Part shown: positions 1 to 64,000 of the stretch, piece by piece
Numbering within the stretch: the stretch's first letter is position 1
Layout: each line of letters opens with the position of its first letter
Origin: Burkholderiales bacterium
Lineage (GTDB): Bacteria; Pseudomonadota; Gammaproteobacteria; Burkholderiales; SG8-39
Length of the DNA stretch: 64,000 nucleotides
Assembly: GCA_040902335.1 (NCBI GenBank)
Contig: JBBDXL010000101.1
Coordinates: 24,579-88,578 of the forward strand
Direction of reading: 5' to 3'
The notes under the pieces: generated by a model
Database searches by the model: none
What the model was told of the DNA's origin: nothing
What the model saw: only the letters and a program-made list of their open reading frames with translations
Program-made: the position numbers and the translations under genes

Positions 1-1188
1 GGCGAGCGCCGCGGCGAGCGGCCACAGCACCTGGCGCGCGACGCGCCGGTTGTACCAGGCGAGCACGCCGAGCTTGAAGGCCACGTTGGCGAGGAAGGCG
101 AGCCCGATGGCGAGCGCCGCGGCGCGCGCGGCGACGCGCTCCTCGCCGAACAGGTTCAGCGCCGAAAGCGTGATCGGGTCGATGTCGACCATGCCCGAGG
201 CGAGCGCCGCCGCGTACAGGCCGCGCGCGCCCGCGATTTCCGACAGCCACGCCGAGACGAACAGCACCACCGCGTAGAGCGCGCCGAATTGCAGCGCCGT
301 CGCCAGCGCCGCGGGATTGCGGAACTCGGGCACCGGCGGCGCACCGCGCTCGGTGCGCCGCACGAAAACCGCGGTCACGGCGAGGCCGGCGGCGAGCGCC
401 GCGCCGAGCGCCGGCGCCAGCACCGGCAGCATTCGCGGCTCGACCACGAACGCGAGCAGCGCGATGCGCGCCAGCGGCATCATGTTGGCGAGCGGCACCA
501 CCGTGAGCGCCATGCGCTCCATGGCCGGGGCCTCGCGGCTGTGCCGCGCGTAGAGCACGGTGGTCGCGGTAGAGGACACCAGGCCCCCGAGCGCGCCCGC
601 GAGCAGCGCGCCGCCGCGCGCGCCGGCGAGCCGCAGCGCGACGTAGCTCGCCAGGCCGATGCCCGAGATCAGCACCACCATCAGCCAGATCTGGCGCGGA
701 TTGAGCACCGCGTAGGGGCCGTAGGCGCGGTCGGGCAGGATCGGCAGCACGATGAAGGTGACGATCAGGAACTGCAGCACCGACACCTGCTCGTGGCGCT
801 CGAGCGCGGTGGAGAAGCCCTCGATCTCGGGCTTGAAATACAGAAGCGCGGTGACGCCGATGGCGAGCGCGCCCGCGATCGCGGTCTCGCCCGTGCCCAC
901 CATCACGCCGAGCAGGTAGCACACCGTGGCCGCCGCCACCGTGGTGGTGCCGGGCTCCTCGTCCGCGCCGATGCGCCAGTAGGCGGCGATCAGCATGCCC
1001 GCGACCGCGGCGAGCCCGACCGGCACCACGCCGGGCGCCGCGTCGATGGACGCGGCGAGCGTGCCAGCGAGCGCGATCAGCGCGAACGTGCGCACCCCCG
1101 CCTTGGCCGCGGGATTGCGCTCGCGCTCGAGGCCGATCAGCAGGCCGATGCCGAGGCTTGCGGCAAAGCGCAGCCAGTCGCCGTCCAT
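1..1188 (-). CDS. MgtC/SapB-family membrane protein with DUF4010-like C-terminal region (partial; 3' end lies beyond the window edge)
   Basis: My own translation of the minus strand from ATG 1188: MDGDWLRFAASLGIGLLIGLERERNPAAKAGVRTFALIALAGTL... It is polytopic and hydrophobic and stays open to position 1. It is absent from the ORF track because no stop lies in the window. The + ORF 289..1272 is its antisense shadow. Confidence 0.75.
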   Translation of the reverse strand, partial: MDGDWLRFAASLGIGLLIGLERERNPAAKAGVRTFALIALAGTLAASIDAAPGVVPVGLAAVAGMLIAAYWRIGADEEPGTTTVAAATVCYLLGVMVGTGETAIAGALAIGVTALLYFKPEIEGFSTALERHEQVSVLQFLIVTFIVLPILPDRAYGPYAVLNPRQIWLMVVLISGIGLASYVALRLAGARGGALLAGALGGLVSSTATTVLYARHSREAPAMERMALTVVPLANMMPLARIALLAFVVEPRMLPVLAPALGAALAAGLAVTAVFVRRTERGAPPVPEFRNPAALATALQFGALYAVVLFVSAWLSEIAGARGLYAAALASGMVDIDPITLSALNLFGEERVAARAAALAIGLAFLANVAFKLGVLAWYNRRVARQVLWPLAAALA

Positions 1189-1192
1189 GCGC

Positions 1193-1795
1193 TCATTTCA
1201 GGGGGCGCCACGGCGCGCCGAGGCCCACCGGCGCGGGCGCGAGCTGCGCGATGCGGTGGAACAGGCGCTTGAAATCGTGCTCCGCGGTTCCCGCGAGCGG
1301 ATCCTCGTTGGCGCGGAACGCCGTTGCGATCGCCGCCCAGTCCTCGACCGTGAGCCGCTGCTCCGCGAGCGGCAGCAGCGCCTGCTCCTCCTTGCGCATG
1401 TGCTGCCAGTGGAACTGGGCGTAGGCCTCCACCGCGTCCCGGAACGCGCCGCCGCCCCCGGGCCAGGACTGCTCGTAGCCGAGCACGGAGTGCTCGAGCC
1501 CGCGCGCGAGGCGCGCGCCGGCGACGTGCTCGTCCTGCAGCATGCGCACCAGCGGCGCGGCTTCCGGCGCGCGCTGCTGGAGCCGCGCGAACAGGTGCTG
1601 GTCCTCTTTCGGGTGGTGCAGCTTCTCCGGAAAAGTGTCGATGTAATAGACCATGGCGCGCAGCGCGGCGAAATCGGGGCGCACGCCGGGCTCTTGCGCC
1701 ATGCGCGCGAGCTCGCGCAGGCCGCTCAGCACGGCGCTGATCGAGCGATGCTCGTCGCGCAGGATGCGCACCGCCTCGTGCATCGCCGCCGTCAT
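1193..1795 (-). CDS. hemerythrin (HHE cation-binding) domain protein
   Basis: C-terminal 200 aa of ORF 1193..2131, from ATG 1795 (MTAAMHEAVRILRDEHRSI...HHPKEDQHLF...EHVAGARL...). His/Glu spacing is typical of hemerythrin-like O2/NO/iron sensors. The upstream 112 aa of the ORF are Arg/Cys-rich junk overlapping the next gene. Confidence 0.85.
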   Translation of the reverse strand: MTAAMHEAVRILRDEHRSISAVLSGLRELARMAQEPGVRPDFAALRAMVYYIDTFPEKLHHPKEDQHLFARLQQRAPEAAPLVRMLQDEHVAGARLARGLEHSVLGYEQSWPGGGGAFRDAVEAYAQFHWQHMRKEEQALLPLAEQRLTVEDWAAIATAFRANEDPLAGTAEHDFKRLFHRIAQLAPAPVGLGAPWRPLK

Positions 1796-1802
1796 ATCCG
1801 CG

Positions 1803-2525
1803 TCAGGTGAGGCACAGCAAGCCCGCGCGCACCGCGGCGCGCAGATCCTCGGCGCGCGCGAGGCCCGCCACGCCCATGCCGAGCACGAGCGCGCCGGCGA
1901 CGTTGCGCAGGCGCGTGCGCCCGGGTCCGGCGCGCAGCCACGCGAGCGCACCGCCCGCGCCGAGCAGCCAGGGTAGCGTGCCGGCGCCGAATGCGAGCAT
2001 GGCGAGCGCGCCGCCCGCGGGGCCGCCGGCGAGCGTCGCCGTGACGAGCGCCGCGTACACCATCGCGCAAGGCAGCAGGCCCCAGAGCATGCCGGCGCCC
2101 GAGGCCGCGAGTGTACCCGGCGCGGCGGCAAGCCGCGCCGCCGCCGGCTGCACGCGCCGCCACAGCGGCGCGCCCAGGTTCTCGAACCGCGCCAGCAGGC
2201 GGCCTGCGCCGAGCAGGTACAGGCCGGCGAGGATCAGCACGCCCTGCGCGAGGACGAAGAGCGCGATCTGCGCGGGCAGCGCATCCTGCATGAGCTGCGC
2301 CGCGCCGCCGAGCGCGCCCGCCGCGGCGCCGCCCAGCGCGTAGGTCAGGATGCGGCCGGCGTTGAAGGCGAGCTGCCGCCGCCATTCGGGCGCGGCGCGC
2401 GCCGCCGGCACGATCGGCACGACGCGCCGCGTGCTGAACGCGGCGACGATGCCGCCGCACATGCCCACGCAGTGCAGCCCCGAGGCGAGACCGAACAGCA
2501 GCAGCGCCGGCAGGAGCGCGTCCAC
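1803..2525 (-). CDS. TauE/SafE (DsbD_2-like) family inner-membrane protein
   Basis: 240 aa, GTG start. Gly/Ala/Leu-rich polytopic protein with LHCVGMCGG and LLPCAMVY motifs. It starts 2 nt after the hemN stop. Confidence 0.8.
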   Translation of the reverse strand: MDALLPALLLFGLASGLHCVGMCGGIVAAFSTRRVVPIVPAARAAPEWRRQLAFNAGRILTYALGGAAAGALGGAAQLMQDALPAQIALFVLAQGVLILAGLYLLGAGRLLARFENLGAPLWRRVQPAAARLAAAPGTLAASGAGMLWGLLPCAMVYAALVTATLAGGPAGGALAMLAFGAGTLPWLLGAGGALAWLRAGPGRTRLRNVAGALVLGMGVAGLARAEDLRAAVRAGLLCLT

Positions 2526-2526
2526 G

Positions 2527-3924
2527 TCAGATCACCTTGGAGTATTCGGCGCGCGCTTCGCGCTCGCGCAGGTAGCGGTCGAACACCGCGCACACCACGC
2601 GCACCAGCAGCCGTCCCTTGGGCGTGACGATGATCCAGTCCGGCTGCAGCTCGACCAGCCCGTCGGCTTCGAGCCCGCGCAGGTCCTTCATCTCCGCGGC
2701 GAAGTAGGCGTCGAAGTCGAGCAGGTGCGCGAGCTCCACCGACTCCTTGGCGACGCGGAAATGGCAGCTGAGCGCCTGGATCACGGCGCGGCGCACGAGA
2801 TCGTCCTGCGTCAGCTCCAAGCCGCGCGCCACCGGCAGGCGCCCCGCGTCGAGCGCGGCGTAGTGGTCGTCGAGGCGCTTCTGGTTCTGATAGTAGGTCG
2901 GGCCGATGGCGCCGATCGCCGAGACGCCCAGGCCGATCAGGTCGCTGCCGCGGCGCGTGGAATAGCCCTGGAAGTTGCGCTGCAGGCGACCCTGCGCCTG
3001 GGCGATCGCGAGCTCGTCGTCGGGCCGCGCGAAATGGTCCATGCCGATGTAAAGATAGCCGGCGCGCGTCAGGCGGCCGATGGCGAGCGAGAGGATCTGC
3101 AGCTTCATTTCCGCCGCCGGCAGGTCGGCCTCGGCGATCCGCCGCTGCGGCTTGAACACCTTGGGCAAGTGCGCGTAGCTGTAGAGCGCGATGCGGTCCG
3201 GGTCGAGCGCGACCACCTGGTCGAGCGTGCGGCTGAAGCCGTCCAGGGTCTGCTTGGGCAGGCCGTAGATGAGGTCCAGGTTCACCGAGCCGAAGCCCGC
3301 CGCGCGCGCTTCCCCCACCACGCGGCGCGTTTCCTCTTCGCTCTGGATGCGGTGCACCGCCTTCTGCACCTGGGCGTCGAAGTCCTGGACGCCGAGGGAA
3401 ACGCGGTTGAAGCCCAGCCCGGCGAGGAACGCCATCGTGCCGGGAGCGACGCGGCGCGGGTCCACCTCGATCGAGCATTCGCAGTCGGGCGCGCGCTCGA
3501 AGCGCCGGCAGATCGACTGCATCAGGCTCTGCATTTCCTCGCGCGCGAGGAAAGTGGGCGTGCCGCCGCCCCAATGCAGCTGGCCGATCGCGCGGTTGGC
3601 GCCGAGCGAGGGCTCCAGCGACGCCAGTTCCTTCTCCAAGTACTTGATATACTTGGCCGATCTCAAGCGGTCGCGCGTCACCACCTTGTTGCACGCGCAG
3701 TAGTAGCAGAGCGTGTCGCAAAATGGCAGGTGCACGTAGAGCGAGAGCGGCTGGCTGACGCCGCCGATATTGCGCTTGCCGAGCCACTGCCGCAGCTCGG
3801 CCTCGCCGAACGCCTCGACGAAGCGGTCCGCGGTTGGGTACGAGGTGTAGCGCGGCCCGCTTACGTCGTACTGGCGGATGAGGACCGGGTCGATGACGAG
3901 GTCGGAGGCGGGGTAGCGCTGCAT
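2527..3924 (-). CDS. hemN: oxygen-independent coproporphyrinogen III oxidase (radical SAM)
   Basis: ORF 2527..3969. GPRYTSYPTADRF, radical-SAM cluster motif CDTLCYYCACN, and full-length similarity to HemN. I prefer ATG 3924 (MQRYPASDLVIDPVLIRQYD) because the longer start at 3969 lies inside the FNR box. Confidence 0.95.
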   Translation of the reverse strand: MQRYPASDLVIDPVLIRQYDVSGPRYTSYPTADRFVEAFGEAELRQWLGKRNIGGVSQPLSLYVHLPFCDTLCYYCACNKVVTRDRLRSAKYIKYLEKELASLEPSLGANRAIGQLHWGGGTPTFLAREEMQSLMQSICRRFERAPDCECSIEVDPRRVAPGTMAFLAGLGFNRVSLGVQDFDAQVQKAVHRIQSEEETRRVVGEARAAGFGSVNLDLIYGLPKQTLDGFSRTLDQVVALDPDRIALYSYAHLPKVFKPQRRIAEADLPAAEMKLQILSLAIGRLTRAGYLYIGMDHFARPDDELAIAQAQGRLQRNFQGYSTRRGSDLIGLGVSAIGAIGPTYYQNQKRLDDHYAALDAGRLPVARGLELTQDDLVRRAVIQALSCHFRVAKESVELAHLLDFDAYFAAEMKDLRGLEADGLVELQPDWIIVTPKGRLLVRVVCAVFDRYLREREARAEYSKVI

Positions 3925-3959
3925 TGCCGCCCAATATGGGCTTGCGAGGGAATAACGGC

Positions 3960-3973
3960 TTGATTTCAATCAA
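3960..3973. promoter_or_regulatory. FNR-type box TTGATTTCAATCAA (perfect consensus)
   Basis: Palindrome in the hemN / kinase divergent gap. The centre at 3966.5 is 42.5 bp from the hemN ATG 3924. Confidence 0.8.
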
Positions 3974-3998
3974 ACCCGGGCTGTTTCGCCATCCCGCG

Positions 3999-5246
3999 GT
4001 GATCGCCGCCGGGGGGGCGGCGCTCGCCGCGCTGCTGATCATGAACGGCGCCGCGTTCATCCGCGGCATGGACTCCCCCTGGCTGCTGGGCGCAGTCATC
4101 CTCACCGACCTGGCGGTGGTCGGCGTGAGCCTGGTCGCGGCGCTCTGGTCGATCGCGGTCTGGGGCGGGCGCAAGGACGTGAGCGAAGCGCGCCTGGACG
4201 CCATCGTCGACTCGGCGATGGACGCCATCCTCACCGTGGACGCGGCGCAGAACGTCGTGCTGTTCAACCGCGCCGCCGAGCAGATGTTCGGCGTGCGCCG
4301 CGACGACGCCCTCGGCTCGCCGCTCGACCGCTTCATTCCGCAACGCTTCCGCGGCGCGCACCGCGCGCACGTCGAGAAGTTCGGCCACACCGGCGTCACC
4401 AGCCGGCGCATGGGCGACCAGACGACTCTGTGGGCGCTGCGCGCCGACGGCAGCGAGTTCCCCATCGAGGCCTCGATCTCGCAGGCGGGCGAGCCGGGCA
4501 GCCGCTTCTTCACCGTGATCCTGCGCGATATCACGCTCCGCAAGCAGAACGAGGACACGATGCTCCGGCAGCAGCAGGAGCTGCGCGAGCTTTCGGCGCG
4601 CGTGCTGGAGGCGCGCGAGGAGGAAAAGACGCGCATCGCGCGCGAGCTGCACGACGAGCTGGGGCAGCTGCTCACGGCGCTCAAGATGGACCTCGCCTGG
4701 CTGCGCGAGCGCCTGCCCGAGACCGGGCCCGAGCTCGCGGCGCGCGCCGACGGCATGAGCGCGCTCCTCGACCGCACCGTGAGCTCGAGCCGGCGCATCG
4801 CCGCGGACCTGCGGCCGCTGATGCTCGACGACCTCGGGCTCGCCGAGGCGGCGCAATGGCTGGTGGAGGATTTCGCCAAGCGCTCCGCGATCCGGGTCGA
4901 GATGCAGGCGCCCGAAGACCTCGCGCTGGAGGCACTGTCCAAGGGTGCCGCCACGGCGCTGTACCGCGCGCTGCAGGAATCGCTCACCAACATCGCCCGC
5001 CATTCCGGGGCGAAAAGCGCCTGGATCGTGCTGGCGCAGGACAACGGCACGCTGCACCTGGAGATCGAGGACGACGGGCGCGGCATCGCCGCCGAGGACC
5101 TCGCGAAGGCGAGCTCGCTCGGCCTGAAGGGCATGCGCGAGCGCATCGCCTACTACGGCGGCTCGCTGGAAGTGGCGCGCGCGCCGCGCGGCGGCACGCG
5201 GCTGCGCGTGCGCATGCCGCTCCCCTCCGGCGGTGCCGAGGCATGA
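3999..5246 (+). CDS. PAS-domain sensor histidine kinase (HisKA_3 / NarX-DegS type)
   Basis: ORF 3924..5246. One or two N-terminal TM segments, a PAS region (DAIVDSAMDAILTVDAAQNVVLFNRAAEQMFG), an H-box (ELHDELGQLLTAL) and HATPase motifs (DDGRGI, GLKGMRER). The start is uncertain: GTG 3999, ATG 4041 or ATG 4068. ATG 3924 would abut the hemN start. Confidence 0.88.
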   Translation: MIAAGGAALAALLIMNGAAFIRGMDSPWLLGAVILTDLAVVGVSLVAALWSIAVWGGRKDVSEARLDAIVDSAMDAILTVDAAQNVVLFNRAAEQMFGVRRDDALGSPLDRFIPQRFRGAHRAHVEKFGHTGVTSRRMGDQTTLWALRADGSEFPIEASISQAGEPGSRFFTVILRDITLRKQNEDTMLRQQQELRELSARVLEAREEEKTRIARELHDELGQLLTALKMDLAWLRERLPETGPELAARADGMSALLDRTVSSSRRIAADLRPLMLDDLGLAEAAQWLVEDFAKRSAIRVEMQAPEDLALEALSKGAATALYRALQESLTNIARHSGAKSAWIVLAQDNGTLHLEIEDDGRGIAAEDLAKASSLGLKGMRERIAYYGGSLEVARAPRGGTRLRVRMPLPSGGAEA

Positions 5247-5866
5247 TCCGCGTCCTGCTCGCCGACGACCACCAGATCGTGCGCGACGGCCTGCGCGGCA
5301 TTCTCGCCGCGCAGGCCGACGTCGAGGTCGCGGGCGAGGCGGCGGACGGCGACCAGGCGCTCGCGCTGGTGCGCGCCAACGACTACGACGTGGCCGTGCT
5401 CGACCTGTCGATGCCGGGCCTCTCGGGGCTCGACCTCGTCAAGCGCCTGAAGCTGGAAAAGCCGAAGCTCAGGCTGCTCGTGCTCTCGATGCACGGCGAG
5501 CAGCAGTACGCCGTGCGCGCGCTCAAGGCCGGGGCGTCGGGCTATCTCACCAAGGACAGCGCATCGGCGCAGCTGATCGGCGCGCTGCGCAAGATCGCGG
5601 CCGGAGGCGTGCACGTCTCGGAGGCCACCGCCCTCGGGCTGGTGAGCGCGGCGAGCGGCGACGGCCCGCCGCACGCGCGCCTCTCGGACCGCGAGTTCGA
5701 GGTGTTGAAGCTGCTCGCCGGCGGCGCGAGCCCTACGGACATCGCGCGCAGGCTGCACCTGTCGGTGAAGACCGTGAGCACGCACAAGACGCGCGTGCTG
5801 GACAAGCTCGGTCTGGGCGGCACCGCGGAGCTGGTGCGCTACGCCCTGGAGCACAAGCTGGTCTAG
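5243..5866 (+). CDS. NarL/FixJ-family response regulator (REC + LuxR-type HTH)
   Basis: MIRVLLADDHQIVRDGL...DLSMPGLSG...LSDREFEVLKLLAGGASPTDIARRLHLSVKTVSTHKTRVLDKLG. The ATG overlaps the kinase stop (ATGA). Confidence 0.95.
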   Translation: MIRVLLADDHQIVRDGLRGILAAQADVEVAGEAADGDQALALVRANDYDVAVLDLSMPGLSGLDLVKRLKLEKPKLRLLVLSMHGEQQYAVRALKAGASGYLTKDSASAQLIGALRKIAAGGVHVSEATALGLVSAASGDGPPHARLSDREFEVLKLLAGGASPTDIARRLHLSVKTVSTHKTRVLDKLGLGGTAELVRYALEHKLV

Positions 5867-5934
5867 GACTTTTCCGAGCCGCGAATCAGCCGCCGCCGAT
5901 GGCCGGCGCCGCGGCGCGCCGCCACACTGGCGGC

Positions 5935-6312
5935 ATGCAAACGCGCACCGTCTATCTCGTAGAGGACTCGCCCCTGGTGAGCGAGCGCCTGCTCGAGATG
6001 CTCGAGGACGTGCCCGGCGTGCGCGTGACGGGCCACACCACACGCGCCGACGACGCGATCCGCGACATCCTCGCCGGGCGTCCCGACGTCGTGGTGCTCG
6101 ACATCCGGCTCGCGCAGGGCAGCGGCTTCGATGTGCTGCGTGCGCTGCACGATCAGGCGCCCGAGATCGAGGTCTACATGCTCTCCAGCTTCGCCTCCGA
6201 TCCGTACCGGCACCTCGCCGCGCGGCTCGGGGCGCGCGGCTTCTTCGACAAGGCCACCGAATTCACCCGCGTGCGCGACGCCGTCGCCGCGCGCGCCGCG
6301 CTCACGCACTGA
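5935..6312 (+). CDS. single-domain response regulator (CheY-like receiver only)
   Basis: C-terminal 125 aa of ORF 5233..6312, from ATG 5935: MQTRTVYLVEDSPLVSERLLEML...DVVVLDIRLAQGSGFDVLRAL. Confidence 0.85.
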   Translation: MQTRTVYLVEDSPLVSERLLEMLEDVPGVRVTGHTTRADDAIRDILAGRPDVVVLDIRLAQGSGFDVLRALHDQAPEIEVYMLSSFASDPYRHLAARLGARGFFDKATEFTRVRDAVAARAALTH

Positions 6313-6329
6313 AGAAAAGAGAGGACGCC

Positions 6330-7070
6330 ATGCACGCTGTCACCGCCATTCACGCCGCGCCCGCATCGAAGAAGTTCGAAGTCACCTGCTCGAGCTGCAA
6401 CCTGCGCGAGATGTGCCTGCCCGCCGGGCTGTGCGCCGAGGACCTCGAGCGCATCGAGAACGTGGTCTACGCGCGCCGGCGCCTGAAGCGCGGCGAGCCG
6501 CTGTTCAATGCCGGGGACAGCTTCAGCGCGGTGTACGCCATCCGCAGCGGCTTCTTCAAGACCAGCCTGCTCGACCCCGACGGGCGCGAGCAAGTCACCG
6601 GCTTCTTCATGGGCGGGGAGCTGCTCGGCATGGACGGCATCGGCGGCGCGCACCACGGCACCGCCATCGCGCTCGAGGACAGCGAGGTGTGCGTGCTGCC
6701 CTACGCGCTGATCGAGGACCTGTCGCGCGAGATCCCGGCGCTGCAGCGCCAGCTGCACGCGGTGCTGGCGCGCGAGATCGCGCGCGACCACGGCGTGATG
6801 ATGCTGCTCGGCTCGATGCGCGCCGAGGAGCGCCTGGCGACGTTCCTGCTCAACCTGTCCAGGCGCTTCGTGCGCCGCGGCTACTCCTCGACCGAGTTCC
6901 ACCTGCGCATGACGCGCGACGAGATCGGCAGCTACCTCGGCCTGAAGCTGGAGACGGTGAGCCGGCTGTTCTCCGCGTTCCAGAAGGACGGCCTGATCGA
7001 GGTGCAGCAGAAGCACGTGCGCATCCGCGAAATCGAGGGCCTGGAGCGGGTGCTCGCGACGCGGCACTGA
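6330..7070 (+). CDS. fnr: FNR (Crp/Fnr family, [4Fe-4S] oxygen-sensing transcription factor)
   Basis: 246 aa. N-terminal CSSCNLREMC aligns with E. coli FNR C20/C23/C29 and DSEVCVLPY with C122. The recognition helix ETVSRLF matches E. coli ETISRLL. An AAGAGAGGA Shine-Dalgarno sequence lies upstream. Confidence 0.95.
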   Translation: MHAVTAIHAAPASKKFEVTCSSCNLREMCLPAGLCAEDLERIENVVYARRRLKRGEPLFNAGDSFSAVYAIRSGFFKTSLLDPDGREQVTGFFMGGELLGMDGIGGAHHGTAIALEDSEVCVLPYALIEDLSREIPALQRQLHAVLAREIARDHGVMMLLGSMRAEERLATFLLNLSRRFVRRGYSSTEFHLRMTRDEIGSYLGLKLETVSRLFSAFQKDGLIEVQQKHVRIREIEGLERVLATRH

Positions 7071-7129
7071 GGGGGCTTTCGATCGCCTAGCGACTTCGAA
7101 TTGCCCGCATACCCGAAGTAACATGGGGT

Positions 7130-8557
7130 ATGCGTAGCGCTGCGCACATCGCTCTGCTGCTCGCGCTGTATCTCGCGCTCGCCCTGCTGCCGCTCGCGCT
7201 CGCCGCGGCGCAGGGCCTGCCGCGCCGCCCATGGCTCGACGAGCTCTCCTCCGGGCTCGCCATGGCCGGATTCGCGGTGCTGCTGCTCGAGTTCGCGCTC
7301 TCGGGCCGCTACCGGCGGCTCTCGGCGCGCGTCGGCATGGACCTGACGATGCGCTTTCACCAGCTGATGGCGCTCGCCGCGCTCGCCTTCCTGCTGTTCC
7401 ACCCGTTCCTCTATGCGCCCGCCTTCAGCGAGCGTCCGGCGTACGGCGCGGGGACTGCGACGCGCGTCCTGCTCACGCCGGCGGCGACGGTGAGTGGCAT
7501 GCTCGCCTGGATGCTGCTGGTGATGCTGGTCGCCTTCGCCTGGTTCCGCACGCAGCTGCGCTGGTCCTACGAGGCCTGGCGGCTCTCGCACGGCCTCGGG
7601 GCGCTGGCGATCGCCTTCCTCGGCGCGCATCACACGCTCGACACCGGGCGCTACGCGCAGGACCCCTGGCTGCGCGGCGTCTGGCTCGCGGCCTGCGCGG
7701 CGGCGCTCGTCTCCCTCGCGCTGGTGTACCTGGTGAAGCCGCTCGCGCAGTCGCGCCGGCGCTGGCGCGTCGCCATCGTCGCGCCGGAGGCCGAGCGCAT
7801 CTGGCGCGTGGTGCTCGAGCCCGACACCGCGCGCGATTTCCGCTTCGCCGCCGGCCAGTTCGTCTGGCTCAAGCTGCACCGTGCGCTCGGCCGCATCACC
7901 GAGCACCCGTTCTCCATCGCCTCGGCGCCGGGGCAGCTGCCGCGCCTGCAGTTCCTGGTGAAGGAGGCGGGCGACTTCACCCGCTGCATCGGCCGCGTCG
8001 CACCCGGCGCCGCGGCCTATGTCGACGGCCCATACGGCGACCTCACGCTCGCCGGCCGCGGCGGCGCGGGCATCGTCCTCATCGCCGGCGGCGTCGGCAT
8101 CGCCCCGATCCTCGGCCTGGCGCGCGACCTCGCCGCGACGCACGACCCGCGGCCGCTCACAATCGTCTATGCCGATCGCACGGCGGCGCAGCTCGCGGCG
8201 CGCGCCGAGCTGGAGGTGATGGCGCGTGCGCCCGGGCGCGAGCTGCACCTGGTGCTCGATGAGCCGCCCGCGGACTGGAGCGGCCTGCGCGGCCGTCTCG
8301 ACACGGCGAATCTCAGAGCCTGCCTGCCGCGCAGCGGCGCCGCCGAGTGGCTGTATTTCGTCTGCGGGCCGCCCGCGATGATCGACGCGGTAGAAATGAG
8401 CCTGGCCGAGCTCGGCGTGCCCCTGGCGAGAATCGCTTCCGAGCGCTTCGTCTACGACAGCGGCATCGCCACGCCGCGCGAGCGGCTGACGCGCGCGGTG
8501 ATCGCCGGGGTAATCGCGGTGCAGGTACTCGCCGTGGTAGCTTTCGTGCTGCGATGA
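7130..8557 (+). CDS. NOX/ferric-reductase-family flavocytochrome (6-TM bis-heme domain + FAD/NAD(P)H dehydrogenase domain)
   Basis: 475 aa. His pairs with NOX-type spacing: FHQLMALAALAFLLFH has 13 residues between the His, and SHGLGALAIAFLGAH has 12. Also HPFSIAS (FAD), GPYG, GGVGIAP (NAD(P)H), CGPPAM, and an extra C-terminal TM helix. Confidence 0.85.
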   Translation: MRSAAHIALLLALYLALALLPLALAAAQGLPRRPWLDELSSGLAMAGFAVLLLEFALSGRYRRLSARVGMDLTMRFHQLMALAALAFLLFHPFLYAPAFSERPAYGAGTATRVLLTPAATVSGMLAWMLLVMLVAFAWFRTQLRWSYEAWRLSHGLGALAIAFLGAHHTLDTGRYAQDPWLRGVWLAACAAALVSLALVYLVKPLAQSRRRWRVAIVAPEAERIWRVVLEPDTARDFRFAAGQFVWLKLHRALGRITEHPFSIASAPGQLPRLQFLVKEAGDFTRCIGRVAPGAAAYVDGPYGDLTLAGRGGAGIVLIAGGVGIAPILGLARDLAATHDPRPLTIVYADRTAAQLAARAELEVMARAPGRELHLVLDEPPADWSGLRGRLDTANLRACLPRSGAAEWLYFVCGPPAMIDAVEMSLAELGVPLARIASERFVYDSGIATPRERLTRAVIAGVIAVQVLAVVAFVLR

Positions 8558-9408
8558 GCCTGCGCTCCCTGCTCGCCGCCACCGATTTTTCCGAGCACGC
8601 GCAGCTCGCGGCGCTGCGCGCGGCGCTGCTCGCGCGCGAGCTCGGCGCACGCCGGTGCGTGCTGCTGCACGTGGCGCTGGAGCGCGCGCTGCGCCCGGCC
8701 GACCGGGCGCGCGTGACGCGCCGGCTGCGGCGGGAGCTGGCGCAGCAGGCGCGCGCGCTGCAGGCGCAGACCGGCGCCGCGGTCGTGCCGCGCCTCGCGT
8801 GCGGGCCGGTGGTGGAGACCCTGGCACGCGCCGCGCGACACTTCGACCTGGTGGTGGTCGGCGCGCAGGGCGCGCATCCGCTGCGCGACTTCGCCATCGG
8901 CACGAGCGCCGAGCGGCTGCTGCGCCGGATCCATCGCCCGGTGCTGGTGGTAAAGCGCCGCCCCGCGGGCGCTTACCGCCGGGTGGTGGTGCCGGTCGAT
9001 TTCTCCGGCGCCTCGAAGGCCTCGCTCGCGCTGGCGCATGCCGTCGCGCCGGGCGCCGAGCTGAGCGTGCTGCACGCGTTCGAGGTGCCCTACGAGGGCA
9101 AGCTGCGCGTCGCGGGCGTGGCCGAGGACGACGTGCTGCGCTACCGCAGGCTCGCCCGCGAGCGGGCACGTGCGGACATGGACACGTTGCTCGGCGGCGC
9201 CGGCTCGGGCGTCGTGCGCCTGATCGCGCACGGCTATCCGCCGAAGCTGATCGCCCGCACCCAGGCCGAGATCGGCGCCGACCTGGTCGCGATCGGCAAG
9301 CACGGCCGGTCGGCGCTCGAGGACCTGCTGATCGGCAGCGTCACGCTGCATACCCTGTCGGCGGTGGATTGCGACGTGCTGGTGACGCCGCGATCTCCGC
9401 GGCGATGA
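8554..9408 (+). CDS. universal stress protein, tandem UspA domains
   Basis: From ATG 8554, which overlaps the upstream stop (ATGA). MSLRSLLAATDFSEHA...VVVGAQG...GTSAERLLRRIHRPVLVV..., and a second domain ending IGKHGRSALEDLLIGSVTLHTLSAVDCDVLV. Confidence 0.85.
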   Translation: MSLRSLLAATDFSEHAQLAALRAALLARELGARRCVLLHVALERALRPADRARVTRRLRRELAQQARALQAQTGAAVVPRLACGPVVETLARAARHFDLVVVGAQGAHPLRDFAIGTSAERLLRRIHRPVLVVKRRPAGAYRRVVVPVDFSGASKASLALAHAVAPGAELSVLHAFEVPYEGKLRVAGVAEDDVLRYRRLARERARADMDTLLGGAGSGVVRLIAHGYPPKLIARTQAEIGADLVAIGKHGRSALEDLLIGSVTLHTLSAVDCDVLVTPRSPRR

Positions 9409-11020
9409 CGCGCGCCGCATGATCGGCGGCGTCGTCGAAGGGGTTCAGGACGCGCGCGGCGCCGGCGCGCTCGAGCGCGGCGCCGTGGGCCGGGTCGCGC
9501 GCCACCGCCGCCACCTGGCCCCGGAAGCCGGCTTCGCGCAGCGCGTGCAGCAGCGCGCGGTGCGATTCCCATTGCGGCAGCGTGCTGACGGCCCAGGCCG
9601 ATTCCGCCAGGGGGAGTGACTCCAGGAACGCCGGGTCCTCGGCGTCGCCGAAGCGCACCGCAAAGCCCCGGCGGCGCAGCGCGCGCACCGTCTCCGGATC
9701 GAAGTCGACGCCGAGCGTGTTGACGCCGGCCGCGCGCAGCTGCGCGAGCAGGCGCGCGCCGTAGCGGCCGAGCCCGAAGATCACGACGTCGGGCGCCTCC
9801 TCCGGCCGGCGCTGGCGCTCGACCGCGAGCTCGCGGAACGGCCGGCGCCGCTCGAACACGCGCAGCCAGGGCGCGAGCCGCTCGTACAGGCCGTGCGAGT
9901 ACAGGATCATGTAGGTGGAGAGCGCGATCGTGATCACGCCCACCAGCGTGGTGAGGCCGAGCGCCTGCGGGCCGACGTGGCCGAGCGAGATGCCCATGGC
10001 CACGAACACGATGGAAAACTCGCTGATCTGCGCGACCGTGAGGCCGGCGAGGAAGCCGGTGCGACGGCGGTAGCCCATGTAGCCCATGATGACCATGACG
10101 ATAAGCGGATTGCCGACCAGCACGAACAGCGACAGGACCGCCGCCAGCCCGAGCTCGCCGCCGAGGACCGACAAGTCCAGATTGGCGCCGAGGTCGATGA
10201 AGAAGAACAGCAGCAGGAAGTCGCGGATGCCGGTGAGCCGCGCGGCGATCGCTTCGCGATAGCCCGTCGAGGCGAGCGAGAAGCCGGCGAGGAAGGCGCC
10301 CGCCTCCTTGCTGAAGCCGGCCCACTCGCCGAGCGCCGCGAGGCCCGTGCCCCACGCGATCGCGAACACCAGCAGCAGCTCCTGCGAGCCGGCCATGGCC
10401 TCGGTGACGCGCGGCACGACGTAGCGCACCAGCACGAACATGAGCGCGGCGGCCGCGCCGACCCGCGCCACGAGCGACAGCGCCACCTCGAGCGCCGCGG
10501 CCTCTCCGGCCCCGCGCAGCGCGCTCATCGCCACCATCGCCAGCACCACGGCGATGTCCTGCACGATCAGGAAGCCCACCGCGATGCGCCCGTGCAGGGT
10601 GTCGAGCTCGCGCTTGTCCGAGAGCAGCTTGACGATGATGATGGTGCTCGAGAACGTGAGCGCCACCGCCACGTAGAGCGCCTCCATCGGCGACTTGCCC
10701 ATCAGCAGGATGAGCGCGAAGCCGAACAGGATCGTGAAGCCGAGCTGCCCGAGCCCCGTGGCGAGCGCGACCGGGCCGATGTGGCGCACGCTGTGCAGGT
10801 CGAGCTTCAGGCCGACGACGAACAGCAGCACCGCGACGCCCACCTGGGCGAGCAGCGCGATCTGGTCCTCGGAGCGGACGAAGCCGAAGACGGCGGGCCC
10901 GGCGAGGATGCCGACGACGATGTAGGCGATGAGCACCGGCTGGCGCAGGCGCACCGCCAGCACGCCGGCGAGCGCCGACAGGATCAGCAGGAGCGCGAAT
11001 TCCTCGAACGAGCCGTGCAT
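9341..11020 (-). CDS. CPA2 cation:proton antiporter with C-terminal TrkA-N/RCK domain (Kef-like)
   Basis: 559 aa. About 12 TM segments (MHGSFEEFALLLILSALAGVLAVRLRQPVLIAYIVVGILAGP), then a Rossmann segment DVVIFGLGRYGARLL. Confidence 0.9.
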   Translation of the reverse strand: MHGSFEEFALLLILSALAGVLAVRLRQPVLIAYIVVGILAGPAVFGFVRSEDQIALLAQVGVAVLLFVVGLKLDLHSVRHIGPVALATGLGQLGFTILFGFALILLMGKSPMEALYVAVALTFSSTIIIVKLLSDKRELDTLHGRIAVGFLIVQDIAVVLAMVAMSALRGAGEAAALEVALSLVARVGAAAALMFVLVRYVVPRVTEAMAGSQELLLVFAIAWGTGLAALGEWAGFSKEAGAFLAGFSLASTGYREAIAARLTGIRDFLLLFFFIDLGANLDLSVLGGELGLAAVLSLFVLVGNPLIVMVIMGYMGYRRRTGFLAGLTVAQISEFSIVFVAMGISLGHVGPQALGLTTLVGVITIALSTYMILYSHGLYERLAPWLRVFERRRPFRELAVERQRRPEEAPDVVIFGLGRYGARLLAQLRAAGVNTLGVDFDPETVRALRRRGFAVRFGDAEDPAFLESLPLAESAWAVSTLPQWESHRALLHALREAGFRGQVAAVARDPAHGAALERAGAARVLNPFDDAADHAARVIAAEIAASPARRNPPPTGYAA

Positions 11021-11023
11021 GAG

Positions 11024-11917
11024 CTAGGCGACGAGCAGTACGGGCACGGGGCTCGCCGCCGCCGCCTTCAGCGCCACCGAGCCGAAGAGCGCGTGGTGCG
11101 CGGCGCCGCGCCCGCGCGTGCCGAGGGCGAGGAGCTCGCACTGCGTGTCGCGCGCCAGGCGCGCGAGCTCGGCCGCCGGGTCGCCCGCGACCAGGTGCGC
11201 CTCGTGCTTTACGCCGGCGCGGGACAGCAGGTCGCGCGCCGCCTCGAGGGCCTGCGCGCCCGAGTCGCCGCGCCACTGCGCGAGCGCGTCCTCGTGCGGC
11301 GGCATCATCTTTTCCAGCAGCGTGAGCGGCGGCTGCACATGCGCGAGCTGGATCTCGAGCTCGCCCAGCCAGCCGCGCCAGGAAAGCAGACGCTCCAGCG
11401 CGCGCAGCGCGGGCGGCGAGCCGTCCATGGCGCACAGGATGCGCAGGCGCTCGCCCAGCGCGCGCGGCAGCGCGGCCTCGGGCCCGACGATCAGCGTGGG
11501 CGCGACCCCGCCGTGCGCGACGCGCATGGCCGCCGAGCCGAGCGCGAAGCCGTGCAGCGCGCCGTGCCCGCGCGTGCCCATGACGATCGCCTGCGCGCCC
11601 GAAGCGCGCGCATCGTCGAGCAGCGCCGGGGCCGGCAGGCCGAAGCGCACCTCGCCGCGCGCCGCGATCCCCGCCTGCGCCAGGCGCTCGAGCGCGGGCG
11701 CGAGCGCGCCGCGCCCCGCCTCGGCGAGCGCCGCGTCGAGGGCCGCGGGATCGATGCCCATGCCCGGGAACAGCGTCACCGGCCGCTGCTGCACGTTGAC
11801 CGCGAGCACCTCGAGCCGCCCGCGCTCCCCACGATAGCCCGCCAGCAGCTGCGCGGCGCGCTGCGCCGCCGGCGAGCCGTCGAAGGCGAGCACCAGCCTG
11901 ACCGGACTTTCGCTCAT
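11024..11917 (-). CDS. universal stress protein, tandem UspA domains
   Basis: From ATG 11917 (MSESPVRLVLAFDGSPAAQRA...IVMGTRGHGALHGFALGSAAMRV...LALGTRGRGAAHHALFGSVALK). The ATG overlaps the ATPase stop (ATGA). Confidence 0.85.
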   Translation of the reverse strand: MSESPVRLVLAFDGSPAAQRAAQLLAGYRGERGRLEVLAVNVQQRPVTLFPGMGIDPAALDAALAEAGRGALAPALERLAQAGIAARGEVRFGLPAPALLDDARASGAQAIVMGTRGHGALHGFALGSAAMRVAHGGVAPTLIVGPEAALPRALGERLRILCAMDGSPPALRALERLLSWRGWLGELEIQLAHVQPPLTLLEKMMPPHEDALAQWRGDSGAQALEAARDLLSRAGVKHEAHLVAGDPAAELARLARDTQCELLALGTRGRGAAHHALFGSVALKAAAASPVPVLLVA

Positions 11918-14613
11918 ATGTCCTCCTGCACGACCTGCAGGTCCGCCACCCCCAGGCGGCGCAGCAGCCACTTCTCACCCTCCAGCAGCAGCAGCATGAC
12001 CACGCCGATGCCCACGATCATCGCGCCATCGGCGAGCGACACCGGCCGCGTGGCGAACCACAGTTGCATGAACGGCGCATAGGTGAAGGCAAGCTGCGCG
12101 ACGATCACCGCGGCGAGTGCGATCAGCACCGCCGGCGTGCCGAGCGCGCCGCGCGGCGTGATCGAGGCCTGGTGCAGGTAGCGCACGTTGAACAGGTAGA
12201 AGATTTCCATCACCACGAGCATGTTCACCACCAGGGTGCGCGCCGTCTCCAGGTCGTTGCCCCGCGCGAGCGAATGGAAGAACATCGCCAGCGCGGCGCC
12301 GAGGAACAGGAACGATACCAGCGCCACGCGCCAAAGGAGGAACGGCGACAGCAGCGGCGCCTGCGGCGGGCGCGGCGGGCGGCGCATCACGCCGGGCTCC
12401 GCGGGCTCGAACGCGAGCACCAGCCCGAGCGTCACCGAGGTGACGAGGTTGATCCACAGGATCTGCACCGCGCTCACCGGCAGCACGAAGCCGAAGGCGA
12501 TCGCCGCGATCACGGTGAGCGCCTCGCCGCCGTTGGTGGGCAGCGTCCAGGCGATCACCTTGCGGATGTTGTCGTAGACCGTGCGCCCTTCGTGCACCGC
12601 GTTGACGATGGAGGCGAAATTGTCGTCGGCGAGCACCATCTCCGCGGCTTCCTTGGCGGCTTCCGTGCCCTTGATGCCCATCGCCACGCCGACATCGGCC
12701 TGCTTGAGCGAGGGGGCGTCGTTCACGCCGTCGCCGGTCATCGCCACCACCGCGCCACCCGCCTGCAGCGCGCGCACGATGCGCAGCTTGTGCTCGGGGC
12801 TGGTGCGCGCGAACACCGTGGAGCGCCCCACGGCTTCGGCGAACTCGACCTCGTCCATCGCGTCCAGCTCCGCGCCGGTCACCGCCTGCGGATCGTCCGC
12901 CAGCCGGAGCTGCCGGGCGATGGTCGCGGCCGTCGCCGCGTGGTCGCCGGTGATCATCTTCGCCTCGATGCCCGCCGCGCGGCACTCGGCAACCGCAGCG
13001 ATCGCCTCCTCGCGCGGCGGATCGATGAAGCCGGCGATGCCGAGGAACTCGAGCTCGCTGGCGACGTCCGCCTTGCGCAAGCGCTGCTGCGCGCCCGGCA
13101 GCCGCTTGCACGCGAAGCCGAGCACGCGCTCGCCCGCCGAAGCGGCCTCGGCGATGCGCTTCGCCCAGGCCTCGCGCTCCTCGTCGCCCAGACCCGCCAT
13201 GGCGAGCAACGGCTCGGGCGCGCCCTTCACGTACGCCACCGCGTCGCCGTCGGGCCCGCGGTGCAGCGTGGCCATGTAGCGGTGCGCCGCGTCGAACGGA
13301 ATCTCGTCCAGGCGCGGCCACTCGGCGCGCGCGTGCTCCGGGTTGAGGCCGGTCTTCATGGCGAGCGCCACCAGCGCGCCCTCCATCGGGTCGCCTTCCA
13401 CCGTCCAGGCGCCGTCGCGCTGGCGCAGCTGCGCGTCGTTGCACAGCAGGCCGCAGCGCACCAGCGGCGCGGCCGCCGCGATCGCGGCGGCGTCGTCGTC
13501 GTGGCCGACGGCCTCGAGATCGCCCTCGGGCGCATAACCCGAGCCGCTCACCGCCACGTGGTGCCCGCCGGCGATCACGCGCGTCGCCGTCATCTCGTTC
13601 CGGGTCAGCGTGCCGGTCTTGTCCGAGCAGATCACCGAGGTGGCGCCGAGCGTCTCCACCGCGGGCAGGCGCCGGATGATGGCGTTTCGCGCCGCCATGC
13701 GCTGCACGCCGATGGCGAGCGTGATGGTGATGACCGCGGGCAGCCCTTCGGGCACCGCGCCTACGGCGAGCGCCACCACCGCCATCAGCGCCTCCGGCCA
13801 GCCGTAGCCGCGCACCCCGACGGCGAAGGCGAACACCACTGCCGAGACGGCGAGCGCGACCCACGTGAAGATCAGGCCGAAACGATTGATCTGGCGCAGC
13901 AGCGGCGTGGTGAGCTGCTCCACGCTCTGCAGGAGCGAGCTGATGCGGCCGATCTCGGTGCGCATGCCGGTGGCCACCACCACGCCGCTCGCCTGGCCCG
14001 CGGCGACCAGCGTCCCCGAGTAGGCCATGCCGCGCCGATCGCCGAGCGGCGCATCGGCCGCCACCGGCTCCTCCAGTTTTTCCGCGGCCACCGATTCGCC
14101 CGTGAGCAGCGCCTCGTCGATGAGCAATCCCCGCGCGCGCACCAACCGCAGGTCCGCGGGCACGCGGTCGCCCGCCTCCAGCAGCACGAGATCGCCCGGG
14201 ACCAGCTCCGCCACGGCCACCGACTGGCGGGCACCGTCGCGCCGCACGCTCGCCCTGGGCGAGATCATCCTACGCATCGCCTCGAGCGCGGCTTCCGCCT
14301 TGCCCTCCTGCACGAAGCCGATGACGGCGTTGACCACGACCACGGCGGCGATCACCGCGGCGTCGATGAAATGGGCGAGGATCGCCGCCGCCGCCGCGGC
14401 GACGAGCAGGAAGTAGATGAGCGCGTTGTTGAACTGCGCGAGGAAACGCAGGATCGGGTGCCGGCGCGGCGCTTCCGGCAGCGCGTTCGGGCCGTGCCTC
14501 TTCAGGCGCTCGGCGGCTTCCCCGGCCGACAGGCCCTGCGGGCCGCTGGCGAGGGCGCGCAGCGCCTCCTGCGCGGGAATCGCGTGCCAGTCCTGTCGGG
14601 TAAAGTCGCTCAA
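11914..14613 (-). CDS. P2-type cation-translocating P-type ATPase (SERCA/PMCA-like)
   Basis: CSDKTGTLT phosphorylation motif, TGES, PEGLPAVITITLAIG, TGDGVNDAPSLKQADVGVAMG. The ORF track extends it to 15333, but that part overlaps mgtE. I place the start at TTG 14613, which overlaps the mgtE stop (TTGA) and gives MSDFTRQDWHAIPAQEAL. Confidence 0.93.
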   Translation of the reverse strand: MSDFTRQDWHAIPAQEALRALASGPQGLSAGEAAERLKRHGPNALPEAPRRHPILRFLAQFNNALIYFLLVAAAAAAILAHFIDAAVIAAVVVVNAVIGFVQEGKAEAALEAMRRMISPRASVRRDGARQSVAVAELVPGDLVLLEAGDRVPADLRLVRARGLLIDEALLTGESVAAEKLEEPVAADAPLGDRRGMAYSGTLVAAGQASGVVVATGMRTEIGRISSLLQSVEQLTTPLLRQINRFGLIFTWVALAVSAVVFAFAVGVRGYGWPEALMAVVALAVGAVPEGLPAVITITLAIGVQRMAARNAIIRRLPAVETLGATSVICSDKTGTLTRNEMTATRVIAGGHHVAVSGSGYAPEGDLEAVGHDDDAAAIAAAAPLVRCGLLCNDAQLRQRDGAWTVEGDPMEGALVALAMKTGLNPEHARAEWPRLDEIPFDAAHRYMATLHRGPDGDAVAYVKGAPEPLLAMAGLGDEEREAWAKRIAEAASAGERVLGFACKRLPGAQQRLRKADVASELEFLGIAGFIDPPREEAIAAVAECRAAGIEAKMITGDHAATAATIARQLRLADDPQAVTGAELDAMDEVEFAEAVGRSTVFARTSPEHKLRIVRALQAGGAVVAMTGDGVNDAPSLKQADVGVAMGIKGTEAAKEAAEMVLADDNFASIVNAVHEGRTVYDNIRKVIAWTLPTNGGEALTVIAAIAFGFVLPVSAVQILWINLVTSVTLGLVLAFEPAEPGVMRRPPRPPQAPLLSPFLLWRVALVSFLFLGAALAMFFHSLARGNDLETARTLVVNMLVVMEIFYLFNVRYLHQASITPRGALGTPAVLIALAAVIVAQLAFTYAPFMQLWFATRPVSLADGAMIVGIGVVMLLLLEGEKWLLRRLGVADLQVVQEDI

Positions 14614-15572
14614 ATCCCGAACAACCTTACCACGGCGAAATACACGAGCAGGCTGAGGATGTCCTGGATTACCGTGGCGATCGGCCCGCTGCCGAGCGCC
14701 GGGTCGCGCCCGAGGCGCGCGAGCCACCATGGGAGCAGCAGCCCGAGCGCCGCGGCCATGGTGCCGGCGGCGAAGATCGCGGTGGCCACCGCGCCCGCGA
14801 GGCGCACGTCGCCGAAGGCCACCCAGATGGGAAGGAAGCTGATGAGCCCGAGCGAAGCGCCGATCGCCATGCCGGTGCGCAGCTCGCCCGCGAGCAGGTG
14901 CGCGATGCCGCTGCGCGTGAGCGAAAGCCCGCGCACCGCGACCGCTTCGCTCTGCGTGCCGATCGCGTCCGCCAGGTAGACGATGCCGGGGACGAAAAAG
15001 GCGACGGCAATGTGGGCGCTCAGCGTCGATTCGAACCCCGCCATCGCCATCGTCGCCACCGCCGCGCCGGCGAGGCCCGCGAGCAGCCAGGGCAGGCGGT
15101 GGCGCACGCGCCGCATCGGCGGGTCCTCGATGGCGTGGCGCGCCTGGGACGATTCGCGCTGGATGCCGGCGAGCACGTGCAGGTCCTCTACGTGCTCGCG
15201 GCGCAGCACCTGCATCAGCGCCTGCGCGGGCATCACGCCCAGCGCGCGGCCTTCGGCGTCCACCACGGGCAGCGCGTCCACGCGGTGGTGCAGCGCGAGC
15301 GAGGCCGCATGCTCCTGGTCGGTGTTCGGGCAAACGCGAGGAAAGTCGCGATCCAGCGCCTTGTCGATCGGCTCATCCGGCTGCAGGGCCACCACCCGCG
15401 AGAGCGATGCGGCGCCCAGCAGGTGCCCGTGCGCGTCCACCCCGAGCACCAGCTCGAGGGTGGCGGGCTTCTCCGCGGCGAGCCGCGCGAGCACCGCAGC
15501 CGCGCGCTCGCCGGGCCGCGCGTGCAGCGCCGAGGCGACGACGTGCGCGCCTACGGTTTCGTGGTGCTTCAC
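14610..15572 (-). CDS. mgtE: MgtE-like Mg2+ channel (CBS pair + MgtE TM domain, short N-terminus)
   Basis: C-terminal 320 aa of ORF 14610..15926, from GTG 15572, which overlaps the ACP stop (GTGA). CBS-like region followed by PWLLAGLAGAAVA...DAIGTQSEAVAVRG...GSGPIATVIQDILSLLVYF. Confidence 0.85.
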   Translation of the reverse strand: MKHHETVGAHVVASALHARPGERAAAVLARLAAEKPATLELVLGVDAHGHLLGAASLSRVVALQPDEPIDKALDRDFPRVCPNTDQEHAASLALHHRVDALPVVDAEGRALGVMPAQALMQVLRREHVEDLHVLAGIQRESSQARHAIEDPPMRRVRHRLPWLLAGLAGAAVATMAMAGFESTLSAHIAVAFFVPGIVYLADAIGTQSEAVAVRGLSLTRSGIAHLLAGELRTGMAIGASLGLISFLPIWVAFGDVRLAGAVATAIFAAGTMAAALGLLLPWWLARLGRDPALGSGPIATVIQDILSLLVYFAVVRLFGI

Positions 15573-15808
15573 GCCGACTTGTTCGCGAGGTAGTCCACGA
15601 TCTGCTCGAGCGTGCCGAGCTTGCGGTAGTCGGCCTCGGGGATCTCGATCCTGAGGCGCTCGTTGAGGGCGACGAGGAAGTTGAGCCAGTCCATCGAATC
15701 GAGGTCGACCTGGTCGCGCAGGGGCTTCGCCGGCGCGACGTCCTCCAGCTCGGGCGCGATGCGCTTGAGCTCCGCGAGCACGATCTTCCTGATTTCCTCG
15801 GCATCCAT
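15569..15808 (-). CDS. acyl carrier protein (phosphopantetheine-binding)
   Basis: 79-80 aa. The DLDSMDWLNFLVAL motif contains the Ser for the 4'-PP arm. ATG 15808 shares one base with the E2 stop. Confidence 0.8.
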   Translation of the reverse strand: MDAEEIRKIVLAELKRIAPELEDVAPAKPLRDQVDLDSMDWLNFLVALNERLRIEIPEADYRKLGTLEQIVDYLANKSA

Positions 15809-16953
15809 CACAGATTCTCCGGTTCCTGCAGCAGGGCCGCGAGCGCGGCGAGGAAGCGCGCGCCGCGATGGCCGTCGCTCGCGCGATGGTCGCCGCCGAG
15901 GCTCGCGACCACCGCCGGCACGGCACCGATCATGCCATCTTCGGCCCAGGGGCGAGGCGCGACCCGGCCGAAGCCCACGATCGCCACCTGCGGCGGGAAG
16001 ATGATGGCAAACACTTCATCTACGCCCTGGTCGCCCAGGTTGGTTACGGTGATCGTGGGATCGCTCATTTCGGAGGAGCGCAGCGAGCCCGCGCGCGCGC
16101 GGCGCACGAGGTCGGCGAGTGCCTTCATCAGCTCGTCGAGGCTGCGTTCGGCCACATCGTGGATCGCGGGCGCGATGAGCCCGCCCTGCCTGAGCGAAAT
16201 CGCGATGCCGATATGGATGCCCTGCGCCGGCTCGAAGGCATCGTCCTTCCAGAAGCCGTTGAGATCGGGAAAATCCTTCAGCGCGCGCGCCACCGCCTTC
16301 AGCTGCAGCGCGCCCATCAGCAGCCTCTCGGTGACCGGCCGCTTCTCGTTGTACGTCGTGAGCCAGTCCTGCGCGCGCTGCATCGGGACCAACTGGGACA
16401 GGTAGTAGTGCGGGATCTCGCGCTTGGAGCGGCTCATCGCCGCGGCGATGGCTTTGCGCATCGCAAGCGCCTTGTCGGACGGCGGTGCCGCGGCGGGCGC
16501 GGGCGCCGGCTTTGCCCCGCCCTTCGCCGCTTTCTCCACATCCTCCACGGTCACCGCGCCGTGCGGCCCGCTGCCGGCGAGCGTCTCCACGTCTACACCC
16601 AGCTCGCGCCCATGCTTGCGCGCGGCGGGGGAGACGGGATGCCGTGACGGTGCCGGTGCCGGCGTCGGTGCCGGTGCGGCCGCCGGCGCAGCGGCAGGCG
16701 CTGCAGCAGGCGCCTCGCCGGCGGCGGCGAGCCGCGCCATGACTGTTTCCACCGGAATCGTCTCGCCCGGCTTCGTGATCAGCTCCTGCACCACGCCGTC
16801 CTGCCAGATCTCGACGTCCACGGCGGCCTTGGGCGTCTCCACCACGGCCACCACGTCGCCGCGCTTCACCGCGTCGCCCGGCTTCACCTTCCATTCGATC
16901 AGCTTGCCCTCGTCCATGTCGGCGCCGAGGGAGGGGAGCTTGAATTCGATCAT
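15808..16953 (-). CDS. 2-oxoacid dehydrogenase E2 (dihydrolipoamide acyltransferase) with one lipoyl domain
   Basis: Lipoyl domain (VVAVVETPKAAVDVE), Ala/Pro linker, E3/E1-binding domain (SPAARKHGRELGVDVETLAGSGPHG), and catalytic DHRASDG. Start is ATG 16953 (MIEFKLP, GAGG upstream) or TTG 16962. Confidence 0.9.
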   Translation of the reverse strand: MIEFKLPSLGADMDEGKLIEWKVKPGDAVKRGDVVAVVETPKAAVDVEIWQDGVVQELITKPGETIPVETVMARLAAAGEAPAAAPAAAPAAAPAPTPAPAPSRHPVSPAARKHGRELGVDVETLAGSGPHGAVTVEDVEKAAKGGAKPAPAPAAAPPSDKALAMRKAIAAAMSRSKREIPHYYLSQLVPMQRAQDWLTTYNEKRPVTERLLMGALQLKAVARALKDFPDLNGFWKDDAFEPAQGIHIGIAISLRQGGLIAPAIHDVAERSLDELMKALADLVRRARAGSLRSSEMSDPTITVTNLGDQGVDEVFAIIFPPQVAIVGFGRVAPRPWAEDGMIGAVPAVVASLGGDHRASDGHRGARFLAALAALLQEPENL

Positions 16954-17000
16954 GGCGGTCAACCTCAGGGGCTATGGTGCGTTGCACGCCTGCGCCGGAC

Positions 17001-17014
17001 TTGACCTGGATCAA
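17001..17014. promoter_or_regulatory. FNR-type box TTGACCTGGATCAA
   Basis: Perfect TTGAY-N4-RTCAA. The centre at 17007.5 is 54.5 bp upstream of the E2 ATG 16953, which allows a leader carrying a Shine-Dalgarno sequence. Confidence 0.7.
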
Positions 17015-17099
17015 CTGCGGGGCAAGCCCCGGGTGGGACGCGACGTCGTTTCTGGTGCTCTACAATTCGAACCGCAACGCGACAAAGAACCAGACGCAG

Positions 17100-18689
17100 A
17101 TGCCTCGGCGCACTACCGACAAGAAAAAGCGACGGAAACTTCGGACGTACTCCCGCTCGACCGTCCAAAAACGGAGGCCGTCGCGCGCGCGCCAACTTCG
17201 ACAGGAAGTCGCGTCCTACGCCGTTGGTCGCGATCGGTTCGTCGATACCGTCGGCGACCAGTACAGTGCGCTTCATTCCCCGGCGACGCGCAGGAGAAGG
17301 GGCATCACGTTCACGCCGCCCGAGTTGGTCGAGCAGATGGTGGCGCTTGCACAACGAGGCGGCGTCGACATCAAGCGCATCGTTGATCCAGGTGCGGGAA
17401 CGGGGCGCTTCACAATTGCCGCCGCGCGAGCTTTCCCTGCCGCATCGATCGTGGCGATCGAGTACGACCGCGTGCTGGCCAGTCTGTTGCTGGGCAACCT
17501 CACCGCCGCGGGGCTCGGTGACCGGGTCCAAGTACACGTGGCGGATTTTCGCGCGGCGATGTTGCCGCGCATCGAAGGCGCAACGCTCTTCATTGGAAAT
17601 CCGCCCTACGTGCGGCATCACGACATCGAGTCGTCGTGGAAGCAGTGGTACTCATCCCGGCTGGCGTCGAGGGGCATTCGCGGGAGCCAGCTCGCCGGCC
17701 TGCATGCCCACTTCATGGTGAAGACGTTCGACCTGGCGCAGGAAGGCGATCTCGTCTGCTATGTGACCTCCGCTGAATGGCTCGACACCCACTACGGGTC
17801 GGCGCTGAGAGCGCTCTTGCTCGCCGCGGCCCGCGACATCGACATTGTGCTGTTGGATCGCGCATCACCCGCGTTCGCGGACGCAATGACCACGTCGGCC
17901 GTCTTGTCGTACCGCCACTTGCGGGGCGCATCGTCGGTGAACCTAAGGCTGATCGCCTCGATTCGAGAGTTGTCGAGCGTCCCTGCATCTGCAGGGGTCC
18001 GAAAGCGGGACCTTTCTCATTTTGATGCATGGAGCAGATTCGCAACCGCTGGTCCCACAGCGGATGTCGGTTCTGCCGCGAGGTTGGGCGATCTATTCTC
18101 GGTTCATCGGGGTCAGGTCACGGGAAACAACATGATCTGGGTCGAGGGCCGGTATCCAGGACTGCTTCCTGATCAGGTCCTCTTCCCCACCGTCACGCGA
18201 GCCAGAGATTTGCTCGATCTCGGATCGGACCGCCTGCTCGAAGTAACGACCCTGAAGCGGGTTGTCGATCTCCCTGCAGATTGGTCGCGAAGCGCGGATC
18301 TCGAGGCCGGGCAGATCCGGAGATTCATCGACTGGGCCGGCAAGCATGGCGGGCGCGACAGCTATATCGCGCGGCACCGCAAACCATGGTTCAAGGTGGG
18401 CCTGCGCGAACCGGCGCCCATCATCATGACCTACATGGCGCGCAGGTCGCCCAGGTTCGTCCGCAATCTGTGCGGAGCCCGCTTGATCAATATTGCCCAT
18501 GGCCTGTATCCGAGAGAACCGATTCCCGCGACCGATCTCGATCTCATCACGAAGTGGCTGAACGCGAACGTGTCGCGCGACGGCGGCCGCACGTATTCCG
18601 GGGGCCTGACGAAGTTCGAGCCCAGGGAAGTCGAAAGACTTCACTTACCGGTGCTTGAAGAGTTACGGACCCCAGGAACTGCCTCGTGA
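17100..18689 (+). CDS. N6-adenine DNA methyltransferase, gamma class (Eco57I/TaqI-like), type II RM
   Basis: ORF 16974..18689. Motif I VDPGAGTGRF comes about 90 aa before motif IV GNPPYV. A TaqI-like C-terminal specificity region follows. The likely start is ATG 17100 (MPRRTTDKKKRR). Local GC is about 60% versus about 72% in the flanks. Confidence 0.85.
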   Translation: MPRRTTDKKKRRKLRTYSRSTVQKRRPSRARQLRQEVASYAVGRDRFVDTVGDQYSALHSPATRRRRGITFTPPELVEQMVALAQRGGVDIKRIVDPGAGTGRFTIAAARAFPAASIVAIEYDRVLASLLLGNLTAAGLGDRVQVHVADFRAAMLPRIEGATLFIGNPPYVRHHDIESSWKQWYSSRLASRGIRGSQLAGLHAHFMVKTFDLAQEGDLVCYVTSAEWLDTHYGSALRALLLAAARDIDIVLLDRASPAFADAMTTSAVLSYRHLRGASSVNLRLIASIRELSSVPASAGVRKRDLSHFDAWSRFATAGPTADVGSAARLGDLFSVHRGQVTGNNMIWVEGRYPGLLPDQVLFPTVTRARDLLDLGSDRLLEVTTLKRVVDLPADWSRSADLEAGQIRRFIDWAGKHGGRDSYIARHRKPWFKVGLREPAPIIMTYMARRSPRFVRNLCGARLINIAHGLYPREPIPATDLDLITKWLNANVSRDGGRTYSGGLTKFEPREVERLHLPVLEELRTPGTAS

Positions 18690-19618
18690 GCTGGCCCAAG
18701 CACGCGCGCAAGTGGAGCCCCGCGGAGATCCTCAAGGATGTGGCGAAGGCGAGGAACCAATTCAGAGTTCGCAGAGTTGGAGAACCGCGGGAGAGGTACG
18801 TGCACGCGTTCCGCGTCATCGAGCGGGCGAATCGCACGATAACACCGCAGCTTTCACGGCTCTTTGACGACCCCCTTGACGTGGACCTGTTGATCTCAAT
18901 CGTGAAGGACAAGGAACTTCTGTCGGCGTTTCGGTACCTCGCGGCACCGCCGGTTTCCCAGGACGACCTCGAGACGCTGTCGGGCGCCCGGCTCGCCTGG
19001 ACTCAGTTGAAAGCCAGTCCCGCGAAGGCGGCGGCAGTCAGAAACGTTGTCGCCTCGATTCTGGACACGAAGCGGTTCGGGTGGTTGCGCGAGCGGCGAG
19101 CTCCGAGGAAACACGAGACGGAGGCCGCAATTCTCGCTTCGACTGTCGTTGCGTCTGCGCAGAGGGTTCAAACGGAGAGGCGCTCGGAGGAACGAAAGGA
19201 ACTCCAGGATGCGGTAATACAGGTTCTGGAGAGGATGAAGTATCGGCGGGCCGACAAGCCGCGCAAGGGGGTTCAGAACCTTCGCCGCGATGCGCCGAAG
19301 CCTGGCGAGTACATGACTGAAGTGTTGATCCATGAACACAACGCGGACGTCGCGGTCGGCATGAAAGATTTCCGGATCCTCGCGGTCGAGTGCAAAGGAT
19401 CGAACAGCGAGATCAACAGCCGCAAGAGAATCAACAAGGAGGTCGCGCGCGACGCGTCGAGCTGGATCGAGCGATTTGGCGATGAGATCGTGCCGGCTGC
19501 GGTCGTCCAGGGCGTCTTCAATGCGACGTATATCGAGCAAGCCCAGGAGACCCCCGTGGTGTTCATCTGGGCACACCGGCTCGAGGACCTCGAGCGATTC
19601 CTGAACGCGAGTCGATAG
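18686..19618 (+). CDS. putative type II restriction endonuclease (PD-(D/E)xK-like; XamI-like from memory only)
   Basis: 310 aa. The GTG start overlaps the methylase stop (GTGA). Candidate catalytic stretch: HNADVAVGMKDFRILAVECKGSNSE (D...E-x-K). Same low-GC patch as the methylase. Confidence 0.6.
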   Translation: MSWPKHARKWSPAEILKDVAKARNQFRVRRVGEPRERYVHAFRVIERANRTITPQLSRLFDDPLDVDLLISIVKDKELLSAFRYLAAPPVSQDDLETLSGARLAWTQLKASPAKAAAVRNVVASILDTKRFGWLRERRAPRKHETEAAILASTVVASAQRVQTERRSEERKELQDAVIQVLERMKYRRADKPRKGVQNLRRDAPKPGEYMTEVLIHEHNADVAVGMKDFRILAVECKGSNSEINSRKRINKEVARDASSWIERFGDEIVPAAVVQGVFNATYIEQAQETPVVFIWAHRLEDLERFLNASR

Positions 19619-19794
19619 CGCATTCGCGCAAACTTCCCCGAGTCCACAATGAGGAGAGCGAAGCGAACTCGGCATGGCCGAGGGCAGACCGTCAAGCTCC
19701 TGCCCAAGCGCATCGGCTTGAAACGGCTCGATTCAATATTGGGGGCGTTTCGCGGCCGGTTCAGGCGACGCCAGCCCCGCATGCGCGGTCCCCG

Positions 19795-20748
19795 CTAGCC
19801 AAAGAGCCCCTTCACCGCGGCGACGATCTTCTCCGGCTGCGGCAGCGCCGCTTCCTCGAGGTGTTTCGGATACGGCATCGGCACCTCCTCGCTGCACACG
19901 CGCGCCACCGGCGCATCCAGCTCGTAGAAGGCCTGCTCACTGAGGCGCGCCATCACTTCCGCGGCGAGGCCGCCGCTCCTCCAGCCCTCGTCCACCACGA
20001 CGACGCGGCGCGTCTTCTTCACCGACTCGATGACCGGCGCCAGGTCGAGCGGGCGCAATACGCGCAGATCGATCACCTCGCCGTCCACCACTTCTGCGGC
20101 CTTCAGCGCCTTGGGCAGGCAACCGCCGTAGGTCACCAGGGTGACCTTGCTTCCCGTCCTGCGGACCTTGGACGAAGCGATGTCCACCTTCTCGCCGGAA
20201 GCTTCGCCTTTTGTCTCGAAAAGTGCCGGGTACTCGAACAGGAGCACCGGGTCCGGGTCGGCGAGCGCGGCGGCGAGCATGCCGCGCGCGTCCTCCACCG
20301 TCGCGGGCGCGACGATCTTGATGCCGGGAATGTGCGCGTACCAGCCCTCCAGGCTATGCGAGTGCTGCGCGGCGAGCTGGCGCCCGGCGCCGGTCGACAT
20401 GCGCACGACCAGCGGCACCGAGAACTGCCCTCCCGACATGTGCCTGAGCAGCGCCGCGGTGTTCACGATCTGGTCGAGCGCGAGCAGGCTGAAGTTCACC
20501 GTCATCACTTCCACGATCGGGCGCATGCCGCCGAGCGCGGCGCCGATGCCCGCGCCGGTGAAGCCGAGCTCGGAGAGCGGCGTGTCGCGCACGCGCTCGG
20601 GCCCGTACTTTTCCAGCAGGCCCTTGCTCACGGCATAGGTGCCGCCGTATTTGCCTACGTCCTCGCCCATGAGGAACACGCGCTCGTCCTTTGCCAGCGC
20701 CTCGTCGAGCGCCTGGCGCAGCGCTTCGCGGTAGGTGATGAGGCTCAT
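19795..20748 (-). CDS. 2-oxoacid (pyruvate/acetoin-type) dehydrogenase E1 beta subunit
   Basis: [44 protein letters not shown]... The ATG overlaps the E1-alpha stop (ATGA). Confidence 0.95.
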
Positions 20749-21733
20749 GCCGGCGTGATCACGTGTTTCGTCAGGTCCGCGATGGGCTCCCAGGTGCCGG
20801 CCTCGGCGAAGGCGACTGCCTTCTCCACCTCGGCCTGCGCTGCGGCATCGAGCTCGAGGAAGCGCTCCTCGGTGAGCTGCTTCTGCGCCTTGAGGCGCGC
20901 GGTAAACGTATGGATCGGTCCGCGCGTCTTCCATTGCTCGATCTCGGCCTTGTCGCGGTACAGCTCCGGGTCGAACATGGAGTGCGCGCGGAAGCGGTAG
21001 GTCTGGAGCTCCACGAAGATCGGGCCTTTCTTCGCCGCGTACTCGCGCGCGCGCTGCGCCGTCTCGTGCACCGCGGCGACGTCCATGCCGTCCACTTTCA
21101 GCGTCGCCATGCCATAGGACGCGGCCTTGGCGCAGAGGTCGGTTTGCGATTCCGAGCGCTCGAGCGCGGTGCCCATGGCGTAGAGATTGTTCTCGCAGAA
21201 GTACGCGACCGGCAGCGTCCAGAGCGCGGCGAGGTTCATCGACTCGTGGAACGCGCCCTCGGCCACGGCGCCCTCGCCGAAGAAGCAGGCGGTGACGCGC
21301 TTTTCTATCTGCAGCTTCGCGGCCAGCGCGAGCCCCGCGGCGAGCGGCAGGCCGCCGCCGACGATGGCGTTGCCGCCGTAGAAGCGCGTCGCCGCGTCGA
21401 ACAGGTGCATCGAGCCGCCGCGCCCGCCCGAGCAGCCTTCCTGCTTGCCGTACATCTCGGCCATGATCGCGTCCATCGACACCCCGCGCAGCAGCGCGTG
21501 GCCGTGCTCGCGGTAGGTCGCCACCACGTTGTCCTCCTTCTCGAGCGCGCGCATCGCGCCCGCGGCGACCGCCTCCTCGCCGATATAGAGGTGCAGGAAC
21601 CCCCGGATCTTGCCCGCGCCGTAGAGCTCGGCGCACTTCTCCTCCATGCGGCGGATCCTCAGCATGTCGGCGAGCAGCGCGAGCGAGAGCTCCGCCGGCA
21701 GCTTGACCCTTCCCGAGGGCGGCGGCGGGACCT

Positions 21734-21737
<4 letters not shown>
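20745..21737 (-). CDS. 2-oxoacid dehydrogenase E1 alpha subunit (ThDP-binding)
   Basis: [15 protein letters not shown]...YREHGHAL...[15 protein letters not shown]...[25 protein letters not shown] 21737 overlaps the ligase stop (GTGA). Confidence 0.95.
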
Positions 21738-23452
<1,715 letters not shown>

Positions 23453-23488
23453 CAAGCGCCCTGCCGACCTGCCCGCAACAATCCTGCA

Positions 23489-24016
23489 ATGGCCGAGTAC
23501 CCGCTGCACCTCGTGCGCCGGCGCACGCTCGCCGACGGCCGCACCGTGACCATCCGCCCGATCCGCGCCGAGGACGAGATGCCCACGCGCGACTTCTTCG
23601 AGCACCTGTCCGCGGAATCGCGGCAGATGCGCTTCATGAAGTTCGTAAGATCGGTCTCCGACAAGCTGATCCACTTCTTCACGCACGTCGACTACGAAAA
23701 GCACATGGCGTTCGTGTGCGAGGCCGAGCTCGAGGGCCGGCCGACGCTGGTGGGCGAGGCGCGCTACGTCGGCAACCCCGACGGCCGCAGCTGCGAGTTC
23801 GGCGTGGTGATCGCGGACGACTGGCGCCACAGCGGCATCGCCGGGCTGCTGATGGACGCGCTGATCCGCGCCGCGCGCGCCAACGGCATGGAGACCATGG
23901 AGGGTCTGGTGCTGCGCGAGAACCGCGAGATGATGAAGTTCGTGCGCGCGCTCGGCTTCGAGGCGACGGCCGATCCGGTAGAGTCCACCCTGATGCGAGC
24001 GGTGAAGAAGCTTTGA
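23489..24016 (+). CDS. GNAT N-acetyltransferase resembling the catalytic domain of Pat-type protein lysine acetyltransferases
   Basis: 175 aa: [31 protein letters not shown]...[30 protein letters not shown]. Confidence 0.8.
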
Positions 24017-24714
24017 GCGGCCCGGTCTTCCAGGCAAACCCGCGGCTCGCCCTTGAAGGCATCGAAGCGGTGATCTTCGACCTCGATGGCGTGGTGACGC
24101 GGACCGCGAAGGTCCATGCCCAGGCGTGGCAGGAGGCGTTTGCGCCCCTCCCCTTCGACCCCGTGGCCGATTACCTGCGCTACGTCGACGGCAAGCCGCG
24201 CGAAGACGGCGTGCGCAGCTTCCTCGCCGCGCGCGGCATCGCCGCCGCCGACGAGGAGGTGCGCGCGATCGGCGCGCGCAAGAACGCCCTCTTTCTCGAG
24301 CGCCTGCGCGACGGCGTGGAGGTGTACGAAACCACGCTCGCGCTGATCCGCGCGCTGCGCCGGCGGGGCGTGCGCACCGCGCTGGTGACCGCCAGCCGCA
24401 ACGCGGACGCGGTGCTGCAGGCTGCCGGAATCCACGATCTGTTCGACGCGCGCGTCGACGGCAACGACGCCGCGCGCCTGGGGCTGGCCGGCAAGCCCGC
24501 GCCGGATACCTTTCTGCACGCCGCCGAGGCGCTCGGCGTCGCGCCCGCGCGCGCGGCGGTGGTGGAGGACGCGCTCGCCGGCGTGGAGGCGGGTCGTGCG
24601 GGTGGCTTCGGCGCGGTGATCGGCGTGGACCGCGCCGGGCAGGCCGAAGCGCTGCGCGAGCACGGTGCGACGCTCGTGGTGGGCGATCTCGGCGAGCTGG
24701 AGCGCGCGGCATGA
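24013..24714 (+). CDS. HAD-superfamily hydrolase, beta-phosphoglucomutase-like
   Basis: TTG 24013 overlaps the GNAT stop (TTGA). [12 protein letters not shown] (DxDG motif), [30 protein letters not shown]. Confidence 0.85.
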
Positions 24715-25463
24715 GCCGCGCGACGCCCGAGGCAATCCGCGCCGCGGCAGGCAGCCGCGGGCTGGCGCTGTTCCTCGACTACGACGGCACGCTTTCGCCG
24801 ATCGTCGAGCGCCCGGAGGACGCGGTGCTCGCCCCGGAAACCCGCGAGGTGCTGCAGCGTCTCGCGCGGCGCCACCCGGTCGCCATCGTGAGCGGGCGCG
24901 ACCTCGAGGACGTGCGCCGGCGCGTCGGGCTGCCAGAGGTGCATTACGCCGGCTGCCACGGCTTCGAGATCGCCGGGCCGCGCGGCAACCGCGTGCACGG
25001 CGCCGCGGCGGCCGCCGCGCCGCAGCTCGCCGCCGCTGCGGACCAGGTGGCGCGCGACACCCACGATCTCCCAGGGGTGCAGCTCGAGCGCAAGCGCTTC
25101 ACGCTCGCCGTCCACTACCGGCGCGCGCGCGACGCGGACGTGCCCGCGGTACGCGATGCCGTGGCGCGCGCGCAGGCGCGCCACCCGGCGCTGCGCGTGA
25201 CCTCGGGCAAGAAGGTGTTCGAGCTGCAGCCCGACGTGGACTGGGACAAGGGGCGCGCGGTGCTGTGGCTCATCGAGACGCTCGGCCTCGAGGACGCGTT
25301 GCCGGTCTACATCGGCGACGACGTCACCGACGAGGACGCCTTCCGCGCGCTCGCGCATCGCGGCGTCGGCATCGCGGTGCAGGAAGCGCCGCAGCCCACC
25401 GCCGCGCAATACACGCTGCGCGACACGGACGAGGTGCGCGCCCTGCTCGCCGGCCTCGCGTGA
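24711..25463 (+). CDS. otsB: trehalose-6-phosphate phosphatase
   Basis: [35 protein letters not shown]. The ATG overlaps the upstream stop (ATGA). Confidence 0.9.
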
Positions 25464-27835
25464 GCTGGAGCCTCGACTACCGCGAGTTCAAGCCCGAGGA
25501 AGAGCGCCTGCGTGAAGCGCTCTGCACCCTGGGAAACGGCTACTTCGCCACGCGCGGCGCGGCCCCCGAGGCCGCCGCCGGCGAGGTGCACTATCCGGGC
25601 ACCTACCTCGCCGGCGGCTACGACCGCCAGGCGACCGAGATCGCGGGGCGCGAGATCGAGAACGAGGACCTGGTCAATTTGCCCAACTGGCTCGCGCTGG
25701 CTTTTCGCATCGACGGCGCCGACTGGTTCGACCTGAAGGCGGTCGAGATCCTCGACTACCGGCAGGTGCTCGATTTCTCCTGCGGCATGCTCGAGCGCCA
25801 CGTGCGCTTTCGCGACGCCGCGGGGCGCCACACGCGGTTCGACGAACGGCGCCTCGTCCACATGGCCGAGCCGCACCTCGCGGCGCTGGAAACGGTGCTC
25901 ACCGCCGAGGACTGGAGCGGCCCGCTCGAAGTCGTGAGCGCGCTCGACGCTCGCGTGGAGAACGCGGGCGTGGCGCGCTACCGCGACCTCGCGCGCAGGC
26001 ACCTCGAGCCGCTCGAGGCGCGCGCCGCGGGCGCGGACACGGTGCTCCTGAAGGTGCGCACCCTGCAGTCGCGGCTGGAAATCGCGCTCGCCGCGCGCAC
26101 GCGGCTCGACCGCCCCTGCCAGGCGCGCGAGCTCGTCGAGGCCGGGTACGCCGGGAGCAGGCTGCATCTCGAGCCGCGGCAAGGCGAGCCGCTGCGCATC
26201 GAGAAGATCGTGGCGCTGCATACCTCGCGCGACCGGGCCATCTCGGAGTGCGGCGAAGCAGCGCTCGCGAGCGCCGCGCGCGCGCCGGACTTCGCCGCGC
26301 TCGCGGCGAGCCACGGCCTCGCCTGGAGCCACCTGTGGCAGCGCTTCGACATCGCGCTCGAGGACGGCGGCGAGCGCACGCAGCGCATCCTGCGCCTGCA
26401 CATCTTCCACCTCCTGCAGACCGCCTCGCCCAACAGCAAGATGCTCGACGCCGGCGTGCCCGCGCGCGGGCTGCACGGCGAGGCTTACCGCGGCCACATC
26501 TTCTGGGACGAGCTGTTCATCTTCCCGCTGCTGAACTTCCGCCTGCCCGAGATCACGCGCGCGCTGCTGCTCTACCGCTACCACCGGCTCGGCGCAGCGC
26601 GCGAGGCCGCGCGCGCGGCGGGCTATCGCGGCGCCATGTTCCCCTGGCAGAGCGGCTCGAGCGGGCGCGAGGAAAGCCAGGTGCTGCACCTCAACCCGCG
26701 CTCGGGGCGCTGGATCCCGGACCACACCTACTTGCAGCGCCACGTCAACGCGGCGATCGCCTACAACGTCTGGCAGTACTACCAGGTGACGCGCGACCTG
26801 GAGTTCCTCGGCTTCTACGGCGCCGAGATGTTCCTCGAGATCGCGCGCTTCTGGGGCGGCTTCGCCACCTTCAACGAGACGCACCAGCGCTACGAGATCC
26901 TCGGCGTGGTCGGCCCCGACGAGTTCCACACCGCGGACGCGGAAACCGGGCGCCCGGGGCTCGACAACCACGCCTACACCAGCGTCATGGCGGCCTGGGT
27001 GCTGGCGCGCGCCTTCGACGTGCTCGCGGCGCTGCCGGATGAGCGCCGGCGCGAGCTGCGCGAGACGCTCGCGCTGGGCGACGAGGAGCTCGCGCGCTGG
27101 GACGACGCCAGCCGGCGCATGCGCGTCGCCTTTCACGGTAACGGCATCATCAGCCAGTTCGAGGGCTACGAGCAGCTCGCCGAGCTCGACTGGGACCGCT
27201 ACCGCGCCGAGTACCGCGATTTCTCGCGCCTGGACCGCGTGCTCGAGGCCGAGGGCGACGACGTCAACCGCTACAAGGCGTCCAAGCAGGCCGACGTGCT
27301 GATGCTGTTTTACCTGTTCTCCGCCGAGGAGCTGGAGGAGATCTTCGGCCGGCTCGGCTACTCGTTTCCCGCCGACACCATCCCGAAGAACGTCGCCTAC
27401 TACGCGGCGCGCACCACGCACGGCTCTACGCTCTCGCGCGTGGTGAACTCGTGGGTGCTCGCGCGCTCGGACCGCGCCGGCTCCTGGCGCCAGTTCCTCG
27501 AGGCGCTGGAGAGCGACGTCGGCGACATCCAGGGCGGGACGACCTCCGAGGGCATCCATCTCGGGGCCATGGCGGGCACCGTCGACCTGGTGCAGCGCGG
27601 CTATACCGGCATCGAGGCGCGCGGCGACGTGCTCTGGCTCAACCCGCGGCTGCCGCAGGAGCTCGCCTGCCTGCGCCTCACCGTGCGCTACCGCGGCCTC
27701 ACGCTCGATCTCGAAGTGCGCCAGGAAGTCCTCGAAGTGCACGCGCGCGCCTCGAACGCCGCACCCATCGCGCTCGGCGTGGTCGACGCGGTGCACAGCC
27801 TGAAGGCCGGGGAAACGCGGCGTTTCCCGTTATGA
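25460..27835 (+). CDS. glycoside hydrolase family 65 protein (trehalose/kojibiose/maltose phosphorylase-like)
   Basis: 791 aa. GTG 25460 overlaps the otsB stop (GTGA). LCTLGNGYFATRGA, GLHGEAYRGHIFWDELFIFP, FPWQSGSSGREE, KQADVLMLFYLF, GGTTSEGIHLGAMAG. Confidence 0.9.
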   Translation: MSWSLDYREFKPEEERLREALCTLGNGYFATRGAAPEAAAGEVHYPGTYLAGGYDRQATEIAGREIENEDLVNLPNWLALAFRIDGADWFDLKAVEILDYRQVLDFSCGMLERHVRFRDAAGRHTRFDERRLVHMAEPHLAALETVLTAEDWSGPLEVVSALDARVENAGVARYRDLARRHLEPLEARAAGADTVLLKVRTLQSRLEIALAARTRLDRPCQARELVEAGYAGSRLHLEPRQGEPLRIEKIVALHTSRDRAISECGEAALASAARAPDFAALAASHGLAWSHLWQRFDIALEDGGERTQRILRLHIFHLLQTASPNSKMLDAGVPARGLHGEAYRGHIFWDELFIFPLLNFRLPEITRALLLYRYHRLGAAREAARAAGYRGAMFPWQSGSSGREESQVLHLNPRSGRWIPDHTYLQRHVNAAIAYNVWQYYQVTRDLEFLGFYGAEMFLEIARFWGGFATFNETHQRYEILGVVGPDEFHTADAETGRPGLDNHAYTSVMAAWVLARAFDVLAALPDERRRELRETLALGDEELARWDDASRRMRVAFHGNGIISQFEGYEQLAELDWDRYRAEYRDFSRLDRVLEAEGDDVNRYKASKQADVLMLFYLFSAEELEEIFGRLGYSFPADTIPKNVAYYAARTTHGSTLSRVVNSWVLARSDRAGSWRQFLEALESDVGDIQGGTTSEGIHLGAMAGTVDLVQRGYTGIEARGDVLWLNPRLPQELACLRLTVRYRGLTLDLEVRQEVLEVHARASNAAPIALGVVDAVHSLKAGETRRFPL

Positions 27836-27842
27836 CCCGTAC

Positions 27843-27861
27843 GGTGGGCCATGGGCCCACC
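27843..27861. terminator. GC hairpin between convergent genes (possible bidirectional terminator)
   Basis: GGTGGGCC-ATG-GGCCCACC: perfect 8-bp stem with a 3-nt loop, between the GH65 stop (27835) and the CBS gene stop (27862). There is no U-tract, so confidence is low. Confidence 0.35.
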
Positions 27862-28320
27862 CTACAGCGGCGCGCGCTTGTCGCGCTCGCGCATGCGGCC
27901 CCAGCGCAGCGCCTCGGCGAGCTGCGCGAGCTCCGTGGAGATCACGCGCAGCACGTCGTCCAGCGTGACGATGCCCTTCAAGCTGCCGTCGGCCGCCACC
28001 ACCGGCAGGCGGCGCACGGCGCGCTCGGACATGCGCTGCACGGCCTCGAAGATCCCGTCGTCCTCCTGCGCCACCGCCAGCTGCGTGGACATCGCGTCGG
28101 CGACGCGGATGCCCTCGGGCCGCGCGCCGGGCACGGCGACGACCGCGACCACGATGTCGCGGTCGGTGAGGATGCCGACCGGCCGCACGACCCCTTCCTT
28201 CTTCTCCACGACGACGAGGGCGCCGACGTGCTGGTTGCGCATGAGGAGCGCCGCTTCGCGCAAGCTCGCGCCCGGCTCGCCGAGCACGACCTTCGGGCTG
28301 TAGAAATCGCGCACTTTCAC
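27862..28320 (-). CDS. CBS-pair domain protein
   Basis: 152 aa with two CBS repeats (GALVVVEKKEGVVRPVGILTDRDIV; LPVVAADGSLKGIVTLDDVL). Confidence 0.9.
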   Translation of the reverse strand: MKVRDFYSPKVVLGEPGASLREAALLMRNQHVGALVVVEKKEGVVRPVGILTDRDIVVAVVAVPGARPEGIRVADAMSTQLAVAQEDDGIFEAVQRMSERAVRRLPVVAADGSLKGIVTLDDVLRVISTELAQLAEALRWGRMRERDKRAPL

Positions 28321-28321
28321 G

Positions 28322-28816
28322 CTAGCGGCTCCAGCTCACGCGCAGCAGGTTGTCGGCCTTGTTGTAGCGGTAGTCGAGCTCGCCCTTGTAGGCGTGCTGC
28401 AGCGCATCGCCGATGCGCCGCGCCAGATGCGCGCCGGTCGTGGTCACCAGGACGCCGCGACCCTCGGCCTCGATCGCCATGATGCGCTCGAGCGGGTGGC
28501 CGCGCTTCTCCGCCGCCTCGCAGCGGTGCACGCGCCCGAGGACTTCCTCGCGGTGCGCGTCGAAGAACTCCCCCTGCACCGAGACGTACCCGGCCGGAAA
28601 GCGGTCGCGGATGCGCTTGCACGCCGGGCAGCGCCCCTCGTGCGCGCCCGCCGGCGCCGCGCCCCAGCTCCAGCGCCCGCGGCGCCAGAGCGCGCCGCAG
28701 TCCTTGCAGCGCGTAGGCTCGGGAAGCTTCCTCCTGGACTTGTAGGTATCGTGCACCACCTGTTCGAGCAGCTGCTCCTGCCGGTGCGTGCGGACGTGCT
28801 TGCGCTGTGATTTCAT
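28322..28816 (-). CDS. conserved zinc-ribbon protein of unknown function
   Basis: ORF 28322..28864. CKDCG...CPACK four-Cys ribbon. I prefer ATG 28816 (MKSQRKHVRTH) because the longer start lies inside FNR box D. From memory only, it resembles proteins encoded in the B. cenocepacia low-oxygen-activated locus. Confidence 0.6.
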   Translation of the reverse strand: MKSQRKHVRTHRQEQLLEQVVHDTYKSRRKLPEPTRCKDCGALWRRGRWSWGAAPAGAHEGRCPACKRIRDRFPAGYVSVQGEFFDAHREEVLGRVHRCEAAEKRGHPLERIMAIEAEGRGVLVTTTGAHLARRIGDALQHAYKGELDYRYNKADNLLRVSWSR

Positions 28817-28850
28817 GGCCTCAAGGTACGCGAGCGGCCTTGAGGCGAGT

Positions 28851-28864
28851 TTGACCTTGGTCAA
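28851..28864. promoter_or_regulatory. FNR-type box TTGACCTTGGTCAA
   Basis: Centre at 28857.5. It is 41.5 bp from ATG 28816 on the minus strand, with TACCTT at -12 to -7. It is 55.5 bp from ATG 28913 on the plus strand, which has an AAGGAGG Shine-Dalgarno sequence. Confidence 0.75.
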
Positions 28865-28912
28865 ACACCGCGCGCGCCGCGGCCCCTAGGCTTGAGGCGA
28901 CAAGGAGGCACG

Positions 28913-29287
28913 ATGGCACTGAACCGCAGGGAAACGATCGAGCTCGCCAGCGCGATCGAGGAGCGCCGCGAGGCGCTGGCCGCGGAAATCCGCCGCGAGG
29001 TGGCGCGCGCGCGCAACGAGCCGTTCGCGGAAGTCGCGGGCGCGGTGCACGACACCGGCGACGAGGCGCTCGCCGACCTGGTGGCCGACGTCGACAACGC
29101 GGAAGTGACGCGCGACCTCGCCGAGCTGCGCGAGCTGGAGGCCGCGCGCGCGCGCATCGCCGACGGCTCCTACGGCGTGTGCGCCGACTGCGGCGCCGAC
29201 ATTCCGGTGGCGCGCCTGCGCGCGCAGCTTGGGGCGCTGCGCTGCATCGCCTGCCAGGAGCGCCACGAGAAGACCTTCCGCAGCTAG
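28913..29287 (+). CDS. TraR/DksA-family C4 zinc-finger protein
   Basis: MALNRRE... from ATG 28913, with a strong Shine-Dalgarno sequence (caAGGAGGcacgATG). C-terminal CADCG...CIAC. Confidence 0.85.
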   Translation: MALNRRETIELASAIEERREALAAEIRREVARARNEPFAEVAGAVHDTGDEALADLVADVDNAEVTRDLAELRELEAARARIADGSYGVCADCGADIPVARLRAQLGALRCIACQERHEKTFRS

Positions 29288-30564
29288 GTGCCCCGGTCGA
29301 CCTCGTCGGCGAGCCGCCTGAGCGCCGGCGCGATCCGAACTTCGGGCGCGGGCAGCCGCGCGAGCTCCGCCAGGCAGCGCGCGCGCGCTTGTGCAAGCGT
29401 CGGCTGCGCGAGGCGGCGCCCGCCGCGCATCACGGGCTCGAGCAGCGCCGCGCCCGTCTGCGCGTCGCCTTCCAGCGTGATCACGTCGCGCGCGAAGCAC
29501 CCGCGCGCATCGAGCGAGCGCCAGACCTGCTTGCGCCCCGGCCAGGTCGCCTTGCCGGTGGAGCGCTTGCGCCGCGGCCGCCCCGCGTATTCCTGCAGCT
29601 TGTACACCGCGTCGAGATAGGGCGCGTCGGCCGAGGTGGTGAGGCTGGTGCCCACGCCGAAGCTGTCGATGGGTGCGCCCGCGGCGAGCAGCGCCGCGAT
29701 GCGCGCCTCGTCCAGGTTGCCGCTCGCGAAGATGATCGCCTCGCGCTGCCCGGCGTCGTCGAGGATCCGGCGCACCTTGCGCGACAGATCGTCCAGCTCG
29801 CCGCTGTCCAGGCGCACGCCCTTCAACTTTCCGGGCGTCGCCGCGGCGCGCCGCGCCCCCTGCAGCGTGTCGTAGGTGTCCACCAGCAGCACGGCGTTGT
29901 CCGGAAACGCGGCGGCGAAATGCGCGAAGGCCGCGGCTTCGCTCTCGTGCGCCTGGACGAAGGAGTGCGCCATGGTGCCGAAGACGGGGATGCCGAAGCG
30001 CGGCGCGGCGAGCGCGGTGGCGCTGCCGTCGAAGCCGGCGAGCCAGGCGGCGCGCGCGGCGTACAGGCCGGCTTCCGCGCCGTGCGCGCGGCGCAGCCCG
30101 AAGTCGATCAGCCCCTTGCCGGGCGCGGCGCGGCGCACGTGCGCCGCCTTCGAGGCGATCACGGTCTGGAAGTGAACCAGGTTGAGGAGCCGCGTCTCGG
30201 CGAGCTGCGCCTCGGGCATCGGCGCGGCCACGCGCAGGATCGGCTCGTCGGGGAAAAAGAGCGTCCCTTCCGGCATGGCGTGCACCTCGCCGGTGAAGCG
30301 CAGGCGCTCGAGGCGCGCGGCGAAGTCCGGCTTGAAGTGCCCCGAGCGCCCGATCCACTCCAGCTCCTCGGGCCCGAAGCGCAGGCCCTCCAGGTAGTCC
30401 AGCGCCTGCTCCAGCCCCGCCGCGACCAGGAACTCGCGCCCCGGCGGCAGCTTTCTGACAAAGAGCTCGAACACCGCGGTCTGCGTCATGTCCTGCTCGT
30501 AATAGGCCTGCAGCATGGTGAGCTGGTACAGGTCGGTGAGCAGCGGGCTCGCGTGCGCGTCCAT
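29284..30564 (-). CDS. pncB: nicotinate phosphoribosyltransferase family protein
   Basis: 426 aa. MDAHASPLLTDLYQLTMLQAYY, GTMAHSFVQAH, LRLDSG-like VRLDSGEL. Confidence 0.9.
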   Translation of the reverse strand: MDAHASPLLTDLYQLTMLQAYYEQDMTQTAVFELFVRKLPPGREFLVAAGLEQALDYLEGLRFGPEELEWIGRSGHFKPDFAARLERLRFTGEVHAMPEGTLFFPDEPILRVAAPMPEAQLAETRLLNLVHFQTVIASKAAHVRRAAPGKGLIDFGLRRAHGAEAGLYAARAAWLAGFDGSATALAAPRFGIPVFGTMAHSFVQAHESEAAAFAHFAAAFPDNAVLLVDTYDTLQGARRAAATPGKLKGVRLDSGELDDLSRKVRRILDDAGQREAIIFASGNLDEARIAALLAAGAPIDSFGVGTSLTTSADAPYLDAVYKLQEYAGRPRRKRSTGKATWPGRKQVWRSLDARGCFARDVITLEGDAQTGAALLEPVMRGGRRLAQPTLAQARARCLAELARLPAPEVRIAPALRRLADEVDRGT

Positions 30565-30597
30565 GCGGGCACCCTAGGGCGGGGACGGAAGCGCGGT

Positions 30598-30611
30598 TTG
30601 ACGCAAGTCAA
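30598..30611. promoter_or_regulatory. FNR-type box TTGACGCAAGTCAA
   Basis: The centre at 30604.5 is 40.5 bp from the NAPRTase ATG 30564. TAGGGT lies at -12 to -7. Confidence 0.75.
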
Positions 30612-30670
30612 CGGCGCGTGCTGCGAACGCCGGAGGTCAGCGAGTGACCTGTTCGCCCGGCTTTTTTGCC

Positions 30671-30931
30671 CTAAACACGTTTGCGTTGCTTCTTTCTGGC
30701 GCCTGCGCTCCGGTAGCGCTTTGCCATGGCTGCTTTCTCCGCTTCTCTGCCTTTGGCGAGCTCGGTGACCCTCTTCAACTCGAACTCTCTTGCTTGCCTC
30801 CGTGCCGTCACCTCCAGCGCCTTTTCTTCCTCCGTAGGCGGATTCCAGTCGAGAAATTTCGGCCTCAGATTCTGAAAATAGGCGGTGGAGGATTGCTTGC
30901 CTCTCTCTGCTTTCGGCTTTTTGGCTTTCAT
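30671..30931 (-). CDS. hypothetical small Lys/Glu-rich protein
   Basis: 86 aa with atypical codons (AAA, AGA, GCA) in a low-GC patch. It has no recognisable domain. The overlapping + ORF 30644..31003 looks less protein-like. Confidence 0.35.
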   Translation of the reverse strand: MKAKKPKAERGKQSSTAYFQNLRPKFLDWNPPTEEEKALEVTARRQAREFELKRVTELAKGREAEKAAMAKRYRSAGARKKQRKRV

Positions 30932-31019
30932 CTTGGCTGCTTCCGGTCAGGACGCGCCCTCATGCCGGGATCTTCGCATGCCGGGCGGCGAAACCCCGGA
31001 TAGTGTGCGCCGCGTCGAA

Positions 31020-31820
31020 CTACAGAGTCGCCCCCGGCTGCCCCAGCGCCTTCTCGGCGAGCTGCAGGACGATCCAGTCGAAGGCCTCGTCGACGGAGTC
31101 GGTGCGGTGCACCAGCTCAACGTCTTCCGGGTCGATCATGCCATGGCGCGCGAGCGCGTCGAAGTTGACGATCTCGCGCCAGTACTCGGTGCCGAAGAGC
31201 ACGATGGGCATGGGCTTGCGCATTTTGCGCGTCTGCACCAGCGTCAAGAGCTCGAACAGCTCGTCCAGGGTTCCGTAGCCGCCCGGAAACACGATCACCG
31301 CCTTCGCCAGGTAAGCGAACCAGAACTTGCGCATGAAGAAGTAGTGGAAGTGGAAGGCGAGCTCGCGCGTGACGTAGGGGTTGTCGAATTCCTCCACCGG
31401 AATCGAGATCGTGAGGCCGACGTTCAAGCCCTTCGCCTCGGCCGCGCCGCGGTTGGCCGCCTCCATGATCCCGGGGCCGCCGCCGGTGCACACCACGAAG
31501 CGGCGCTCCTCGTGGTCGAGCGCCTTCGACCAGTTCGTCAGGCGAAAGGCGAACTCGCGCGCGGCTTCGTAATAGGCGGACATCTTCAGCGCGGTCTGCG
31601 CCTTTTCGCCGCCGCCTTTGCGCACCCTCTCCTCGGCGGCCTCGCGCGACTGGATGCGCGCCGAGCCCATGAAGACGATGGTGTCTTCCACCTTGAAATG
31701 GTCGAAGCGGCTCTTGGGCTCGAAATACTCCGACAGGATGCGCAACGGACGCGCGTCCTTGCTGTTGAGGAAGGACGGGTTCTGGTAGGCCTTGGGGGTG
31801 GCGCGCTTGCGGTCGGTCAT
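31020..31820 (-). CDS. LOG-family (TIGR00730-type) nucleotide 5'-monophosphate nucleosidase
   Basis: VCTGGGPGIMEAANRGA and PGGYGTLDELFE motifs. I place the start at ATG 31820 (MTDRKRATPKAYQNPSF). Confidence 0.85.
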   Translation of the reverse strand: MTDRKRATPKAYQNPSFLNSKDARPLRILSEYFEPKSRFDHFKVEDTIVFMGSARIQSREAAEERVRKGGGEKAQTALKMSAYYEAAREFAFRLTNWSKALDHEERRFVVCTGGGPGIMEAANRGAAEAKGLNVGLTISIPVEEFDNPYVTRELAFHFHYFFMRKFWFAYLAKAVIVFPGGYGTLDELFELLTLVQTRKMRKPMPIVLFGTEYWREIVNFDALARHGMIDPEDVELVHRTDSVDEAFDWIVLQLAEKALGQPGATL

Positions 31821-32046
31821 GCGGGGATGGTAACCGGGGTGGGGCAAGCGTGAAATTCGGGCTGCTATAGGGAGTTTCCGTGCGGCGCTTGGGAGCGCAG
31901 GGCTGGGTGTGAGGACAGCCAATGGCTGCTATCGGCGGCGGGTTCAACTGATCGATGTGATGTTCTGCTGGGTAGGGCAATTGAGTTTTTCAACAGAATA
32001 GGCGAAGAGCCGCCATTCGCACGTTCCAGGCTTGCAATGGGAATGG

Positions 32047-32355
32047 CTACCAGCGTATGCCCGCTGTAGCCGTGGGCGCGCGAACGGCTCGGTCCCCCGC
32101 GTTGCCGCATCCGATCAGGGCGGTGGCCGTGCGCAGGGTATCCTTGAGCATCCAAGCCAGGACGTGTTCTTTCGCATTGGGCTCGCTCTCGACGCGCACC
32201 AGGGCGCGCGCGATGCACGCGTCGCACGAGTACGGCGCCGCGCTGTCACGCGGCAGAGGCGCTTTCGCTTGGTCCAAAGCGCCGCCAGTCGCGGCGATCG
32301 CCGCGGCGAACAAGAGCGCCGCGGGAAGCTGATAGAGATACTTCGCATGCCCCAT
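32047..32355 (-). CDS. hypothetical secreted Cys-containing protein
   Basis: From ATG 32355, with a GGAGG Shine-Dalgarno sequence. The signal-peptide-like N-terminus is MGHAKYLYQLPAALLFAAAIAATGGA. Lower-GC region. Confidence 0.4.
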   Translation of the reverse strand: MGHAKYLYQLPAALLFAAAIAATGGALDQAKAPLPRDSAAPYSCDACIARALVRVESEPNAKEHVLAWMLKDTLRTATALIGCGNAGDRAVRAPTATAGIRW

Positions 32356-32508
32356 GGGGACCTCCGGCCAGACGCTTGGCTCCCCTTTCCGGTCTGGCGC
32401 CAAGCTCGAAAGAGCATGCGCCGATTAGCGCACGAGTTTTATTTCCTGACCGAATTTGACCCTTCGGCGATACCGGCTCTAAGGGACAGCCTGCTCAATC
32501 CGCCGCTC

Positions 32509-34212
32509 CTAGCCAGTCGGCCGCGCCAGCCAGCGCCTCACCTCCCCAAGCGGCCGCGCGTTGAGGACATCGCTATTCTCCAGCCACCCGCGCCGCGCCT
32601 GCCCCACTCCGTACCGCAGCACGTCGAACCCGTCCACCCCGTGCGCGTCCGAGCCGATGCTGACCAGCACGCCCTCGTCCTTGGCCATGCGGCAATGCAC
32701 GTCGTTCAGATCGAGCCGGTCGGGTTGCGCGTTCAATTCCAGCGCCACGCCCAGGCGCTTCGCCTTGCGCATCACCGCGAGCATGTCGAGCTCATACGCT
32801 TCGCGCTCGCCAATCAGCCGCCCCGTGGGGTGCGCGAGGATGGATACGTGCGGGTTGCACAGCGCCTTGAGAACGCGCGCGGTCTGCCGCGCGCGCGACA
32901 GGCCGAAACCGCCGTGCACCGCCGCAACCACCAAGTCGAGCTTCGCCAAAACGGAGTCCGGAAGGTCGAGACCGCCGTCCTCCAGGATGTCCACCTCGAT
33001 GCCCTTCAGCACTGTGATGCCGCGCAGATCCCGGTTCACGTCGTCGATTTCCGCGATCTGCTTTTCCAGGCGCCGCGGATCGAGCCCGTGCGCCATCGCC
33101 AGGCGCCGCGAATGGTCGGTGACGGCGAAGTACTCGAAGCCGCGCGAATGCGCCGCGAGCGCCATCTCGCGCACGGTGTTGCGCCCGTCGGTGGCGCTGG
33201 TGTGCGCGTGCAGGTCGCCGCGCAGGTCGGCAAGCGCCACCAGGCGTGGCAGCGCGCCGCGGCGCGCCGCCTCGAGCTCGCCCTGGTTCTCGCGCAGCTC
33301 CGGCTCGATGTAGGGCAGCCCGACCGCGGCGTAGACGGATTCCTCGGTCTTCCCCGCGACGCGCTTCTCGCCCCGCCACACCCCGTACTCGTTGATCTTC
33401 AGCCCGCGCGCGATGCCGAGCTTGCGCACCGCGATGTTGTGCGCCTTCGAGCCGGTGAAGTAATGCAGCGCCGCGCCGTAGCTCTCGCGCGGCACGACGC
33501 GCAGGTCGGCCTGGATGCCCGAGGCGAGCCGCACGCTGGAGCGCGTCGTGCCCTGGGCGAGGACTTCACGCACCTCAGGGTACTCGACGAAACGTGCGCT
33601 CACCTTTTCCGGCTGGTCGGAGACGACGAGGAAATCCAGGTCGCCGACCGTGTCCTTCCTCCTGCGGTAGCTTCCCGCGACCACCGCGCCCAGGTACTTC
33701 GCCAGCGGCTCGGCGTACTGCGCCGCGAGGGCGAGCTTGAAGCGCCGCGGCGCGGCGAGCTGCGCTTGCGCGGCGTCGACGATGCGCTGCGCCGTCTTCT
33801 CGCCGAACCCCGGCAGGGCGGGAAGCTTCCCCGCGCGCGCGGCGCGCCGCAGGTCTTCCAATGAGCCGATGCGGGCTGCGCGCAAGGCGCGCACGCGCTT
33901 CGGCCCGAGCCCGGGCAGCGCAAGCAGCGCGGTGATGCCGGCGGGGAACCTGCGGCGCAGCTGCGCGAGCAGCTTGCAGCTGCCGGTGGCCGCGATCTCG
34001 TGGATCTTGCCGTCGAGGTCCGCGCCGATTCCCGGGAGCTTGGGCAGCGCGGCGCCCTCGGCGAGCGTTGCGGCGAGGTCCAGGCTCAGGCCGCCCACCA
34101 CGCGCGCCGCGTTGCGGTAGGCGCGCACGCGGAACGGGTTCTCGTCGCCGAGCTCGAGCAGGTCGGCTATCTCCTCGAAGGCGGCGGCGATGTCCGCGTT
34201 GTGCACCGGCAT
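32509..34212 (-). CDS. polX: family X DNA polymerase with C-terminal PHP phosphoesterase domain
   Basis: 567 aa. HhH motifs (LPGIGADLDGKI, LPGLGPKRV), nucleotidyltransferase GSYRRRKDTVGDLDFLV, and PHP domain DLHAHTSATDG...AVTDHS...GSDAH. Confidence 0.9.
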   Translation of the reverse strand: MPVHNADIAAAFEEIADLLELGDENPFRVRAYRNAARVVGGLSLDLAATLAEGAALPKLPGIGADLDGKIHEIAATGSCKLLAQLRRRFPAGITALLALPGLGPKRVRALRAARIGSLEDLRRAARAGKLPALPGFGEKTAQRIVDAAQAQLAAPRRFKLALAAQYAEPLAKYLGAVVAGSYRRRKDTVGDLDFLVVSDQPEKVSARFVEYPEVREVLAQGTTRSSVRLASGIQADLRVVPRESYGAALHYFTGSKAHNIAVRKLGIARGLKINEYGVWRGEKRVAGKTEESVYAAVGLPYIEPELRENQGELEAARRGALPRLVALADLRGDLHAHTSATDGRNTVREMALAAHSRGFEYFAVTDHSRRLAMAHGLDPRRLEKQIAEIDDVNRDLRGITVLKGIEVDILEDGGLDLPDSVLAKLDLVVAAVHGGFGLSRARQTARVLKALCNPHVSILAHPTGRLIGEREAYELDMLAVMRKAKRLGVALELNAQPDRLDLNDVHCRMAKDEGVLVSIGSDAHGVDGFDVLRYGVGQARRGWLENSDVLNARPLGEVRRWLARPTG

Positions 34213-34247
34213 GGAAGCTCAGCGTGGCGCGGCGGCGCGGCGGCGTC

Positions 34248-34261
34248 TTGACCGGGATCAA
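34248..34261. promoter_or_regulatory. FNR-type box TTGACCGGGATCAA shared by divergent genes
   Basis: Centre at 34254.5. The polX ATG 34212 is at -42.5. ATG 34295 is at +40.5, with TAGCCT at -12 to -7. Confidence 0.75.
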
Positions 34262-34294
34262 ACCGGCCTGCCGGCGGCGCGCTAGCCTGCCTTC

Positions 34295-34612
34295 ATGAAA
34301 GCGATCGCGAAGCACGTCTTCCACCGCTGCGGCCGCGCGGTGAGCCGGCTCGTCGAGGCCGGTCTCGCACCTCGCCCGGAAATGCCGACAAGCGAGGCCG
34401 AGGTGCACGAATGGTGGCTGGTGTCGGCGCCGCTCGGCGCAAAGCTGCGCGAGCGCGGCGCGCCGGTGCTGGAGTTCTGCGAGCTCTCGATGTGGGGCCG
34501 CGCGGAAACCGGCAGCCCGCTGGAGAAGGACGCCGACCTCGCGGCGGCCCTCAGTGATCTTCGAGCCGCGGCACGCCCTCTTCGGCGGGCCCCCCGGTCT
34601 CGGAGTCGATGA
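34295..34612 (+). CDS. hypothetical protein
   Basis: 105 aa with no recognisable motif. Its 3' end overlaps the convergent ORF 34551..34832 by 62 nt. It is supported mainly by its position relative to box F. Confidence 0.4.
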   Translation: MKAIAKHVFHRCGRAVSRLVEAGLAPRPEMPTSEAEVHEWWLVSAPLGAKLRERGAPVLEFCELSMWGRAETGSPLEKDADLAAALSDLRAAARPLRRAPRSRSR

Positions 34613-34832
34613 AGTCCGACATGCCGATCTCATTCTCGGCCTCCGCCAGGGTCTCGCCCGGCTCGAGGTTCCGCTCGCCGCCGAGCTCCATGTCCTGCAC
34701 CGCCTCGAGCAGCGTGGCGAAGGGGCCGTACTCGCGCCCGCCTTCCTTGTCCTGCCAGTAGACGCCGTCGGGCCGCTCCACGATGCGCGTGCGGTCGTAG
34801 TCGGGCGCGGTCTCGGGGATTTTCTGGGTCAT
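34551..34832 (-). CDS. hypothetical acidic protein
   Basis: 93 aa with normal composition (MTQKIPETAPDYDRTRIVERPDGVYWQDKEGGREYGPFATLLEAVQDME...). No recognisable domain. Confidence 0.5.
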   Translation of the reverse strand: MTQKIPETAPDYDRTRIVERPDGVYWQDKEGGREYGPFATLLEAVQDMELGGERNLEPGETLAEAENEIGMSDFIDSETGGPAEEGVPRLEDH

Positions 34833-34848
34833 GGCACCGCTATCTTAC

Positions 34849-34862
34849 TTGATGGAGATCAA
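34849..34862. promoter_or_regulatory. FNR-type box TTGATGGAGATCAA (perfect consensus)
   Basis: The centre at 34855.5 is 40.5 bp from ATG 34896 on the plus strand. It is only 23.5 bp from ATG 34832 on the minus strand. Confidence 0.75.
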
Positions 34863-34895
34863 TCCGCCAGCCCGCAAGCATGAAAATCTGGCGCC

Positions 34896-35057
34896 ATGGC
34901 CTTGGAGCGCTTCCACCGCAGGGTGATCGCGGGCGCGTTGGGCGCGTTCGGCGTCGTGCTCATGCTCGCCGCGCCCGACACGCTCGCCGGGCTGGCGGTG
35001 CTCGCGCTCGCGGTGGCGATCGAAGTCGCGGGCATTCTGATCGAGCGCCGGCGCTAG
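34896..35057 (+). CDS. small two-TM membrane protein (53 aa; not in the ORF track)
   Basis: My own translation: MALERFHRRVIAGALGAFGVVLMLAAPDTLAGLAVLALAVAIEVAGILIERRR, ending at TAG 35055..35057. Its ATG is 40.5 bp from box G. The track ORF 34880..35254 has a junk N-terminus in another frame. Confidence 0.4.
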   Translation: MALERFHRRVIAGALGAFGVVLMLAAPDTLAGLAVLALAVAIEVAGILIERRR

Positions 35058-35074
35058 CGGCCGCAGCCACGCGC

Positions 35075-35254
35075 ATGCCCTGGAACGAAGCCTTCTACCC
35101 CGACTCGATGAAGAACCTGCCGCCGCGCGTGCGCGCCAAGGCGATCGAGATCGCCAACGCGCTGCTCGAGTCCGGGCACCCCGAGGGCCGGGCGATCCGC
35201 ATCGGCATCGCGCACGGCAAGCGCTGGGCCTTGCGCCATACTCCCGGGCAATGA
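35075..35254 (+). CDS. small conserved protein, possibly ChaB-like
   Basis: C-terminal 59 aa of ORF 34880..35254: MPWNEAFYPDSMKNLPPRVRAKAIEIANALLESGHPEGRAIRIGIAHGKRWA. The family assignment is tentative. Confidence 0.45.
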   Translation: MPWNEAFYPDSMKNLPPRVRAKAIEIANALLESGHPEGRAIRIGIAHGKRWALRHTPGQ

Positions 35255-36141
35255 ACCCCGCCGCCCTTCTCGCCGGCGACGCGCACCCGCAGCTCGCGCA
35301 GGACATCGCGCGCGAAGCCGGGTTGCCGCTCCTGCCCGCGCAGATCTCCGCCTTCGCCGACGGCGAGACGCGCGTGAAGATCGACGCCGACGTGCAGGGC
35401 GTTCACCTCGGCATCGTGCAGCCGACCCCGGCGCCCGTGGGCGAGCGGCTGGTCACGCTCGCGCTCCTCGCCGACGCCGCGCGCGCCGCGGGGGCGGCGA
35501 GCGTCACCGCGCTCATGCCCTACTTCGGCTTCGCGCGCCAGGACGTGCGCGGCGCGAGCGGCGAGCCGCGCTCGGCGCAGCTCGCCGCGCGCCTGCTCGC
35601 CGCCGCGGGCATCGAGCGCGTGGTGGTGCTCGAGCTGCACTCGAGCGCGCTGGAGAGCGCTTTTCCGATGCCCGTCACGCAGTTGCGCGCCGACGATGCC
35701 GTGCTGCCGCTGCTGCACGGGCGCGGCTACACGCTGGTCTCGCCCGACGCGGGCGGCATGAAGCGCGCGCAGCGCTACGCGATGGCGCTCGGCGCGCCGC
35801 TCGCCGCGGTCGCCAAGCAGCGCACCGGCGTCGACGCCGCGGTGCCGCTGCAAGTGCTGGGCGAGGTGCGCGGCGCCTCCTGCCTGCTGGTCGACGACAT
35901 GGCGAGCACCGGCCGCACGCTCGCGGGCGCGGCGCAGGCGCTCGCCGCCGCGGGCGCGTCCGAGGTGCACGCGTTCTTCGTGCACGCGGTGATGGCGCCG
36001 GGCGCGCTCGAGCGCATCCGCGCGGCGGGCGTGCGCCGCATTCTGACCACCGACAGCGTGCGCCCCGTGACCGACCCGGGGGTCGAAGGGGTGCCGGTGG
36101 CGCCGCTGTTCGCGGCCGCACTGCGCGCCGGCTTGCGCTAG
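35251..36141 (+). CDS. ribose-phosphate pyrophosphokinase (PRPP synthetase) family protein
   Basis: 296 aa. FADGETRVKI, MPYFGFARQD, LVSPDAGGMKRA, LLVDDMASTGRTL. The ATG overlaps the upstream stop (ATGA). Confidence 0.85.
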   Translation: MNPAALLAGDAHPQLAQDIAREAGLPLLPAQISAFADGETRVKIDADVQGVHLGIVQPTPAPVGERLVTLALLADAARAAGAASVTALMPYFGFARQDVRGASGEPRSAQLAARLLAAAGIERVVVLELHSSALESAFPMPVTQLRADDAVLPLLHGRGYTLVSPDAGGMKRAQRYAMALGAPLAAVAKQRTGVDAAVPLQVLGEVRGASCLLVDDMASTGRTLAGAAQALAAAGASEVHAFFVHAVMAPGALERIRAAGVRRILTTDSVRPVTDPGVEGVPVAPLFAAALRAGLR

Positions 36142-36146
36142 ATCAA
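36133..36146. promoter_or_regulatory. imperfect FNR-type box TTGCGCTAGATCAA
   Basis: The left half-site has two mismatches. The centre at 36139.5 is 40.5 bp from ATG 36180, with AAGAAT at -12 to -7. The box overlaps the stop of the Prs-like gene. Confidence 0.5.
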
Positions 36147-36179
36147 GAAGGCGGGAGCCTCGCGGGCAAGAATGCTGTC

Positions 36180-36833
36180 ATGAGCAGGATCTTCGACTCC
36201 CGCCTCGACGCCGCCCGGCGCCTCGCGCAGGCGCTCGGCGCCTACAAGGGCCGCAACCCGCTGGTGCTCGCCATCCCGCGCGGCGCGGTCGCCATGGGCG
36301 CCGAAATCGCGCGGCTGCTGGAGGGCGAGCTCGACGTGGTGCTGGTGAAGAAGCTGCACGCGCCGGGCAGCCCCGAGTTCGCCGTCGGCGCCGTGGACGA
36401 AAGCGGCTGGACCTATGTCGCCGGCTACGCGGCCTCGGCGGGCGCGGACCAGGCCTATCTCGCGCGCGAGAAGGACGCGGAGCTCGCGCTCCTGCGCCGC
36501 CGCCGCGCGCAGTACACCCCCGCGCGCGCGCCGGCGGATCCCGCGGGCCGCGTGGCGATCGTGGTGGACGACGGCATCGCCACCGGCGCGAGCATGATCG
36601 CCGCATTGCACGCGGTGCGCGCCAAGAAGCCCGCGCGCCTGGTGTGCGCCGTGCCGGTCGCGCCGGCCGACAGCCTGGAGCAGATCCGGCCCTACGCCGA
36701 CGAGCTCGTCTGCCTGGAGACGCCCGAGGGCTTCATGGCCGTGGGCCAGTTCTACCGCCACTTCGAGCAGGTCGAGGACGACGAGGTGGTCGCGCTGCTC
36801 GCGCGCCATGGCAAACGCACCGCCGCCGCCTGA
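36180..36833 (+). CDS. type I phosphoribosyltransferase-fold protein
   Basis: 217 aa. The PRPP-binding loop is VAIVVDDGIATGASM. Confidence 0.85.
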   Translation: MSRIFDSRLDAARRLAQALGAYKGRNPLVLAIPRGAVAMGAEIARLLEGELDVVLVKKLHAPGSPEFAVGAVDESGWTYVAGYAASAGADQAYLAREKDAELALLRRRRAQYTPARAPADPAGRVAIVVDDGIATGASMIAALHAVRAKKPARLVCAVPVAPADSLEQIRPYADELVCLETPEGFMAVGQFYRHFEQVEDDEVVALLARHGKRTAAA

Positions 36834-38427
36834 CACGCTGAAGGCGCTGTTCGAGGCGAGCTGCGCGCGCTGGCGCGAGCGTCCCGCCTTCACCAGCATG
36901 GGCGTGACGCTTTCCTACGGCGAAGTGGAGCGGCGCTCGGCCGCCTTCGGCGCATTCCTGCGCGGCAGGCTCGGGCTCGCGCCCGGCGAGCGCGTCGCCC
37001 TCATGCTGCCGAACGTCCTGCAGTACCCGATCGCGCTCATCGGCGCGCTGCGCGCGGGGCTCGCGGTGGTGAACGTGAACCCGCTCTACACCGCGCCCGA
37101 GCTGCGCTACCAGCTCGAGGACTCCGGCGCGACGGCGCTCGTGGTGCTGGAGAATTTCGCGCACACGGCCGAGCACGCGCTCGCCGGCACGCGCGTGCGG
37201 CACGTGATCACCACGCAGCTGGGCGACGCGTTCCCGGCGCCCAAGCGCTGGGTCGTCAACTTCGCCGTCAAGCACGTGAAGAAGATGGTGCCTGCCTGGC
37301 GCATCCCGGGCGCTATCGCCTTCAGGGATGCACAGGCACCCGAGCTTCCCGCGACCCCCGTGCGTCCCGAGGACGTCGCCTTCCTGCAGTACACCGGCGG
37401 CACCACCGGCCGGCCGAAGGGCGCGGTGCTCACGCACGCCAACATGGCCGCGAACGTGCGCCAGACCCTGGGCTGGGCCGGCGCGGCGCTCGCCGAGGGC
37501 GAGGAGACCGTGGTCACCGCGCTGCCGCTGTATCACGTGTTCGCGCTCACCGCGAACCTGCTGCTGTTTTTCAGGCTCGGCGCCAACAACCTGCTGATCG
37601 TCAACCCGCGCGACCTGGCCGCCTTCGTCGCCGAATTGAAGCGCACGCGCTTCTCCGGCATCACCGGCGTGAATACGCTTTACGCGGCGTTGCTCGATGC
37701 CCCCGGTTTCGACGAGGTGTGCCGGGCGAACGCCGGCGCGCTCAAGATCTCGGTCGCGGGCGGCATGGCCGTGCAGCGCGCCGTGGCCGAGCGCTGGCAG
37801 CGCGCCATGGGCGCGCCGCTGGTCGAGGGCTACGGGCTCACCGAGGCTTCGCCCAACGTGTGCGCCAACGCGATCGACGCGCGCGAGTTCAGCGGCAAGC
37901 TCGGGCGCCCGCTGCCCGAGACCGAGGTGACGATCCGCAGCGGGCAGGGCGCCGAGCTCGCGCGCGGCGAGGCGGGCGAGATCTGCGTGCGCGGCCCGCA
38001 GGTGATGCGCGGCTACTGGAACGCGCCGGAGGAAACCGCGCAGGCCTTCTTTCCCGGCGGCTGGCTGCGCACCGGGGATCTCGGGCGCATCGACGAGCGC
38101 GGCATCGTAGAGTTCGTAGACCGGCTGAAGGACGTGATCGTGGTCTCCGGTTTCAAGGCCTACCCGAGCGAGATCGAGGCGGTGGCGCTCGAGCATCCGG
38201 GCGTGAAGGATGCCGGTGCCGCCGGCGTGCCGCATGCGAAGAGCGGCGAGGCGGTGGCGCTCTACGTCGTGAAGCGCGATCCGTCGCTCACCGCCGAGGC
38301 GCTCGCCGCGCACTGCGCCGAGCGGCTCACGCCGTACAAGCGGCCGGTGCGCATCGAGTTCCGCGACGCGCTGCCCAAGTCGCCGCTCGGCAAGGTGCTG
38401 CACCGCGAGCTGCGCGCGAGCGCCTAA
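36808..38427 (+). CDS. long-chain-fatty-acid--CoA ligase (AMP-binding, FadD-like)
   Basis: 539 aa. [62 protein letters not shown]. Confidence 0.9.
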
Positions 38428-38482
38428 ACCGACCTTCAGGGGCGTCGATGAAGCACATCGAGAAAGCTCGTCGAGCGGCGCT

Positions 38483-38893
38483 TCAGGGCCTGAGCCAGTT
38501 CTGCACGGACAGGCCGGGGACGCGCCGGAATTCGCGCTCGTTGTTGGTGACGAGCGTCGCCCCGATGTGGCGGGCGTGCGCCGCGATCAGCAGATCGTAC
38601 GGCCCGATGGGTTTCCCGCGTGAAAGCAACGCGACCTTGATCACGGCGAAATCCTGGGTCGCGCCGCTCGGAAAATCATCCGCCTGGAGAAGCTCGAGCA
38701 GGCCGGCCAAGGTCTTTCTGTTCTCCGATCGAAATTCTCCGTTCTCGATCCCGAAGCGCAATTCCGCCAGCGTGACGGCCGAAAGCCGGACTTCCCCCGG
38801 CGAGCGCCCGGACATGCGTCGCGCGATCCTGTCGTAGTCCGGCTTACGGTTGACGAAGTGAACCAGGATGTCGGTGTCGAGCATCCAGATCAT
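38483..38893 (-). CDS. vapC: PIN-domain toxin VapC
   Basis: MIWMLDTDILV...TNNEREFRRVPGL. ATG 38893 overlaps the vapB stop (ATGA). Lower GC. Confidence 0.9.
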   Translation of the reverse strand: MIWMLDTDILVHFVNRKPDYDRIARRMSGRSPGEVRLSAVTLAELRFGIENGEFRSENRKTLAGLLELLQADDFPSGATQDFAVIKVALLSRGKPIGPYDLLIAAHARHIGATLVTNNEREFRRVPGLSVQNWLRP

Positions 38894-39111
38894 CGCCACT
38901 TCCGCCTCTGGTCCTTCGGCTGCCGACGCTCTATGCTGCCCTTGAAGCGGCCGACCACCGCCATGATCTGGTCGTAGGCGAGCTTCTTCGGCAGCAGCAG
39001 CACGCCACCGCCCGAGCGCTTGACAAGCACCTCGTCGGCGTCGAACCGGAACTCCTTCGGCAGGCGCACCGCCTGGCTGTTGCCGTGTTTGAATATCTTG
39101 GCAGTCTTCAT
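38890..39111 (-). CDS. vapB: AbrB/MazE-type antitoxin VapB
   Basis: 73 aa. MKTAKIFKHGNSQAVRLPKEFRF is the SpoVT/AbrB swapped-hairpin signature. Confidence 0.85.
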   Translation of the reverse strand: MKTAKIFKHGNSQAVRLPKEFRFDADEVLVKRSGGGVLLLPKKLAYDQIMAVVGRFKGSIERRQPKDQRRKWR

Positions 39112-39232
39112 GGGGCGCTCAGTTGGATAGATACGGTCAGTATATACCGCTTGCGCTGTCCCGGCTGGTGATCGGCCGGTCGAGCTCCCGGAATGCGCCC
39201 GCGGCGCTTGATCTTGCGCAAGAATCTTCCCC

Positions 39233-40111
39233 GTGATTGAAGAACGGCTGCGCCGCCACGTGCAGACGCTCGCCGGCGAGATCGGCGAGCGCCACGTCTG
39301 GCGCCCGCGCGCGCTGCACGCGGCGGCCGACTACGTCCGCGGGGAGTTCGAGTCGCTCGGGTTCGCGGTCGCGCCCCAGGCCTACGAGGTCTACGGCGTG
39401 CGCTGCGAGAACCTCGAGGTGACGATCCCCGGTTCCAGCCGCGCAAGCGAAATCGTGCTCGCGGGCGCGCACTACGACACCGTCGAGGGCAGCCCCGGCG
39501 CCGACGACAATGCGAGCGGCGTCGCGGGACTGATCGAGATCGCGCGCGCGCTGCGCGGCAGCCACCCCGAGCGCACGCTGAAGCTGGTCGCGTTCGTGAA
39601 CGAGGAGGCGCCGTTCTTCTATTTCGGCGAGATGGGGAGCAAGGTGTATGCGCGTGCGGCGCGAAAACGCGGCGACGACATCCGCGTCATGCTCTCGCTG
39701 GAGATGCTCGGCTGCTACCGCGACGAGCCGGGCAGCCAGGCGTATCCGCCGTTGCTGAAATGGTTCTATCCCGAGCGCGGCAATTTCATCGCCTTCGTCT
39801 CCAACCTGCGCTCGCGCCGCGCGCTCCTCGAGGTCTCGAACGCCTTTCGCGCGCACTCCAGCTTTCCCGCCGAGCGGCTCGCCAGTCCCGGCTTCGTCCC
39901 CGGCGTGTCATGGAGCGACCAGCTCTCGTTCTGGCGCGCCGGCTACCCGGGCGTGATGGTCACCGACACGGCCTTCTACCGCTACCCGCACTACCACCGG
40001 CCCACCGACACGCCCGAGCGGCTGCACTATGCCGAGATGGCGCGGGTGGTCGAAGGGCTGGCGCGAGCGCTCGCCGCGCTCGCGGGCCGCGCGGTCAGTA
40101 CTTCCTCTTGA
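39233..40111 (+). CDS. M28-family metallopeptidase
   Basis: 292 aa, GTG start. GAHYDTVEGSPGADDNASGVAGLIEIAR, VAFVNEE, and SDQLSFW-type zinc ligand pattern. Confidence 0.8.
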   Translation: MIEERLRRHVQTLAGEIGERHVWRPRALHAAADYVRGEFESLGFAVAPQAYEVYGVRCENLEVTIPGSSRASEIVLAGAHYDTVEGSPGADDNASGVAGLIEIARALRGSHPERTLKLVAFVNEEAPFFYFGEMGSKVYARAARKRGDDIRVMLSLEMLGCYRDEPGSQAYPPLLKWFYPERGNFIAFVSNLRSRRALLEVSNAFRAHSSFPAERLASPGFVPGVSWSDQLSFWRAGYPGVMVTDTAFYRYPHYHRPTDTPERLHYAEMARVVEGLARALAALAGRAVSTSS

Positions 40112-41210
40112 GCTCCTCCGCGACCGACTCGATCTCGCGGCGGAACGTGGCGTTCACCTGCTCATAGCGGCGCTGCGCGAGCGCGTCGTCGTACACGCTG
40201 ATCACCTCGACGTCGTAGTAGGAGCGCAGCCCGCCGTTGAACTCGACCGCCATCTCGGCGGTGGACCCGGGCGGGCCTTCGATCCGGTATTCCGGAATGA
40301 TCGGGAACAGGCCGCGCTCCACGGCGATCCGCTGGCCGCGATCGGAGAGCAGGAATTCGACGAAGGCGCGCGCGGCCCTGGGGTGCCTGGCGCCCTTGAG
40401 GATCGCCGCCGGCCCGGCGGTGATCCATGCGGTCTTCGGGGCGACGTACCTGATGTCGAACCCGGCCAGGCGATCCTCGAAAGCGAAATAGCTCGGCACG
40501 GCGAAGCCCACGGCGAATTCGCCCCGCGCCACGACCGCCGGGACGTCGCGGCTGCGGGGAGCGAAGAACCCGGTATTCGCCGCCAGACGCCGCGCCCATT
40601 CCCAGCCCTTCGCCTCGCCGTCGCGCTGCAGGATGACCTCGTACGCCGCGTGGCTGCTCGACGAACGCGTCGGCGGCGCCTGCGCGATGTTGCCCTTGAG
40701 CCGCGGGTCCAGGAGATCGTCCCAGTCCCGCGGCGGCGGCACGCCGAGGCGTTGCAGCAGCCGCGGGTGATAGACGATGCCGGTGGATTCGAGCACGGTG
40801 CCGACCCAGAAGCCCTCGGGGTCCTTGAGCAGGATCGGCTTGGGCCTGCCGAGCTTCTCCGGGATCGCCGCCGTCACCGCCCCGGGCAACTCGAGCGGTG
40901 CAAGCAGGTTCTGCGACGCGAGCCGGTCATAGAGCGCGCTCTCGCCGCCCCAGAAAAGATCCGCCTGCGGCCGCCCGCTCCATTCGACGATGCGGCCGTA
41001 GGCGAGCGGCGTGCCGGCGGACAGCGCGCTCGTCCTGACGTCGACGTTCCACCGCTGCTTCGCGTGCTTCCTGAACTCGGCCAGCGCGGGGTCGGAAAAG
41101 CTCTTCCCCACCGGCGTGATGAGGACGAGCTCGTCCTCGATGGGCGGCGCCGCGGCGAGCCCCGGCGTGACGAGCATCGCGGCGAGCGCCGCTGCGGCGA
41201 CGACGCGCAT
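40095..41210 (-). CDS. ABC-transporter periplasmic substrate-binding protein (Fe3+/polyamine-type fold), orphan paralog
   Basis: Roughly three-quarters identical by eye to the SBP at 49823..50926 (LVLITPV...WNV.V.T.AL.AGTP.AYGRIVEW.GRP.AD.FWGGESAL). Start is ATG 41210 (MRVVAAAALAAML, signal peptide) or ATG 41219. Confidence 0.85.
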   Translation of the reverse strand: MRVVAAAALAAMLVTPGLAAAPPIEDELVLITPVGKSFSDPALAEFRKHAKQRWNVDVRTSALSAGTPLAYGRIVEWSGRPQADLFWGGESALYDRLASQNLLAPLELPGAVTAAIPEKLGRPKPILLKDPEGFWVGTVLESTGIVYHPRLLQRLGVPPPRDWDDLLDPRLKGNIAQAPPTRSSSSHAAYEVILQRDGEAKGWEWARRLAANTGFFAPRSRDVPAVVARGEFAVGFAVPSYFAFEDRLAGFDIRYVAPKTAWITAGPAAILKGARHPRAARAFVEFLLSDRGQRIAVERGLFPIIPEYRIEGPPGSTAEMAVEFNGGLRSYYDVEVISVYDDALAQRRYEQVNATFRREIESVAEELKRKY

Positions 41211-41244
41211 GAAACGCATGCTGGCGCGCGCGCTGCGGGCCGGC

Positions 41245-41258
41245 TTGACGCAGATCAA
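41245..41258. promoter_or_regulatory. FNR-type box TTGACGCAGATCAA shared by divergent genes
   Basis: Centre at 41251.5. ATG 41210 is at -41.5 on the minus strand and ATG 41292 is at +40.5 on the plus strand. Confidence 0.75.
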
Positions 41259-41291
41259 CAACGGACGCCATGGCGATGGCCCAATGCAGGC

Positions 41292-41615
41292 ATGACCTCC
41301 GCCGACCCGAAGCTCATCGACGCCGTATGGCGGCACGGGCGCGCCATGCCCGGCGCCGACCCCGCGCACTGGCGCCAGGATGCCTGCGGCGCCTGGATGC
41401 GGCGCGAGCAGTGCGGCCACGAGCAAGCCGAGTTCGGCTGGAAGCTGGAGAAGGTGTCCGCCGGCGGCCCCGACAGCGCCGAGAACCTGCGGCCCTTCCA
41501 CCGCAGCAACGGCTACGACGTCGCCAACGGCCAATCACACTGCGCAGTCACCGCCGATCGCTCCAATCTTCCGGCGGAGAAATACGCGATGCCGCCGCGC
41601 AACCGCCCGGCCTAG
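41292..41615 (+). CDS. small HNH-like protein with a degenerate catalytic motif
   Basis: 107 aa: ...DACGAWMRREQCGHEQAEFGWKLEKVSAGGPDSAENLRPFHRSNGYD. It has the layout of short HNH nucleases (GWEIDH...GG.D...NL.PLH..N), but EK replaces the DH dyad. Confidence 0.5.
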   Translation: MTSADPKLIDAVWRHGRAMPGADPAHWRQDACGAWMRREQCGHEQAEFGWKLEKVSAGGPDSAENLRPFHRSNGYDVANGQSHCAVTADRSNLPAEKYAMPPRNRPA

Positions 41616-41626
41616 GCACCATTGTC

Positions 41627-41640
41627 TTGACTTACGTCAA
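41627..41640. promoter_or_regulatory. FNR-type box TTGACTTACGTCAA
   Basis: The centre at 41633.5 is 67.5 bp upstream of ATG 41701, which has an AGGAG Shine-Dalgarno sequence. Confidence 0.7.
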
Positions 41641-41700
41641 AGGGGGCGGCGCGGCGCGGCGGCATGCTTGGCGCGTCAGCCACCCAGGAGACCAAACGCC

Positions 41701-42249
41701 ATGCAACTCCCCGTGCAGATCACCTACCGCGGCATGGAAAGCTCCGCGGCCATCGAGGACGCGGTGCGCGACCGGGCCGCCAAGCTGGAGCAGTTCCATG
41801 CGCGCATCATGAGCTGCCGCGTGGTGATCGAGCAGCCCGCGCGCCACAAGACGAAGGGCAAGGAGTTCGTGGTGCACCTCGACCTCAAGGTGCCCGGCGG
41901 CGAGATCGCGGTGACCCGCGACCATCACGAGGACGTGTACGTCGCGCTGCGCGACGCGTTCGACGCCGCGCGCCGCAAGCTCGAGGACTTCGCGCGCGAG
42001 AGCCGCGGCGACGTCAAGCAGCACGAGCCCACGCAATCGGGCACCGTGGCGCGCATCCTGGCCGGGGAAGGCTACGGCTTCATCGCCACCGCCGACGGCC
42101 GCGAGCTGTACTTCTCGCGCGAGAACGTGGTGACGCCGCCGTTCGAGCACCTCGCCGCGGGCACCGCGGTGCATTTCATCGAGGAAGCGGCCGCCGAAGG
42201 CCCGCAGGCGAAGCGCGTCAGCGCGCGCCACGGCGCGGCGGGCGGCTGA
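41701..42249 (+). CDS. HPF/RaiA (S30AE) ribosome-hibernation domain fused to a cold-shock (CSD/OB) domain
   Basis: N-terminal part: MQLPVQITYRGMESSAAIEDAVRDRAAKLEQF...VVHLDLKVPGGEIAV...DVYVALRDAFDAARRKLEDF. C-terminal part: GTVARILAGEGYGFIATADGRELYFSRENVV (RNP1-like GYGFI). Confidence 0.8.
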   Translation: MQLPVQITYRGMESSAAIEDAVRDRAAKLEQFHARIMSCRVVIEQPARHKTKGKEFVVHLDLKVPGGEIAVTRDHHEDVYVALRDAFDAARRKLEDFARESRGDVKQHEPTQSGTVARILAGEGYGFIATADGRELYFSRENVVTPPFEHLAAGTAVHFIEEAAAEGPQAKRVSARHGAAGG

Positions 42250-42250
42250 G

Positions 42251-42490
42251 CTAGTCGGGGCGGCTCTCGCCCTTGCGTACCCAGACCCCGCGCTCGGCGC
42301 ACTGCAGCACCTCGCTGCCGCTGCGCACGTACTCGCCGAGGGCGAAGGCCTCGCCGTTGAAGTAGCAGGCGGGGGCTTCGGTCTCCAGGCCCGGCGTGAC
42401 CTCGTCTGCGTCGTACTCCACTTCGCCGATGATCGGGGAGTTCTTCAGCTCGGGGTCGGGCGCGCCGACTTGGGGCAACGAGTCTTTCAT
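42251..42490 (-). CDS. hypothetical small protein
   Basis: 79 aa from ATG 42490, with a GGGAGA Shine-Dalgarno sequence: MKDSLPQVGAPDPELKNSPIIGEVEYDADEV... Box L is centred 59.5 bp upstream. Confidence 0.5.
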   Translation of the reverse strand: MKDSLPQVGAPDPELKNSPIIGEVEYDADEVTPGLETEAPACYFNGEAFALGEYVRSGSEVLQCAERGVWVRKGESRPD

Positions 42491-42542
42491 GGGATCTCCC
42501 TGAAATGGAAGGATACGATGTCTCGCGAGCGCGCGGGCGGTA

Positions 42543-42556
42543 TTGACTTGCGTCAA
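42543..42556. promoter_or_regulatory. FNR-type box TTGACTTGCGTCAA
   Basis: Centre at 42549.5. The ftsH ATG 42592 is at +42.5, with TAGTGT at -13 to -8. ATG 42490 is at -59.5 on the minus strand and has a Shine-Dalgarno sequence. Confidence 0.75.
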
Positions 42557-42591
42557 ACTCATGCGCATCTGCGGCGGTTAGTGTGAGCGCA

Positions 42592-44385
42592 ATGGAAACG
42601 CGCACGCGCTTCAACGTCGCCTACCTCGTGTTCGCGCTGGTCGCGCTCATGCTCGTGCAGCGCTGGTGGCAGGAGGCGCAGTCGATCGACGTCGTGCCCT
42701 ACAGCGAGTTCGAGCAAATGCTCGCGGAGGGCCGCATCGCGGAGATCACCGTGGGCGAACGCCATATCGTCGGCAAGCTTAAGCAGCCCGAGGGGCGCAA
42801 GACCACGGTGGCGGCGAACCGGGTGGAGCCCGAGCTCGCCGCGCGGCTCGAGAAGTACGGCGTGCCCTACACGCGCCAGGTCGAGAGCACGGTCCTGCGG
42901 GACCTGCTCTCGTGGGTGGTGCCCGCGCTCGTCTTCTTCGGTGTGTGGATGCTGCTCGCGCGGCGCTTCGCCGGCCAGCAGGGCCTGGGCGGCTTCATGA
43001 GCATCGGCAAGAGCCGCGCCAAGGTTTACGTGGAACGCCAGACCGGCGTCACCTTCGCCGACGTGGCGGGCGTCGACGAGGCGAAGGCCGAGCTGCAAGA
43101 GGTGATCGAGTTCCTCAAGGACCCGGCCAAGTACGGGCGGCTCGGCGCGCGCGTGCCGAAGGGCATCCTGCTGGTGGGGCCGCCGGGCACCGGCAAGACG
43201 CTGCTCGCGCGCGCGGTGGCGGGCGAGGCGGGCGTGCCCTTCTTCTCCATCTCCGGCGCCGAGTTCGTGGAGATGTTCGTCGGCGTGGGCGCGGCGAGGG
43301 TCCGGGATCTGTTCGATCAGGCGCGGCAGAAGGCGCCCGCCATCATCTTCATCGACGAGCTGGACGCGCTCGGGCGCGCGCGCGGCACCTACGGCCTGGG
43401 CGGGCACGACGAGAAGGAGCAGACGCTGAACCAGCTCCTTTCCGAGCTCGACGGCTTCGATCCGTCCACCGGGGTGGTGCTGCTCGCCGCCACCAACCGG
43501 CCCGAGATCCTCGACCCGGCGCTGCTGCGCGCGGGGCGTTTCGATCGCCAGGTGCTCGTGGACCGCCCCGACAAGAAGGGGCGCATCCAGATCCTCGAGG
43601 TGCACGCGAAGAAGATCCGGCTCGCCGCGGGCGTCTCCATCGAGCAGGCGGCGGCGCTCACGCCCGGCTTCTCCGGCGCCGACCTCGCCAACCTGGTGAA
43701 CGAGGCGGCGCTCCTCGCCACGCGCCGCGGCGCCGACGCGGTGTCGCTCGAGGACTTCACCCTGGCGGTGGAGCGCATCGTCGCAGGGCTGGAGAAGAAG
43801 AGCCGCGTGCTGAACGAGACCGAGCGGCGTGTCGTTGCGCACCACGAGATGGGCCACGCGCTGGTCGCCATGGCGCTGCCGGGAACCGACCCGGTGCACA
43901 AGGTGTCCATCATCCCGCGCGGCGTGGGCGCGCTCGGCTACACCATCCAGCGCCCGACCGAGGACCGCTTCCTGATGACGCGCGAGGAGCTGGAGAACAA
44001 GATGGCGGTGCTGCTCGGCGGCCGCGCCGCCGAGGAAGTGTGCTTCGGGCGGCTGTCGACGGGAGCCGCCGACGATCTCGTCAAGGTGGCGAACATCGCG
44101 CGCGGCATGGTGATGCGCTACGGCATGGTCGAGTCGCTCGGCCCCCTCGCCTACGAGGAGGAGCGCGCGCCGTTTCTCGGCGGCGTGATGGCGCCCGCGC
44201 CGCGCGAGTACAGCGAGCAGACCGCGCGCGAGATCGACGTCGCGGTGCGCGAGATCGTGAAGGCGGCGCACGACAAGGCGTTCGGCCTCCTCACGCGCGA
44301 CAAGGCGCTGCTCGAGCGCGGCGCGGCGCTGCTGCTGCAGAAGGAGACGCTCGCCGAGGACGAGCTCGCCGCATTGAGAAGGTAA
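42592..44385 (+). CDS. ftsH: ATP-dependent zinc metalloprotease FtsH
   Basis: Two TM segments, Walker A GPPGTGKT, Walker [12 protein letters not shown] region, and zinc site HEMGHAL. Start is ATG 42592 or GTG 42583. Confidence 0.95.
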
Positions 44386-44388
44386 CGC

Positions 44389-44808
44389 ATGAAAAGACTC
44401 CATCGCCCGACCGAGGACCGCAAGATCGCCGGCGTGTGCGCCGGCCTGGGCGAGTATTTCGAGCTCGACCCGGTGTTCTTCCGCCTGTTCTTCCTGTTCT
44501 CGATCCTGTTCGGCGGCCTGGGCGCCGTCGCCTACGTCATGCTGTGGATCCTCGTCCCGTTGCGCGAAGGCGCGCAGCCGGGTCCCGGCAATGGGAAACG
44601 CCTGCGGCTCTCGGCCGGGGACCGCATGATCGGCGGCGTGTGCGGCGGGCTGGGCGAGTTCCTCGAGCTCGACCCGGTGCTGTTCCGCGCCGCGTTCCTG
44701 GTGCTCGCCGTCGTCGGCGGGCTGGGGATCCTGCTCTACCTCGTGCTGTGGCTGCTGATCCCGGGCCCCGCGCCCGAGGGAGCAGCGCTTGCATCCCGGC
44801 GACGATAG
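44389..44808 (+). CDS. tandem PspC-domain membrane protein
   Basis: 139 aa with two repeats of the PspC signature (RKIAGVCAGLGEYFELDPVFFRLFF; RMIGGVCGGLGEFLELDPVLFRAAF), each followed by a TM helix. Confidence 0.85.
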   Translation: MKRLHRPTEDRKIAGVCAGLGEYFELDPVFFRLFFLFSILFGGLGAVAYVMLWILVPLREGAQPGPGNGKRLRLSAGDRMIGGVCGGLGEFLELDPVLFRAAFLVLAVVGGLGILLYLVLWLLIPGPAPEGAALASRRR

Positions 44809-44815
44809 TCGGGCG

Positions 44816-45490
44816 ATGAGCGAGGTCTCCATCCCGGCCGGCGCCGTCACGCTCGAAGGCGCGCTCGAACTCCCGGCGAAGCCCCGCGGCGTGGTGGTCT
44901 TCTCCCACGGCAGCGGCTCCGGCCGCTTCTCCACGCGCAACCGCTATGTGGCGGGCGAGCTGCGCAAGTCGGGCATGGCCACGCTGCTCCTCGACCTGCT
45001 GACCGAGGAGGAAGACCAGGACACCGACAACCGCTTCGACATCCCGCTGCTCACCGAGCGCCTCGGCGACGCGGTGCGTTTCGCAGAGCGCCACGCAAGC
45101 ACGCGCGCGCTGCCGGTGGGCCTGTTCGGCGCGAGCACGGGGGCGGCGTCGGCGCTGCGCGTCGCGGCGGCCATGCCGCGCGAAGTGCGCGCGGTCGTGT
45201 CGCGCGGCGGCCGCCCGGACCTCGCGGGCCGCAGCGCGCTCTTGAACGTGCGGGCGCCCACGCTGCTCATCGTCGGCGCCGCGGACCACGGCGTGATCGA
45301 GCTGAACGAGGCGGCGCGCGACGCGCTCGAGAAGTGCGAGCGCGAGCTGGTGCTCGTGCCGCGCGCCACGCACCTGTTCGAGGAGCCGGGCACGCTCGAG
45401 GAGGTGGCGCGGCTCGCCGCGGCCTGGTTCGAGCGCCACCTCGCGGCCGCTAGCCCAGCCAGCCCCGGGCTTCGAGCCAACCGGCGATGA
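44816..45490 (+). CDS. dienelactone hydrolase-family alpha/beta hydrolase
   Basis: From ATG 44816: MSEVSIPAGAVTLEGALELPAKPRGVVVFSHGSGSGRFS...GLFGASTGAASAL (nucleophile elbow G-x-S-x-G)...LIVGAADH. Confidence 0.8.
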   Translation: MSEVSIPAGAVTLEGALELPAKPRGVVVFSHGSGSGRFSTRNRYVAGELRKSGMATLLLDLLTEEEDQDTDNRFDIPLLTERLGDAVRFAERHASTRALPVGLFGASTGAASALRVAAAMPREVRAVVSRGGRPDLAGRSALLNVRAPTLLIVGAADHGVIELNEAARDALEKCERELVLVPRATHLFEEPGTLEEVARLAAAWFERHLAAASPASPGLRANRR

Positions 45491-45971
45491 CCGTGGCCGC
45501 TTCGGCCGGCGTGCCGCGCTCGCCGTGCACCACGAGCTCCGGCGCGAGCGGCGGCTCGTAGGCTGCCTGCACCCCCGGCAGCGCAGCGCTCCTGCCCTCG
45601 CGCGCCGCGCGGTACAGGCCCTTCGGATCGCGCGCGGCGCACACCTCGAGCGGCGTATCGACGAACACTTCGGCGAAGCGCACGATGCTCGAGCGCGCCG
45701 CATCGCGGTAGGCGCGCAGGTTCGCCGTGGCGTCGAAGATCACGGGCCGGCCCTGCGCGACGACGTACGCCCCGAGCTGCGCGAGCGCCGCGTAGAAGAA
45801 GTCGCGCTCGGCCGGCGCGTAGCTCGCGAACGGCGTGAGCTGGGTGCGCAAGACGTCGGATTCGAGCACCGCGGCGTCGAGCCCGCGCGCGTGCAGCAGC
45901 GCGAGGAGCTCGCGCGCGATCGCGCTCTTGCCGGAGCCCGAGAGACCCGTCAGCCACACCGCGAAGCTCAT
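45450..45971 (-). CDS. P-loop kinase of the adenylyl-sulfate kinase (CysC-like) family
   Basis: 173 aa. WLTGLSGSGKSAIA (Walker A), FDATANLRAYRD, ARDPKGLYRAAREG. The ATG overlaps the upstream stop (ATGA). Confidence 0.8.
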   Translation of the reverse strand: MSFAVWLTGLSGSGKSAIARELLALLHARGLDAAVLESDVLRTQLTPFASYAPAERDFFYAALAQLGAYVVAQGRPVIFDATANLRAYRDAARSSIVRFAEVFVDTPLEVCAARDPKGLYRAAREGRSAALPGVQAAYEPPLAPELVVHGERGTPAEAATVIAGWLEARGWLG

Positions 45972-56282: not shown

Positions 56283-57542
56283 CTAAGCTGCGCGCTGAGC
56301 GCCTGCGTCTTCGCGGTGTGCGCGCTGCTCGTAGAGGAACTCCCGGCTCATGGGGTAGCTGCTGCGGGTGGCGTTGCCCTTCGAGAACACGATCTGGAAC
56401 AGGTGCGTGTAGCCGCGCGCCGAGCGGAACATCTCCGCGCAGCCGTACAGGTACACGCGCCAGACGCGCCGGAAGCGCTCATCGAACTTCTTCGGGTCGA
56501 GCGCCTGGATCTCCGCCCAGTGGCGATCGAACCTCTCGCCCCAGGCATCGAGCGTCAGCGCGTAGTGCCGGCGCAGGTTCTCGACGTCCACCACCTCCAG
56601 CCCGGCGCACTCCATGGCGGCGAGGGTGTGCGCGAGGCTCGGGATCCAGCCGCCCGGGAAGACGTGCCGGCGGATGAAGAAGTCGGTCTGGAAGTGCCCG
56701 ACGTGGCCGATGAAGTGCAGTATCCCCAGCCCGCCCGGCTTGAGGAACGCCGCGTGCGCGCGCACCACCTCGTCGAGATGGTCGCGCCCGGCGTGCTCCA
56801 GGGTGCCGATCGAGACCACCTTGTCGTACTCGCGGTGCGCGTCGCGGAAATCCGTGTCGATCACCTCGAGCGCGCGCCCGAGGCCGCGGCGCGCGATCTC
56901 GGCGCGCACCATCTCCACCTGCGAGGAGGTGTTGTTGATGCCGGTGACCCTGACGCCGAACTTCTCGTGCGCGTGGAACATGAAGCCGCCGAAGCCGCTG
57001 CCGATGTCCACCACCTCCTCGCCCGGGGCGAGGCGGAGCTTCTTCGCCACGTGCTCGATTTTGTTCTTCTGCGCTTCCTCGAGCGTCCGGGTGCCTTCCT
57101 TCCAGTAGGCGCAGGTGTACATCATGTGCGGGTCGTCGAGCCAGTAGCGGTAGAACTCGGTGCCCAGCGCGTAGTGGAACTCGGCGTTGCGCTTCGCCTG
57201 CGCCCAGTCGCGGTTGGAGAAGCGCAGCTCGTGCCAGCGGTTGCGCACGCCGGTGAGGAGCTTGGCCCTCGCCACGCCGCCCTCCAGGCCCGCGGCCATG
57301 GCGCTGGCGAGGCTGCCCTCGCAGTCGAGGTCGCCGTCGAAGTAGGACTCCAGCAGGCCGACGTGGCCGAACGCCGCTATGCGCGCGTAGGCCGCGGCGC
57401 GATTGAAGACCAGCGTGAACGCCGGCGCCTCGTCGCGGTTGCGGTACTCGCCGCCGCCCGCGAAGCGCACGGCGAAGGGAATGCGGGTGCGCTTGCCCGC
57501 CTTGCTCAGGATCGATTCGACCAGGGCTCTCACGGCCGGCAA
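56283..57542 (-). CDS. cfa: cyclopropane-fatty-acyl-phospholipid synthase family SAM methyltransferase
   Basis: 419 aa. HYALGTEFYRYWLD, VVDIGSGFGGF (SAM motif I), LEHAG, YLYGCAEMFR. Confidence 0.9.
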   Translation of the reverse strand: MPAVRALVESILSKAGKRTRIPFAVRFAGGGEYRNRDEAPAFTLVFNRAAAYARIAAFGHVGLLESYFDGDLDCEGSLASAMAAGLEGGVARAKLLTGVRNRWHELRFSNRDWAQAKRNAEFHYALGTEFYRYWLDDPHMMYTCAYWKEGTRTLEEAQKNKIEHVAKKLRLAPGEEVVDIGSGFGGFMFHAHEKFGVRVTGINNTSSQVEMVRAEIARRGLGRALEVIDTDFRDAHREYDKVVSIGTLEHAGRDHLDEVVRAHAAFLKPGGLGILHFIGHVGHFQTDFFIRRHVFPGGWIPSLAHTLAAMECAGLEVVDVENLRRHYALTLDAWGERFDRHWAEIQALDPKKFDERFRRVWRVYLYGCAEMFRSARGYTHLFQIVFSKGNATRSSYPMSREFLYEQRAHREDAGAQRAA

Positions 57543-57563
57543 TTCTACCGGCCCGGCGCGACC

Positions 57564-58394
57564 TCAGTGCGACATCAGCACCGGCACCGTCATCGCCTCG
57601 AGCAGGGTGCGCGTCGCCCCGCCGAGCACCATCTCGCGCACGCGCGCGTGCCCGTAGGCGCCCATGACGATCAGGTCCGCGGCGACGTCGGCGGCGCGCG
57701 ACAGGATCTGCGAGCCGACGTCGTAGCCCGCGCCGCTCTGGCGCGCCACCGTCACCTTCACGCCGTGGCGCGCGAGGAACAGGCCGACGTCGGCCCCGGG
57801 CTGCTCGCCGTGATGGCGCTGGCCCTTCTCCGGGTCGAAAGCGCACACCTCGACCGCCGCGGCGCGCTGCAGGAACGGCAGCGCGTCGGTGACCGCGCGC
57901 GCCGCCTCGCGCCCCGCGTCCCAGGCGACGAGCACGCGCTTGCCGAGCGCGGGGAAACGCCCCGCGTAGGGCACGAACAGCACCGGGCGGCCGGCGGAGA
58001 ACACCAGCTCGTCGGCGAGGCCGCGCAGGCCGCCTTCGTCCCCGGCCTCGGGCTGGCCCGCCACCACCAGGTCGGCGTAGCGCGCGGACAGGCGCACGGC
58101 CGCCGCCGGGTCGGCCTGCGAGCTGCGCCATTCGGCGCGCCCGCCGAAGCGCCGCGAGGCGTCGCGAAAGCGGCGCTCGGCCTCGCCCAGCATCTCGGCG
58201 TTGCGCTTCTCGAGCAAGTCGCGCAGCAGCGGCCCGCCCTCGGCCAGCGCGTACGACGGCAGCCGCGGGACACCGGGTGCGAACAGCCCGACGACGTGGG
58301 CGTCGAACTCGTCGGCGAGGCTGCAGGCAAGCTCGAGCCGCTCCGTGCTGCGCGGCTGGTGATCGAGGTGCACGAGGATCGTCTTGTAGGTCAT
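57564..58394 (-). CDS. universal stress protein, tandem UspA domains
   Basis: 276 aa. MTYKTILVHLDH...LVVAGQ...VMGAYGHARVREMVLGGATRTLLEAMTVPVLMSH. GGAGAG Shine-Dalgarno sequence. Confidence 0.9.
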   Translation of the reverse strand: MTYKTILVHLDHQPRSTERLELACSLADEFDAHVVGLFAPGVPRLPSYALAEGGPLLRDLLEKRNAEMLGEAERRFRDASRRFGGRAEWRSSQADPAAAVRLSARYADLVVAGQPEAGDEGGLRGLADELVFSAGRPVLFVPYAGRFPALGKRVLVAWDAGREAARAVTDALPFLQRAAAVEVCAFDPEKGQRHHGEQPGADVGLFLARHGVKVTVARQSGAGYDVGSQILSRAADVAADLIVMGAYGHARVREMVLGGATRTLLEAMTVPVLMSH

Positions 58395-58445
58395 CGTTCT
58401 CTCCAGGTTCCTGCGGCCATCATGCCCGACGCGCTCCTGCGGGGA

Positions 58446-58459
58446 TTGACTTAGGTCAA
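58446..58459. promoter_or_regulatory. FNR-type box TTGACTTAGGTCAA
   Basis: Centre at 58452.5. The USP ATG 58394 is at -58.5 and has a Shine-Dalgarno sequence. ATG 58493 is at +40.5, with TAGGCT at -12 to -7. Confidence 0.75.
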
Positions 58460-58492
58460 CCGGGCGCGGGCCGCGCTCGCTAGGCTCATCCC

Positions 58493-59068
58493 ATGCCGTG
58501 CGCGATGCGCTGTGCGTTGATCCTGGCGGCAGCCGCGCTTTGCGGCTGCCAGTCGCTGCTGCCGCGGGCGGACCTCGCCACGCAGCAGGCCTGGGGCGAC
58601 TTCGAGGAGGCGCGCGCGGCCATCGCGCGCATCGCGCCGAAGCAGACCACGCGCACCGAGCTGTCGGCCGCGGGCATCGATCCCCTGAAGAACGCCTCGG
58701 TCTCCATCCGAGGCCTGCCCGACGTCATGCAGCGCTTCACCGTGGGCACGGCGGTCGACGCGCAGGACCTCGACCCCGGCATTCGCGAGTGCCTGGCCGC
58801 AGGCAATGCCTGCACCGGCTACGCGATCCTCGTGCGACGCAGCGACCGCCGGAGGATCGGCAGCTTTTGGGCCGACATCTTCAACTTCCGCCGTGAAACC
58901 GACGTCACCGGCTGGACCTTCAACGCGCTGATCCTGTTCGTCGGCGACACCGTGGTGTACACGGTGCACGGCGGCCAGCCGCGCATCTACGAGAAGGAAG
59001 TGAGCCGCAACCCGCTCGGTCCGCTGCAAGGCCTGGGCGAGGCGGCGGGCTCGGCGCTCACGCGCTAG
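58493..59068 (+). CDS. putative lipoprotein of unknown function
   Basis: 191 aa. The signal peptide with a lipobox-like sequence is ALILAAAALCGCQ. The alternative start is ATG 58505. Confidence 0.6.
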   Translation: MPCAMRCALILAAAALCGCQSLLPRADLATQQAWGDFEEARAAIARIAPKQTTRTELSAAGIDPLKNASVSIRGLPDVMQRFTVGTAVDAQDLDPGIRECLAAGNACTGYAILVRRSDRRRIGSFWADIFNFRRETDVTGWTFNALILFVGDTVVYTVHGGQPRIYEKEVSRNPLGPLQGLGEAAGSALTR

Positions 59069-59069
59069 G

Positions 59070-60497
59070 TCAAACCCCCGTCGCCTCGGCCATTAGCGCG
59101 CGCCACTGCCGGTAGCGCGCGCGCAGCTCATGGTCCGCCGCGGGGGCGAAAACGTCCTCGCCCCCCGCGGCGTTCCACCCGGCGGGCCGCCCCGCGGCGA
59201 GATAGGCGATGCCGCGCGCGCTCGCCTCGGGATCCTCGCGCCGGTGCACGGGCAGGCCGCTCACCGCGGCGAGCCGCCGGCACAGGCCGTCCAGGCGCGA
59301 CACGCCGCCGCTCACGCGCATGCGCCGCGCGGGCGGCACGTACCGCGCCATGTGGTCGATGTTCGCCTGCAGCAGGAAGGCGATGCTCTCCACCACCGCC
59401 ACCGCCTTTTGCCGGGGCTCGCCCTCGCCTTCGAAGCGCGAGACGAAATCGGCCCTCCAGAACGGCCCGCCCAGCCCGGCGATGCCGTTGAGGAACAAAG
59501 GCGGCGACCCCGATCGCTCGAGCCAGGCGGGAAGTCGGGCGGCGACGTCCCGGATGCCCAGCGTCTCCTCGAGCCAGGCGAGCGCCGTGCCGGCGCCGTT
59601 GACGTTGCCTTCCACCATGTAGACCGTAAGGTCGCGCTCGGCGAGGATGATGCCGGTGAGCTGGCGCGGCACGTGGCCGGGCGAGCGCGTGAGCGCGCGC
59701 TGCACGAAGGCGCTGGTGCCGATGTTGACGTAGGCGCAGTCCTCCTCCGGCCAGCCGGACGCGAACACCGCGGCCGACTGGTCGCCGTTGACCGCGGTGA
59801 GCGGCACCGAGAGGCCGGACGTCTCGAGCGTTCCCCAGTCGTGGATCGTCGGCACGCTTCGCGGCAGGACGCCCGCGGGCAGCCCGAACAGCGCGAGCAG
59901 TTCGGCATCCCAGTCGCGCGTGTGGATGTTCCACAGCTGCGTGCGTGCCGCGCATTGCGGCTCGGCGAGAAACGGCCGCTCCTTGAGCAGGCGAAAAGCC
60001 AGGAAACTCGCCATCGGGCCCCAGGCGAGCGTGCCCGCTTCCAACGCGGCGCGCACCGCCGGGAGCTCGTCGAGCGCCCAGCGCAGCTTGCTCGCGCCGT
60101 AGTGCGGCGACAGGTACAGGCCCGTCTTCCTGTGCACGGCGTCGCCGTGCTCCTTCTCGAGCGCGGCGATCCAGGCGTGCGCGCGCCGGTCCTGCCAGCT
60201 GAAGATCGGGGACAGGGCCCGGCCCGTGACGCGGTCCCAGCACACCGCGTTCGAGCGCTGGCTGGCGAGGCCGGCGGCGGAAATTTCCACCTTGCGCCCG
60301 CCGAGCGAGCGCAGGGCCTGTGCTACGGCATCGAAGATCGAGGCCACGATCTCTTCGCCGTCCTGCTCGGCCCGATCCGGCTGCGGGTGCGCCAGCGCGA
60401 TCTCGCGCACGCCGCGCGCGACGGCGCGGCCCGCCTCGTCCACCACCAGCGCGCGGCTTGCATGCGTGCCCTGATCGATGGCGAGGACGAGACTCAT
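59070..60497 (-). CDS. FGGY-family carbohydrate kinase (glycerol-kinase-like)
   Basis: 475 aa. LAIDQGTHASRALV, QRSNAVCWDR, GDQSAAVFASG, and C-terminal GGVSR... Confidence 0.9.
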   Translation of the reverse strand: MSLVLAIDQGTHASRALVVDEAGRAVARGVREIALAHPQPDRAEQDGEEIVASIFDAVAQALRSLGGRKVEISAAGLASQRSNAVCWDRVTGRALSPIFSWQDRRAHAWIAALEKEHGDAVHRKTGLYLSPHYGASKLRWALDELPAVRAALEAGTLAWGPMASFLAFRLLKERPFLAEPQCAARTQLWNIHTRDWDAELLALFGLPAGVLPRSVPTIHDWGTLETSGLSVPLTAVNGDQSAAVFASGWPEEDCAYVNIGTSAFVQRALTRSPGHVPRQLTGIILAERDLTVYMVEGNVNGAGTALAWLEETLGIRDVAARLPAWLERSGSPPLFLNGIAGLGGPFWRADFVSRFEGEGEPRQKAVAVVESIAFLLQANIDHMARYVPPARRMRVSGGVSRLDGLCRRLAAVSGLPVHRREDPEASARGIAYLAAGRPAGWNAAGGEDVFAPAADHELRARYRQWRALMAEATGV

Positions 60498-60514
60498 ACT
60501 AAGATGCTAGCCCT

Positions 60515-61498
60515 ATGGCTCGCGTCGGGGTGATCGGCGGCGGCGCCTTCGGCACCGCCATGGCGTGCGTCGTGCGCCGCTCGGGCCACGACGTGATCCT
60601 CTGGGCGCTCGAGCCGGAGGTCGTCGAGGACATCAATCGGCGCAGCCGCAACGAGCATTTCCTCCCCGGCGTGCGGCTGCCCGAGGGCATACGCGCGACG
60701 AACGACATCGGCGAGGCGGCCGCGGGCGCGGCATTCCTGCTGCTCGCGCCGCCGGCGCAACGCATGCGCGCAATCGCGGCGCGCCTCGCGCCGGTCCTCG
60801 CGCCGGGCACGCCCGTCGTGAGCTGCTCCAAGGGGTTGGAGCAGGAAAGCCTCGCCTTGATGCCGGAAGTGCTCGCCGACGCGCTGCCGGGGTCGCCGGT
60901 CGCGGTGCTCTCCGGGCCGTCCTTCGCGCGCGAAGTCGGCCAGGACCTGCCGTGCGGCGTGGCGCTCGCCAGCGGCAACGGTGCGCTCGCGCGCCGCCTT
61001 GCCGGACTGATCGCCAACCCCCGTTTCGGCGTGCAGCCGAACACGGACGTCATCGGCACCGCCATCGGCGGCGTGATGAAGAACGTGGTGGCGATCGCGA
61101 GCGGCCTGCTCGCGGGCCGCAAGCTCGGCGAGAATGCGCGCGCCACCATGGTCACGGTCGGCCTCGCGGAGGCGGTGCGCTTCGGCCTCGCCAAGGGCGC
61201 GCAGCGCGAGACCTTCGACGGCCTCGCGGGCATCGGCGACATGATGCTCACCGCCAGCAGCATGCAGTCGCGCAACACCTCGCTCGGCTTCGCGCTGGGT
61301 GAAGGCAAGACGCTCCAGGAGGTGCTCGCCGGGCGCAAGCAGGTCTTCGAAGGCGCGTTTTCGGCGCAGGCCGTGGTGAAAACCGCGCGCCCGCTGAGCG
61401 TGGACATGCCGGTGTCGTTCGCCGTGGACGAGCTGCTCAACCACGGGGCGCGCGTCGATGCCACCGTGGAACGCCTCACCGCCGCGTTTGGCGGCTAG
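60515..61498 (+). CDS. gpsA: NAD(P)H-dependent glycerol-3-phosphate dehydrogenase
   Basis: 327 aa. VGVIGGGAFGTAMA, LSGPSFAREV, GGVMKNVVAIASG, SRNTSLG. Confidence 0.95.
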   Translation: MARVGVIGGGAFGTAMACVVRRSGHDVILWALEPEVVEDINRRSRNEHFLPGVRLPEGIRATNDIGEAAAGAAFLLLAPPAQRMRAIAARLAPVLAPGTPVVSCSKGLEQESLALMPEVLADALPGSPVAVLSGPSFAREVGQDLPCGVALASGNGALARRLAGLIANPRFGVQPNTDVIGTAIGGVMKNVVAIASGLLAGRKLGENARATMVTVGLAEAVRFGLAKGAQRETFDGLAGIGDMMLTASSMQSRNTSLGFALGEGKTLQEVLAGRKQVFEGAFSAQAVVKTARPLSVDMPVSFAVDELLNHGARVDATVERLTAAFGG

Positions 61499-61576
61499 GC
61501 CCGCGCCCGGCGGGTGACATAGTGCACGCCGCCCGGCGTGCGGCCGACCTAGAATGCTCGTGGCCGGAGGGCGCCT

Positions 61577-63145
61577 ATGCTGGAACTGCTGGAGTGGGGC
61601 AAGAAGCGCGGCGACGCAGCGGCCGATCCGGGACCCGATCCGAAGGCGGCGGGAGAATCGATTGCCGGTCTCGGCGATGCGGAGCCCGCTACCGCGCTCG
61701 CGGAGCTGGCAGCGCAGCTGGAGGCGTACGGCAGCGGCGCGGGGCGGTACGAGGTGCTCGCACCGATCCAGGACGCAGGCGCGCCGCACGTCGCCGCGAT
61801 GCTGGCGCGATGCTTCGCCGGCTCGGCGGGCACGCCGGCCGCGCGCGATGTCATCTGGAAATCGCTGGCCGGATACCAGTCGCGCCTGGCGCGCGGCCTG
61901 TGCGCGTCTGCGGGCGCCCAGCTCACCGCGCAAAGCGCGGCGCGCGCCTTGTCCGCGTGCCGCACGCTCGCCAAGATCCATCTCGTGCATTACGAGAGCG
62001 TGCCGGGCAGGCTCTGGCGGGTGGCGTACGCCATACACGCCGCCGCGGAAAATGCCGGGTGCGCCACCGCGCCGGTCCACGCGCAGTCGGGTCAACGCAC
62101 GATGACCACGGTGGAGCAGGAGCTCCTGCGCCTGCTCATGCTGCGCGTGAGCGCGCCCGACATGATGGCCCCGGAGCAGATCGAGGTCACCGAGCGCGTC
62201 GTCGAGCAGCTGGGCGCCGAGTTCACGCTGCGCCAGCCCGGCGTCGCCGACAATCCCTTCTGCTTCGAGCCGGAAAGCGAATTCCCGCCGCGGCGCGCGA
62301 ATGGGCGGCAGCTGGCGGCGAGCACGCGCTATTTCGGCCCCGGCATGGGCTACGACTCTCTCGAGCGCATCGCGCGGCAGCTGCAGACCGGCAAGCTCGA
62401 GGACTTCAGGCCCTTCGGCAAGGACATGTCGCCTGCGGTGCAGTCGAGCACCGTGCAGCACCTGCGCACCTTCTGGCGTGCCGATTGCCCGTATGCGCCG
62501 CCCCAGCATGCGCCCGCCTCCGGCACGCTGCAGATCGTGCACGGCTACGGCCAGCTCTGGCAGTACCTGTCCGAGAAGCGGCAGGGCGCGCACGAGCTCT
62601 CGCTGGCCGATGCCTCGGCCGGCGCGCCGCAGCCCCCGGAAACCTGGGAGATGCAGGGCGAAGGCGGCAGCGAGCTCGGCGCGCAGGTGGCGCCGGCGAG
62701 TCGCGCCTGGGTGAAGTGCGGCGAAGTGGTCGGCGTGTCGCCGCGCGACGGCGGCGAGCGCTGGGCGGGCATGGTCCGACGCATGCACGCCGGGCCGGGC
62801 GGCGGCCTGCACGCCGACATCGCGGTCCTGAGCCGCAATCCCCGGGCGGTGTCGCTGCGCGAAGTGCTGGAACAGTACGCCGACGGCGTTTTCACCAATG
62901 CCTCGTCGCGACAATTCGTCCAGAGCAGCGTCCATGCCGTGATCCTGTCGGACGGCGCGGAGCCGTCGCTACCGCCCAACCTCCTGCTGGCGCCGGAGGC
63001 TTGGAAGGAAGGGCGCATCTACGAAGCGCAGGAGGGCGACGCCGTTCGCTACCTGCGCTGCCTGAAGGTGGTCCGGCGCGGCGGCGATTTCGTGCGCGCC
63101 ACCTTCGAGTGGCTGTCCGCGCCCGACGAGCTACCGCAGCACTAG
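61577..63145 (+). CDS. large conserved hypothetical protein
   Basis: 522 aa. Good Shine-Dalgarno sequence (GGAGG, 6 nt spacer), normal composition, and no motif I can name. The C-terminal part could be a beta-rich ligand-binding module, but that is speculative. Confidence 0.6.
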   Translation: MLELLEWGKKRGDAAADPGPDPKAAGESIAGLGDAEPATALAELAAQLEAYGSGAGRYEVLAPIQDAGAPHVAAMLARCFAGSAGTPAARDVIWKSLAGYQSRLARGLCASAGAQLTAQSAARALSACRTLAKIHLVHYESVPGRLWRVAYAIHAAAENAGCATAPVHAQSGQRTMTTVEQELLRLLMLRVSAPDMMAPEQIEVTERVVEQLGAEFTLRQPGVADNPFCFEPESEFPPRRANGRQLAASTRYFGPGMGYDSLERIARQLQTGKLEDFRPFGKDMSPAVQSSTVQHLRTFWRADCPYAPPQHAPASGTLQIVHGYGQLWQYLSEKRQGAHELSLADASAGAPQPPETWEMQGEGGSELGAQVAPASRAWVKCGEVVGVSPRDGGERWAGMVRRMHAGPGGGLHADIAVLSRNPRAVSLREVLEQYADGVFTNASSRQFVQSSVHAVILSDGAEPSLPPNLLLAPEAWKEGRIYEAQEGDAVRYLRCLKVVRRGGDFVRATFEWLSAPDELPQH

Positions 63146-63940
63146 CCTCGTCGGCTGGTGGTCGGAGGCGTCGGTGGCGAGGTCGGCGTCGATCGCCGCG
63201 ATGCGCGCCGCCACGTCCGCCGTCACCGCGAAGTAATCCCGGCAGTGCCCGCCGAGCGGCCATTGCTTGCGGTCGAACTGGCCCGTGGTCGGCGGATGCG
63301 GAGCGCCCGGCCGCGCGTGGCGCCAGGCATCGACCAGCGGCGGCTGGAACAGCGCACGGTACGCCGCGTCGTCCGGGAGGAGGTTGAAGTCTCCGCACAG
63401 CACGAGCGACGCGGGGCGCGGCGTCGGATCGTAGGGGCTCTTGTCGGGCCTGGACGGCTGCGCCTCGTTCGCGGCGACCTCGTCCTGGAGCGCGCGCAGC
63501 CGCCCGATCTGCGCGGCGCGGTGCGCTTCCGAGTAGTACTCGAGGTGCGTGGTGATCACGCGCAGCGCACCCGCTCGCGCCTCGACCACGACCTCGATCG
63601 CCTGGCGCTGCATGTGCTTGACGTCCTTGTGCGGCGGATGCGGCAGCAGGTGGTTGAAGACCTGCAGCACCGGCAGGCGCGAGAGGATCAGGTTGCCGTA
63701 CTGGCGCGCGCCGCGCGACAGCGCGGGGCCGAAGAGCGCCTCGAATCCCGGAAACAGCCCTTGCAGCTCGGCGACCTGGTCCGCGCCGTCGCCGAACGCG
63801 GGGTCGTGGCATGCGATCTCCTGCAGGCAGACGACATCCGGCTCGCCCATCGCCTTCACTACGCGCGCGATGCGCGCGAGATCGGTGACGCCGTCGCAGC
63901 CTCTGCCGTTCTGGACGTTCCAGCTGACGACGGCCGTCAT
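63131..63940 (-). CDS. endonuclease/exonuclease/phosphatase (EEP) family protein
   Basis: 269 aa. VSWNVQNG, VVCLQE, GNLILSR, CGDFN, SDHQP. Confidence 0.85.
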   Translation of the reverse strand: MTAVVSWNVQNGRGCDGVTDLARIARVVKAMGEPDVVCLQEIACHDPAFGDGADQVAELQGLFPGFEALFGPALSRGARQYGNLILSRLPVLQVFNHLLPHPPHKDVKHMQRQAIEVVVEARAGALRVITTHLEYYSEAHRAAQIGRLRALQDEVAANEAQPSRPDKSPYDPTPRPASLVLCGDFNLLPDDAAYRALFQPPLVDAWRHARPGAPHPPTTGQFDRKQWPLGGHCRDYFAVTADVAARIAAIDADLATDASDHQPTRLVLR

Positions 63941-64000
63941 TTGATCCCCGCCTGCATGAACGACTGCATGAACTGGCGCTGGAACAGCAGGAACGCGACG
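63937..64000 (-). CDS. C-terminal fragment of an ABC (carbohydrate-type) transporter permease; 5' part lies outside the window
   Basis: My own translation of the minus strand: ...VAFLLFQRQFMQSFMQAGIK, then a stop. The TGA overlaps the ATG of the EEP gene (ATGA). The C-terminal FQRQF...G.K pattern is typical of MalG-type permeases. Confidence 0.5.
   Translation of the reverse strand, partial: VAFLLFQRQFMQSFMQAGIK

What the first reader, a model, noticed from the sequence alone, without database searches (positions are those of the whole stretch)
16963..19794. Type II restriction-modification pair wedged on the opposite strand between the E1-beta and E2 genes
E1-beta ends at 19795 and E2 begins at 16953. 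These genes are normally adjacent.

Here they are separated by a 2.8-kb stretch of about 60% GC (flanks about 72%). It encodes a gamma-class N6-adenine methyltransferase (DPGAGTGRF ... NPPY) and, overlapping its stop (GTGA), a 310-aa PD-(D/E)xK-like protein.

No integrase, transposase or obvious terminal repeats accompany it, so the insertion mechanism is unclear.

E2 keeps its own FNR box (17001..17014) at the left edge of the islet. That box may be what keeps the downstream E2-ACP-MgtE-ATPase-USP-Kef operon expressed.
Basis: partly seen in the sequence, partly recalled or inferred. Interest (0 to 1): 0.55.

Follow-up and report, generated by a model that had tools for sequence, protein, structure and literature searches.

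The report
Restriction-modification cassette inside a dehydrogenase operon
An intact, ordinary-type restriction-modification gene pair sits inside a metabolic operon at a junction that relatives fill with many different cargoes, and it appears to spread between related bacteria by recombination through the flanking operon genes rather than by any mobility enzyme.

Summary
Window 16954..19797 is a 2.84-kb, 62%-GC segment (window 71%) between E2 (start 16953) and E1-beta (stop 19795). In about 19 close relatives and in most more distant relatives sampled, these two genes overlap by 4 nt (ATGA).

The segment encodes a gamma-class N6-adenine methyltransferase, more likely starting at 17100 (529 aa) than at 16974. 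A 310-aa XamI-family endonuclease (Pfam 85 bits; D221/E235/K237 invariant) overlaps its stop. Both genes are under strong purifying selection.

The islet is composite:
- The E2-proximal FNR-box promoter also occurs in relatives without the R-M pair.
- The E1-beta-proximal 150 nt is a decayed vapB antitoxin gene, left from a vapBC module that is intact at this junction in sister lineages.

The junction is a hotspot with at least eight cargo states.

There are no mobility genes or terminal repeats. Related loci show how the cassette moves. One relative has the R-M core 1.4% diverged while its flanks are 9.2% diverged. Two others carried E1-beta fragments along, and one of these also has a 149-nt duplication of the E2 5' end joined at a microhomology. 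This fits homologous and homology-facilitated illegitimate recombination.

It is a new member of a known kind in an instructive context. Specificity is unknown.

The parts
15808..16953 (-). E2 dihydrolipoamide acyltransferase gene; left homology anchor of the islet
   Evidence: Pfam 2-oxoacid_dh, Biotin_lipoyl and E3_binding. Homology to relatives ends at 16954-16957.
16971..16981 (-). Conserved -10-like element (CGCACCATAG on the minus strand) of the E2 promoter
   Evidence: Conserved at the same spacing from the FNR box in the window, L002, L061, L062 and in L007, which has no R-M; one substitution in L066; not conserved in L065.
17001..17014 (.). FNR/CRP-type palindrome TTGACCTGGATCAA, 48-61 nt upstream of the E2 ATG
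   Evidence: One of 13 boxes against 0.02 expected. Present 52-62 nt upstream of E2 in all R-M, NaCaEx and HK/RR junction states. Absent from empty, vapBC-only and FADox-only states.
17015..17053 (.). 39-nt spacer with a small hairpin (GCGGGGCAAGCCCCGG); present in the window and L002, absent from L066
   Evidence: Alignment of the E2-MTase intergenic regions.
17054..17067 (+). R-M-specific conserved block GTGCTCTACAATTC (TACAAT at 17061-17066), probable -10 of the M-R promoter; left edge of the R-M core
   Evidence: Conserved in all R-M loci at this junction (window, L002, L066, L065, L061/62) and absent from L007. The function is inferred.
17100..18689 (+). Gamma-class N6-adenine DNA methyltransferase, 529 aa
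   Evidence: Pfam Eco57I 38.7 bits (cut-off 25.3). PADLOC MTase_II PDLC03222 515 bits over the full length. Motif I at residue 96 and NPPY at residue 167. Conserved ATG. dN/dS 0.11-0.18.
18686..19618 (+). XamI-family PD-(D/E)xK Type II restriction endonuclease, 310 aa; start overlaps the MTase stop (GTGA)
   Evidence: Pfam RE_XamI 85.4 bits (cut-off 25). PADLOC REase_II 124 bits. D221, E235 and K237 invariant in 42 homologs. AF2 model pLDDT 94.6, with best folds BstEII and BsoBI. dN/dS 0.04-0.07.
19649..19798 (+). vapB antitoxin pseudogene (49 codons, 66-nt in-frame internal deletion; vapC deleted); its end overlaps the E1-beta stop
   Evidence: 80% nt identity over 89 nt to the intact vapB of L006. 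Alignment with L006, L066, L065, L080 and L130. No Pfam hit remains.
19795..20748 (-). E1-beta gene; right homology anchor
   Evidence: Pfam Transket_pyr and Transketolase_C. Homology to relatives resumes at 19795-19802.

Best explanation
The segment is a composite islet that has built up at a recombination-prone junction inside an AMP-ligase / E1-alpha / E1-beta / E2 / ACP / MgtE / P-type-ATPase gene string. In the ancestral state E1-beta and E2 overlap by 4 nt (ATGA).

The active cargo is an intact Type II restriction-modification operon. A gamma-class m6A methyltransferase comes first. A XamI-family PD-(D/E)xK endonuclease follows and is translationally coupled to it through a GTGA overlap. 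By inference from the family, the methylase marks a short DNA site on the host chromosome and the endonuclease cuts unmarked incoming DNA. If the pair is lost, the chromosome is left under-methylated in the presence of residual nuclease, which stabilises the islet.

The cassette has no mobility genes. It entered a junction that already held a vapBC addiction module, whose toxin gene has been deleted and whose antitoxin gene is decaying. Since then it has been passed among related Burkholderiales lineages by recombination anchored in the conserved flanking genes. The E2 side recombines homologously. The other side recombines either homologously in E1-beta or illegitimately at microhomology.

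Because the E2-proximal flank travels as the homology arm, an FNR-box promoter always accompanies the cassette. That promoter probably supplies transcription to E2 and the genes downstream, which the opposite-strand insert has cut off from the upstream promoter.

Shown here: gene identities, integrity, selection, the empty site, the alternative cargoes and the recombination footprints. Inferred: enzymatic activity, specificity, promoter function and the order of events.
For: Identity and integrity:
- Pfam RE_XamI at 85 bits, and PADLOC MTase_II at 515 bits with REase_II at 124 bits.
- Motif I precedes NPPY in the MTase.
- D221, E235 and K237 are invariant in 42 homologs down to 43% identity.
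- The AF2 model has pLDDT 94.6, and its best PDB matches are BstEII, BsoBI and other PD-(D/E)xK nucleases.
- Both genes are full length compared with homologs. dN/dS is 0.04-0.07 for R and 0.11-0.18 for M.

Insertion:
- About 19 close relatives (E2 at least 70% identical) have the ATGA overlap, and most more distant relatives sampled (Aromatoleum, Thauera, Polaromonas and others) have the two genes overlapping or less than 70 nt apart.
- R-M GC is 0.62 against 0.71.
- The same cassette lies in unrelated contexts: PEPcase|M-R|binding protein, recX|M-R|alaS, and ABC ATPase|M-R|permease.

Mosaic structure:
- The FNR box and -10-like element are shared with L007, L129 and L074, which lack the R-M pair.
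- The vapB remnant is aligned to intact vapBC in L006, L070 and L071.

Movement by recombination:
- L097 has an R-M core 1.4% diverged against 9.2% for the flanking coding DNA (p about 2e-37). In L066 the R-M core is the more diverged part (16.3% against 10.7%).
- dS of the R-M genes against L065 and L061 is 1.5-2.4, while the flanks are mostly 0.5.
- L091 reads HK-RR-[FNR box + E2' 5' end]-[E1-beta' aa 249-331]-R-M-[FNR box + E2]. It has a 149-nt direct repeat at 85% identity and a joint at the microhomology GCGGTGG.
- L061 carries an E1-beta' fragment between R and a FAD oxidoreductase.

No repeats or mobility genes were found.
Against: - No activity, methylation or transcript data exist.
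- Recognition specificity is unknown. GTCGAC, the XamI/SalI site, is not avoided in host DNA (27 observed against 32.7 expected).
- Foldseek E-values are marginal (1e-3 at best).
- The recombination footprints are in related metagenomic contigs, not in the window itself, whose own joints carry no duplication.
- Metagenome contigs can be chimeric. However, L091's structure is backed by L074 and L061 as independent contigs.
- vapBC-only relatives also have an opposite-strand insert yet no FNR box, so such a promoter is not strictly required for E2 expression.
- The host phylogeny is inferred from two flanking genes only.
Confidence: 0.72

Rival explanations
1. A single, recent, private insertion of a bare two-gene R-M cassette directly into the empty E1-beta/E2 site of this genome, by an unknown transposition-like or illegitimate event. 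This is the simplest form of the first reader's picture.
For: An empty ATGA site exists in close relatives. GC is foreign. There are no mobility genes or repeats.
Against: - The islet contains a vapB pseudogene homologous to an intact vapBC at the same junction in sister lineages.
- Its E2-proximal promoter is shared with states that lack the R-M pair.
- The same R-M family occupies the same junction in several diverged lineages: L065, L066, L061, L091 and L097.
Confidence: 0.08
2. The R-M pair was gained once in an ancestor of this sub-clade and has been inherited vertically. The other junction states are secondary losses or replacements, and no inter-lineage transfer is needed.
For: - Window against L066: dS of the R-M genes (0.58-0.64) is close to that of the flanks (0.37-0.51), compatible with co-divergence.
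- The R-M pair always lies in the same orientation next to the same FNR promoter.
Against: - L097 has an R-M core 6-7 times less diverged than its flanks.
- L065 and L061 have R-M genes 3-4 times more diverged than L066's, although their flanks are mostly about equally distant.
- L091 and L061 carry E1-beta' fragments, and L091 a duplicated E2 5' end at 85% identity. That means donor and recipient copies, not vertical descent.
Confidence: 0.15
3. The pair is a decaying or domesticated remnant, for example an orphan methylase used for regulation plus an inactive nuclease, and no longer a working restriction system.
For: - The neighbouring vapBC has decayed, so addiction modules do erode at this site.
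- There is no avoidance of the candidate site GTCGAC.
- No sigma-70 consensus promoter was detected in the islet.
Against: - Both ORFs are full length compared with homologs.
- The catalytic D221/E235/K237 residues and NPPY are intact.
- REase dN/dS is 0.04-0.07, which is stronger constraint than on E2.
- The GTGA coupling is kept in the window, L065 and L066.
Confidence: 0.1

Closest known systems
XamI / SalI-type Type II restriction-modification systems (Pfam PF09572 RE_XamI; NCBI name 'XamI family restriction endonuclease')
   Same: - Separate M and R genes.
- The REase passes the PF09572 gathering score (85 against 25 bits).
- The MTase is a gamma-class NPPY enzyme of the Eco57I/TaqI-like group.
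- Plasmid-borne relatives are annotated as XamI family.
   Different: - Only 32-35% identical to the annotated plasmid members, and no solved structure is related by sequence.
- Recognition sequence is unknown, so GTCGAC cannot be assumed. That XamI and SalI cut GTCGAC is from my own knowledge of REBASE and Pfam, not tested here.
Mobile behaviour of R-M gene complexes without mobility genes: insertion with long target duplication and allelic substitution (Furuta, Abe and Kobayashi 2010, PMC2853133)
   Same: - A bare R-M unit of lower GC, inserted between conserved genes with no integrase or transposase.
- Different R-M alleles and non-R-M genes alternate at one locus.
- L091 shows a long (149-199 nt) direct duplication flanking the insert.
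   Different: - The window's own copy has no target duplication.
- In L091 the two repeat copies are only 85% identical and match different lineages. This points to donor and recipient copies joined by homology-facilitated illegitimate recombination, not to duplication of a target.
- The site is a 4-nt gene overlap inside an operon.
Homology-facilitated illegitimate recombination (definition in PMC3240628), and sequential displacement leaving orphan immunity genes in Vibrio T6SS clusters (Kirchberger et al. 2017, PMC5361080)
   Same: - One end is anchored in a conserved gene (E2) and the other is joined at microhomology (L091).
- The incoming toxic module sits next to a retained 'antidote' gene of the previous module. 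The orphan vapB corresponds to the orphan immunity genes.
   Different: - Here the modules are of unrelated kinds (a TA pair, then an R-M pair).
- The orphan antitoxin is decaying rather than being maintained.
- The mechanism is inferred from footprints only.
VapBC (MazE/AbrB-type antitoxin plus PIN toxin) type II toxin-antitoxin modules
   Same: L006, L070 and L071 hold an intact pair at this junction (Pfam MazE_antitoxin 34 bits, PIN 75 bits). The window keeps an 80%-identical piece of vapB.
   Different: In the window vapC is gone and vapB has lost 22 internal codons, so it no longer matches the family model.

Membership tests
Type II restriction-modification system | Separate, adjacent genes for a DNA methyltransferase and a restriction endonuclease | tested here: met
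   M is at 17100-18689 and R at 18686-19618, on the same strand with a 4-nt overlap. PADLOC gives MTase_II 515 bits and REase_II 124 bits.
Type II restriction-modification system | Sequence-specific cleavage blocked by cognate methylation | not testable with these tools
   This needs cloning or methylome data. Indirect support comes only from purifying selection.
XamI-family restriction endonuclease (PF09572) | Score above the Pfam gathering threshold over most of the model | tested here: met
   85.4 bits against a 25-bit cut-off, covering model positions 12-256 of 256. All 225 homologs found carry PF09572.
XamI-family restriction endonuclease (PF09572) | Recognition of GTCGAC, as for XamI and SalI | tested here: inconclusive
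   GTCGAC is not depleted in host DNA (27 observed, 32.7 expected). One site lies in the islet, at 17364. With only about 33% identity to annotated members, specificity cannot be transferred.
PD-(D/E)xK nuclease superfamily | Catalytic D ... (D/E)-x-K motif, conserved | tested here: met
   A220-D221 ... E235-C236-K237 is invariant in 42 homologs and lies on consecutive beta strands of the model (E218-225 and E231-240).
PD-(D/E)xK nuclease superfamily | Restriction-endonuclease-like alpha/beta core fold | tested here: met
Gamma-class N6-adenine DNA methyltransferase | SAM-binding motif I before catalytic motif IV (NPPY), with the target-recognition domain C-terminal | tested here: met
   DPGAGTGRF at residue 96 and NPPY at residue 167 of 529. 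Pfam Eco57I 38.7 bits. The C-terminal M_Eco57I_C match is below cut-off here (17.4 against 27) but is recorded for the homologs.
Gamma-class N6-adenine DNA methyltransferase | Product is N6-methyladenine in DNA | not testable with these tools
   Needs a methylome or biochemistry.
R-M insertion with long target duplication (Furuta/Kobayashi class) | Direct repeats longer than 30 bp flanking the R-M unit that align to a single copy in the empty genome | tested here: not met
   In the window only short, imperfect repeats were found. The feature is met in the related locus L091, with a 149-nt repeat 3,007 nt apart.
Integrase- or transposase-borne mobile element | Recombinase gene and/or terminal inverted or direct repeats | tested here: not met
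   No such ORF lies within 16954-19797 and there are no terminal repeats. None was found next to the cassette in L063, L148 or L150 either.
VapBC toxin-antitoxin module (for 19649-19798) | Antitoxin gene matching the MazE/AbrB model, followed by a PIN toxin gene | tested here: not met
   The window ORF has no Pfam hit and no vapC. It is a pseudogene by homology to L006 (80% over 89 nt) with a 66-nt internal deletion.
FNR-dependent (class II type) promoter for E2 | TTGAT-N4-ATCAA-like palindrome | tested here: met
   TTGACCTGGATCAA at 17001-17014. The pattern occurs 13 times against 0.02 expected. It is conserved 52-62 nt upstream of E2 in 10 or more related loci.
FNR-dependent (class II type) promoter for E2 | Box centred near -41.5 relative to a mapped transcription start; FNR-dependent transcription | not testable with these tools
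   The TSS is unknown. A conserved -10-like CGCACCATAG begins about 26 nt from the box centre (its candidate -10 hexamer about 30-31 nt), which is compatible but unproven.

The most novel reading that the evidence does not exclude
The ATGA overlap between E1-beta and E2 may be a true operon-internal capture site at which addiction and defence modules (vapBC, the XamI-type R-M pair, an HSDR_N nuclease-like gene, an unknown 305-aa gene) and metabolic genes are serially gained, exchanged and eroded. On this reading the R-M cassette persists there because it travels as a package with a portable FNR-dependent promoter that repairs the polarity it causes. It would use the host's own operon genes as homology arms, in effect a mobility strategy that needs no recombinase and makes the host operon its vehicle.
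Probability: 0.3. Interest if true: 0.55.

Novelty: new member of a known kind. Interest (0 to 1): 0.38.

Why it matters
The enzymes belong to a known family, so the gene pair itself is routine. Two things give the locus some value.

- It is a diverged XamI-family system, about 33% identical to annotated members, with unknown specificity and no solved relative. The confident model resembles BstEII and BsoBI. It could be a source of a new specificity.
- It is a natural record of how a recombinase-less R-M cassette lives inside an operon and moves. The record includes the empty site, at least eight alternative cargoes, a decaying earlier addiction module, a co-travelling promoter, and joints with carried-over flank fragments and microhomology.

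Together these make the proposal that R-M units spread by flank-anchored recombination directly testable in one clade.

Tried and rejected
1. Terminal direct or inverted repeats around the islet: only short chance matches.
2. Inferring specificity from site avoidance. GTCGAC is not depleted. ACCGGT is absent (0 against 11.1 expected), but it is equally avoided in relatives that lack the R-M pair (3 against 14.5), so it is unrelated to this system.
3. The idea that the E2 promoter is a duplicate of the operon's own FNR promoter (box at 23442) or of another FNR promoter in the window: no homology beyond the box itself.
4. Exact-protein look-up of E2 to identify the source genome: not on record. 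The window's species is not among the GTDB representatives (best 85%).
6. Phage carriage of the cassette: none. Plasmid copies are only distant relatives.
7. A literature search for 'XamI' returned only unrelated uses of the word.
8. Consensus sigma-70 promoter and terminator scan of the islet: no promoter, and no terminator at the convergent R/E1-beta end.
9. Comparing dS between the R-M genes and the flanks as a clock is biased by their different GC3. I therefore relied on within-gene comparisons across relatives and on the reversed pattern in L097.
Full report
**1. What is in the window**

Between 16954 and 19797 lie two + strand ORFs, flanked by minus-strand genes. E2 has the Pfam domains 2-oxoacid_dh, Biotin_lipoyl and E3_binding, with its ATG at 16953. 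E1-beta has Transket_pyr and Transketolase_C, with its stop at 19795-19797. GC falls to 0.60-0.64 inside the segment. The R-M genes are 0.62 and the rest of the window 0.711.

**2. The two genes**

- The first ORF carries DPGAGTGRF (residue 96) before NPPY (residue 167), which is the gamma-class order.
- It matches Pfam Eco57I (38.7 bits, cut-off 25.3) and, over its full length, the PADLOC Type II MTase model PDLC03222 (515 bits).
- The mechanical ORF starts at 16974. An ATG at 17100 and the N-terminus MPRRTTDKK are conserved in every relative, and relatives' gene calls are mostly 527-535 aa. The 126 nt upstream hold promoter elements. I therefore place the start at 17100, giving 529 aa.
- The second ORF (18686-19618, 310 aa) overlaps the MTase stop in GTGA. 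It passes the Pfam RE_XamI threshold (85.4 against 25 bits) and matches PADLOC REase_II (124 bits).
- Of 225 homologs, all carry PF09572, in a graded series from 91% to 43% identity. In an alignment of 42 of them, D221, E235 and K237 are invariant.
- No solved structure is related by sequence.
- An AlphaFold model built on that alignment is confident (pLDDT 94.6, pTM 0.81). Its best PDB matches are the Type II enzymes BstEII (probability 1.00, TM 0.47-0.50) and BsoBI. PD-(D/E)xK cores of NucS/EndoMS, Card1/Can2 and SfsA follow. E-values are weak.
- Against four to five relatives, dN/dS is 0.04-0.07 for R and 0.11-0.18 for M.

Both genes are therefore intact and under selection. Activity and specificity are inferred, not shown.

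**3. It is an insertion**

I scanned species-representative genomes and metagenomes with E2 and classified the junction in every locus that holds the E2 start. About 19 close relatives (E2 at least 70% identical) have E1-beta and E2 overlapping by ATGA (...TTCGCATGA). Most more distant relatives (Aromatoleum, Thauera, Polaromonas and others) have them overlapping or less than 70 nt apart. Homology between the window and these relatives stops at 16954-16957 and resumes at 19795-19802.

The same M-then-R cassette occurs bare in unrelated settings:
- PEP carboxylase|M-R|binding protein, where the flanks are 0.60 GC and the cassette 0.57.
- recA-recX|M-R|alaS.
- ABC ATPase|M-R|permease.

**4. The islet is a mosaic**

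- E2 side: a -10-like element (CGCACCATAG on the E2 strand, 16971-16981) and the FNR box (17001-14) are conserved, with variable spacer sequence, in most R-M-bearing loci. They are also conserved in L007, which has no R-M pair but carries a FAD oxidoreductase and a Na/Ca-exchanger-type gene. L129 and L074, which also lack the R-M pair, keep the FNR box.
- The R-M-specific sequence begins only at GTGCTCTACAATTC (17054-67), a probable -10 (TACAAT) 34 nt before the MTase ATG.
- E1-beta side: 19696-19784 is 80% identical to the vapB gene of L006. In L006, an intact vapB (MazE_antitoxin) and vapC (PIN) pair fills the junction on the opposite strand. L070 and L071 are the same.
- Alignment shows a decay series. 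L066 has the R-M pair plus a full-length vapB and no vapC. The window and L002 share L066's breakpoint and have a further 66-nt in-frame deletion. L065 keeps only the last third of vapB and has an extra HSDR_N-domain gene.
- L080 and L130 have vapB only, no R-M pair, and a different vapC deletion. The toxin gene has therefore been lost at least three times independently.

**5. The junction is a hotspot**

States seen among relatives:
- empty
- vapBC
- vapB alone
- FADox alone
- NaCaEx with the FNR promoter
- FADox, NaCaEx and the FNR promoter
- HK and FixJ-type RR with the FNR promoter
- a PNPOx-like gene
- an unknown 305-aa gene with REP-like repeats
- the R-M pair in four combinations

The FNR box is found only with the NaCaEx, HK/RR or R-M states. 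It is never found with the empty, vapBC-only or FADox-only states.

**6. How the cassette moves**

There are no recombinase genes and no terminal repeats. Three footprints in relatives point to recombination through the flanks.

- L097: the R-M core differs from the window by 1.4% (35/2565) while the flanking coding DNA differs by 9.2% (200/2172; p about 2e-37). Against L066 the R-M core is the more diverged part (16.3% against 10.7%).
- The flanks place L066 and L065 about equally far from the window (dS 0.37-0.51); L061's E1-beta is similar (0.49) but its E2 is further (0.79). R-M dS is about 0.6 for L066 but 1.5-2.4 for L065 and L061, as far as the copy in an unrelated context. Different alleles therefore occupy one site.
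- L091 equals L074 (HK-RR-FNR box-E2) plus a block [E1-beta' aa 249-331]-R-M-[FNR box-E2 5' end]. This leaves a 149-nt direct repeat at 85% identity. The first copy is 91% identical to L074 and the second 84%. The E2'/E1-beta' joint lies at the microhomology GCGGTGG. L061 likewise carries an E1-beta' fragment between R and FADox.

This matches homology-facilitated illegitimate recombination as defined in PMC3240628. It also resembles the sequential displacement that leaves orphan immunity genes in Vibrio T6SS clusters (PMC5361080). R-M insertion without mobility genes, with long target duplication, or by allelic substitution is an established class (PMC2853133).

**7. The FNR box**

The pattern TTGAY-N4-RTCAA occurs 13 times in the window against 0.02 expected, so it belongs to a real regulon. 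Conservation of the box and the -10-like element with a variable spacer argues for function. Its constant association with the R-M pair is explained if the E2-proximal flank is the homology arm that travels with the cassette. It is not a copy of another promoter in the window. Its role in driving E2 and the downstream genes is plausible but untested. vapBC-only relatives manage without it.

**8. Verdict**

The enzymes are a new, diverged member of a known family. The context is the more interesting part: a composite islet at an operon-internal hotspot, with footprints of flank-anchored transfer. All the mechanisms involved are already known in principle. Interest is moderate.

Noticed in passing
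window 3960, 17001, 23442, 28851, 30598, 34248, 34849, 41245, 41627, 42543, 52984, 53288, 58446: Thirteen exact TTGAY-N4-RTCAA (FNR/CRP-type) palindromes in 64 kb, against 0.02 expected from shuffles. The window appears to be a dense anaerobic (FNR-family) regulon.
   Followed up: partly
window, whole (host part 1-16953 and 19798-64000): ACCGGT is completely absent (0 observed, 11.1 expected under a Markov-4 model). It is also depleted in relatives that lack the R-M pair (3 against 14.5), while the foreign islet contains one copy. This suggests clade-wide pressure from a different, AgeI-like restriction system.
   Followed up: partly
L013 6061-6978 and 6950-8000: In a more distant relative (E2 63% identical) the same junction holds an unknown 305-aa ORF with no Pfam family, followed by about 1 kb of REP-like repeated elements.
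   Followed up: no
L065 4849-5661: An extra 270-aa HSDR_N_2-domain protein (N-terminal nuclease-like domain of Type I restriction R subunits) sits directly after the REase in one relative's islet.
   Followed up: no
L074 32-1917; L091 572-2931: In one lineage E2 is preceded by a histidine kinase and a FixJ/LuxR-type response regulator rather than by E1-alpha/beta. The E2-ACP... unit is therefore a separate FNR-box-headed transcription unit there.
   Followed up: partly
L148 4541-6951; L150 4071-6502: Distant members of the same M-R cassette are also wedged inside conserved gene strings: recA-recX|M-R|alaS, and ABC ATPase|M-R|permease with a FitA/PIN TA pair two genes away. None has mobility genes.
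   Followed up: partly
L066 about 220-250 (E2-MTase intergenic region): In L066 the left half of the FNR box (TTGACC) lies 16 nt upstream of the conserved TACAAT. The box could therefore double as the -35 of the M-R promoter there. In the window a 39-nt insert with a hairpin separates them.
   Followed up: no
L001 (= window 16918-19849), L002, L003: Short-read Logan contigs carrying the islet break 35-54 nt inside E2 and E1-beta. This is consistent with assembly-graph branching where strains with different flanks or junction states coexist.
   Followed up: no

What the first reader, a model, noticed from the sequence alone, without database searches (positions are those of the whole stretch)
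24013..27835. The three domains of the mycobacterial OtsB1 fusion appear here as three translationally coupled genes
A HAD beta-phosphoglucomutase-like gene (24013..24714), otsB (24711..25463) and a GH65 phosphorylase-like gene (25460..27835) overlap by 4 nt each (ATGA, GTGA).

As I recall, M. tuberculosis OtsB1 (Rv2006, DosR regulon) carries the same three modules in a single polypeptide of roughly 1300 aa, and its physiological reaction is still unclear.

A split version under FNR control offers a tractable system for working out what the module does. One possibility is trehalose or trehalose-6-P phosphorolysis to beta-glucose-1-P, followed by conversion by the beta-PGM-like enzyme.
Basis: partly seen in the sequence, partly recalled or inferred. 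Interest (0 to 1): 0.55.

Follow-up and report, generated by a model that had tools for sequence, protein, structure and literature searches.

The report
Split OtsB1-like trehalose gene trio
Three overlapping genes (a beta-phosphoglucomutase, a trehalose-6-phosphate phosphatase and a GH65 enzyme that looks like a trehalose-6-phosphate phosphorylase) form a probably oxygen-regulated operon; they are the unfused counterpart of the uncharacterised mycobacterial dormancy protein OtsB1, but the trio is widespread in bacteria and archaea, not unique to this window.

Summary
Genes at 24013-24714 (HAD/beta-PGM), 24711-25463 (OtsB) and 25460-27835 (GH65) overlap by ATGA and GTGA. They align colinearly (45-56% identity) with the three segments of 1320-1338 aa Mycobacterium 'trehalose-phosphatase' fusions. 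Rv2006 itself could not be retrieved.

All catalytic motifs are intact. The GH65 has the catalytic Glu and the phosphate site. Its specificity fingerprint matches trehalose-6-phosphate phosphorylases, not trehalose, kojibiose or maltose phosphorylases.

The trio is really the tail of a four-gene operon. A GNAT gene (23489-24016) heads it, behind an FNR box placed for a leaderless class II promoter. The window is a low-oxygen island with 13 FNR boxes and its own FNR gene.

The module is not rare. More than 590 species genomes carry this GH65 clade, always in the order HAD, TPP, GH65. Architectures range from fully split (5 of 80 loci sampled, including cultured Pontibacter) to triple fusions, after repeated fusion and fission.

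I propose UDP-glucose-independent trehalose synthesis: G6P to beta-G1P, then beta-G1P plus G6P to T6P, then T6P to trehalose. This is moderately interesting and is a testable hypothesis for OtsB1.

The parts
23442..23455 (.). FNR/Anr-type box TTGACCTGCATCAA. It lies between the divergent acyl/acetyl-CoA synthetase-like gene and the GNAT gene. Its centre is 40.5 nt upstream of the GNAT ATG.
   Evidence: 13 such boxes in the window against 0.02 expected; sequence; a box at the same place before the orthologous GNAT in L005/L006.
23477..23482 (+). -10-like hexamer AACAAT, 7 nt before the GNAT ATG. Together with the box position it predicts a leaderless transcript from a class II FNR promoter. This is an inference.
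   Evidence: L005 has GACAAT at the same offset. The sigma-70 consensus scan found nothing here.
23489..24016 (+). GNAT acetyltransferase gene (175 aa), first gene of the operon. Its stop TGA (24014-24016) overlaps the HAD start TTG (24013).
   Evidence: PF00583/PF13302; 86% identical to the GNAT that heads the L005 operon.
24013..24714 (+). HAD-IA beta-phosphoglucomutase-family gene (233 aa), TTG start.
   Evidence: Best solved relative is 8h5s, a beta-PGM (6e-49). DxD, T, H, R (cap), S-x-R-N, K and E-D are all conserved.
24711..25463 (+). otsB, trehalose-6-phosphate phosphatase (250 aa), HAD-IIB.
   Evidence: TIGR00685 scores 186.8 bits. Best solved relative is 5gvx (2e-60). Motifs DYDGTL, SGR, K and GDDVTDED are intact.
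25460..27835 (+). GH65 glycoside phosphorylase (791 aa), predicted trehalose-6-phosphate phosphorylase.
   Evidence: Best solved relative is 9lb6 (448 bits). Catalytic Glu, phosphate site R/Y/S-T/H and fingerprint DQGQWE are present.
27843..27861 (.). 8-bp GC-rich hairpin between the convergent GH65 and CBS genes. It is a possible terminator, but weak evidence.
   Evidence: no U-run, and the fold z-score is only -1.55. The terminator scan found none.
6330..7070 (+). CRP/FNR-family regulator with the FNR iron-sulfur cysteines (C20, C23, C29, C~121). It is the likely trans-acting factor for the boxes.
   Evidence: Pfam; translation.

Best explanation
The operon GNAT-HAD-otsB-GH65 is switched on at low oxygen by an FNR-type regulator. 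Its last three products would form a linear, nucleotide-sugar-independent route from glucose-6-phosphate to trehalose:

1. The HAD enzyme is a beta-phosphoglucomutase and makes beta-glucose-1-P from glucose-6-P.
2. The GH65 enzyme is a trehalose-6-phosphate phosphorylase run in its thermodynamically favoured synthetic direction: beta-G1P + G6P -> trehalose-6-P + Pi.
3. OtsB hydrolyses trehalose-6-P irreversibly and so pulls the two reversible steps.

The net reaction is 2 G6P -> trehalose + 2 Pi. It needs no UDP-glucose, which suits an energy-starved, non-growing cell. The mycobacterial OtsB1 fusion would do the same.

Shown: gene structure, family assignments, intact active sites, the T6P-phosphorylase fingerprint, the FNR boxes, and conservation of the module.

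Inferred: substrate, direction of flux, induction by hypoxia, and the leaderless promoter.
For: 1. Enzyme identities rest. The GH65 has the CsKP-equivalent residues E483, K330(R), Y337, S631, S632(T) and H675.
2. At the six specificity-determining positions of De Beul 2021 (PMC8537180), the GH65 reads D-Q-G-Q-W-E. This is identical to 9lb6, a T6P-acting GH65. It matches 5 of 6 positions of the published T6P-phosphorylase motif DQGQDE. It is unlike the KP (EEAP..), TP (TRIGPP) and MP (KV[MF]NES) motifs.
3. Rosetta-stone logic. In 80 species loci the order is always HAD-TPP-GH65. HAD is fused to TPP in 29, all three are fused in 8, and fusion or fission has happened repeatedly. Since TPP is irreversible, TPP and the phosphorylase are consecutive enzymes only if the phosphorylase makes T6P.
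4. The TPP motifs are intact in the window and in the Mycobacterium and Nocardia fusions.
5. T6P phosphorylase plus beta-PGM is used preparatively to make T6P in high yield. That 2026 paper calls its own related three-enzyme, coenzyme-free route (maltose phosphorylase, T6P phosphorylase, polyphosphate glucokinase) 'new-to-nature' (PMC11442529, PMC13121652).
6. No sugar-uptake family recurs next to the module. The recurrent neighbours are Usp, PfkB, PEP synthase, FBP aldolase, phosphoketolase and glycogen enzymes.
7. The module is linked to hypoxia or dormancy in three lineages:
   - Window and L005: FNR box at -40. L032 (alphaproteobacterium): FNR box 63 nt before the HAD-TPP ATG.
   - Mtb: DosR regulon.
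   - A mycobacterial MAG: the fusion gene sits inside a NiFe-hydrogenase/hyp cluster.
8. Trehalose accumulates massively in dormant M. smegmatis (PMC5371599).
Against: 1. No enzyme was assayed. Substrate and direction are inferred.
2. In M. tuberculosis, deleting the stand-alone beta-PGM Rv3400 raises beta-G1P 30-fold and impairs growth on trehalose (bioRxiv 10.1101/2025.11.20.689507). So at least one GH65 there runs phosphorolytically in vivo.
3. The beta-PGM equilibrium lies far towards G6P, so the beta-G1P supply is small. From remembered constants I estimate equilibrium T6P at only about 0.1 mM.
4. otsA (GT20) lies next to the module in 3 loci. There the module could be acting on OtsA-made T6P.
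5. An Mtb otsB1 mutant had no phenotype, and OtsB1 was reported, without data, to lack phosphatase activity.
6. Fourteen of 80 loci are HAD-GH65 fusions with no TPP nearby.
7. The HAD protein is below the NCBIfam beta-PGM equivalog cut-off (123.8 against 189.4).
Confidence: 0.45

Rival explanations
1. Catabolic shunt. Trehalose-6-P, made by OtsA or by phosphorylating uptake, is phosphorolysed by the GH65 to beta-G1P + G6P. The beta-PGM converts beta-G1P to G6P, as in the Lactococcus lactis TrePP/PgmB pathway. This feeds stored carbohydrate into glycolysis during hypoxia without spending ATP.
For: - The enzyme pair is the same as in the characterised L. lactis pathway (PMC12125463).
- The Mtb rv3400 deletion accumulates beta-G1P and grows poorly on trehalose.
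- Neighbours such as PfkB, FBP aldolase and phosphoketolase are catabolic.
- HAD-GH65 fusions without TPP are common (14 of 80).
- otsA is adjacent in 3 loci.
Against: - The phosphatase has no role and would compete for the substrate. Yet TPP is fused to HAD or GH65 in about 39 of 80 loci, and its motifs are intact.
- No PTS, trehalose kinase or sugar transporter recurs nearby.
- With OtsA as the T6P source, the net reaction (UDP-Glc + Pi -> UDP + G6P) is pointless.
- The equilibrium of the phosphorylase favours synthesis.
Confidence: 0.25
2. T6P safety valve. The module is a near-equilibrium buffer that keeps toxic trehalose-6-P low by two exits: dephosphorylation to trehalose, and phosphorolysis to hexose phosphates. 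It runs in either direction depending on G6P, Pi and T6P levels. It is not a dedicated synthetic or catabolic route.
For: - Both reversible steps are near equilibrium (my estimate from remembered constants).
- T6P accumulation is toxic in mycobacteria (from memory: OtsB2 depletion studies).
- The presence of both TPP-containing and TPP-less architectures fits a flexible role.
- It reconciles the Mtb rv3400 deletion data with the fusion logic.
Against: - It does not explain why the three activities are so persistently kept in one operon or polypeptide, or why hypoxia regulons control them.
- There is no direct evidence.
Confidence: 0.2
3. A different substrate. The GH65 and the 'OtsB' act on another alpha-glucoside phosphate (for example a glucosyl-X-phosphate compatible solute) rather than trehalose-6-P, so the product is not trehalose.
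For: - Several GH65 subgroups with phosphorylase-type sites still have unknown natural substrates (PMC8537180).
- The window protein is only 35% identical to the nearest T6P-acting structure.
- One of the six fingerprint positions differs from the published T6PP motif. Mycobacterial fusions differ at one or two more (SQGPWE).
Against: - The fingerprint is identical to 9lb6 at all six positions.
- The partner phosphatase scores far above the T6P-phosphatase equivalog cut-off (186.8 against 68).
- The whole clade is uniform (DQGQWE in 65 of 91 sequences).
Confidence: 0.1

Closest known systems
M. tuberculosis OtsB1 (Rv2006) and its Mycobacteriales orthologues: HAD-TPP-GH65 fusion proteins of about 1320-1340 aa
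   Same: The three modules and their order are the same, at 45-56% identity per module. Catalytic motifs are intact in all three. Both are linked to a hypoxia regulon: DosR there, FNR-type here.
   Different: Here there are three separate, translationally coupled genes, not one polypeptide. The GH65 is not the sister of the mycobacterial domain in the tree. The fingerprint is DQGQWE here and SQG(P/Q)WE there. The regulator type differs. Rv2006 itself was not available for direct alignment.
Lactococcus lactis trehalose-6-phosphate phosphorylase (TrePP, EC 2.4.1.216) plus beta-phosphoglucomutase PgmB
   Same: The same two enzyme families are paired. The GH65's nearest solved structure is a T6P-acting enzyme (9lb6, 448 bits), and the specificity fingerprint matches.
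   Different: The lactococcal pathway is catabolic, is fed by a trehalose PTS, and has no T6P phosphatase. Here a phosphatase is an integral third partner, no uptake system is linked, and identity is only about 35%.
M. tuberculosis Rv3400 (beta-PGM) / Rv3401 (GH65) gene pair
   Same: The window HAD's best solved relative, 8h5s, is a 260-aa beta-PGM whose DxD numbering (D27/D29) fits Rv3400. Actinobacterial HAD|GH65 pairs belong to the same GH65 clade.
   Different: That pair has no TPP. Genetic data there point to phosphorolytic (catabolic) flux.
OtsA/OtsB (TPS/TPP) trehalose synthesis
   Same: The last step (T6P phosphatase) and the end product are shared.
   Different: T6P would come from beta-G1P + G6P through a phosphorylase, instead of from UDP/ADP-glucose through a GT20 synthase. 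No otsA is present in the 64-kb window.
Burkholderia cenocepacia lxa (low-oxygen-activated) locus
   Same: Both are large islands dense in FNR/Anr-like boxes. Both carry USPs, an FtsH-type protease, a cation ATPase, an FNR-family regulator and other genes that mirror the DosR regulon (PMC3721108).
   Different: The published lxa locus lists no trehalose genes. Here the trio is part of the island.

Membership tests
GH65 glycoside phosphorylase | GH65 N-terminal, central (alpha/alpha)6 and C-terminal domains | tested here: met
   PF03636 243.7 bits, PF03632 425.2 bits, PF03633 42.2 bits.
GH65 glycoside phosphorylase | Catalytic acid Glu (CsKP E483) and the -1 subsite residues F342, W343, D344, K596, Q597 | tested here: met
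   all conserved (GPDEFH, FWD, KQAD).
GH65 glycoside phosphorylase | Phosphate site in place of a catalytic base (CsKP K/R330, Y337, S631, S632, H675) | tested here: met
   R, Y, S, T, H. Ser632 is Thr here, as in 9lb6. Definitions from PMC11442529.
Trehalose-6-phosphate phosphorylase (EC 2.4.1.216) | Specificity-determining positions CsKP 64/392/394/402/416/585 = DQGQDE | tested here: met
   D-Q-G-Q-W-E. This matches 5 of 6 positions of the published motif and 6 of 6 of 9lb6. The fifth position lies in loop 3.
Trehalose-6-phosphate phosphorylase (EC 2.4.1.216) | Closest characterised or solved relative acts on T6P; long loops 3 and 7, short loop 11 | tested here: met
   9lb6 scores 448 bits against 342 for kojibiose phosphorylase; loop 7 is 4 residues longer than in CsKP, and loop 3 is within 3 residues of the CsKP length; loop 11 is one residue longer than in CsKP. 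That 9lb6 is a phosphorylase, although deposited as 'hydrolase', is inferred from Feng 2025 as cited.
Trehalose-6-phosphate phosphorylase (EC 2.4.1.216) | Reversible T6P + Pi <-> beta-G1P + G6P activity | not testable with these tools
   Needs enzymology.
beta-Phosphoglucomutase (HAD-IA) | NCBIfam subfamily and equivalog models | tested here: inconclusive
   TIGR02009 (beta-PGM family) 175.9 bits, above the 153.35 cut-off. The equivalog TIGR01990 scores 123.8 bits, below the 189.4 cut-off.
beta-Phosphoglucomutase (HAD-IA) | Catalytic residues of L. lactis beta-PGM (D8, D10, T16, H20, R49, S114/S116/K117/N118, K145, E169, D170) | tested here: met
   D23, D25, T31, H35, R63, T126/S128/R129/N130, K161, E185, D186. 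Best PDB match is the beta-PGM 8h5s at 6e-49.
Trehalose-6-phosphate phosphatase OtsB (HAD-IIB) | Equivalog model and HAD motifs I-IV | tested here: met
   TIGR00685 186.8 bits (cut-off 68). [18 protein letters not shown]; 5gvx at 2e-60.
OtsB1-type HAD-TPP-GH65 module | All three modules present, adjacent, in the order HAD, TPP, GH65 | tested here: met
OtsB1-type HAD-TPP-GH65 module | Single polypeptide of about 1300 aa | tested here: not met
   stop codons separate the three genes, and relatives L005 and L007 are the same. The window holds the same module but not the fusion protein.
FNR/Anr regulon member | TTGAT-N4-ATCAA-type box at class II distance from the transcript start, and an FNR regulator with the Cys cluster present | tested here: met
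   the box centre is 40.5 nt before the first start codon of the operon. This is conserved in L005. The regulator is at 6330-7070.
FNR/Anr regulon member | Induction at low oxygen that depends on the regulator | not testable with these tools
   Needs expression data.

The most novel reading that the evidence does not exclude
The beta-PGM / T6P-phosphorylase / T6P-phosphatase trio, whether split as here or fused as in OtsB1, is a natural, nucleotide-sugar-independent sixth pathway of trehalose biosynthesis (2 G6P -> trehalose + 2 Pi). Distantly related bacteria, and some archaea, would deploy it under hypoxia or dormancy regulons (FNR, DosR) to make a protectant when ATP and UTP are scarce. This would assign a function to the long-orphan DosR gene Rv2006. 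It would also show that an in vitro route recently called 'new-to-nature' already exists in nature.
Probability: 0.4. Interest if true: 0.8.

Novelty: new variant of a known kind. Interest (0 to 1): 0.5.

Why it matters
OtsB1 is a DosR-regulon protein of M. tuberculosis whose reaction has been unknown for two decades.

Three results together turn 'function unknown' into a specific reaction scheme that can be tested in vitro:
- The three modules travel together across phyla in every degree of fusion.
- The GH65 part carries a trehalose-6-phosphate-phosphorylase fingerprint.
- The module sits under low-oxygen regulators in at least three unrelated lineages.

If the synthetic direction is right, dormant or oxygen-starved cells have a way to make trehalose without nucleotide sugars. 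That bears on persistence, desiccation and anoxia tolerance, and on targeting trehalose metabolism in TB.

If the catabolic direction is right, the module is an ATP-sparing way of mobilising T6P. Either way, the naturally split genes, which are also present in cultured Pontibacter, make it easy to express the domains one at a time.

Tried and rejected
- Retrieving Rv2006 itself failed. Two homologue searches seeded with Nocardia and Mycobacterium fusions returned only other species, and the single genome scan was capped at the 80 best loci. Orthologues from Mycobacterium spp. were used instead.
- An exact look-up of the window's own GH65 (P0001) found no contig on record.
- The paper that probably describes 9lb6 (Feng 2025, JAFC) is not held. 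That 9lb6 is a T6P phosphorylase therefore rests on the deposit name and a citation.
- The sigma-70 promoter and intrinsic-terminator scans over 23200-28400 found nothing. The hairpins after the GH65 gene are no more stable than shuffled sequence (z = -1.55), so I do not claim a terminator.
- I considered that the split genes were frameshift errors of a fused gene. I rejected this because three independent assemblies share the same junctions.
- I considered that the GH65 is a hydrolase ('alpha,alpha-trehalase' in JGI names, 'hydrolase' in the PDB name). I rejected this because the phosphate site is complete.
- I considered a role for the GNAT in trehalose chemistry. This is unsupported. In relatives the GNAT is separated from the trio by an ABC exporter. 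It looks like a Pat-type protein acetyltransferase domain (from memory), possibly tied to the divergent acyl-CoA synthetase.
- Literature searches for any paper naming the three enzymes together found none.
- Structure prediction was not run, because sequence-level matches to solved structures were already strong.

Full report
**Source and observation**

The window is about 71% G+C. Its GH65 protein is 100% identical to one annotated in a 'Burkholderiales bacterium' MAG (P0001).

Third-position GC of 0.9-0.98 jumps from frame to frame at 24013, 24711 and 25460.

The junctions read ...GCG GCA TGA / ATG AGC... and ...CTC GCG TGA / GTG AGC.... The ATGA and GTGA overlaps are therefore real. Only the otsB start has a recognisable Shine-Dalgarno (GGAG at -10), so termination-reinitiation coupling is plausible for the GH65.

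The unit is GNAT-HAD-otsB-GH65.

**What the proteins are**

*HAD protein*
- It reaches the NCBIfam beta-phosphoglucomutase-family model (TIGR02009, 175.9 bits against a cut-off of 153). It falls short of the strict equivalog (TIGR01990, 123.8 against 189.4).
- Its best solved relative is the 260-aa beta-PGM 8h5s (6e-49). The D27/D29 numbering of that structure fits the Rv3400 D29A mutant described in bioRxiv 10.1101/2025.11.20.689507.
- Every catalytic residue of the Lactococcus enzyme is conserved.

*OtsB*
- It scores 186.8 bits on the T6P-phosphatase equivalog (cut-off 68).
- It has all four HAD motifs.
- Its best PDB hit is 5gvx. From memory, 5gvx is M. tuberculosis OtsB2.

*GH65 protein*
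- It has all three GH65 domains.
- Its best solved relative is 9lb6/9lb7 (448 bits, 35% identity). The next is kojibiose phosphorylase 3wiq (342 bits).
- 9lb6 is deposited as 'trehalose-6-phosphate hydrolase'. It is most likely the T6P phosphorylase structure of Feng et al. 2025, cited in PMC13121652. I could not read that paper.

**Catalytic and specificity residues of the GH65**

I used the residue definitions of the 2024 GH65 review (PMC11442529) and CsKP numbering, which I verified on the alignment.
- The window protein has the catalytic acid (E483 equivalent) and the -1 subsite residues F/W/D and K/Q.
- It has the phosphorylase-type phosphate site: R for K330, Y337, S631, T for S632, H675.
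- It is therefore a phosphorylase, not a hydrolase.

At the six specificity-determining positions of De Beul et al. (PMC8537180) it reads D-Q-G-Q-W-E.
- This is identical to 9lb6.
- It matches five of six positions of the motif DQGQDE reported for the biochemically confirmed Caldithrix T6P phosphorylase.
- It is unlike kojibiose (EEAP..), trehalose (TRIGPP), maltose (KV[MF]NES) and oligo-nigerose (FAITQA) phosphorylases.
- The Mycobacterium fusions read SQGPWE, and the Nocardia and Rhodococcus fusions read SQGQWE.

**Comparison with the mycobacterial fusion**

A search of 1.84 billion representatives with the GH65 found several architectures:
- stand-alone proteins of about 800 aa;
- proteins of 1298-1336 aa in which the GH65 occupies the last 800 residues, with Pfam architecture HAD, Trehalose_PPase, GH65 in that order;
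- HAD-GH65 proteins of about 1075 aa;
- a GH65-HAD protein.

One triple fusion is Nocardia transvalensis 'trehalose-phosphatase' WP_040754421.1. Searches seeded with it and with a Mycobacterium protein returned hundreds of Nocardia, Rhodococcus, Mycobacterium and Mycolicibacterium proteins of 1300-1350 aa with the same domains.

The window proteins align colinearly to Mycobacterium sp. proteins P0417, P0401 and P0409:
- HAD to residues about 8-242 (50-51% identity);
- OtsB to residues about 265-507 (45-49%);
- GH65 to residues about 523-1315 (54-56%).

The gene boundaries fall in the short linkers of the fusions. Rv2006 itself did not appear in either list, so the comparison is with congeners. 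Its length (1327 aa), unknown function and DosR control come from the literature.

The TPP motifs of the mycobacterial and nocardial fusions are intact. By sequence there is thus no reason for OtsB1 to be phosphatase-dead. A 2024 preprint notes that the old claim of inactivity was published without data.

**How common the arrangement is**

A scan of one genome per species found at least 590 species with a close relative of this GH65. They span Proteobacteria, Desulfobacterota, Planctomycetota, Nitrospirota, Acidobacteriota, Actinomycetota, Bacteroidota and archaea (Ca. Argoarchaeum, Ca. Ethanoperedens, Methanomassiliicoccus).

I classified the 80 best loci by six-frame ORFs and BLAST:

| Architecture | Loci |
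|---|---|
| HAD-TPP fusion followed by GH65 | 27, plus 2 with a frameshift |
| HAD-GH65 fusion without TPP | 14 |
| GH65 alone | 10 |
| Triple fusion | 8 |
| HAD and GH65 as separate genes | 6 |
| All three separate | 5 |
| TPP then GH65 | 3 |

- The remaining 5 loci are single cases, two of them cut by contig ends.
- The five fully split loci are the window's nearest MAG L007, L048, L062, and the cultured Pontibacter aydingkolensis and P. silvestris.
- Wherever HAD, TPP and GH65 are all present, the order is HAD, TPP, GH65.
- In a neighbour-joining tree (no support values) the architectures are interspersed. Fusion and fission have therefore happened repeatedly.
- The window clade nests among HAD-TPP|GH65 lineages. 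The Mycobacteriales fusions nest among actinobacterial GH65-only and HAD|GH65 lineages.
- Because the genes overlap by ATGA and GTGA, a single-base indel is enough to fuse or split them.
- The fingerprint is uniform across the clade: DQGQWE in 65 of 91 sequences, with all catalytic residues in every one.

The split form is therefore a genuine but ordinary variant of a very widespread, uncharacterised module.

**Regulation**

The pattern TTGAY-N4-RTCAA occurs 13 times in the window against 0.02 expected.

The window also encodes a CRP/FNR-family regulator with the four FNR cysteines (6330-7070).

Genes in the window typical of the B. cenocepacia lxa low-oxygen locus and of the DosR regulon (PMC3721108):
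- hemN;
- two tandem-USP proteins;
- a P-type cation ATPase;
- an FtsH-type protease;
- an S30AE hibernation factor;
- a CBS protein;
- nicotinate phosphoribosyltransferase;
- phosphoribosyltransferases.

The box at 23442-23455 is centred 40.5 nt before the GNAT ATG, and a -10-like AACAAT ends 7 nt before it. The orthologous operon in L005/L006 has a box at 39.5 nt and GACAAT at the same offset. This geometry is that of a class II FNR promoter (centre -41.5, established knowledge) whose transcript would begin at the start codon, that is, a leaderless mRNA. This is inferred, not shown.

Independently, in an alphaproteobacterial (Geminicoccaceae) MAG, a box lies 63 nt before the ATG of the HAD-TPP gene, in a stretch with four boxes (L032).

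In a 4.36-Mb mycobacterial assembly the triple-fusion gene sits inside a NiFe-hydrogenase/hyp cluster next to a WS/DGAT gene (L087). From memory, that hydrogenase class is DosR-controlled in M. smegmatis.

The link between this module and oxygen limitation thus recurs in three lineages with different regulators.

**Mechanism**

The three activities can be arranged in only one linear order, because the phosphatase is irreversible:
1. G6P <-> beta-G1P (beta-PGM).
2. beta-G1P + G6P <-> T6P + Pi (GH65).
3. T6P -> trehalose + Pi (OtsB).

In the opposite, catabolic direction the phosphatase competes with the phosphorylase instead of following it. Yet the phosphatase is the module most often fused to its partners.

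The synthetic direction of T6P phosphorylase is favourable enough for preparative T6P synthesis, also together with beta-PGM (PMC11442529; PMC13121652).

From remembered equilibrium constants (beta-PGM about 28 towards G6P; TrePP phosphorolysis about 0.03), I estimate [T6P][Pi]/[G6P]^2 at about 1. With 1 mM G6P and 10 mM Pi that gives about 0.1 mM T6P, which is enough for a phosphatase to pull. This estimate is my own and unverified.

The route would save the UTP that OtsA needs. That suits non-growing, energy-limited cells. Dormant M. smegmatis accumulates trehalose to 64% of extractable organics (PMC5371599).

A census of the two longest ORFs on each side of the module in about 70 loci showed no recurrent sugar transporter or PTS. 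The recurrent families were Usp (4), phosphoketolase (5), PfkB (4), PEP synthase/PPDK (4), FBP aldolase (3), OtsA (3) and glycogen-debranching enzyme (2). One locus has glycogen phosphorylase next to the GH65.

**Counter-evidence**

- Deleting the stand-alone beta-PGM Rv3400 in M. tuberculosis raises beta-G1P 30-fold and slows growth on trehalose. Some GH65 there therefore produces beta-G1P in vivo.
- HAD-GH65 fusions without TPP are common.
- otsA is adjacent in three loci.
- The two reversible steps are near equilibrium, so direction may depend on conditions.

**Novelty**

- Each enzyme family is known, and the fusion is known but uncharacterised.
- The split arrangement has not been discussed in any paper I could find.
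- No paper in the library names the three activities together.
- A 2026 paper calls its own related coenzyme-free in vitro route to T6P (maltose phosphorylase, T6P phosphorylase, polyphosphate glucokinase) 'new-to-nature'.

The finding is a new variant of a known kind. Its value lies in the hypothesis it sharpens for OtsB1, not in the window's particular copy, which belongs to an uncultured organism.

**A side result that bears on the gene model**

The GNAT is 86% identical to the GNAT that heads the L005 operon. In L005 it is followed by a MacB-type ABC exporter and a membrane-fusion protein before HAD-otsB-GH65.

The first seven codons of the window's HAD gene (TTG AGC GGC CCG GTC TTC C..) are homologous to the start of that ABC gene (TTG AGC GAG ACC GTC TTC C..). 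After that point the sequence switches to the HAD gene.

The window lineage thus appears to have lost about 4.25 kb by an in-frame deletion that grafted the ABC gene's coupled TTG start onto the HAD gene. This supports 24013 as the true start.

Noticed in passing
window 3960-58459 (boxes at 3960, 17001, 23442, 28851, 30598, 34248, 34849, 41245, 41627, 42543, 52984, 53288, 58446): There are thirteen perfect TTGAY-N4-RTCAA boxes in 64 kb, against 0.02 expected. The whole window looks like an lxa-type low-oxygen island. Its gene content mirrors the Mtb DosR regulon: USPs, CBS protein, NAPRTase, phosphoribosyltransferases, S30AE hibernation factor, P-type ATPase, FtsH.
   Followed up: partly
window 23442/23489, 30598/30564, 34248/34212, 58446/58493, 28851/~28816, 17001/16962: Many FNR boxes are centred 40-46 nt from the predicted start codon of the adjacent gene. 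This is the class II distance to a transcription start. It suggests that several genes of the island are transcribed as leaderless mRNAs, or that their start codons are mispredicted.
   Followed up: partly
window 24013-24050 vs L005 2327-2345 and 6581-6610: The 5' end of the HAD gene is homologous to the start of the MacB-type ABC exporter gene that follows the GNAT in relatives L005 and L007. An in-frame deletion of about 4.25 kb (ABC plus membrane-fusion genes) seems to have joined the GNAT directly to the trio.
   Followed up: yes
window 16974-19618: A low-GC (about 62%) restriction-modification pair (Eco57I-type methylase, XamI-type endonuclease) is inserted on the opposite strand. It sits between the E1-beta and E2 genes of a pyruvate/acetoin-dehydrogenase-like operon. 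An FNR box (17001) lies at the insertion edge, just upstream of the E2 start.
   Followed up: partly
window 3924-7070: A PAS histidine kinase with a HisKA_3 domain, a LuxR/NarL-type response regulator (the same family as DosS/DosR) and a single-domain receiver lie immediately upstream of the FNR gene. The island may therefore have two layers of oxygen or redox control.
   Followed up: no
window 41668-42249: One ORF combines a ribosome-hibernation S30AE domain with a C-terminal cold-shock domain. It is preceded by an FNR box (41627). This is an unusual fusion.
   Followed up: no
window 51005-52865: An RtcB RNA ligase and archease gene pair lies within the island, with FNR boxes at 52984 and 53288 nearby.
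   Followed up: no
L087 6001-9945 (mycobacterial 4.36-Mb assembly): The OtsB1-type triple-fusion gene lies in the middle of a NiFe-hydrogenase plus hyp maturation cluster, next to a WS/DGAT (triacylglycerol synthase-like) gene. This is another hypoxia-type context.
   Followed up: partly
L016, L021, L067, L076, L046 (archaeal MAGs): HAD-TPP-GH65 triple fusions occur in archaea: Ca. Argoarchaeum ethanivorans, Ca. Ethanoperedens, a Methanobacteriota archaeon, Methanomassiliicoccus and an uncultured archaeon.
   Followed up: no
P0123 (1336 aa); P0501, P0509, P0514 (about 1211-1216 aa Mycobacterium / unnamed proteins): Some fusions have decayed parts. P0123 has lost the TPP catalytic motifs (GFDACL, GDTSTGG). 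Many mycobacterial (Mycobacterium, Mycolicibacterium) homologues of about 1206-1260 aa cover only about 90% of the full fusion, and several of them have no HAD Pfam hit.
   Followed up: no
L001-L003 6050-10406: In a betaproteobacterial MAG the GH65 (67% identical) has no HAD or TPP neighbour. It follows a truncated-looking glycogen phosphorylase gene and is flanked by transaldolase.
   Followed up: no

What the first reader, a model, noticed from the sequence alone, without database searches (positions are those of the whole stretch)
41210..41292. Single FNR palindromes flanked by two divergent start codons 82-83 bp apart (bidirectional leaderless promoters)
Three boxes each sit midway between divergent start codons:
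- 23407 <- box 23442..23455 -> 23489, 82 bp apart (AMP-ligase / GNAT operons).
- 34212 <- box 34248..34261 -> 34295, 83 bp apart (polX / orf).
- 41210 <- box 41245..41258 -> 41292, 82 bp apart (orphan SBP / HNH-like).

A symmetric dimer bound at one palindrome could activate RNA polymerase on either face. The entire intergenic region would then be just the two core promoters.

The repeated 82-83 bp spacing is seen directly in the sequence and is unlikely to be coincidental.
Basis: seen in the sequence. Interest (0 to 1): 0.7.

Follow-up and report, generated by a model that had tools for sequence, protein, structure and literature searches.

The report
One FNR site, two leaderless genes
In this uncultured soil betaproteobacterium, a single binding site for the oxygen-sensing regulator FNR sits midway between pairs of back-to-back genes whose start codons lie where transcription should begin, so an 81-84 bp gap appears to hold two complete low-oxygen promoters and no ribosome-binding leaders; each ingredient is already known, but this compact, recurring combination had not been described in the papers I could search.

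Summary
All three boxes are real FNR palindromes. All six flanking start codons match NCBI's own annotation of the same metagenome-assembled genome (MAG).

The spacing is a rule, not a coincidence. In the window and about 90 related loci, ATG codons opening long ORFs pile up 40.5-42.5 nt from the box centre (41 observed, 5 expected, P~1e-23). A -10-like hexamer (nAnnnT) starts 29-30 nt from the centre in 170 of 302 box directions. The ATG follows the hexamer by 6-8 nt, with C at -1 and A at +1. This is class II FNR promoter geometry with transcription starting at, or 1-2 nt before, the start codon.

Eighteen boxes have such start codons on both sides, 81-84 bp apart. They include orthologous acyl-CoA ligase/GNAT and PolX/orf105 pairs. 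Three more window boxes are also bidirectional, with a short Shine-Dalgarno leader on one side.

The window encodes a true FNR (Cys20/23/29/121, E-SR recognition helix). It is a relative of the Burkholderia lxa low-oxygen locus.

A shared CRP/FNR site for divergent promoters, and leaderless mRNAs, are both known. What looks new is their systematic combination across a hypoxia regulon. No transcription starts have been mapped.

The parts
41245..41258 (.). FNR box TTGACGCAGATCAA (centre 41251.5), shared by the divergent solute-binding protein (SBP) and orf107 promoters
   Evidence: The identical box heads the homologous promoter in L081.
41208..41210 (-). ATG of the solute-binding protein gene (40095-41210), 41.5 nt from the box centre; predicted transcription start at this A or 1 nt upstream
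   Evidence: The identical 371-aa protein is in the NCBI annotation. An alternative ATG lies at 41219.
41218..41223 (-). -10 hexamer CAGCAT of the SBP promoter, 29-34 nt from the box centre; it contains the alternative ATG at 41219
41280..41285 (+). -10 region CCCAAT of the orf107 promoter, 29-34 nt from the centre; it has T at -7 but lacks the usual A at -11
   Evidence: Homologous CTCAAT/TCCAAT hexamers occur in L081, L010 and L007.
41292..41615 (+). orf107, a conserved 104-107 aa protein of unknown function; its ATG at 41292 is 40.5 nt from the box centre
   Evidence: 168 homologs, mostly 103-108 aa. No Pfam match. Identical to the NCBI protein MEX2240487.1.
34248..34261 (.). FNR box TTGACCGGGATCAA (centre 34254.5), shared by the PolX and orf105 promoters
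   Evidence: Orthologous boxes lie upstream of polX in L006, L010, L024, L026, L030 and L078.
34210..34226 (-). PolX promoter core: -10 hexamer CACGCT (34221-34226) and ATG (34210-34212), 42.5 nt from the centre; the gene is 32509-34212
   Evidence: An in-frame stop lies just upstream. Identical to NCBI MEX2240475.1.
34283..34297 (+). orf105 promoter core: -10 hexamer TAGCCT (34283-34288) and ATG (34295-34297), 40.5 nt from the centre; the gene is 34295-34612
   Evidence: Orthologs lie divergent from polX in L006 and L010. Identical to NCBI MEX2240476.1.
23442..23455 (.). FNR box TTGACCTGCATCAA (centre 23448.5), shared by the acyl-CoA ligase and GNAT promoters
   Evidence: The orthologous pair in L007 has box 6419 with starts 81 bp apart.
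23405..23419 (-). Acyl/acetate-CoA ligase promoter core: -10 hexamer CAGCAT (23414-23419) and GTG start (23405-23407), 41.5 nt from the centre; the gene is 21734-23407
   Evidence: The L007 ortholog has ATG at the same codon. Identical to NCBI MEX2240463.1.
23477..23491 (+). GNAT promoter core: -10 hexamer AACAAT (23477-23482) and ATG (23489-23491), 40.5 nt from the centre; the gene is 23489-24016
   Evidence: Identical to NCBI MEX2240464.1.
28851..28864 (.). FNR box with -10 hexamers on both sides: leaderless BCAM0308-family gene (28322-28816, ATG at 41.5 nt) and DksA-like gene (28913-29287) with a ~14-nt leader and AAGGAGG
42543..42556 (.). FNR box with -10 hexamers on both sides: leaderless FtsH (42592-44385, ATG at 42.5 nt) and orf79 (42251-42490) with a ~18-nt leader and GGGAGA
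58446..58459 (.). FNR box with -10 hexamers on both sides: leaderless orf191 (58493-59068, ATG at 40.5 nt) and universal stress protein (57564-58394) with a short leader and GGAGAG
   Evidence: NCBI calls orf191 four residues shorter.
3960..3973 (.). FNR box with leaderless HemN (2527-3924, ATG at 42.5 nt) on its left
30598..30611 (.). FNR box with leaderless nicotinate phosphoribosyltransferase (29284-30564, ATG at 40.5 nt) on its left
6330..7070 (+). fnr gene: CRP/FNR-family regulator with Cys20, 23, 29 and 121 and an E-x-x-S-R recognition helix; the likely protein that binds the boxes

Best explanation
Each of the three regions is a compact bidirectional, FNR-activated class II promoter pair that produces leaderless mRNAs in both directions.

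**Proposed steps**
1. Under low oxygen, the FNR encoded at 6330-7070 assembles its [4Fe-4S] cluster, dimerises and binds the TTGAY-N4-ATCAA palindrome.
2. The site is symmetric. A -10 hexamer lies 29-34 or 30-35 nt from the centre on five of the six flanks; the orf107 flank has the off-consensus CCCAAT there. RNA polymerase can therefore be recruited on either face, with the box half-site taking the place of a -35 element.
3. Transcription starts 6-8 nt after the hexamer. That is at the A (or G) of the start codon, or 1-2 nt before it.
4. The mRNAs have no Shine-Dalgarno sequence and must be translated as leaderless messages.

The 81-84 bp spacing is simply twice the class II distance of about 41 nt.

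**Shown here:** the sites, their geometry, the -10 signal, the start codons, their conservation, and the presence of an FNR gene.

**Inferred:** the actual transcription starts, FNR dependence, firing in both directions, and the mode of translation.
For: - **Box density.** 14 boxes in the window against 0.16 expected.
- **Start codon position.** ATGs opening long ORFs peak at 40.5-42.5 nt from the box centre. In the related loci this is 41 events against 5 expected, P = 8.6e-24.
- **Promoter logo.**
  - 72 non-redundant promoters give A at -11 in 61%, T at -7 in 68%, C at -1 in 62% and A at +1.
  - In the 40.5-nt class (n = 35), A at -11 is 76% and T at -7 is 91%.
- **-10 position.** An nAnnnT hexamer starts 29 nt (116 times) or 30 nt (54 times) from the centre in 302 box directions. 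Background is about 8 per offset.
- **Both-sided cases.** 36 of 151 boxes have the hexamer on both sides. 18 boxes have start codons on both sides, 81-84 bp apart.
- **Conserved pairs.** The ligase/GNAT pair recurs in L007 with starts 81 bp apart. The PolX/orf105 pair recurs in L006 (84 bp) and L010 (81 bp).
- **Independent gene calls.**
  - Gene calls from other sources place starts at the predicted positions, for example L081 at 1336(-) and 1420(+).
  - NCBI's annotation agrees for all six window genes.
- **Leadered controls.** The non-leaderless sides of boxes 28851, 42543 and 58446 show the same -10 position, followed by a 14-18 nt leader with AAGGAGG, GGGAGA or GGAGAG. The box-to-hexamer rule therefore holds whether or not a leader is present.
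- **Regulator.** The FNR has the E. coli-type cysteines and recognition helix.
- **No stand-alone promoter.** No sigma-70 consensus promoter is found in 41000-41700, as expected for activator-dependent promoters.
- **Precedent.** One CRP-family dimer can serve divergent promoters: 11 E. coli cases and the El-Robh & Busby model study, cited in PMC3105977, and Cmr in M. tuberculosis, PMC5499769.
Against: - No transcription start, expression or binding data exist for this organism. Everything rests on sequence geometry.
- orf107's -10 (CCCAAT) lacks the normally critical A at position 2.
- The ligase uses GTG, which is a poorer leaderless start in E. coli (my own knowledge).
- The SBP has an upstream in-frame ATG at 41219. 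It is conserved in a 90%-identical ortholog that has no FNR box (L087).
- The specific SBP/orf107 pairing was not found in any other genome retrieved.
- Boxes with -10 hexamers on both sides are no more frequent than independence predicts (36 observed, 46 expected). Bidirectionality itself may not be selected.
- Two polymerases may not fit on both faces at once, so the two directions might compete (inference).
Confidence: 0.8

Rival explanations
1. The boxes are real FNR sites, but each serves only one direction at a time or at all. The second flank's ~41-nt spacing arises because genomes in this lineage pack many independent leaderless FNR promoters, some of which happen to sit back to back. 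The opposite gene would then be driven weakly, or from another promoter.
For: Both-sided -10 hexamers are not enriched over independence (36 observed, 46 expected). orf107's -10 is off-consensus. The SBP ortholog L087 is expressed without any FNR box.
Against: - Five of the six flanks in the three regions carry an nAnnnT hexamer at the canonical offset.
- The two-sided layout is conserved for two orthologous pairs at 61-77% protein identity.
- An 82-bp gap has no room for another promoter, and no sigma-70 consensus promoter is present.
Confidence: 0.12
2. The genes are not leaderless. Transcription starts further upstream, inside the neighbouring divergent gene, and the start codons near the box are mis-assigned or coincidental.
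For: Start codons are hard to assign in 70% GC genomes. The SBP has two candidate ATGs, and gene callers give homologs of 371-388 aa.
Against: - The ATG peak at 40.5-42.5 nt needs no gene calling and has P~1e-23.
- The -10 logo and the C(-1)/A(+1) signal are anchored on these ATGs.
- The PolX and orf105 starts are bounded by upstream stops.
- The PolX HHH_8 domain begins at residue 4.
- NCBI and JGI calls agree with these starts.
Confidence: 0.04
3. The palindromes are bound by another CRP/FNR-family member, such as a Dnr/NNR- or FixK-type protein controlled by the adjacent PAS kinase and LuxR-type regulator, rather than by the Fe-S FNR. The geometry would be the same but the signal different.
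For: A FixLJ-like pair lies next to fnr at 3999-5866. TTGA-N6-TCAA is recognised by many family members (established knowledge). In B. cenocepacia the regulator of the lxa motif was left open (PMC3721108).
Against: - The only CRP/FNR-family gene seen in the window has the full FNR cysteine set and the E-x-x-S-R helix that reads TTGAT.
- The gene content (HemN, stress proteins) fits oxygen control.
- The rest of the genome was not examined.
Confidence: 0.15

Closest known systems
Class II FNR/CRP-dependent promoters (site centred near -41.5, overlapping the -35 region), as in E. coli
   Same: The palindrome is TTGAY-N4-ATCAA. The -10 hexamer lies 29-34 nt from the site centre, which puts the site at about -40.5 to -42.5. 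No -35 element is present. An FNR with the E. coli cysteine pattern and recognition helix is encoded nearby.
   Different: The start codon sits at the predicted transcription start, so there is no 5' leader or ribosome-binding site. That holds for about 37% of the 167 predicted promoters with a canonical -10.
Divergent promoters activated from one CRP-family site: 11 natural E. coli CRP cases and the El-Robh & Busby 2002 model system (cited in PMC3105977), M. tuberculosis Cmr at cmr/rv1676 (PMC5499769), and, from my memory only, the Paracoccus denitrificans nirI-nirS region with one NNR box at -41.5 for both starts (Saunders et al. 1999; the reference is listed in PMC8139620, but I could not read the paper)
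   Same: One symmetric dimer site lies midway between two divergent promoters, each with class II geometry.
   Different: Here both transcripts are also leaderless, so the whole intergenic region shrinks to 81-84 bp between start codons. The layout recurs at 18 sites across related genomes rather than at a single locus.
The lxa (low-oxygen-activated) locus and lxa motif of Burkholderia cenocepacia (Sass et al. 2013, PMC3721108)
   Same: - Both are clusters of universal stress proteins, an FtsH-type protease, nucleotide-salvage enzymes and many hypothetical proteins.
- Both carry a TGA-N6-TCA inverted repeat at many intergenic points: 17 in lxa, 14 in this window.
- The window's orf164 is named 'BCAM0308 family protein' by NCBI.
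   Different: - The lxa paper does not mention leaderless transcripts or the motif-to-start distance.
- B. cenocepacia has only 72 + 42 leaderless transcripts genome-wide (PMC4603805).
- In the lxa-like locus of cultured Ralstonia wenshanensis, the boxes lie 68-150 bp from the nearest annotated starts, which is the conventional leadered layout.
Leaderless mRNAs, with the -10 element directly upstream of the start codon (common in Actinobacteria and Deinococcus-Thermus, rarer in Proteobacteria)
   Same: The -10 hexamer is at -12 to -7 from the ATG, there is no Shine-Dalgarno sequence, and ATG is strongly preferred.
   Different: - Here the leaderless promoters are activator-dependent and concentrated in one regulon.
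- 15 of 45 TAnnnT-type leaderless starts in the sampled loci carry an FNR box. That sample is centred on the polX neighbourhood, so it is biased.

Membership tests
Class II FNR-dependent promoter | FNR consensus palindrome TTGAT-N4-ATCAA | tested here: met
   The three boxes match TTGAY-N4-ATCAA exactly. The window has 14 TTGA-N6-TCAA boxes against 0.16 expected.
Class II FNR-dependent promoter | Site centred about 41.5 bp upstream of the transcription start, overlapping the -35 region | tested here: inconclusive
   No transcription starts are mapped. As a proxy, the -10-like hexamer starts 29-30 nt from the centre in 170 of 302 box directions, which implies a start near 41 nt. This is strongly suggestive but indirect.
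Class II FNR-dependent promoter | A cognate FNR with an N-terminal Cys cluster and an E-x-x-S-R recognition helix is encoded in the genome | tested here: met
   The protein from 6330-7070 matches cNMP_binding and HTH_Crp_2 and has Cys20, 23, 29, 121 and E208/S211/R212. The comparison with E. coli FNR residues is from my own knowledge.
Class II FNR-dependent promoter | Transcription depends on FNR and on anoxia | not testable with these tools
   This needs an fnr mutant, reporter assays or in vitro transcription.
Leaderless mRNA | The 5' end of the transcript coincides with the start codon (0 to a few nt of leader) | tested here: inconclusive
   There are no 5'-end data. As a proxy, the ATG lies 6-8 nt after the -10 hexamer, with C at -1 and A at +1.
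Leaderless mRNA | No Shine-Dalgarno sequence upstream of the start codon | tested here: met
   In all six flanks the 12-14 nt before the start are taken up by the -10 region and its downstream spacer, and none contains GGAG, GAGG or AGGA. Leadered neighbours in the same window do carry AAGGAGG, GGGAGA or GGAGAG.
Leaderless mRNA | AUG as the 5'-terminal start codon | tested here: met
   Five of the six starts are ATG. The ligase has GTG in the window but ATG in the L007 ortholog.
Divergent promoters sharing one CRP/FNR-family site | A single activator site between two divergently transcribed genes, equidistant from both starts | tested here: met
   There is one box per region. The distances are 41.5/40.5, 42.5/40.5 and 41.5/40.5 nt. 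Fifteen further cases occur in relatives.
Divergent promoters sharing one CRP/FNR-family site | Both promoters are activated by the protein bound at that one site | not testable with these tools
   This needs dual reporters or in vitro transcription with box mutants.
lxa-type low-oxygen regulon (Burkholderia) | A gene cluster rich in universal stress proteins, FtsH-type protease, BCAM0308-family protein and nucleotide-salvage enzymes, with a TGA-N6-TCA motif at many intergenic points | tested here: met
   NCBI names orf164 'BCAM0308 family protein'. The window has 14 boxes. The lxa locus is described in PMC3721108.
lxa-type low-oxygen regulon (Burkholderia) | Induction by low oxygen | not testable with these tools
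   No expression data exist for this MAG.
Symmetric -10 bidirectional promoters (divergent starts about 18 bp apart sharing one -10 region; Warman et al. 2021, recalled from memory) | Two opposed starts arising from one shared, symmetric -10 element | tested here: not met
   Each direction here has its own -10 hexamer, about 58 bp from the other, and the starts are 81-84 bp apart.

The most novel reading that the evidence does not exclude
In this uncultured Burkholderiales lineage, a large share of the FNR/hypoxia (lxa-like) regulon has been converted to leaderless expression. Oxygen limitation would then switch on both a set of promoters and a distinct, Shine-Dalgarno-independent mode of translation suited to dormant or hibernating ribosomes.

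The 'FNR box + -10 + ATG' unit would behave as a portable module that is repeatedly re-fused to different genes. For example, the window's orf107 promoter is homologous to the leadered CBS-orf107 promoter of L081, but here the ATG sits at the transcription start.
Probability: 0.3. Interest if true: 0.75.

Novelty: new variant of a known kind. Interest (0 to 1): 0.55.

Why it matters
If the prediction holds, these 81-84 bp regions would be close to the shortest layout the class II geometry allows for a regulated bidirectional pair. They hold one activator site and two -10 elements, with both start codons at the transcription starts.

**Testable case.** They give a clean natural system for asking whether one FNR dimer can drive two polymerases, and whether the two directions compete.

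**Translation under hypoxia.** About 37% of the predicted FNR promoters in this lineage are leaderless. A cultured relative, Ralstonia, uses ordinary leaders for a similar locus. This suggests a lineage-specific link between oxygen limitation and leaderless translation, which has otherwise been discussed mainly for mycobacteria.

**Annotation.** The 40.5-42.5 nt rule fixes start codons in these high-GC metagenome genomes. The SBP is an example, where it favours 41210 over 41219.

**Engineering.** The 82-bp unit could serve as a compact oxygen-responsive bidirectional part.

Tried and rejected
1. **A sigma-70 consensus scan of 41000-41700** found no promoter. This is uninformative for activator-dependent promoters.
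2. **An Rfam scan of 40900-41700** found nothing, so no known RNA element explains the region.
3. **Cultured-organism comparisons through the plasmid collection.**
   - The Burkholderia stagnalis 'plasmid' (really a chromosome, L090) had one strict box and no ~41-nt pattern.
   - The Azospirillum locus L092 had no strict box.
   - Ralstonia wenshanensis L091 had six boxes, all leadered.
   - The architecture could therefore not be shown in a cultured strain.
4. **Conservation of the specific SBP/orf107 pair.**
   - It was not found in any genome retrieved.
   - orf107 homologs follow a CBS gene (L081, L084), have their own box at 42.5 nt (L083), or share a box with a leaderless CheR gene at 64.5 nt (L086).
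   - SBP orthologs follow a 171-aa gene, a tRNA or other genes.
5. **orf119 (30644-31003)** was rejected as a divergent partner of the NAPRTase box. Its third-position GC is 0.57, so it does not look like a gene.
6. **Enrichment of two-sided boxes.** None was found (36 observed, 46 expected).
7. **Literature.**
   - The supplement of the lxa paper, the El-Robh & Busby paper and the Saunders 1999 paper are not held.
   - The last two are cited second-hand or from memory.
   - Searches combining 'leaderless' with FNR-family names returned no paper describing this architecture. The library is incomplete.
Full report
**1. The observation**

They are TTGACCTGCATCAA at 23442-23455, TTGACCGGGATCAA at 34248-34261 and TTGACGCAGATCAA at 41245-41258. 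The 64-kb window (70.7% GC) holds 14 TTGA-N6-TCAA boxes against 0.16 expected from shuffles.

The flanking start codons are 82, 83 and 82 bp apart. The box centre lies 41.5/40.5, 42.5/40.5 and 41.5/40.5 nt from them.

I checked the starts independently.
- A codon-bias gene call agrees for five of the six. For the solute-binding protein (SBP) it picked an upstream in-frame TTG at 41258.
- Exact-sequence look-up shows that NCBI's annotation of the same metagenome-assembled genome (MAG) has proteins identical from first to last residue for all six genes. The genome is labelled 'Burkholderiales bacterium', and the contig is 126,836 bp.
- The PolX and orf105 starts are also bounded by in-frame stops a few codons upstream.
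- The acyl-CoA ligase's GTG aligns to an ATG in its ortholog in L007.

**2. The spacing is a rule**

I fetched 80 loci around polX orthologs from other genomes. Almost all are uncultured Burkholderiales or Betaproteobacteria. Without any gene calling, I counted ATGs that open ORFs of at least 80 codons at each distance from every box centre.

Both the window and the loci show one sharp peak at 40.5-42.5 nt. In the window it covers 10 of 28 box directions. In the loci it gives 41 events against 1.66 per offset elsewhere, Poisson P = 8.6e-24.

Aligning 72 non-redundant examples on the ATG gives a -10 element at -12 to -7, with A at -11 in 61% and T at -7 in 68%. It also gives G at -6, C at -1 and A at +1. 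In the 40.5-nt class, A at -11 reaches 76% and T at -7 reaches 91%.

Ignoring start codons altogether, an nAnnnT hexamer begins 29 nt (116 cases) or 30 nt (54 cases) from the centre in 302 box directions. Background is about 8 per offset.

This is the geometry of a class II FNR promoter. The hexamer is fixed relative to the box, and the start codon sits 6-8 nt after it. Transcription is therefore predicted to begin at the start codon or 1-2 nt before it.

**3. Both directions**

All three regions in the finding follow the rule on both sides.

| Gene | -10 hexamer | Window coordinates |
|---|---|---|
| Acyl-CoA ligase | CAGCAT | 23414-23419 |
| GNAT | AACAAT | 23477-23482 |
| PolX | CACGCT | 34221-34226 |
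| orf105 | TAGCCT | 34283-34288 |
| SBP | CAGCAT | 41218-41223 |
| orf107 | CCCAAT | 41280-41285 |

The orf107 hexamer is off-consensus because it lacks the A at position 2. The same CxCAAT type recurs in homologous promoters.

Across the window and relatives:
- 36 of 151 boxes carry -10-like hexamers on both sides.
- 18 boxes have start codons on both sides, 81-84 bp apart.
- These include the orthologous ligase/GNAT pair in L007 (81 bp) and the PolX/orf105 pairs in L006 (84 bp) and L010 (81 bp).
- One case in L081 has third-party gene calls exactly at the predicted positions.

Three more window boxes (28851, 42543, 58446) also have -10 hexamers on both sides. One side of each is leaderless. 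The other has a 14-18 nt leader with a clear Shine-Dalgarno sequence. This is a useful internal control, because the box-to-hexamer rule holds whether or not a leader follows.

Two-sided boxes are not more frequent than independence predicts (36 observed, 46 expected). The two-sided layout therefore looks like a consequence of a symmetric site in compact intergenic DNA, not a separately selected trait.

**4. Context**

The window encodes a CRP/FNR-family protein at 6330-7070. It has Cys20, 23, 29 and 121 and an E-x-x-S-R recognition helix, the hallmarks of oxygen-sensing FNR. The comparison with E. coli residues is from my own knowledge. The gene lies next to a PAS histidine kinase and a LuxR-type response regulator.

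Box-associated genes include:
- HemN, universal stress proteins and FtsH;
- PolX, RtcB and archease;
- nicotinate phosphoribosyltransferase, PRPP synthetase and a DksA-like protein;
- a protein that NCBI names 'BCAM0308 family'.

This is a relative of the lxa low-oxygen-activated locus of Burkholderia cenocepacia. That locus carries a TGA-N6-TCA motif at 17 intergenic points (PMC3721108).

**5. The focal region, 41210-41292**

orf107 is a real, conserved family. It has 168 homologs, mostly 103-108 aa, all hypothetical, from Betaproteobacteria MAGs. That supports 41292 as its start.

The SBP has two in-frame ATGs.
- Only 41210 is compatible with an FNR-driven transcript, because 41219 lies inside the -10 hexamer.
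- NCBI also uses 41210.
- A 90%-identical ortholog with no FNR box keeps both ATGs (L087). The assignment is therefore likely but not certain.

The SBP/orf107 pairing is not conserved elsewhere.

The window's orf107 promoter is homologous to the promoter of a CBS-orf107 operon in L081. The two share an identical box, a CxCAAT hexamer and GyAGGC after it. In L081 a leader with GGAGGA follows. In the window the orf107 ATG sits at that position.

**6. How general is this?**

Leaderless genes are a general feature of these genomes. TAnnnT peaks at -13/-12 before the ATGs of long ORFs (45 cases against about 5 per offset), and 15 of these carry an FNR box. Many polX orthologs that lack a box have a TAnAAT hexamer 6-7 nt before the ATG.

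Of 167 predicted FNR promoters with a canonical -10, 62 (37%) are leaderless.

By contrast, B. cenocepacia has only 72 + 42 leaderless transcripts genome-wide (PMC4603805). In the lxa-like locus of cultured Ralstonia wenshanensis, the boxes lie 68-150 bp from the nearest annotated starts.

**7. Comparison with what is known**

- Class II FNR promoters are textbook knowledge.
- One CRP-family dimer activating divergent promoters is documented. There are 11 E. coli cases and the El-Robh & Busby model study (via PMC3105977), and Cmr in M. tuberculosis (PMC5499769).
- From memory only, the Paracoccus nirI-nirS region has one NNR box at -41.5 for both starts.
- Leaderless mRNAs are also well known.

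What I did not find described is the combination. Here both divergent transcripts are leaderless, so the start codons are 81-84 bp apart. The layout recurs across a hypoxia regulon in one lineage. I rate it a new variant of a known kind.

**8. Verdict**

My confidence in the mechanism is about 0.8, short of certainty because no transcription starts, binding or expression data exist.

Interest is 0.55. It is a tidy, testable and apparently undescribed architecture, but each of its components is established.

Noticed in passing
window:1-64000: The whole window is an lxa-like low-oxygen gene cluster. It holds FNR, a PAS kinase with a LuxR-type regulator, HemN, hemerythrin, four universal stress proteins, a P-type ATPase, FtsH, PspC, PolX, RtcB with archease, NAPRTase, PRPP synthetase, a LOG-family protein, trehalose-related enzymes and a BCAM0308-family protein. 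There are 14 FNR boxes.
   Followed up: partly
window:41292-41615: orf107 belongs to a conserved family of 103-108 aa proteins with 168 homologs and no Pfam match, seen only in Betaproteobacteria/Burkholderiales MAGs. It is usually linked to FNR boxes and often follows a CBS-domain gene. Its function is unknown.
   Followed up: partly
window:41225-41300 versus L081:2390-2520: The window's orf107 promoter is homologous to the leadered CBS-orf107 promoter of L081, with an identical box and a similar -10. The CBS gene and its leader are absent in the window, and the orf107 ATG sits at the predicted transcription start. This looks like a promoter-gene fusion by deletion.
   Followed up: partly
L012, L016, L018-L021, L025, L057, L061, L064, L072-L074 (upstream of polX): Many polX orthologs without an FNR box have a TAnAAT-type hexamer 6-7 nt before the ATG, for example CAATAAT-N6-ATG and TACAAT-N6-ATG in the Gallionella and related loci L057, L061, L064 and L072-L074. 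polX therefore appears to be leaderless across several betaproteobacterial lineages.
   Followed up: partly
window:16750-19750: This is a lower-GC island (0.60-0.65 against about 0.70) carrying an Eco57I-like methyltransferase ORF (16974-18689). It lies between the E2 gene (15808-16953) and the E1 beta/alpha genes (19795-21737) of a 2-oxoacid dehydrogenase cluster. It is probably a horizontally acquired insertion. FNR box 17001-17014 lies at its edge.
   Followed up: partly
window:50984-50997, 52984-52997, 53288-53301, 41627-41640: Four boxes do not fit the ~41-nt rule. Those near the RtcB/archease operon lie 64-125 nt from starts. The box before the TPP enzyme is 34.5 nt from ATG 53329. The box at 41627 is 30.5 or 67.5 nt from candidate starts. 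They may be leadered promoters, repression sites or cases of mis-called starts.
   Followed up: no
window:38483-39111: A PIN-domain gene (38483-38899) and a small upstream ORF (38890-39111) look like a VapBC-type toxin-antitoxin pair embedded in the cluster.
   Followed up: no
window:40095-41210 and 49823-50926: There are two paralogous Fe3+-type solute-binding proteins. One stands alone under the bidirectional FNR promoter. The other heads an ABC transporter operon (permease 47051-48727, ATPase 48724-49800) with a box 64.5 nt upstream.
   Followed up: no
L091 (Ralstonia wenshanensis p56D2, 87345-127833): A cultured Ralstonia carries an lxa-like locus (FtsH, PolX, HPF, Hsp20, PRPP synthetase, thymidine phosphorylase, a BCAM0308 homolog) on a 1.8-Mb replicon. 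Its FNR boxes lie 68-150 bp from the nearest annotated starts. It could serve as a leadered comparison strain for experiments.
   Followed up: partly
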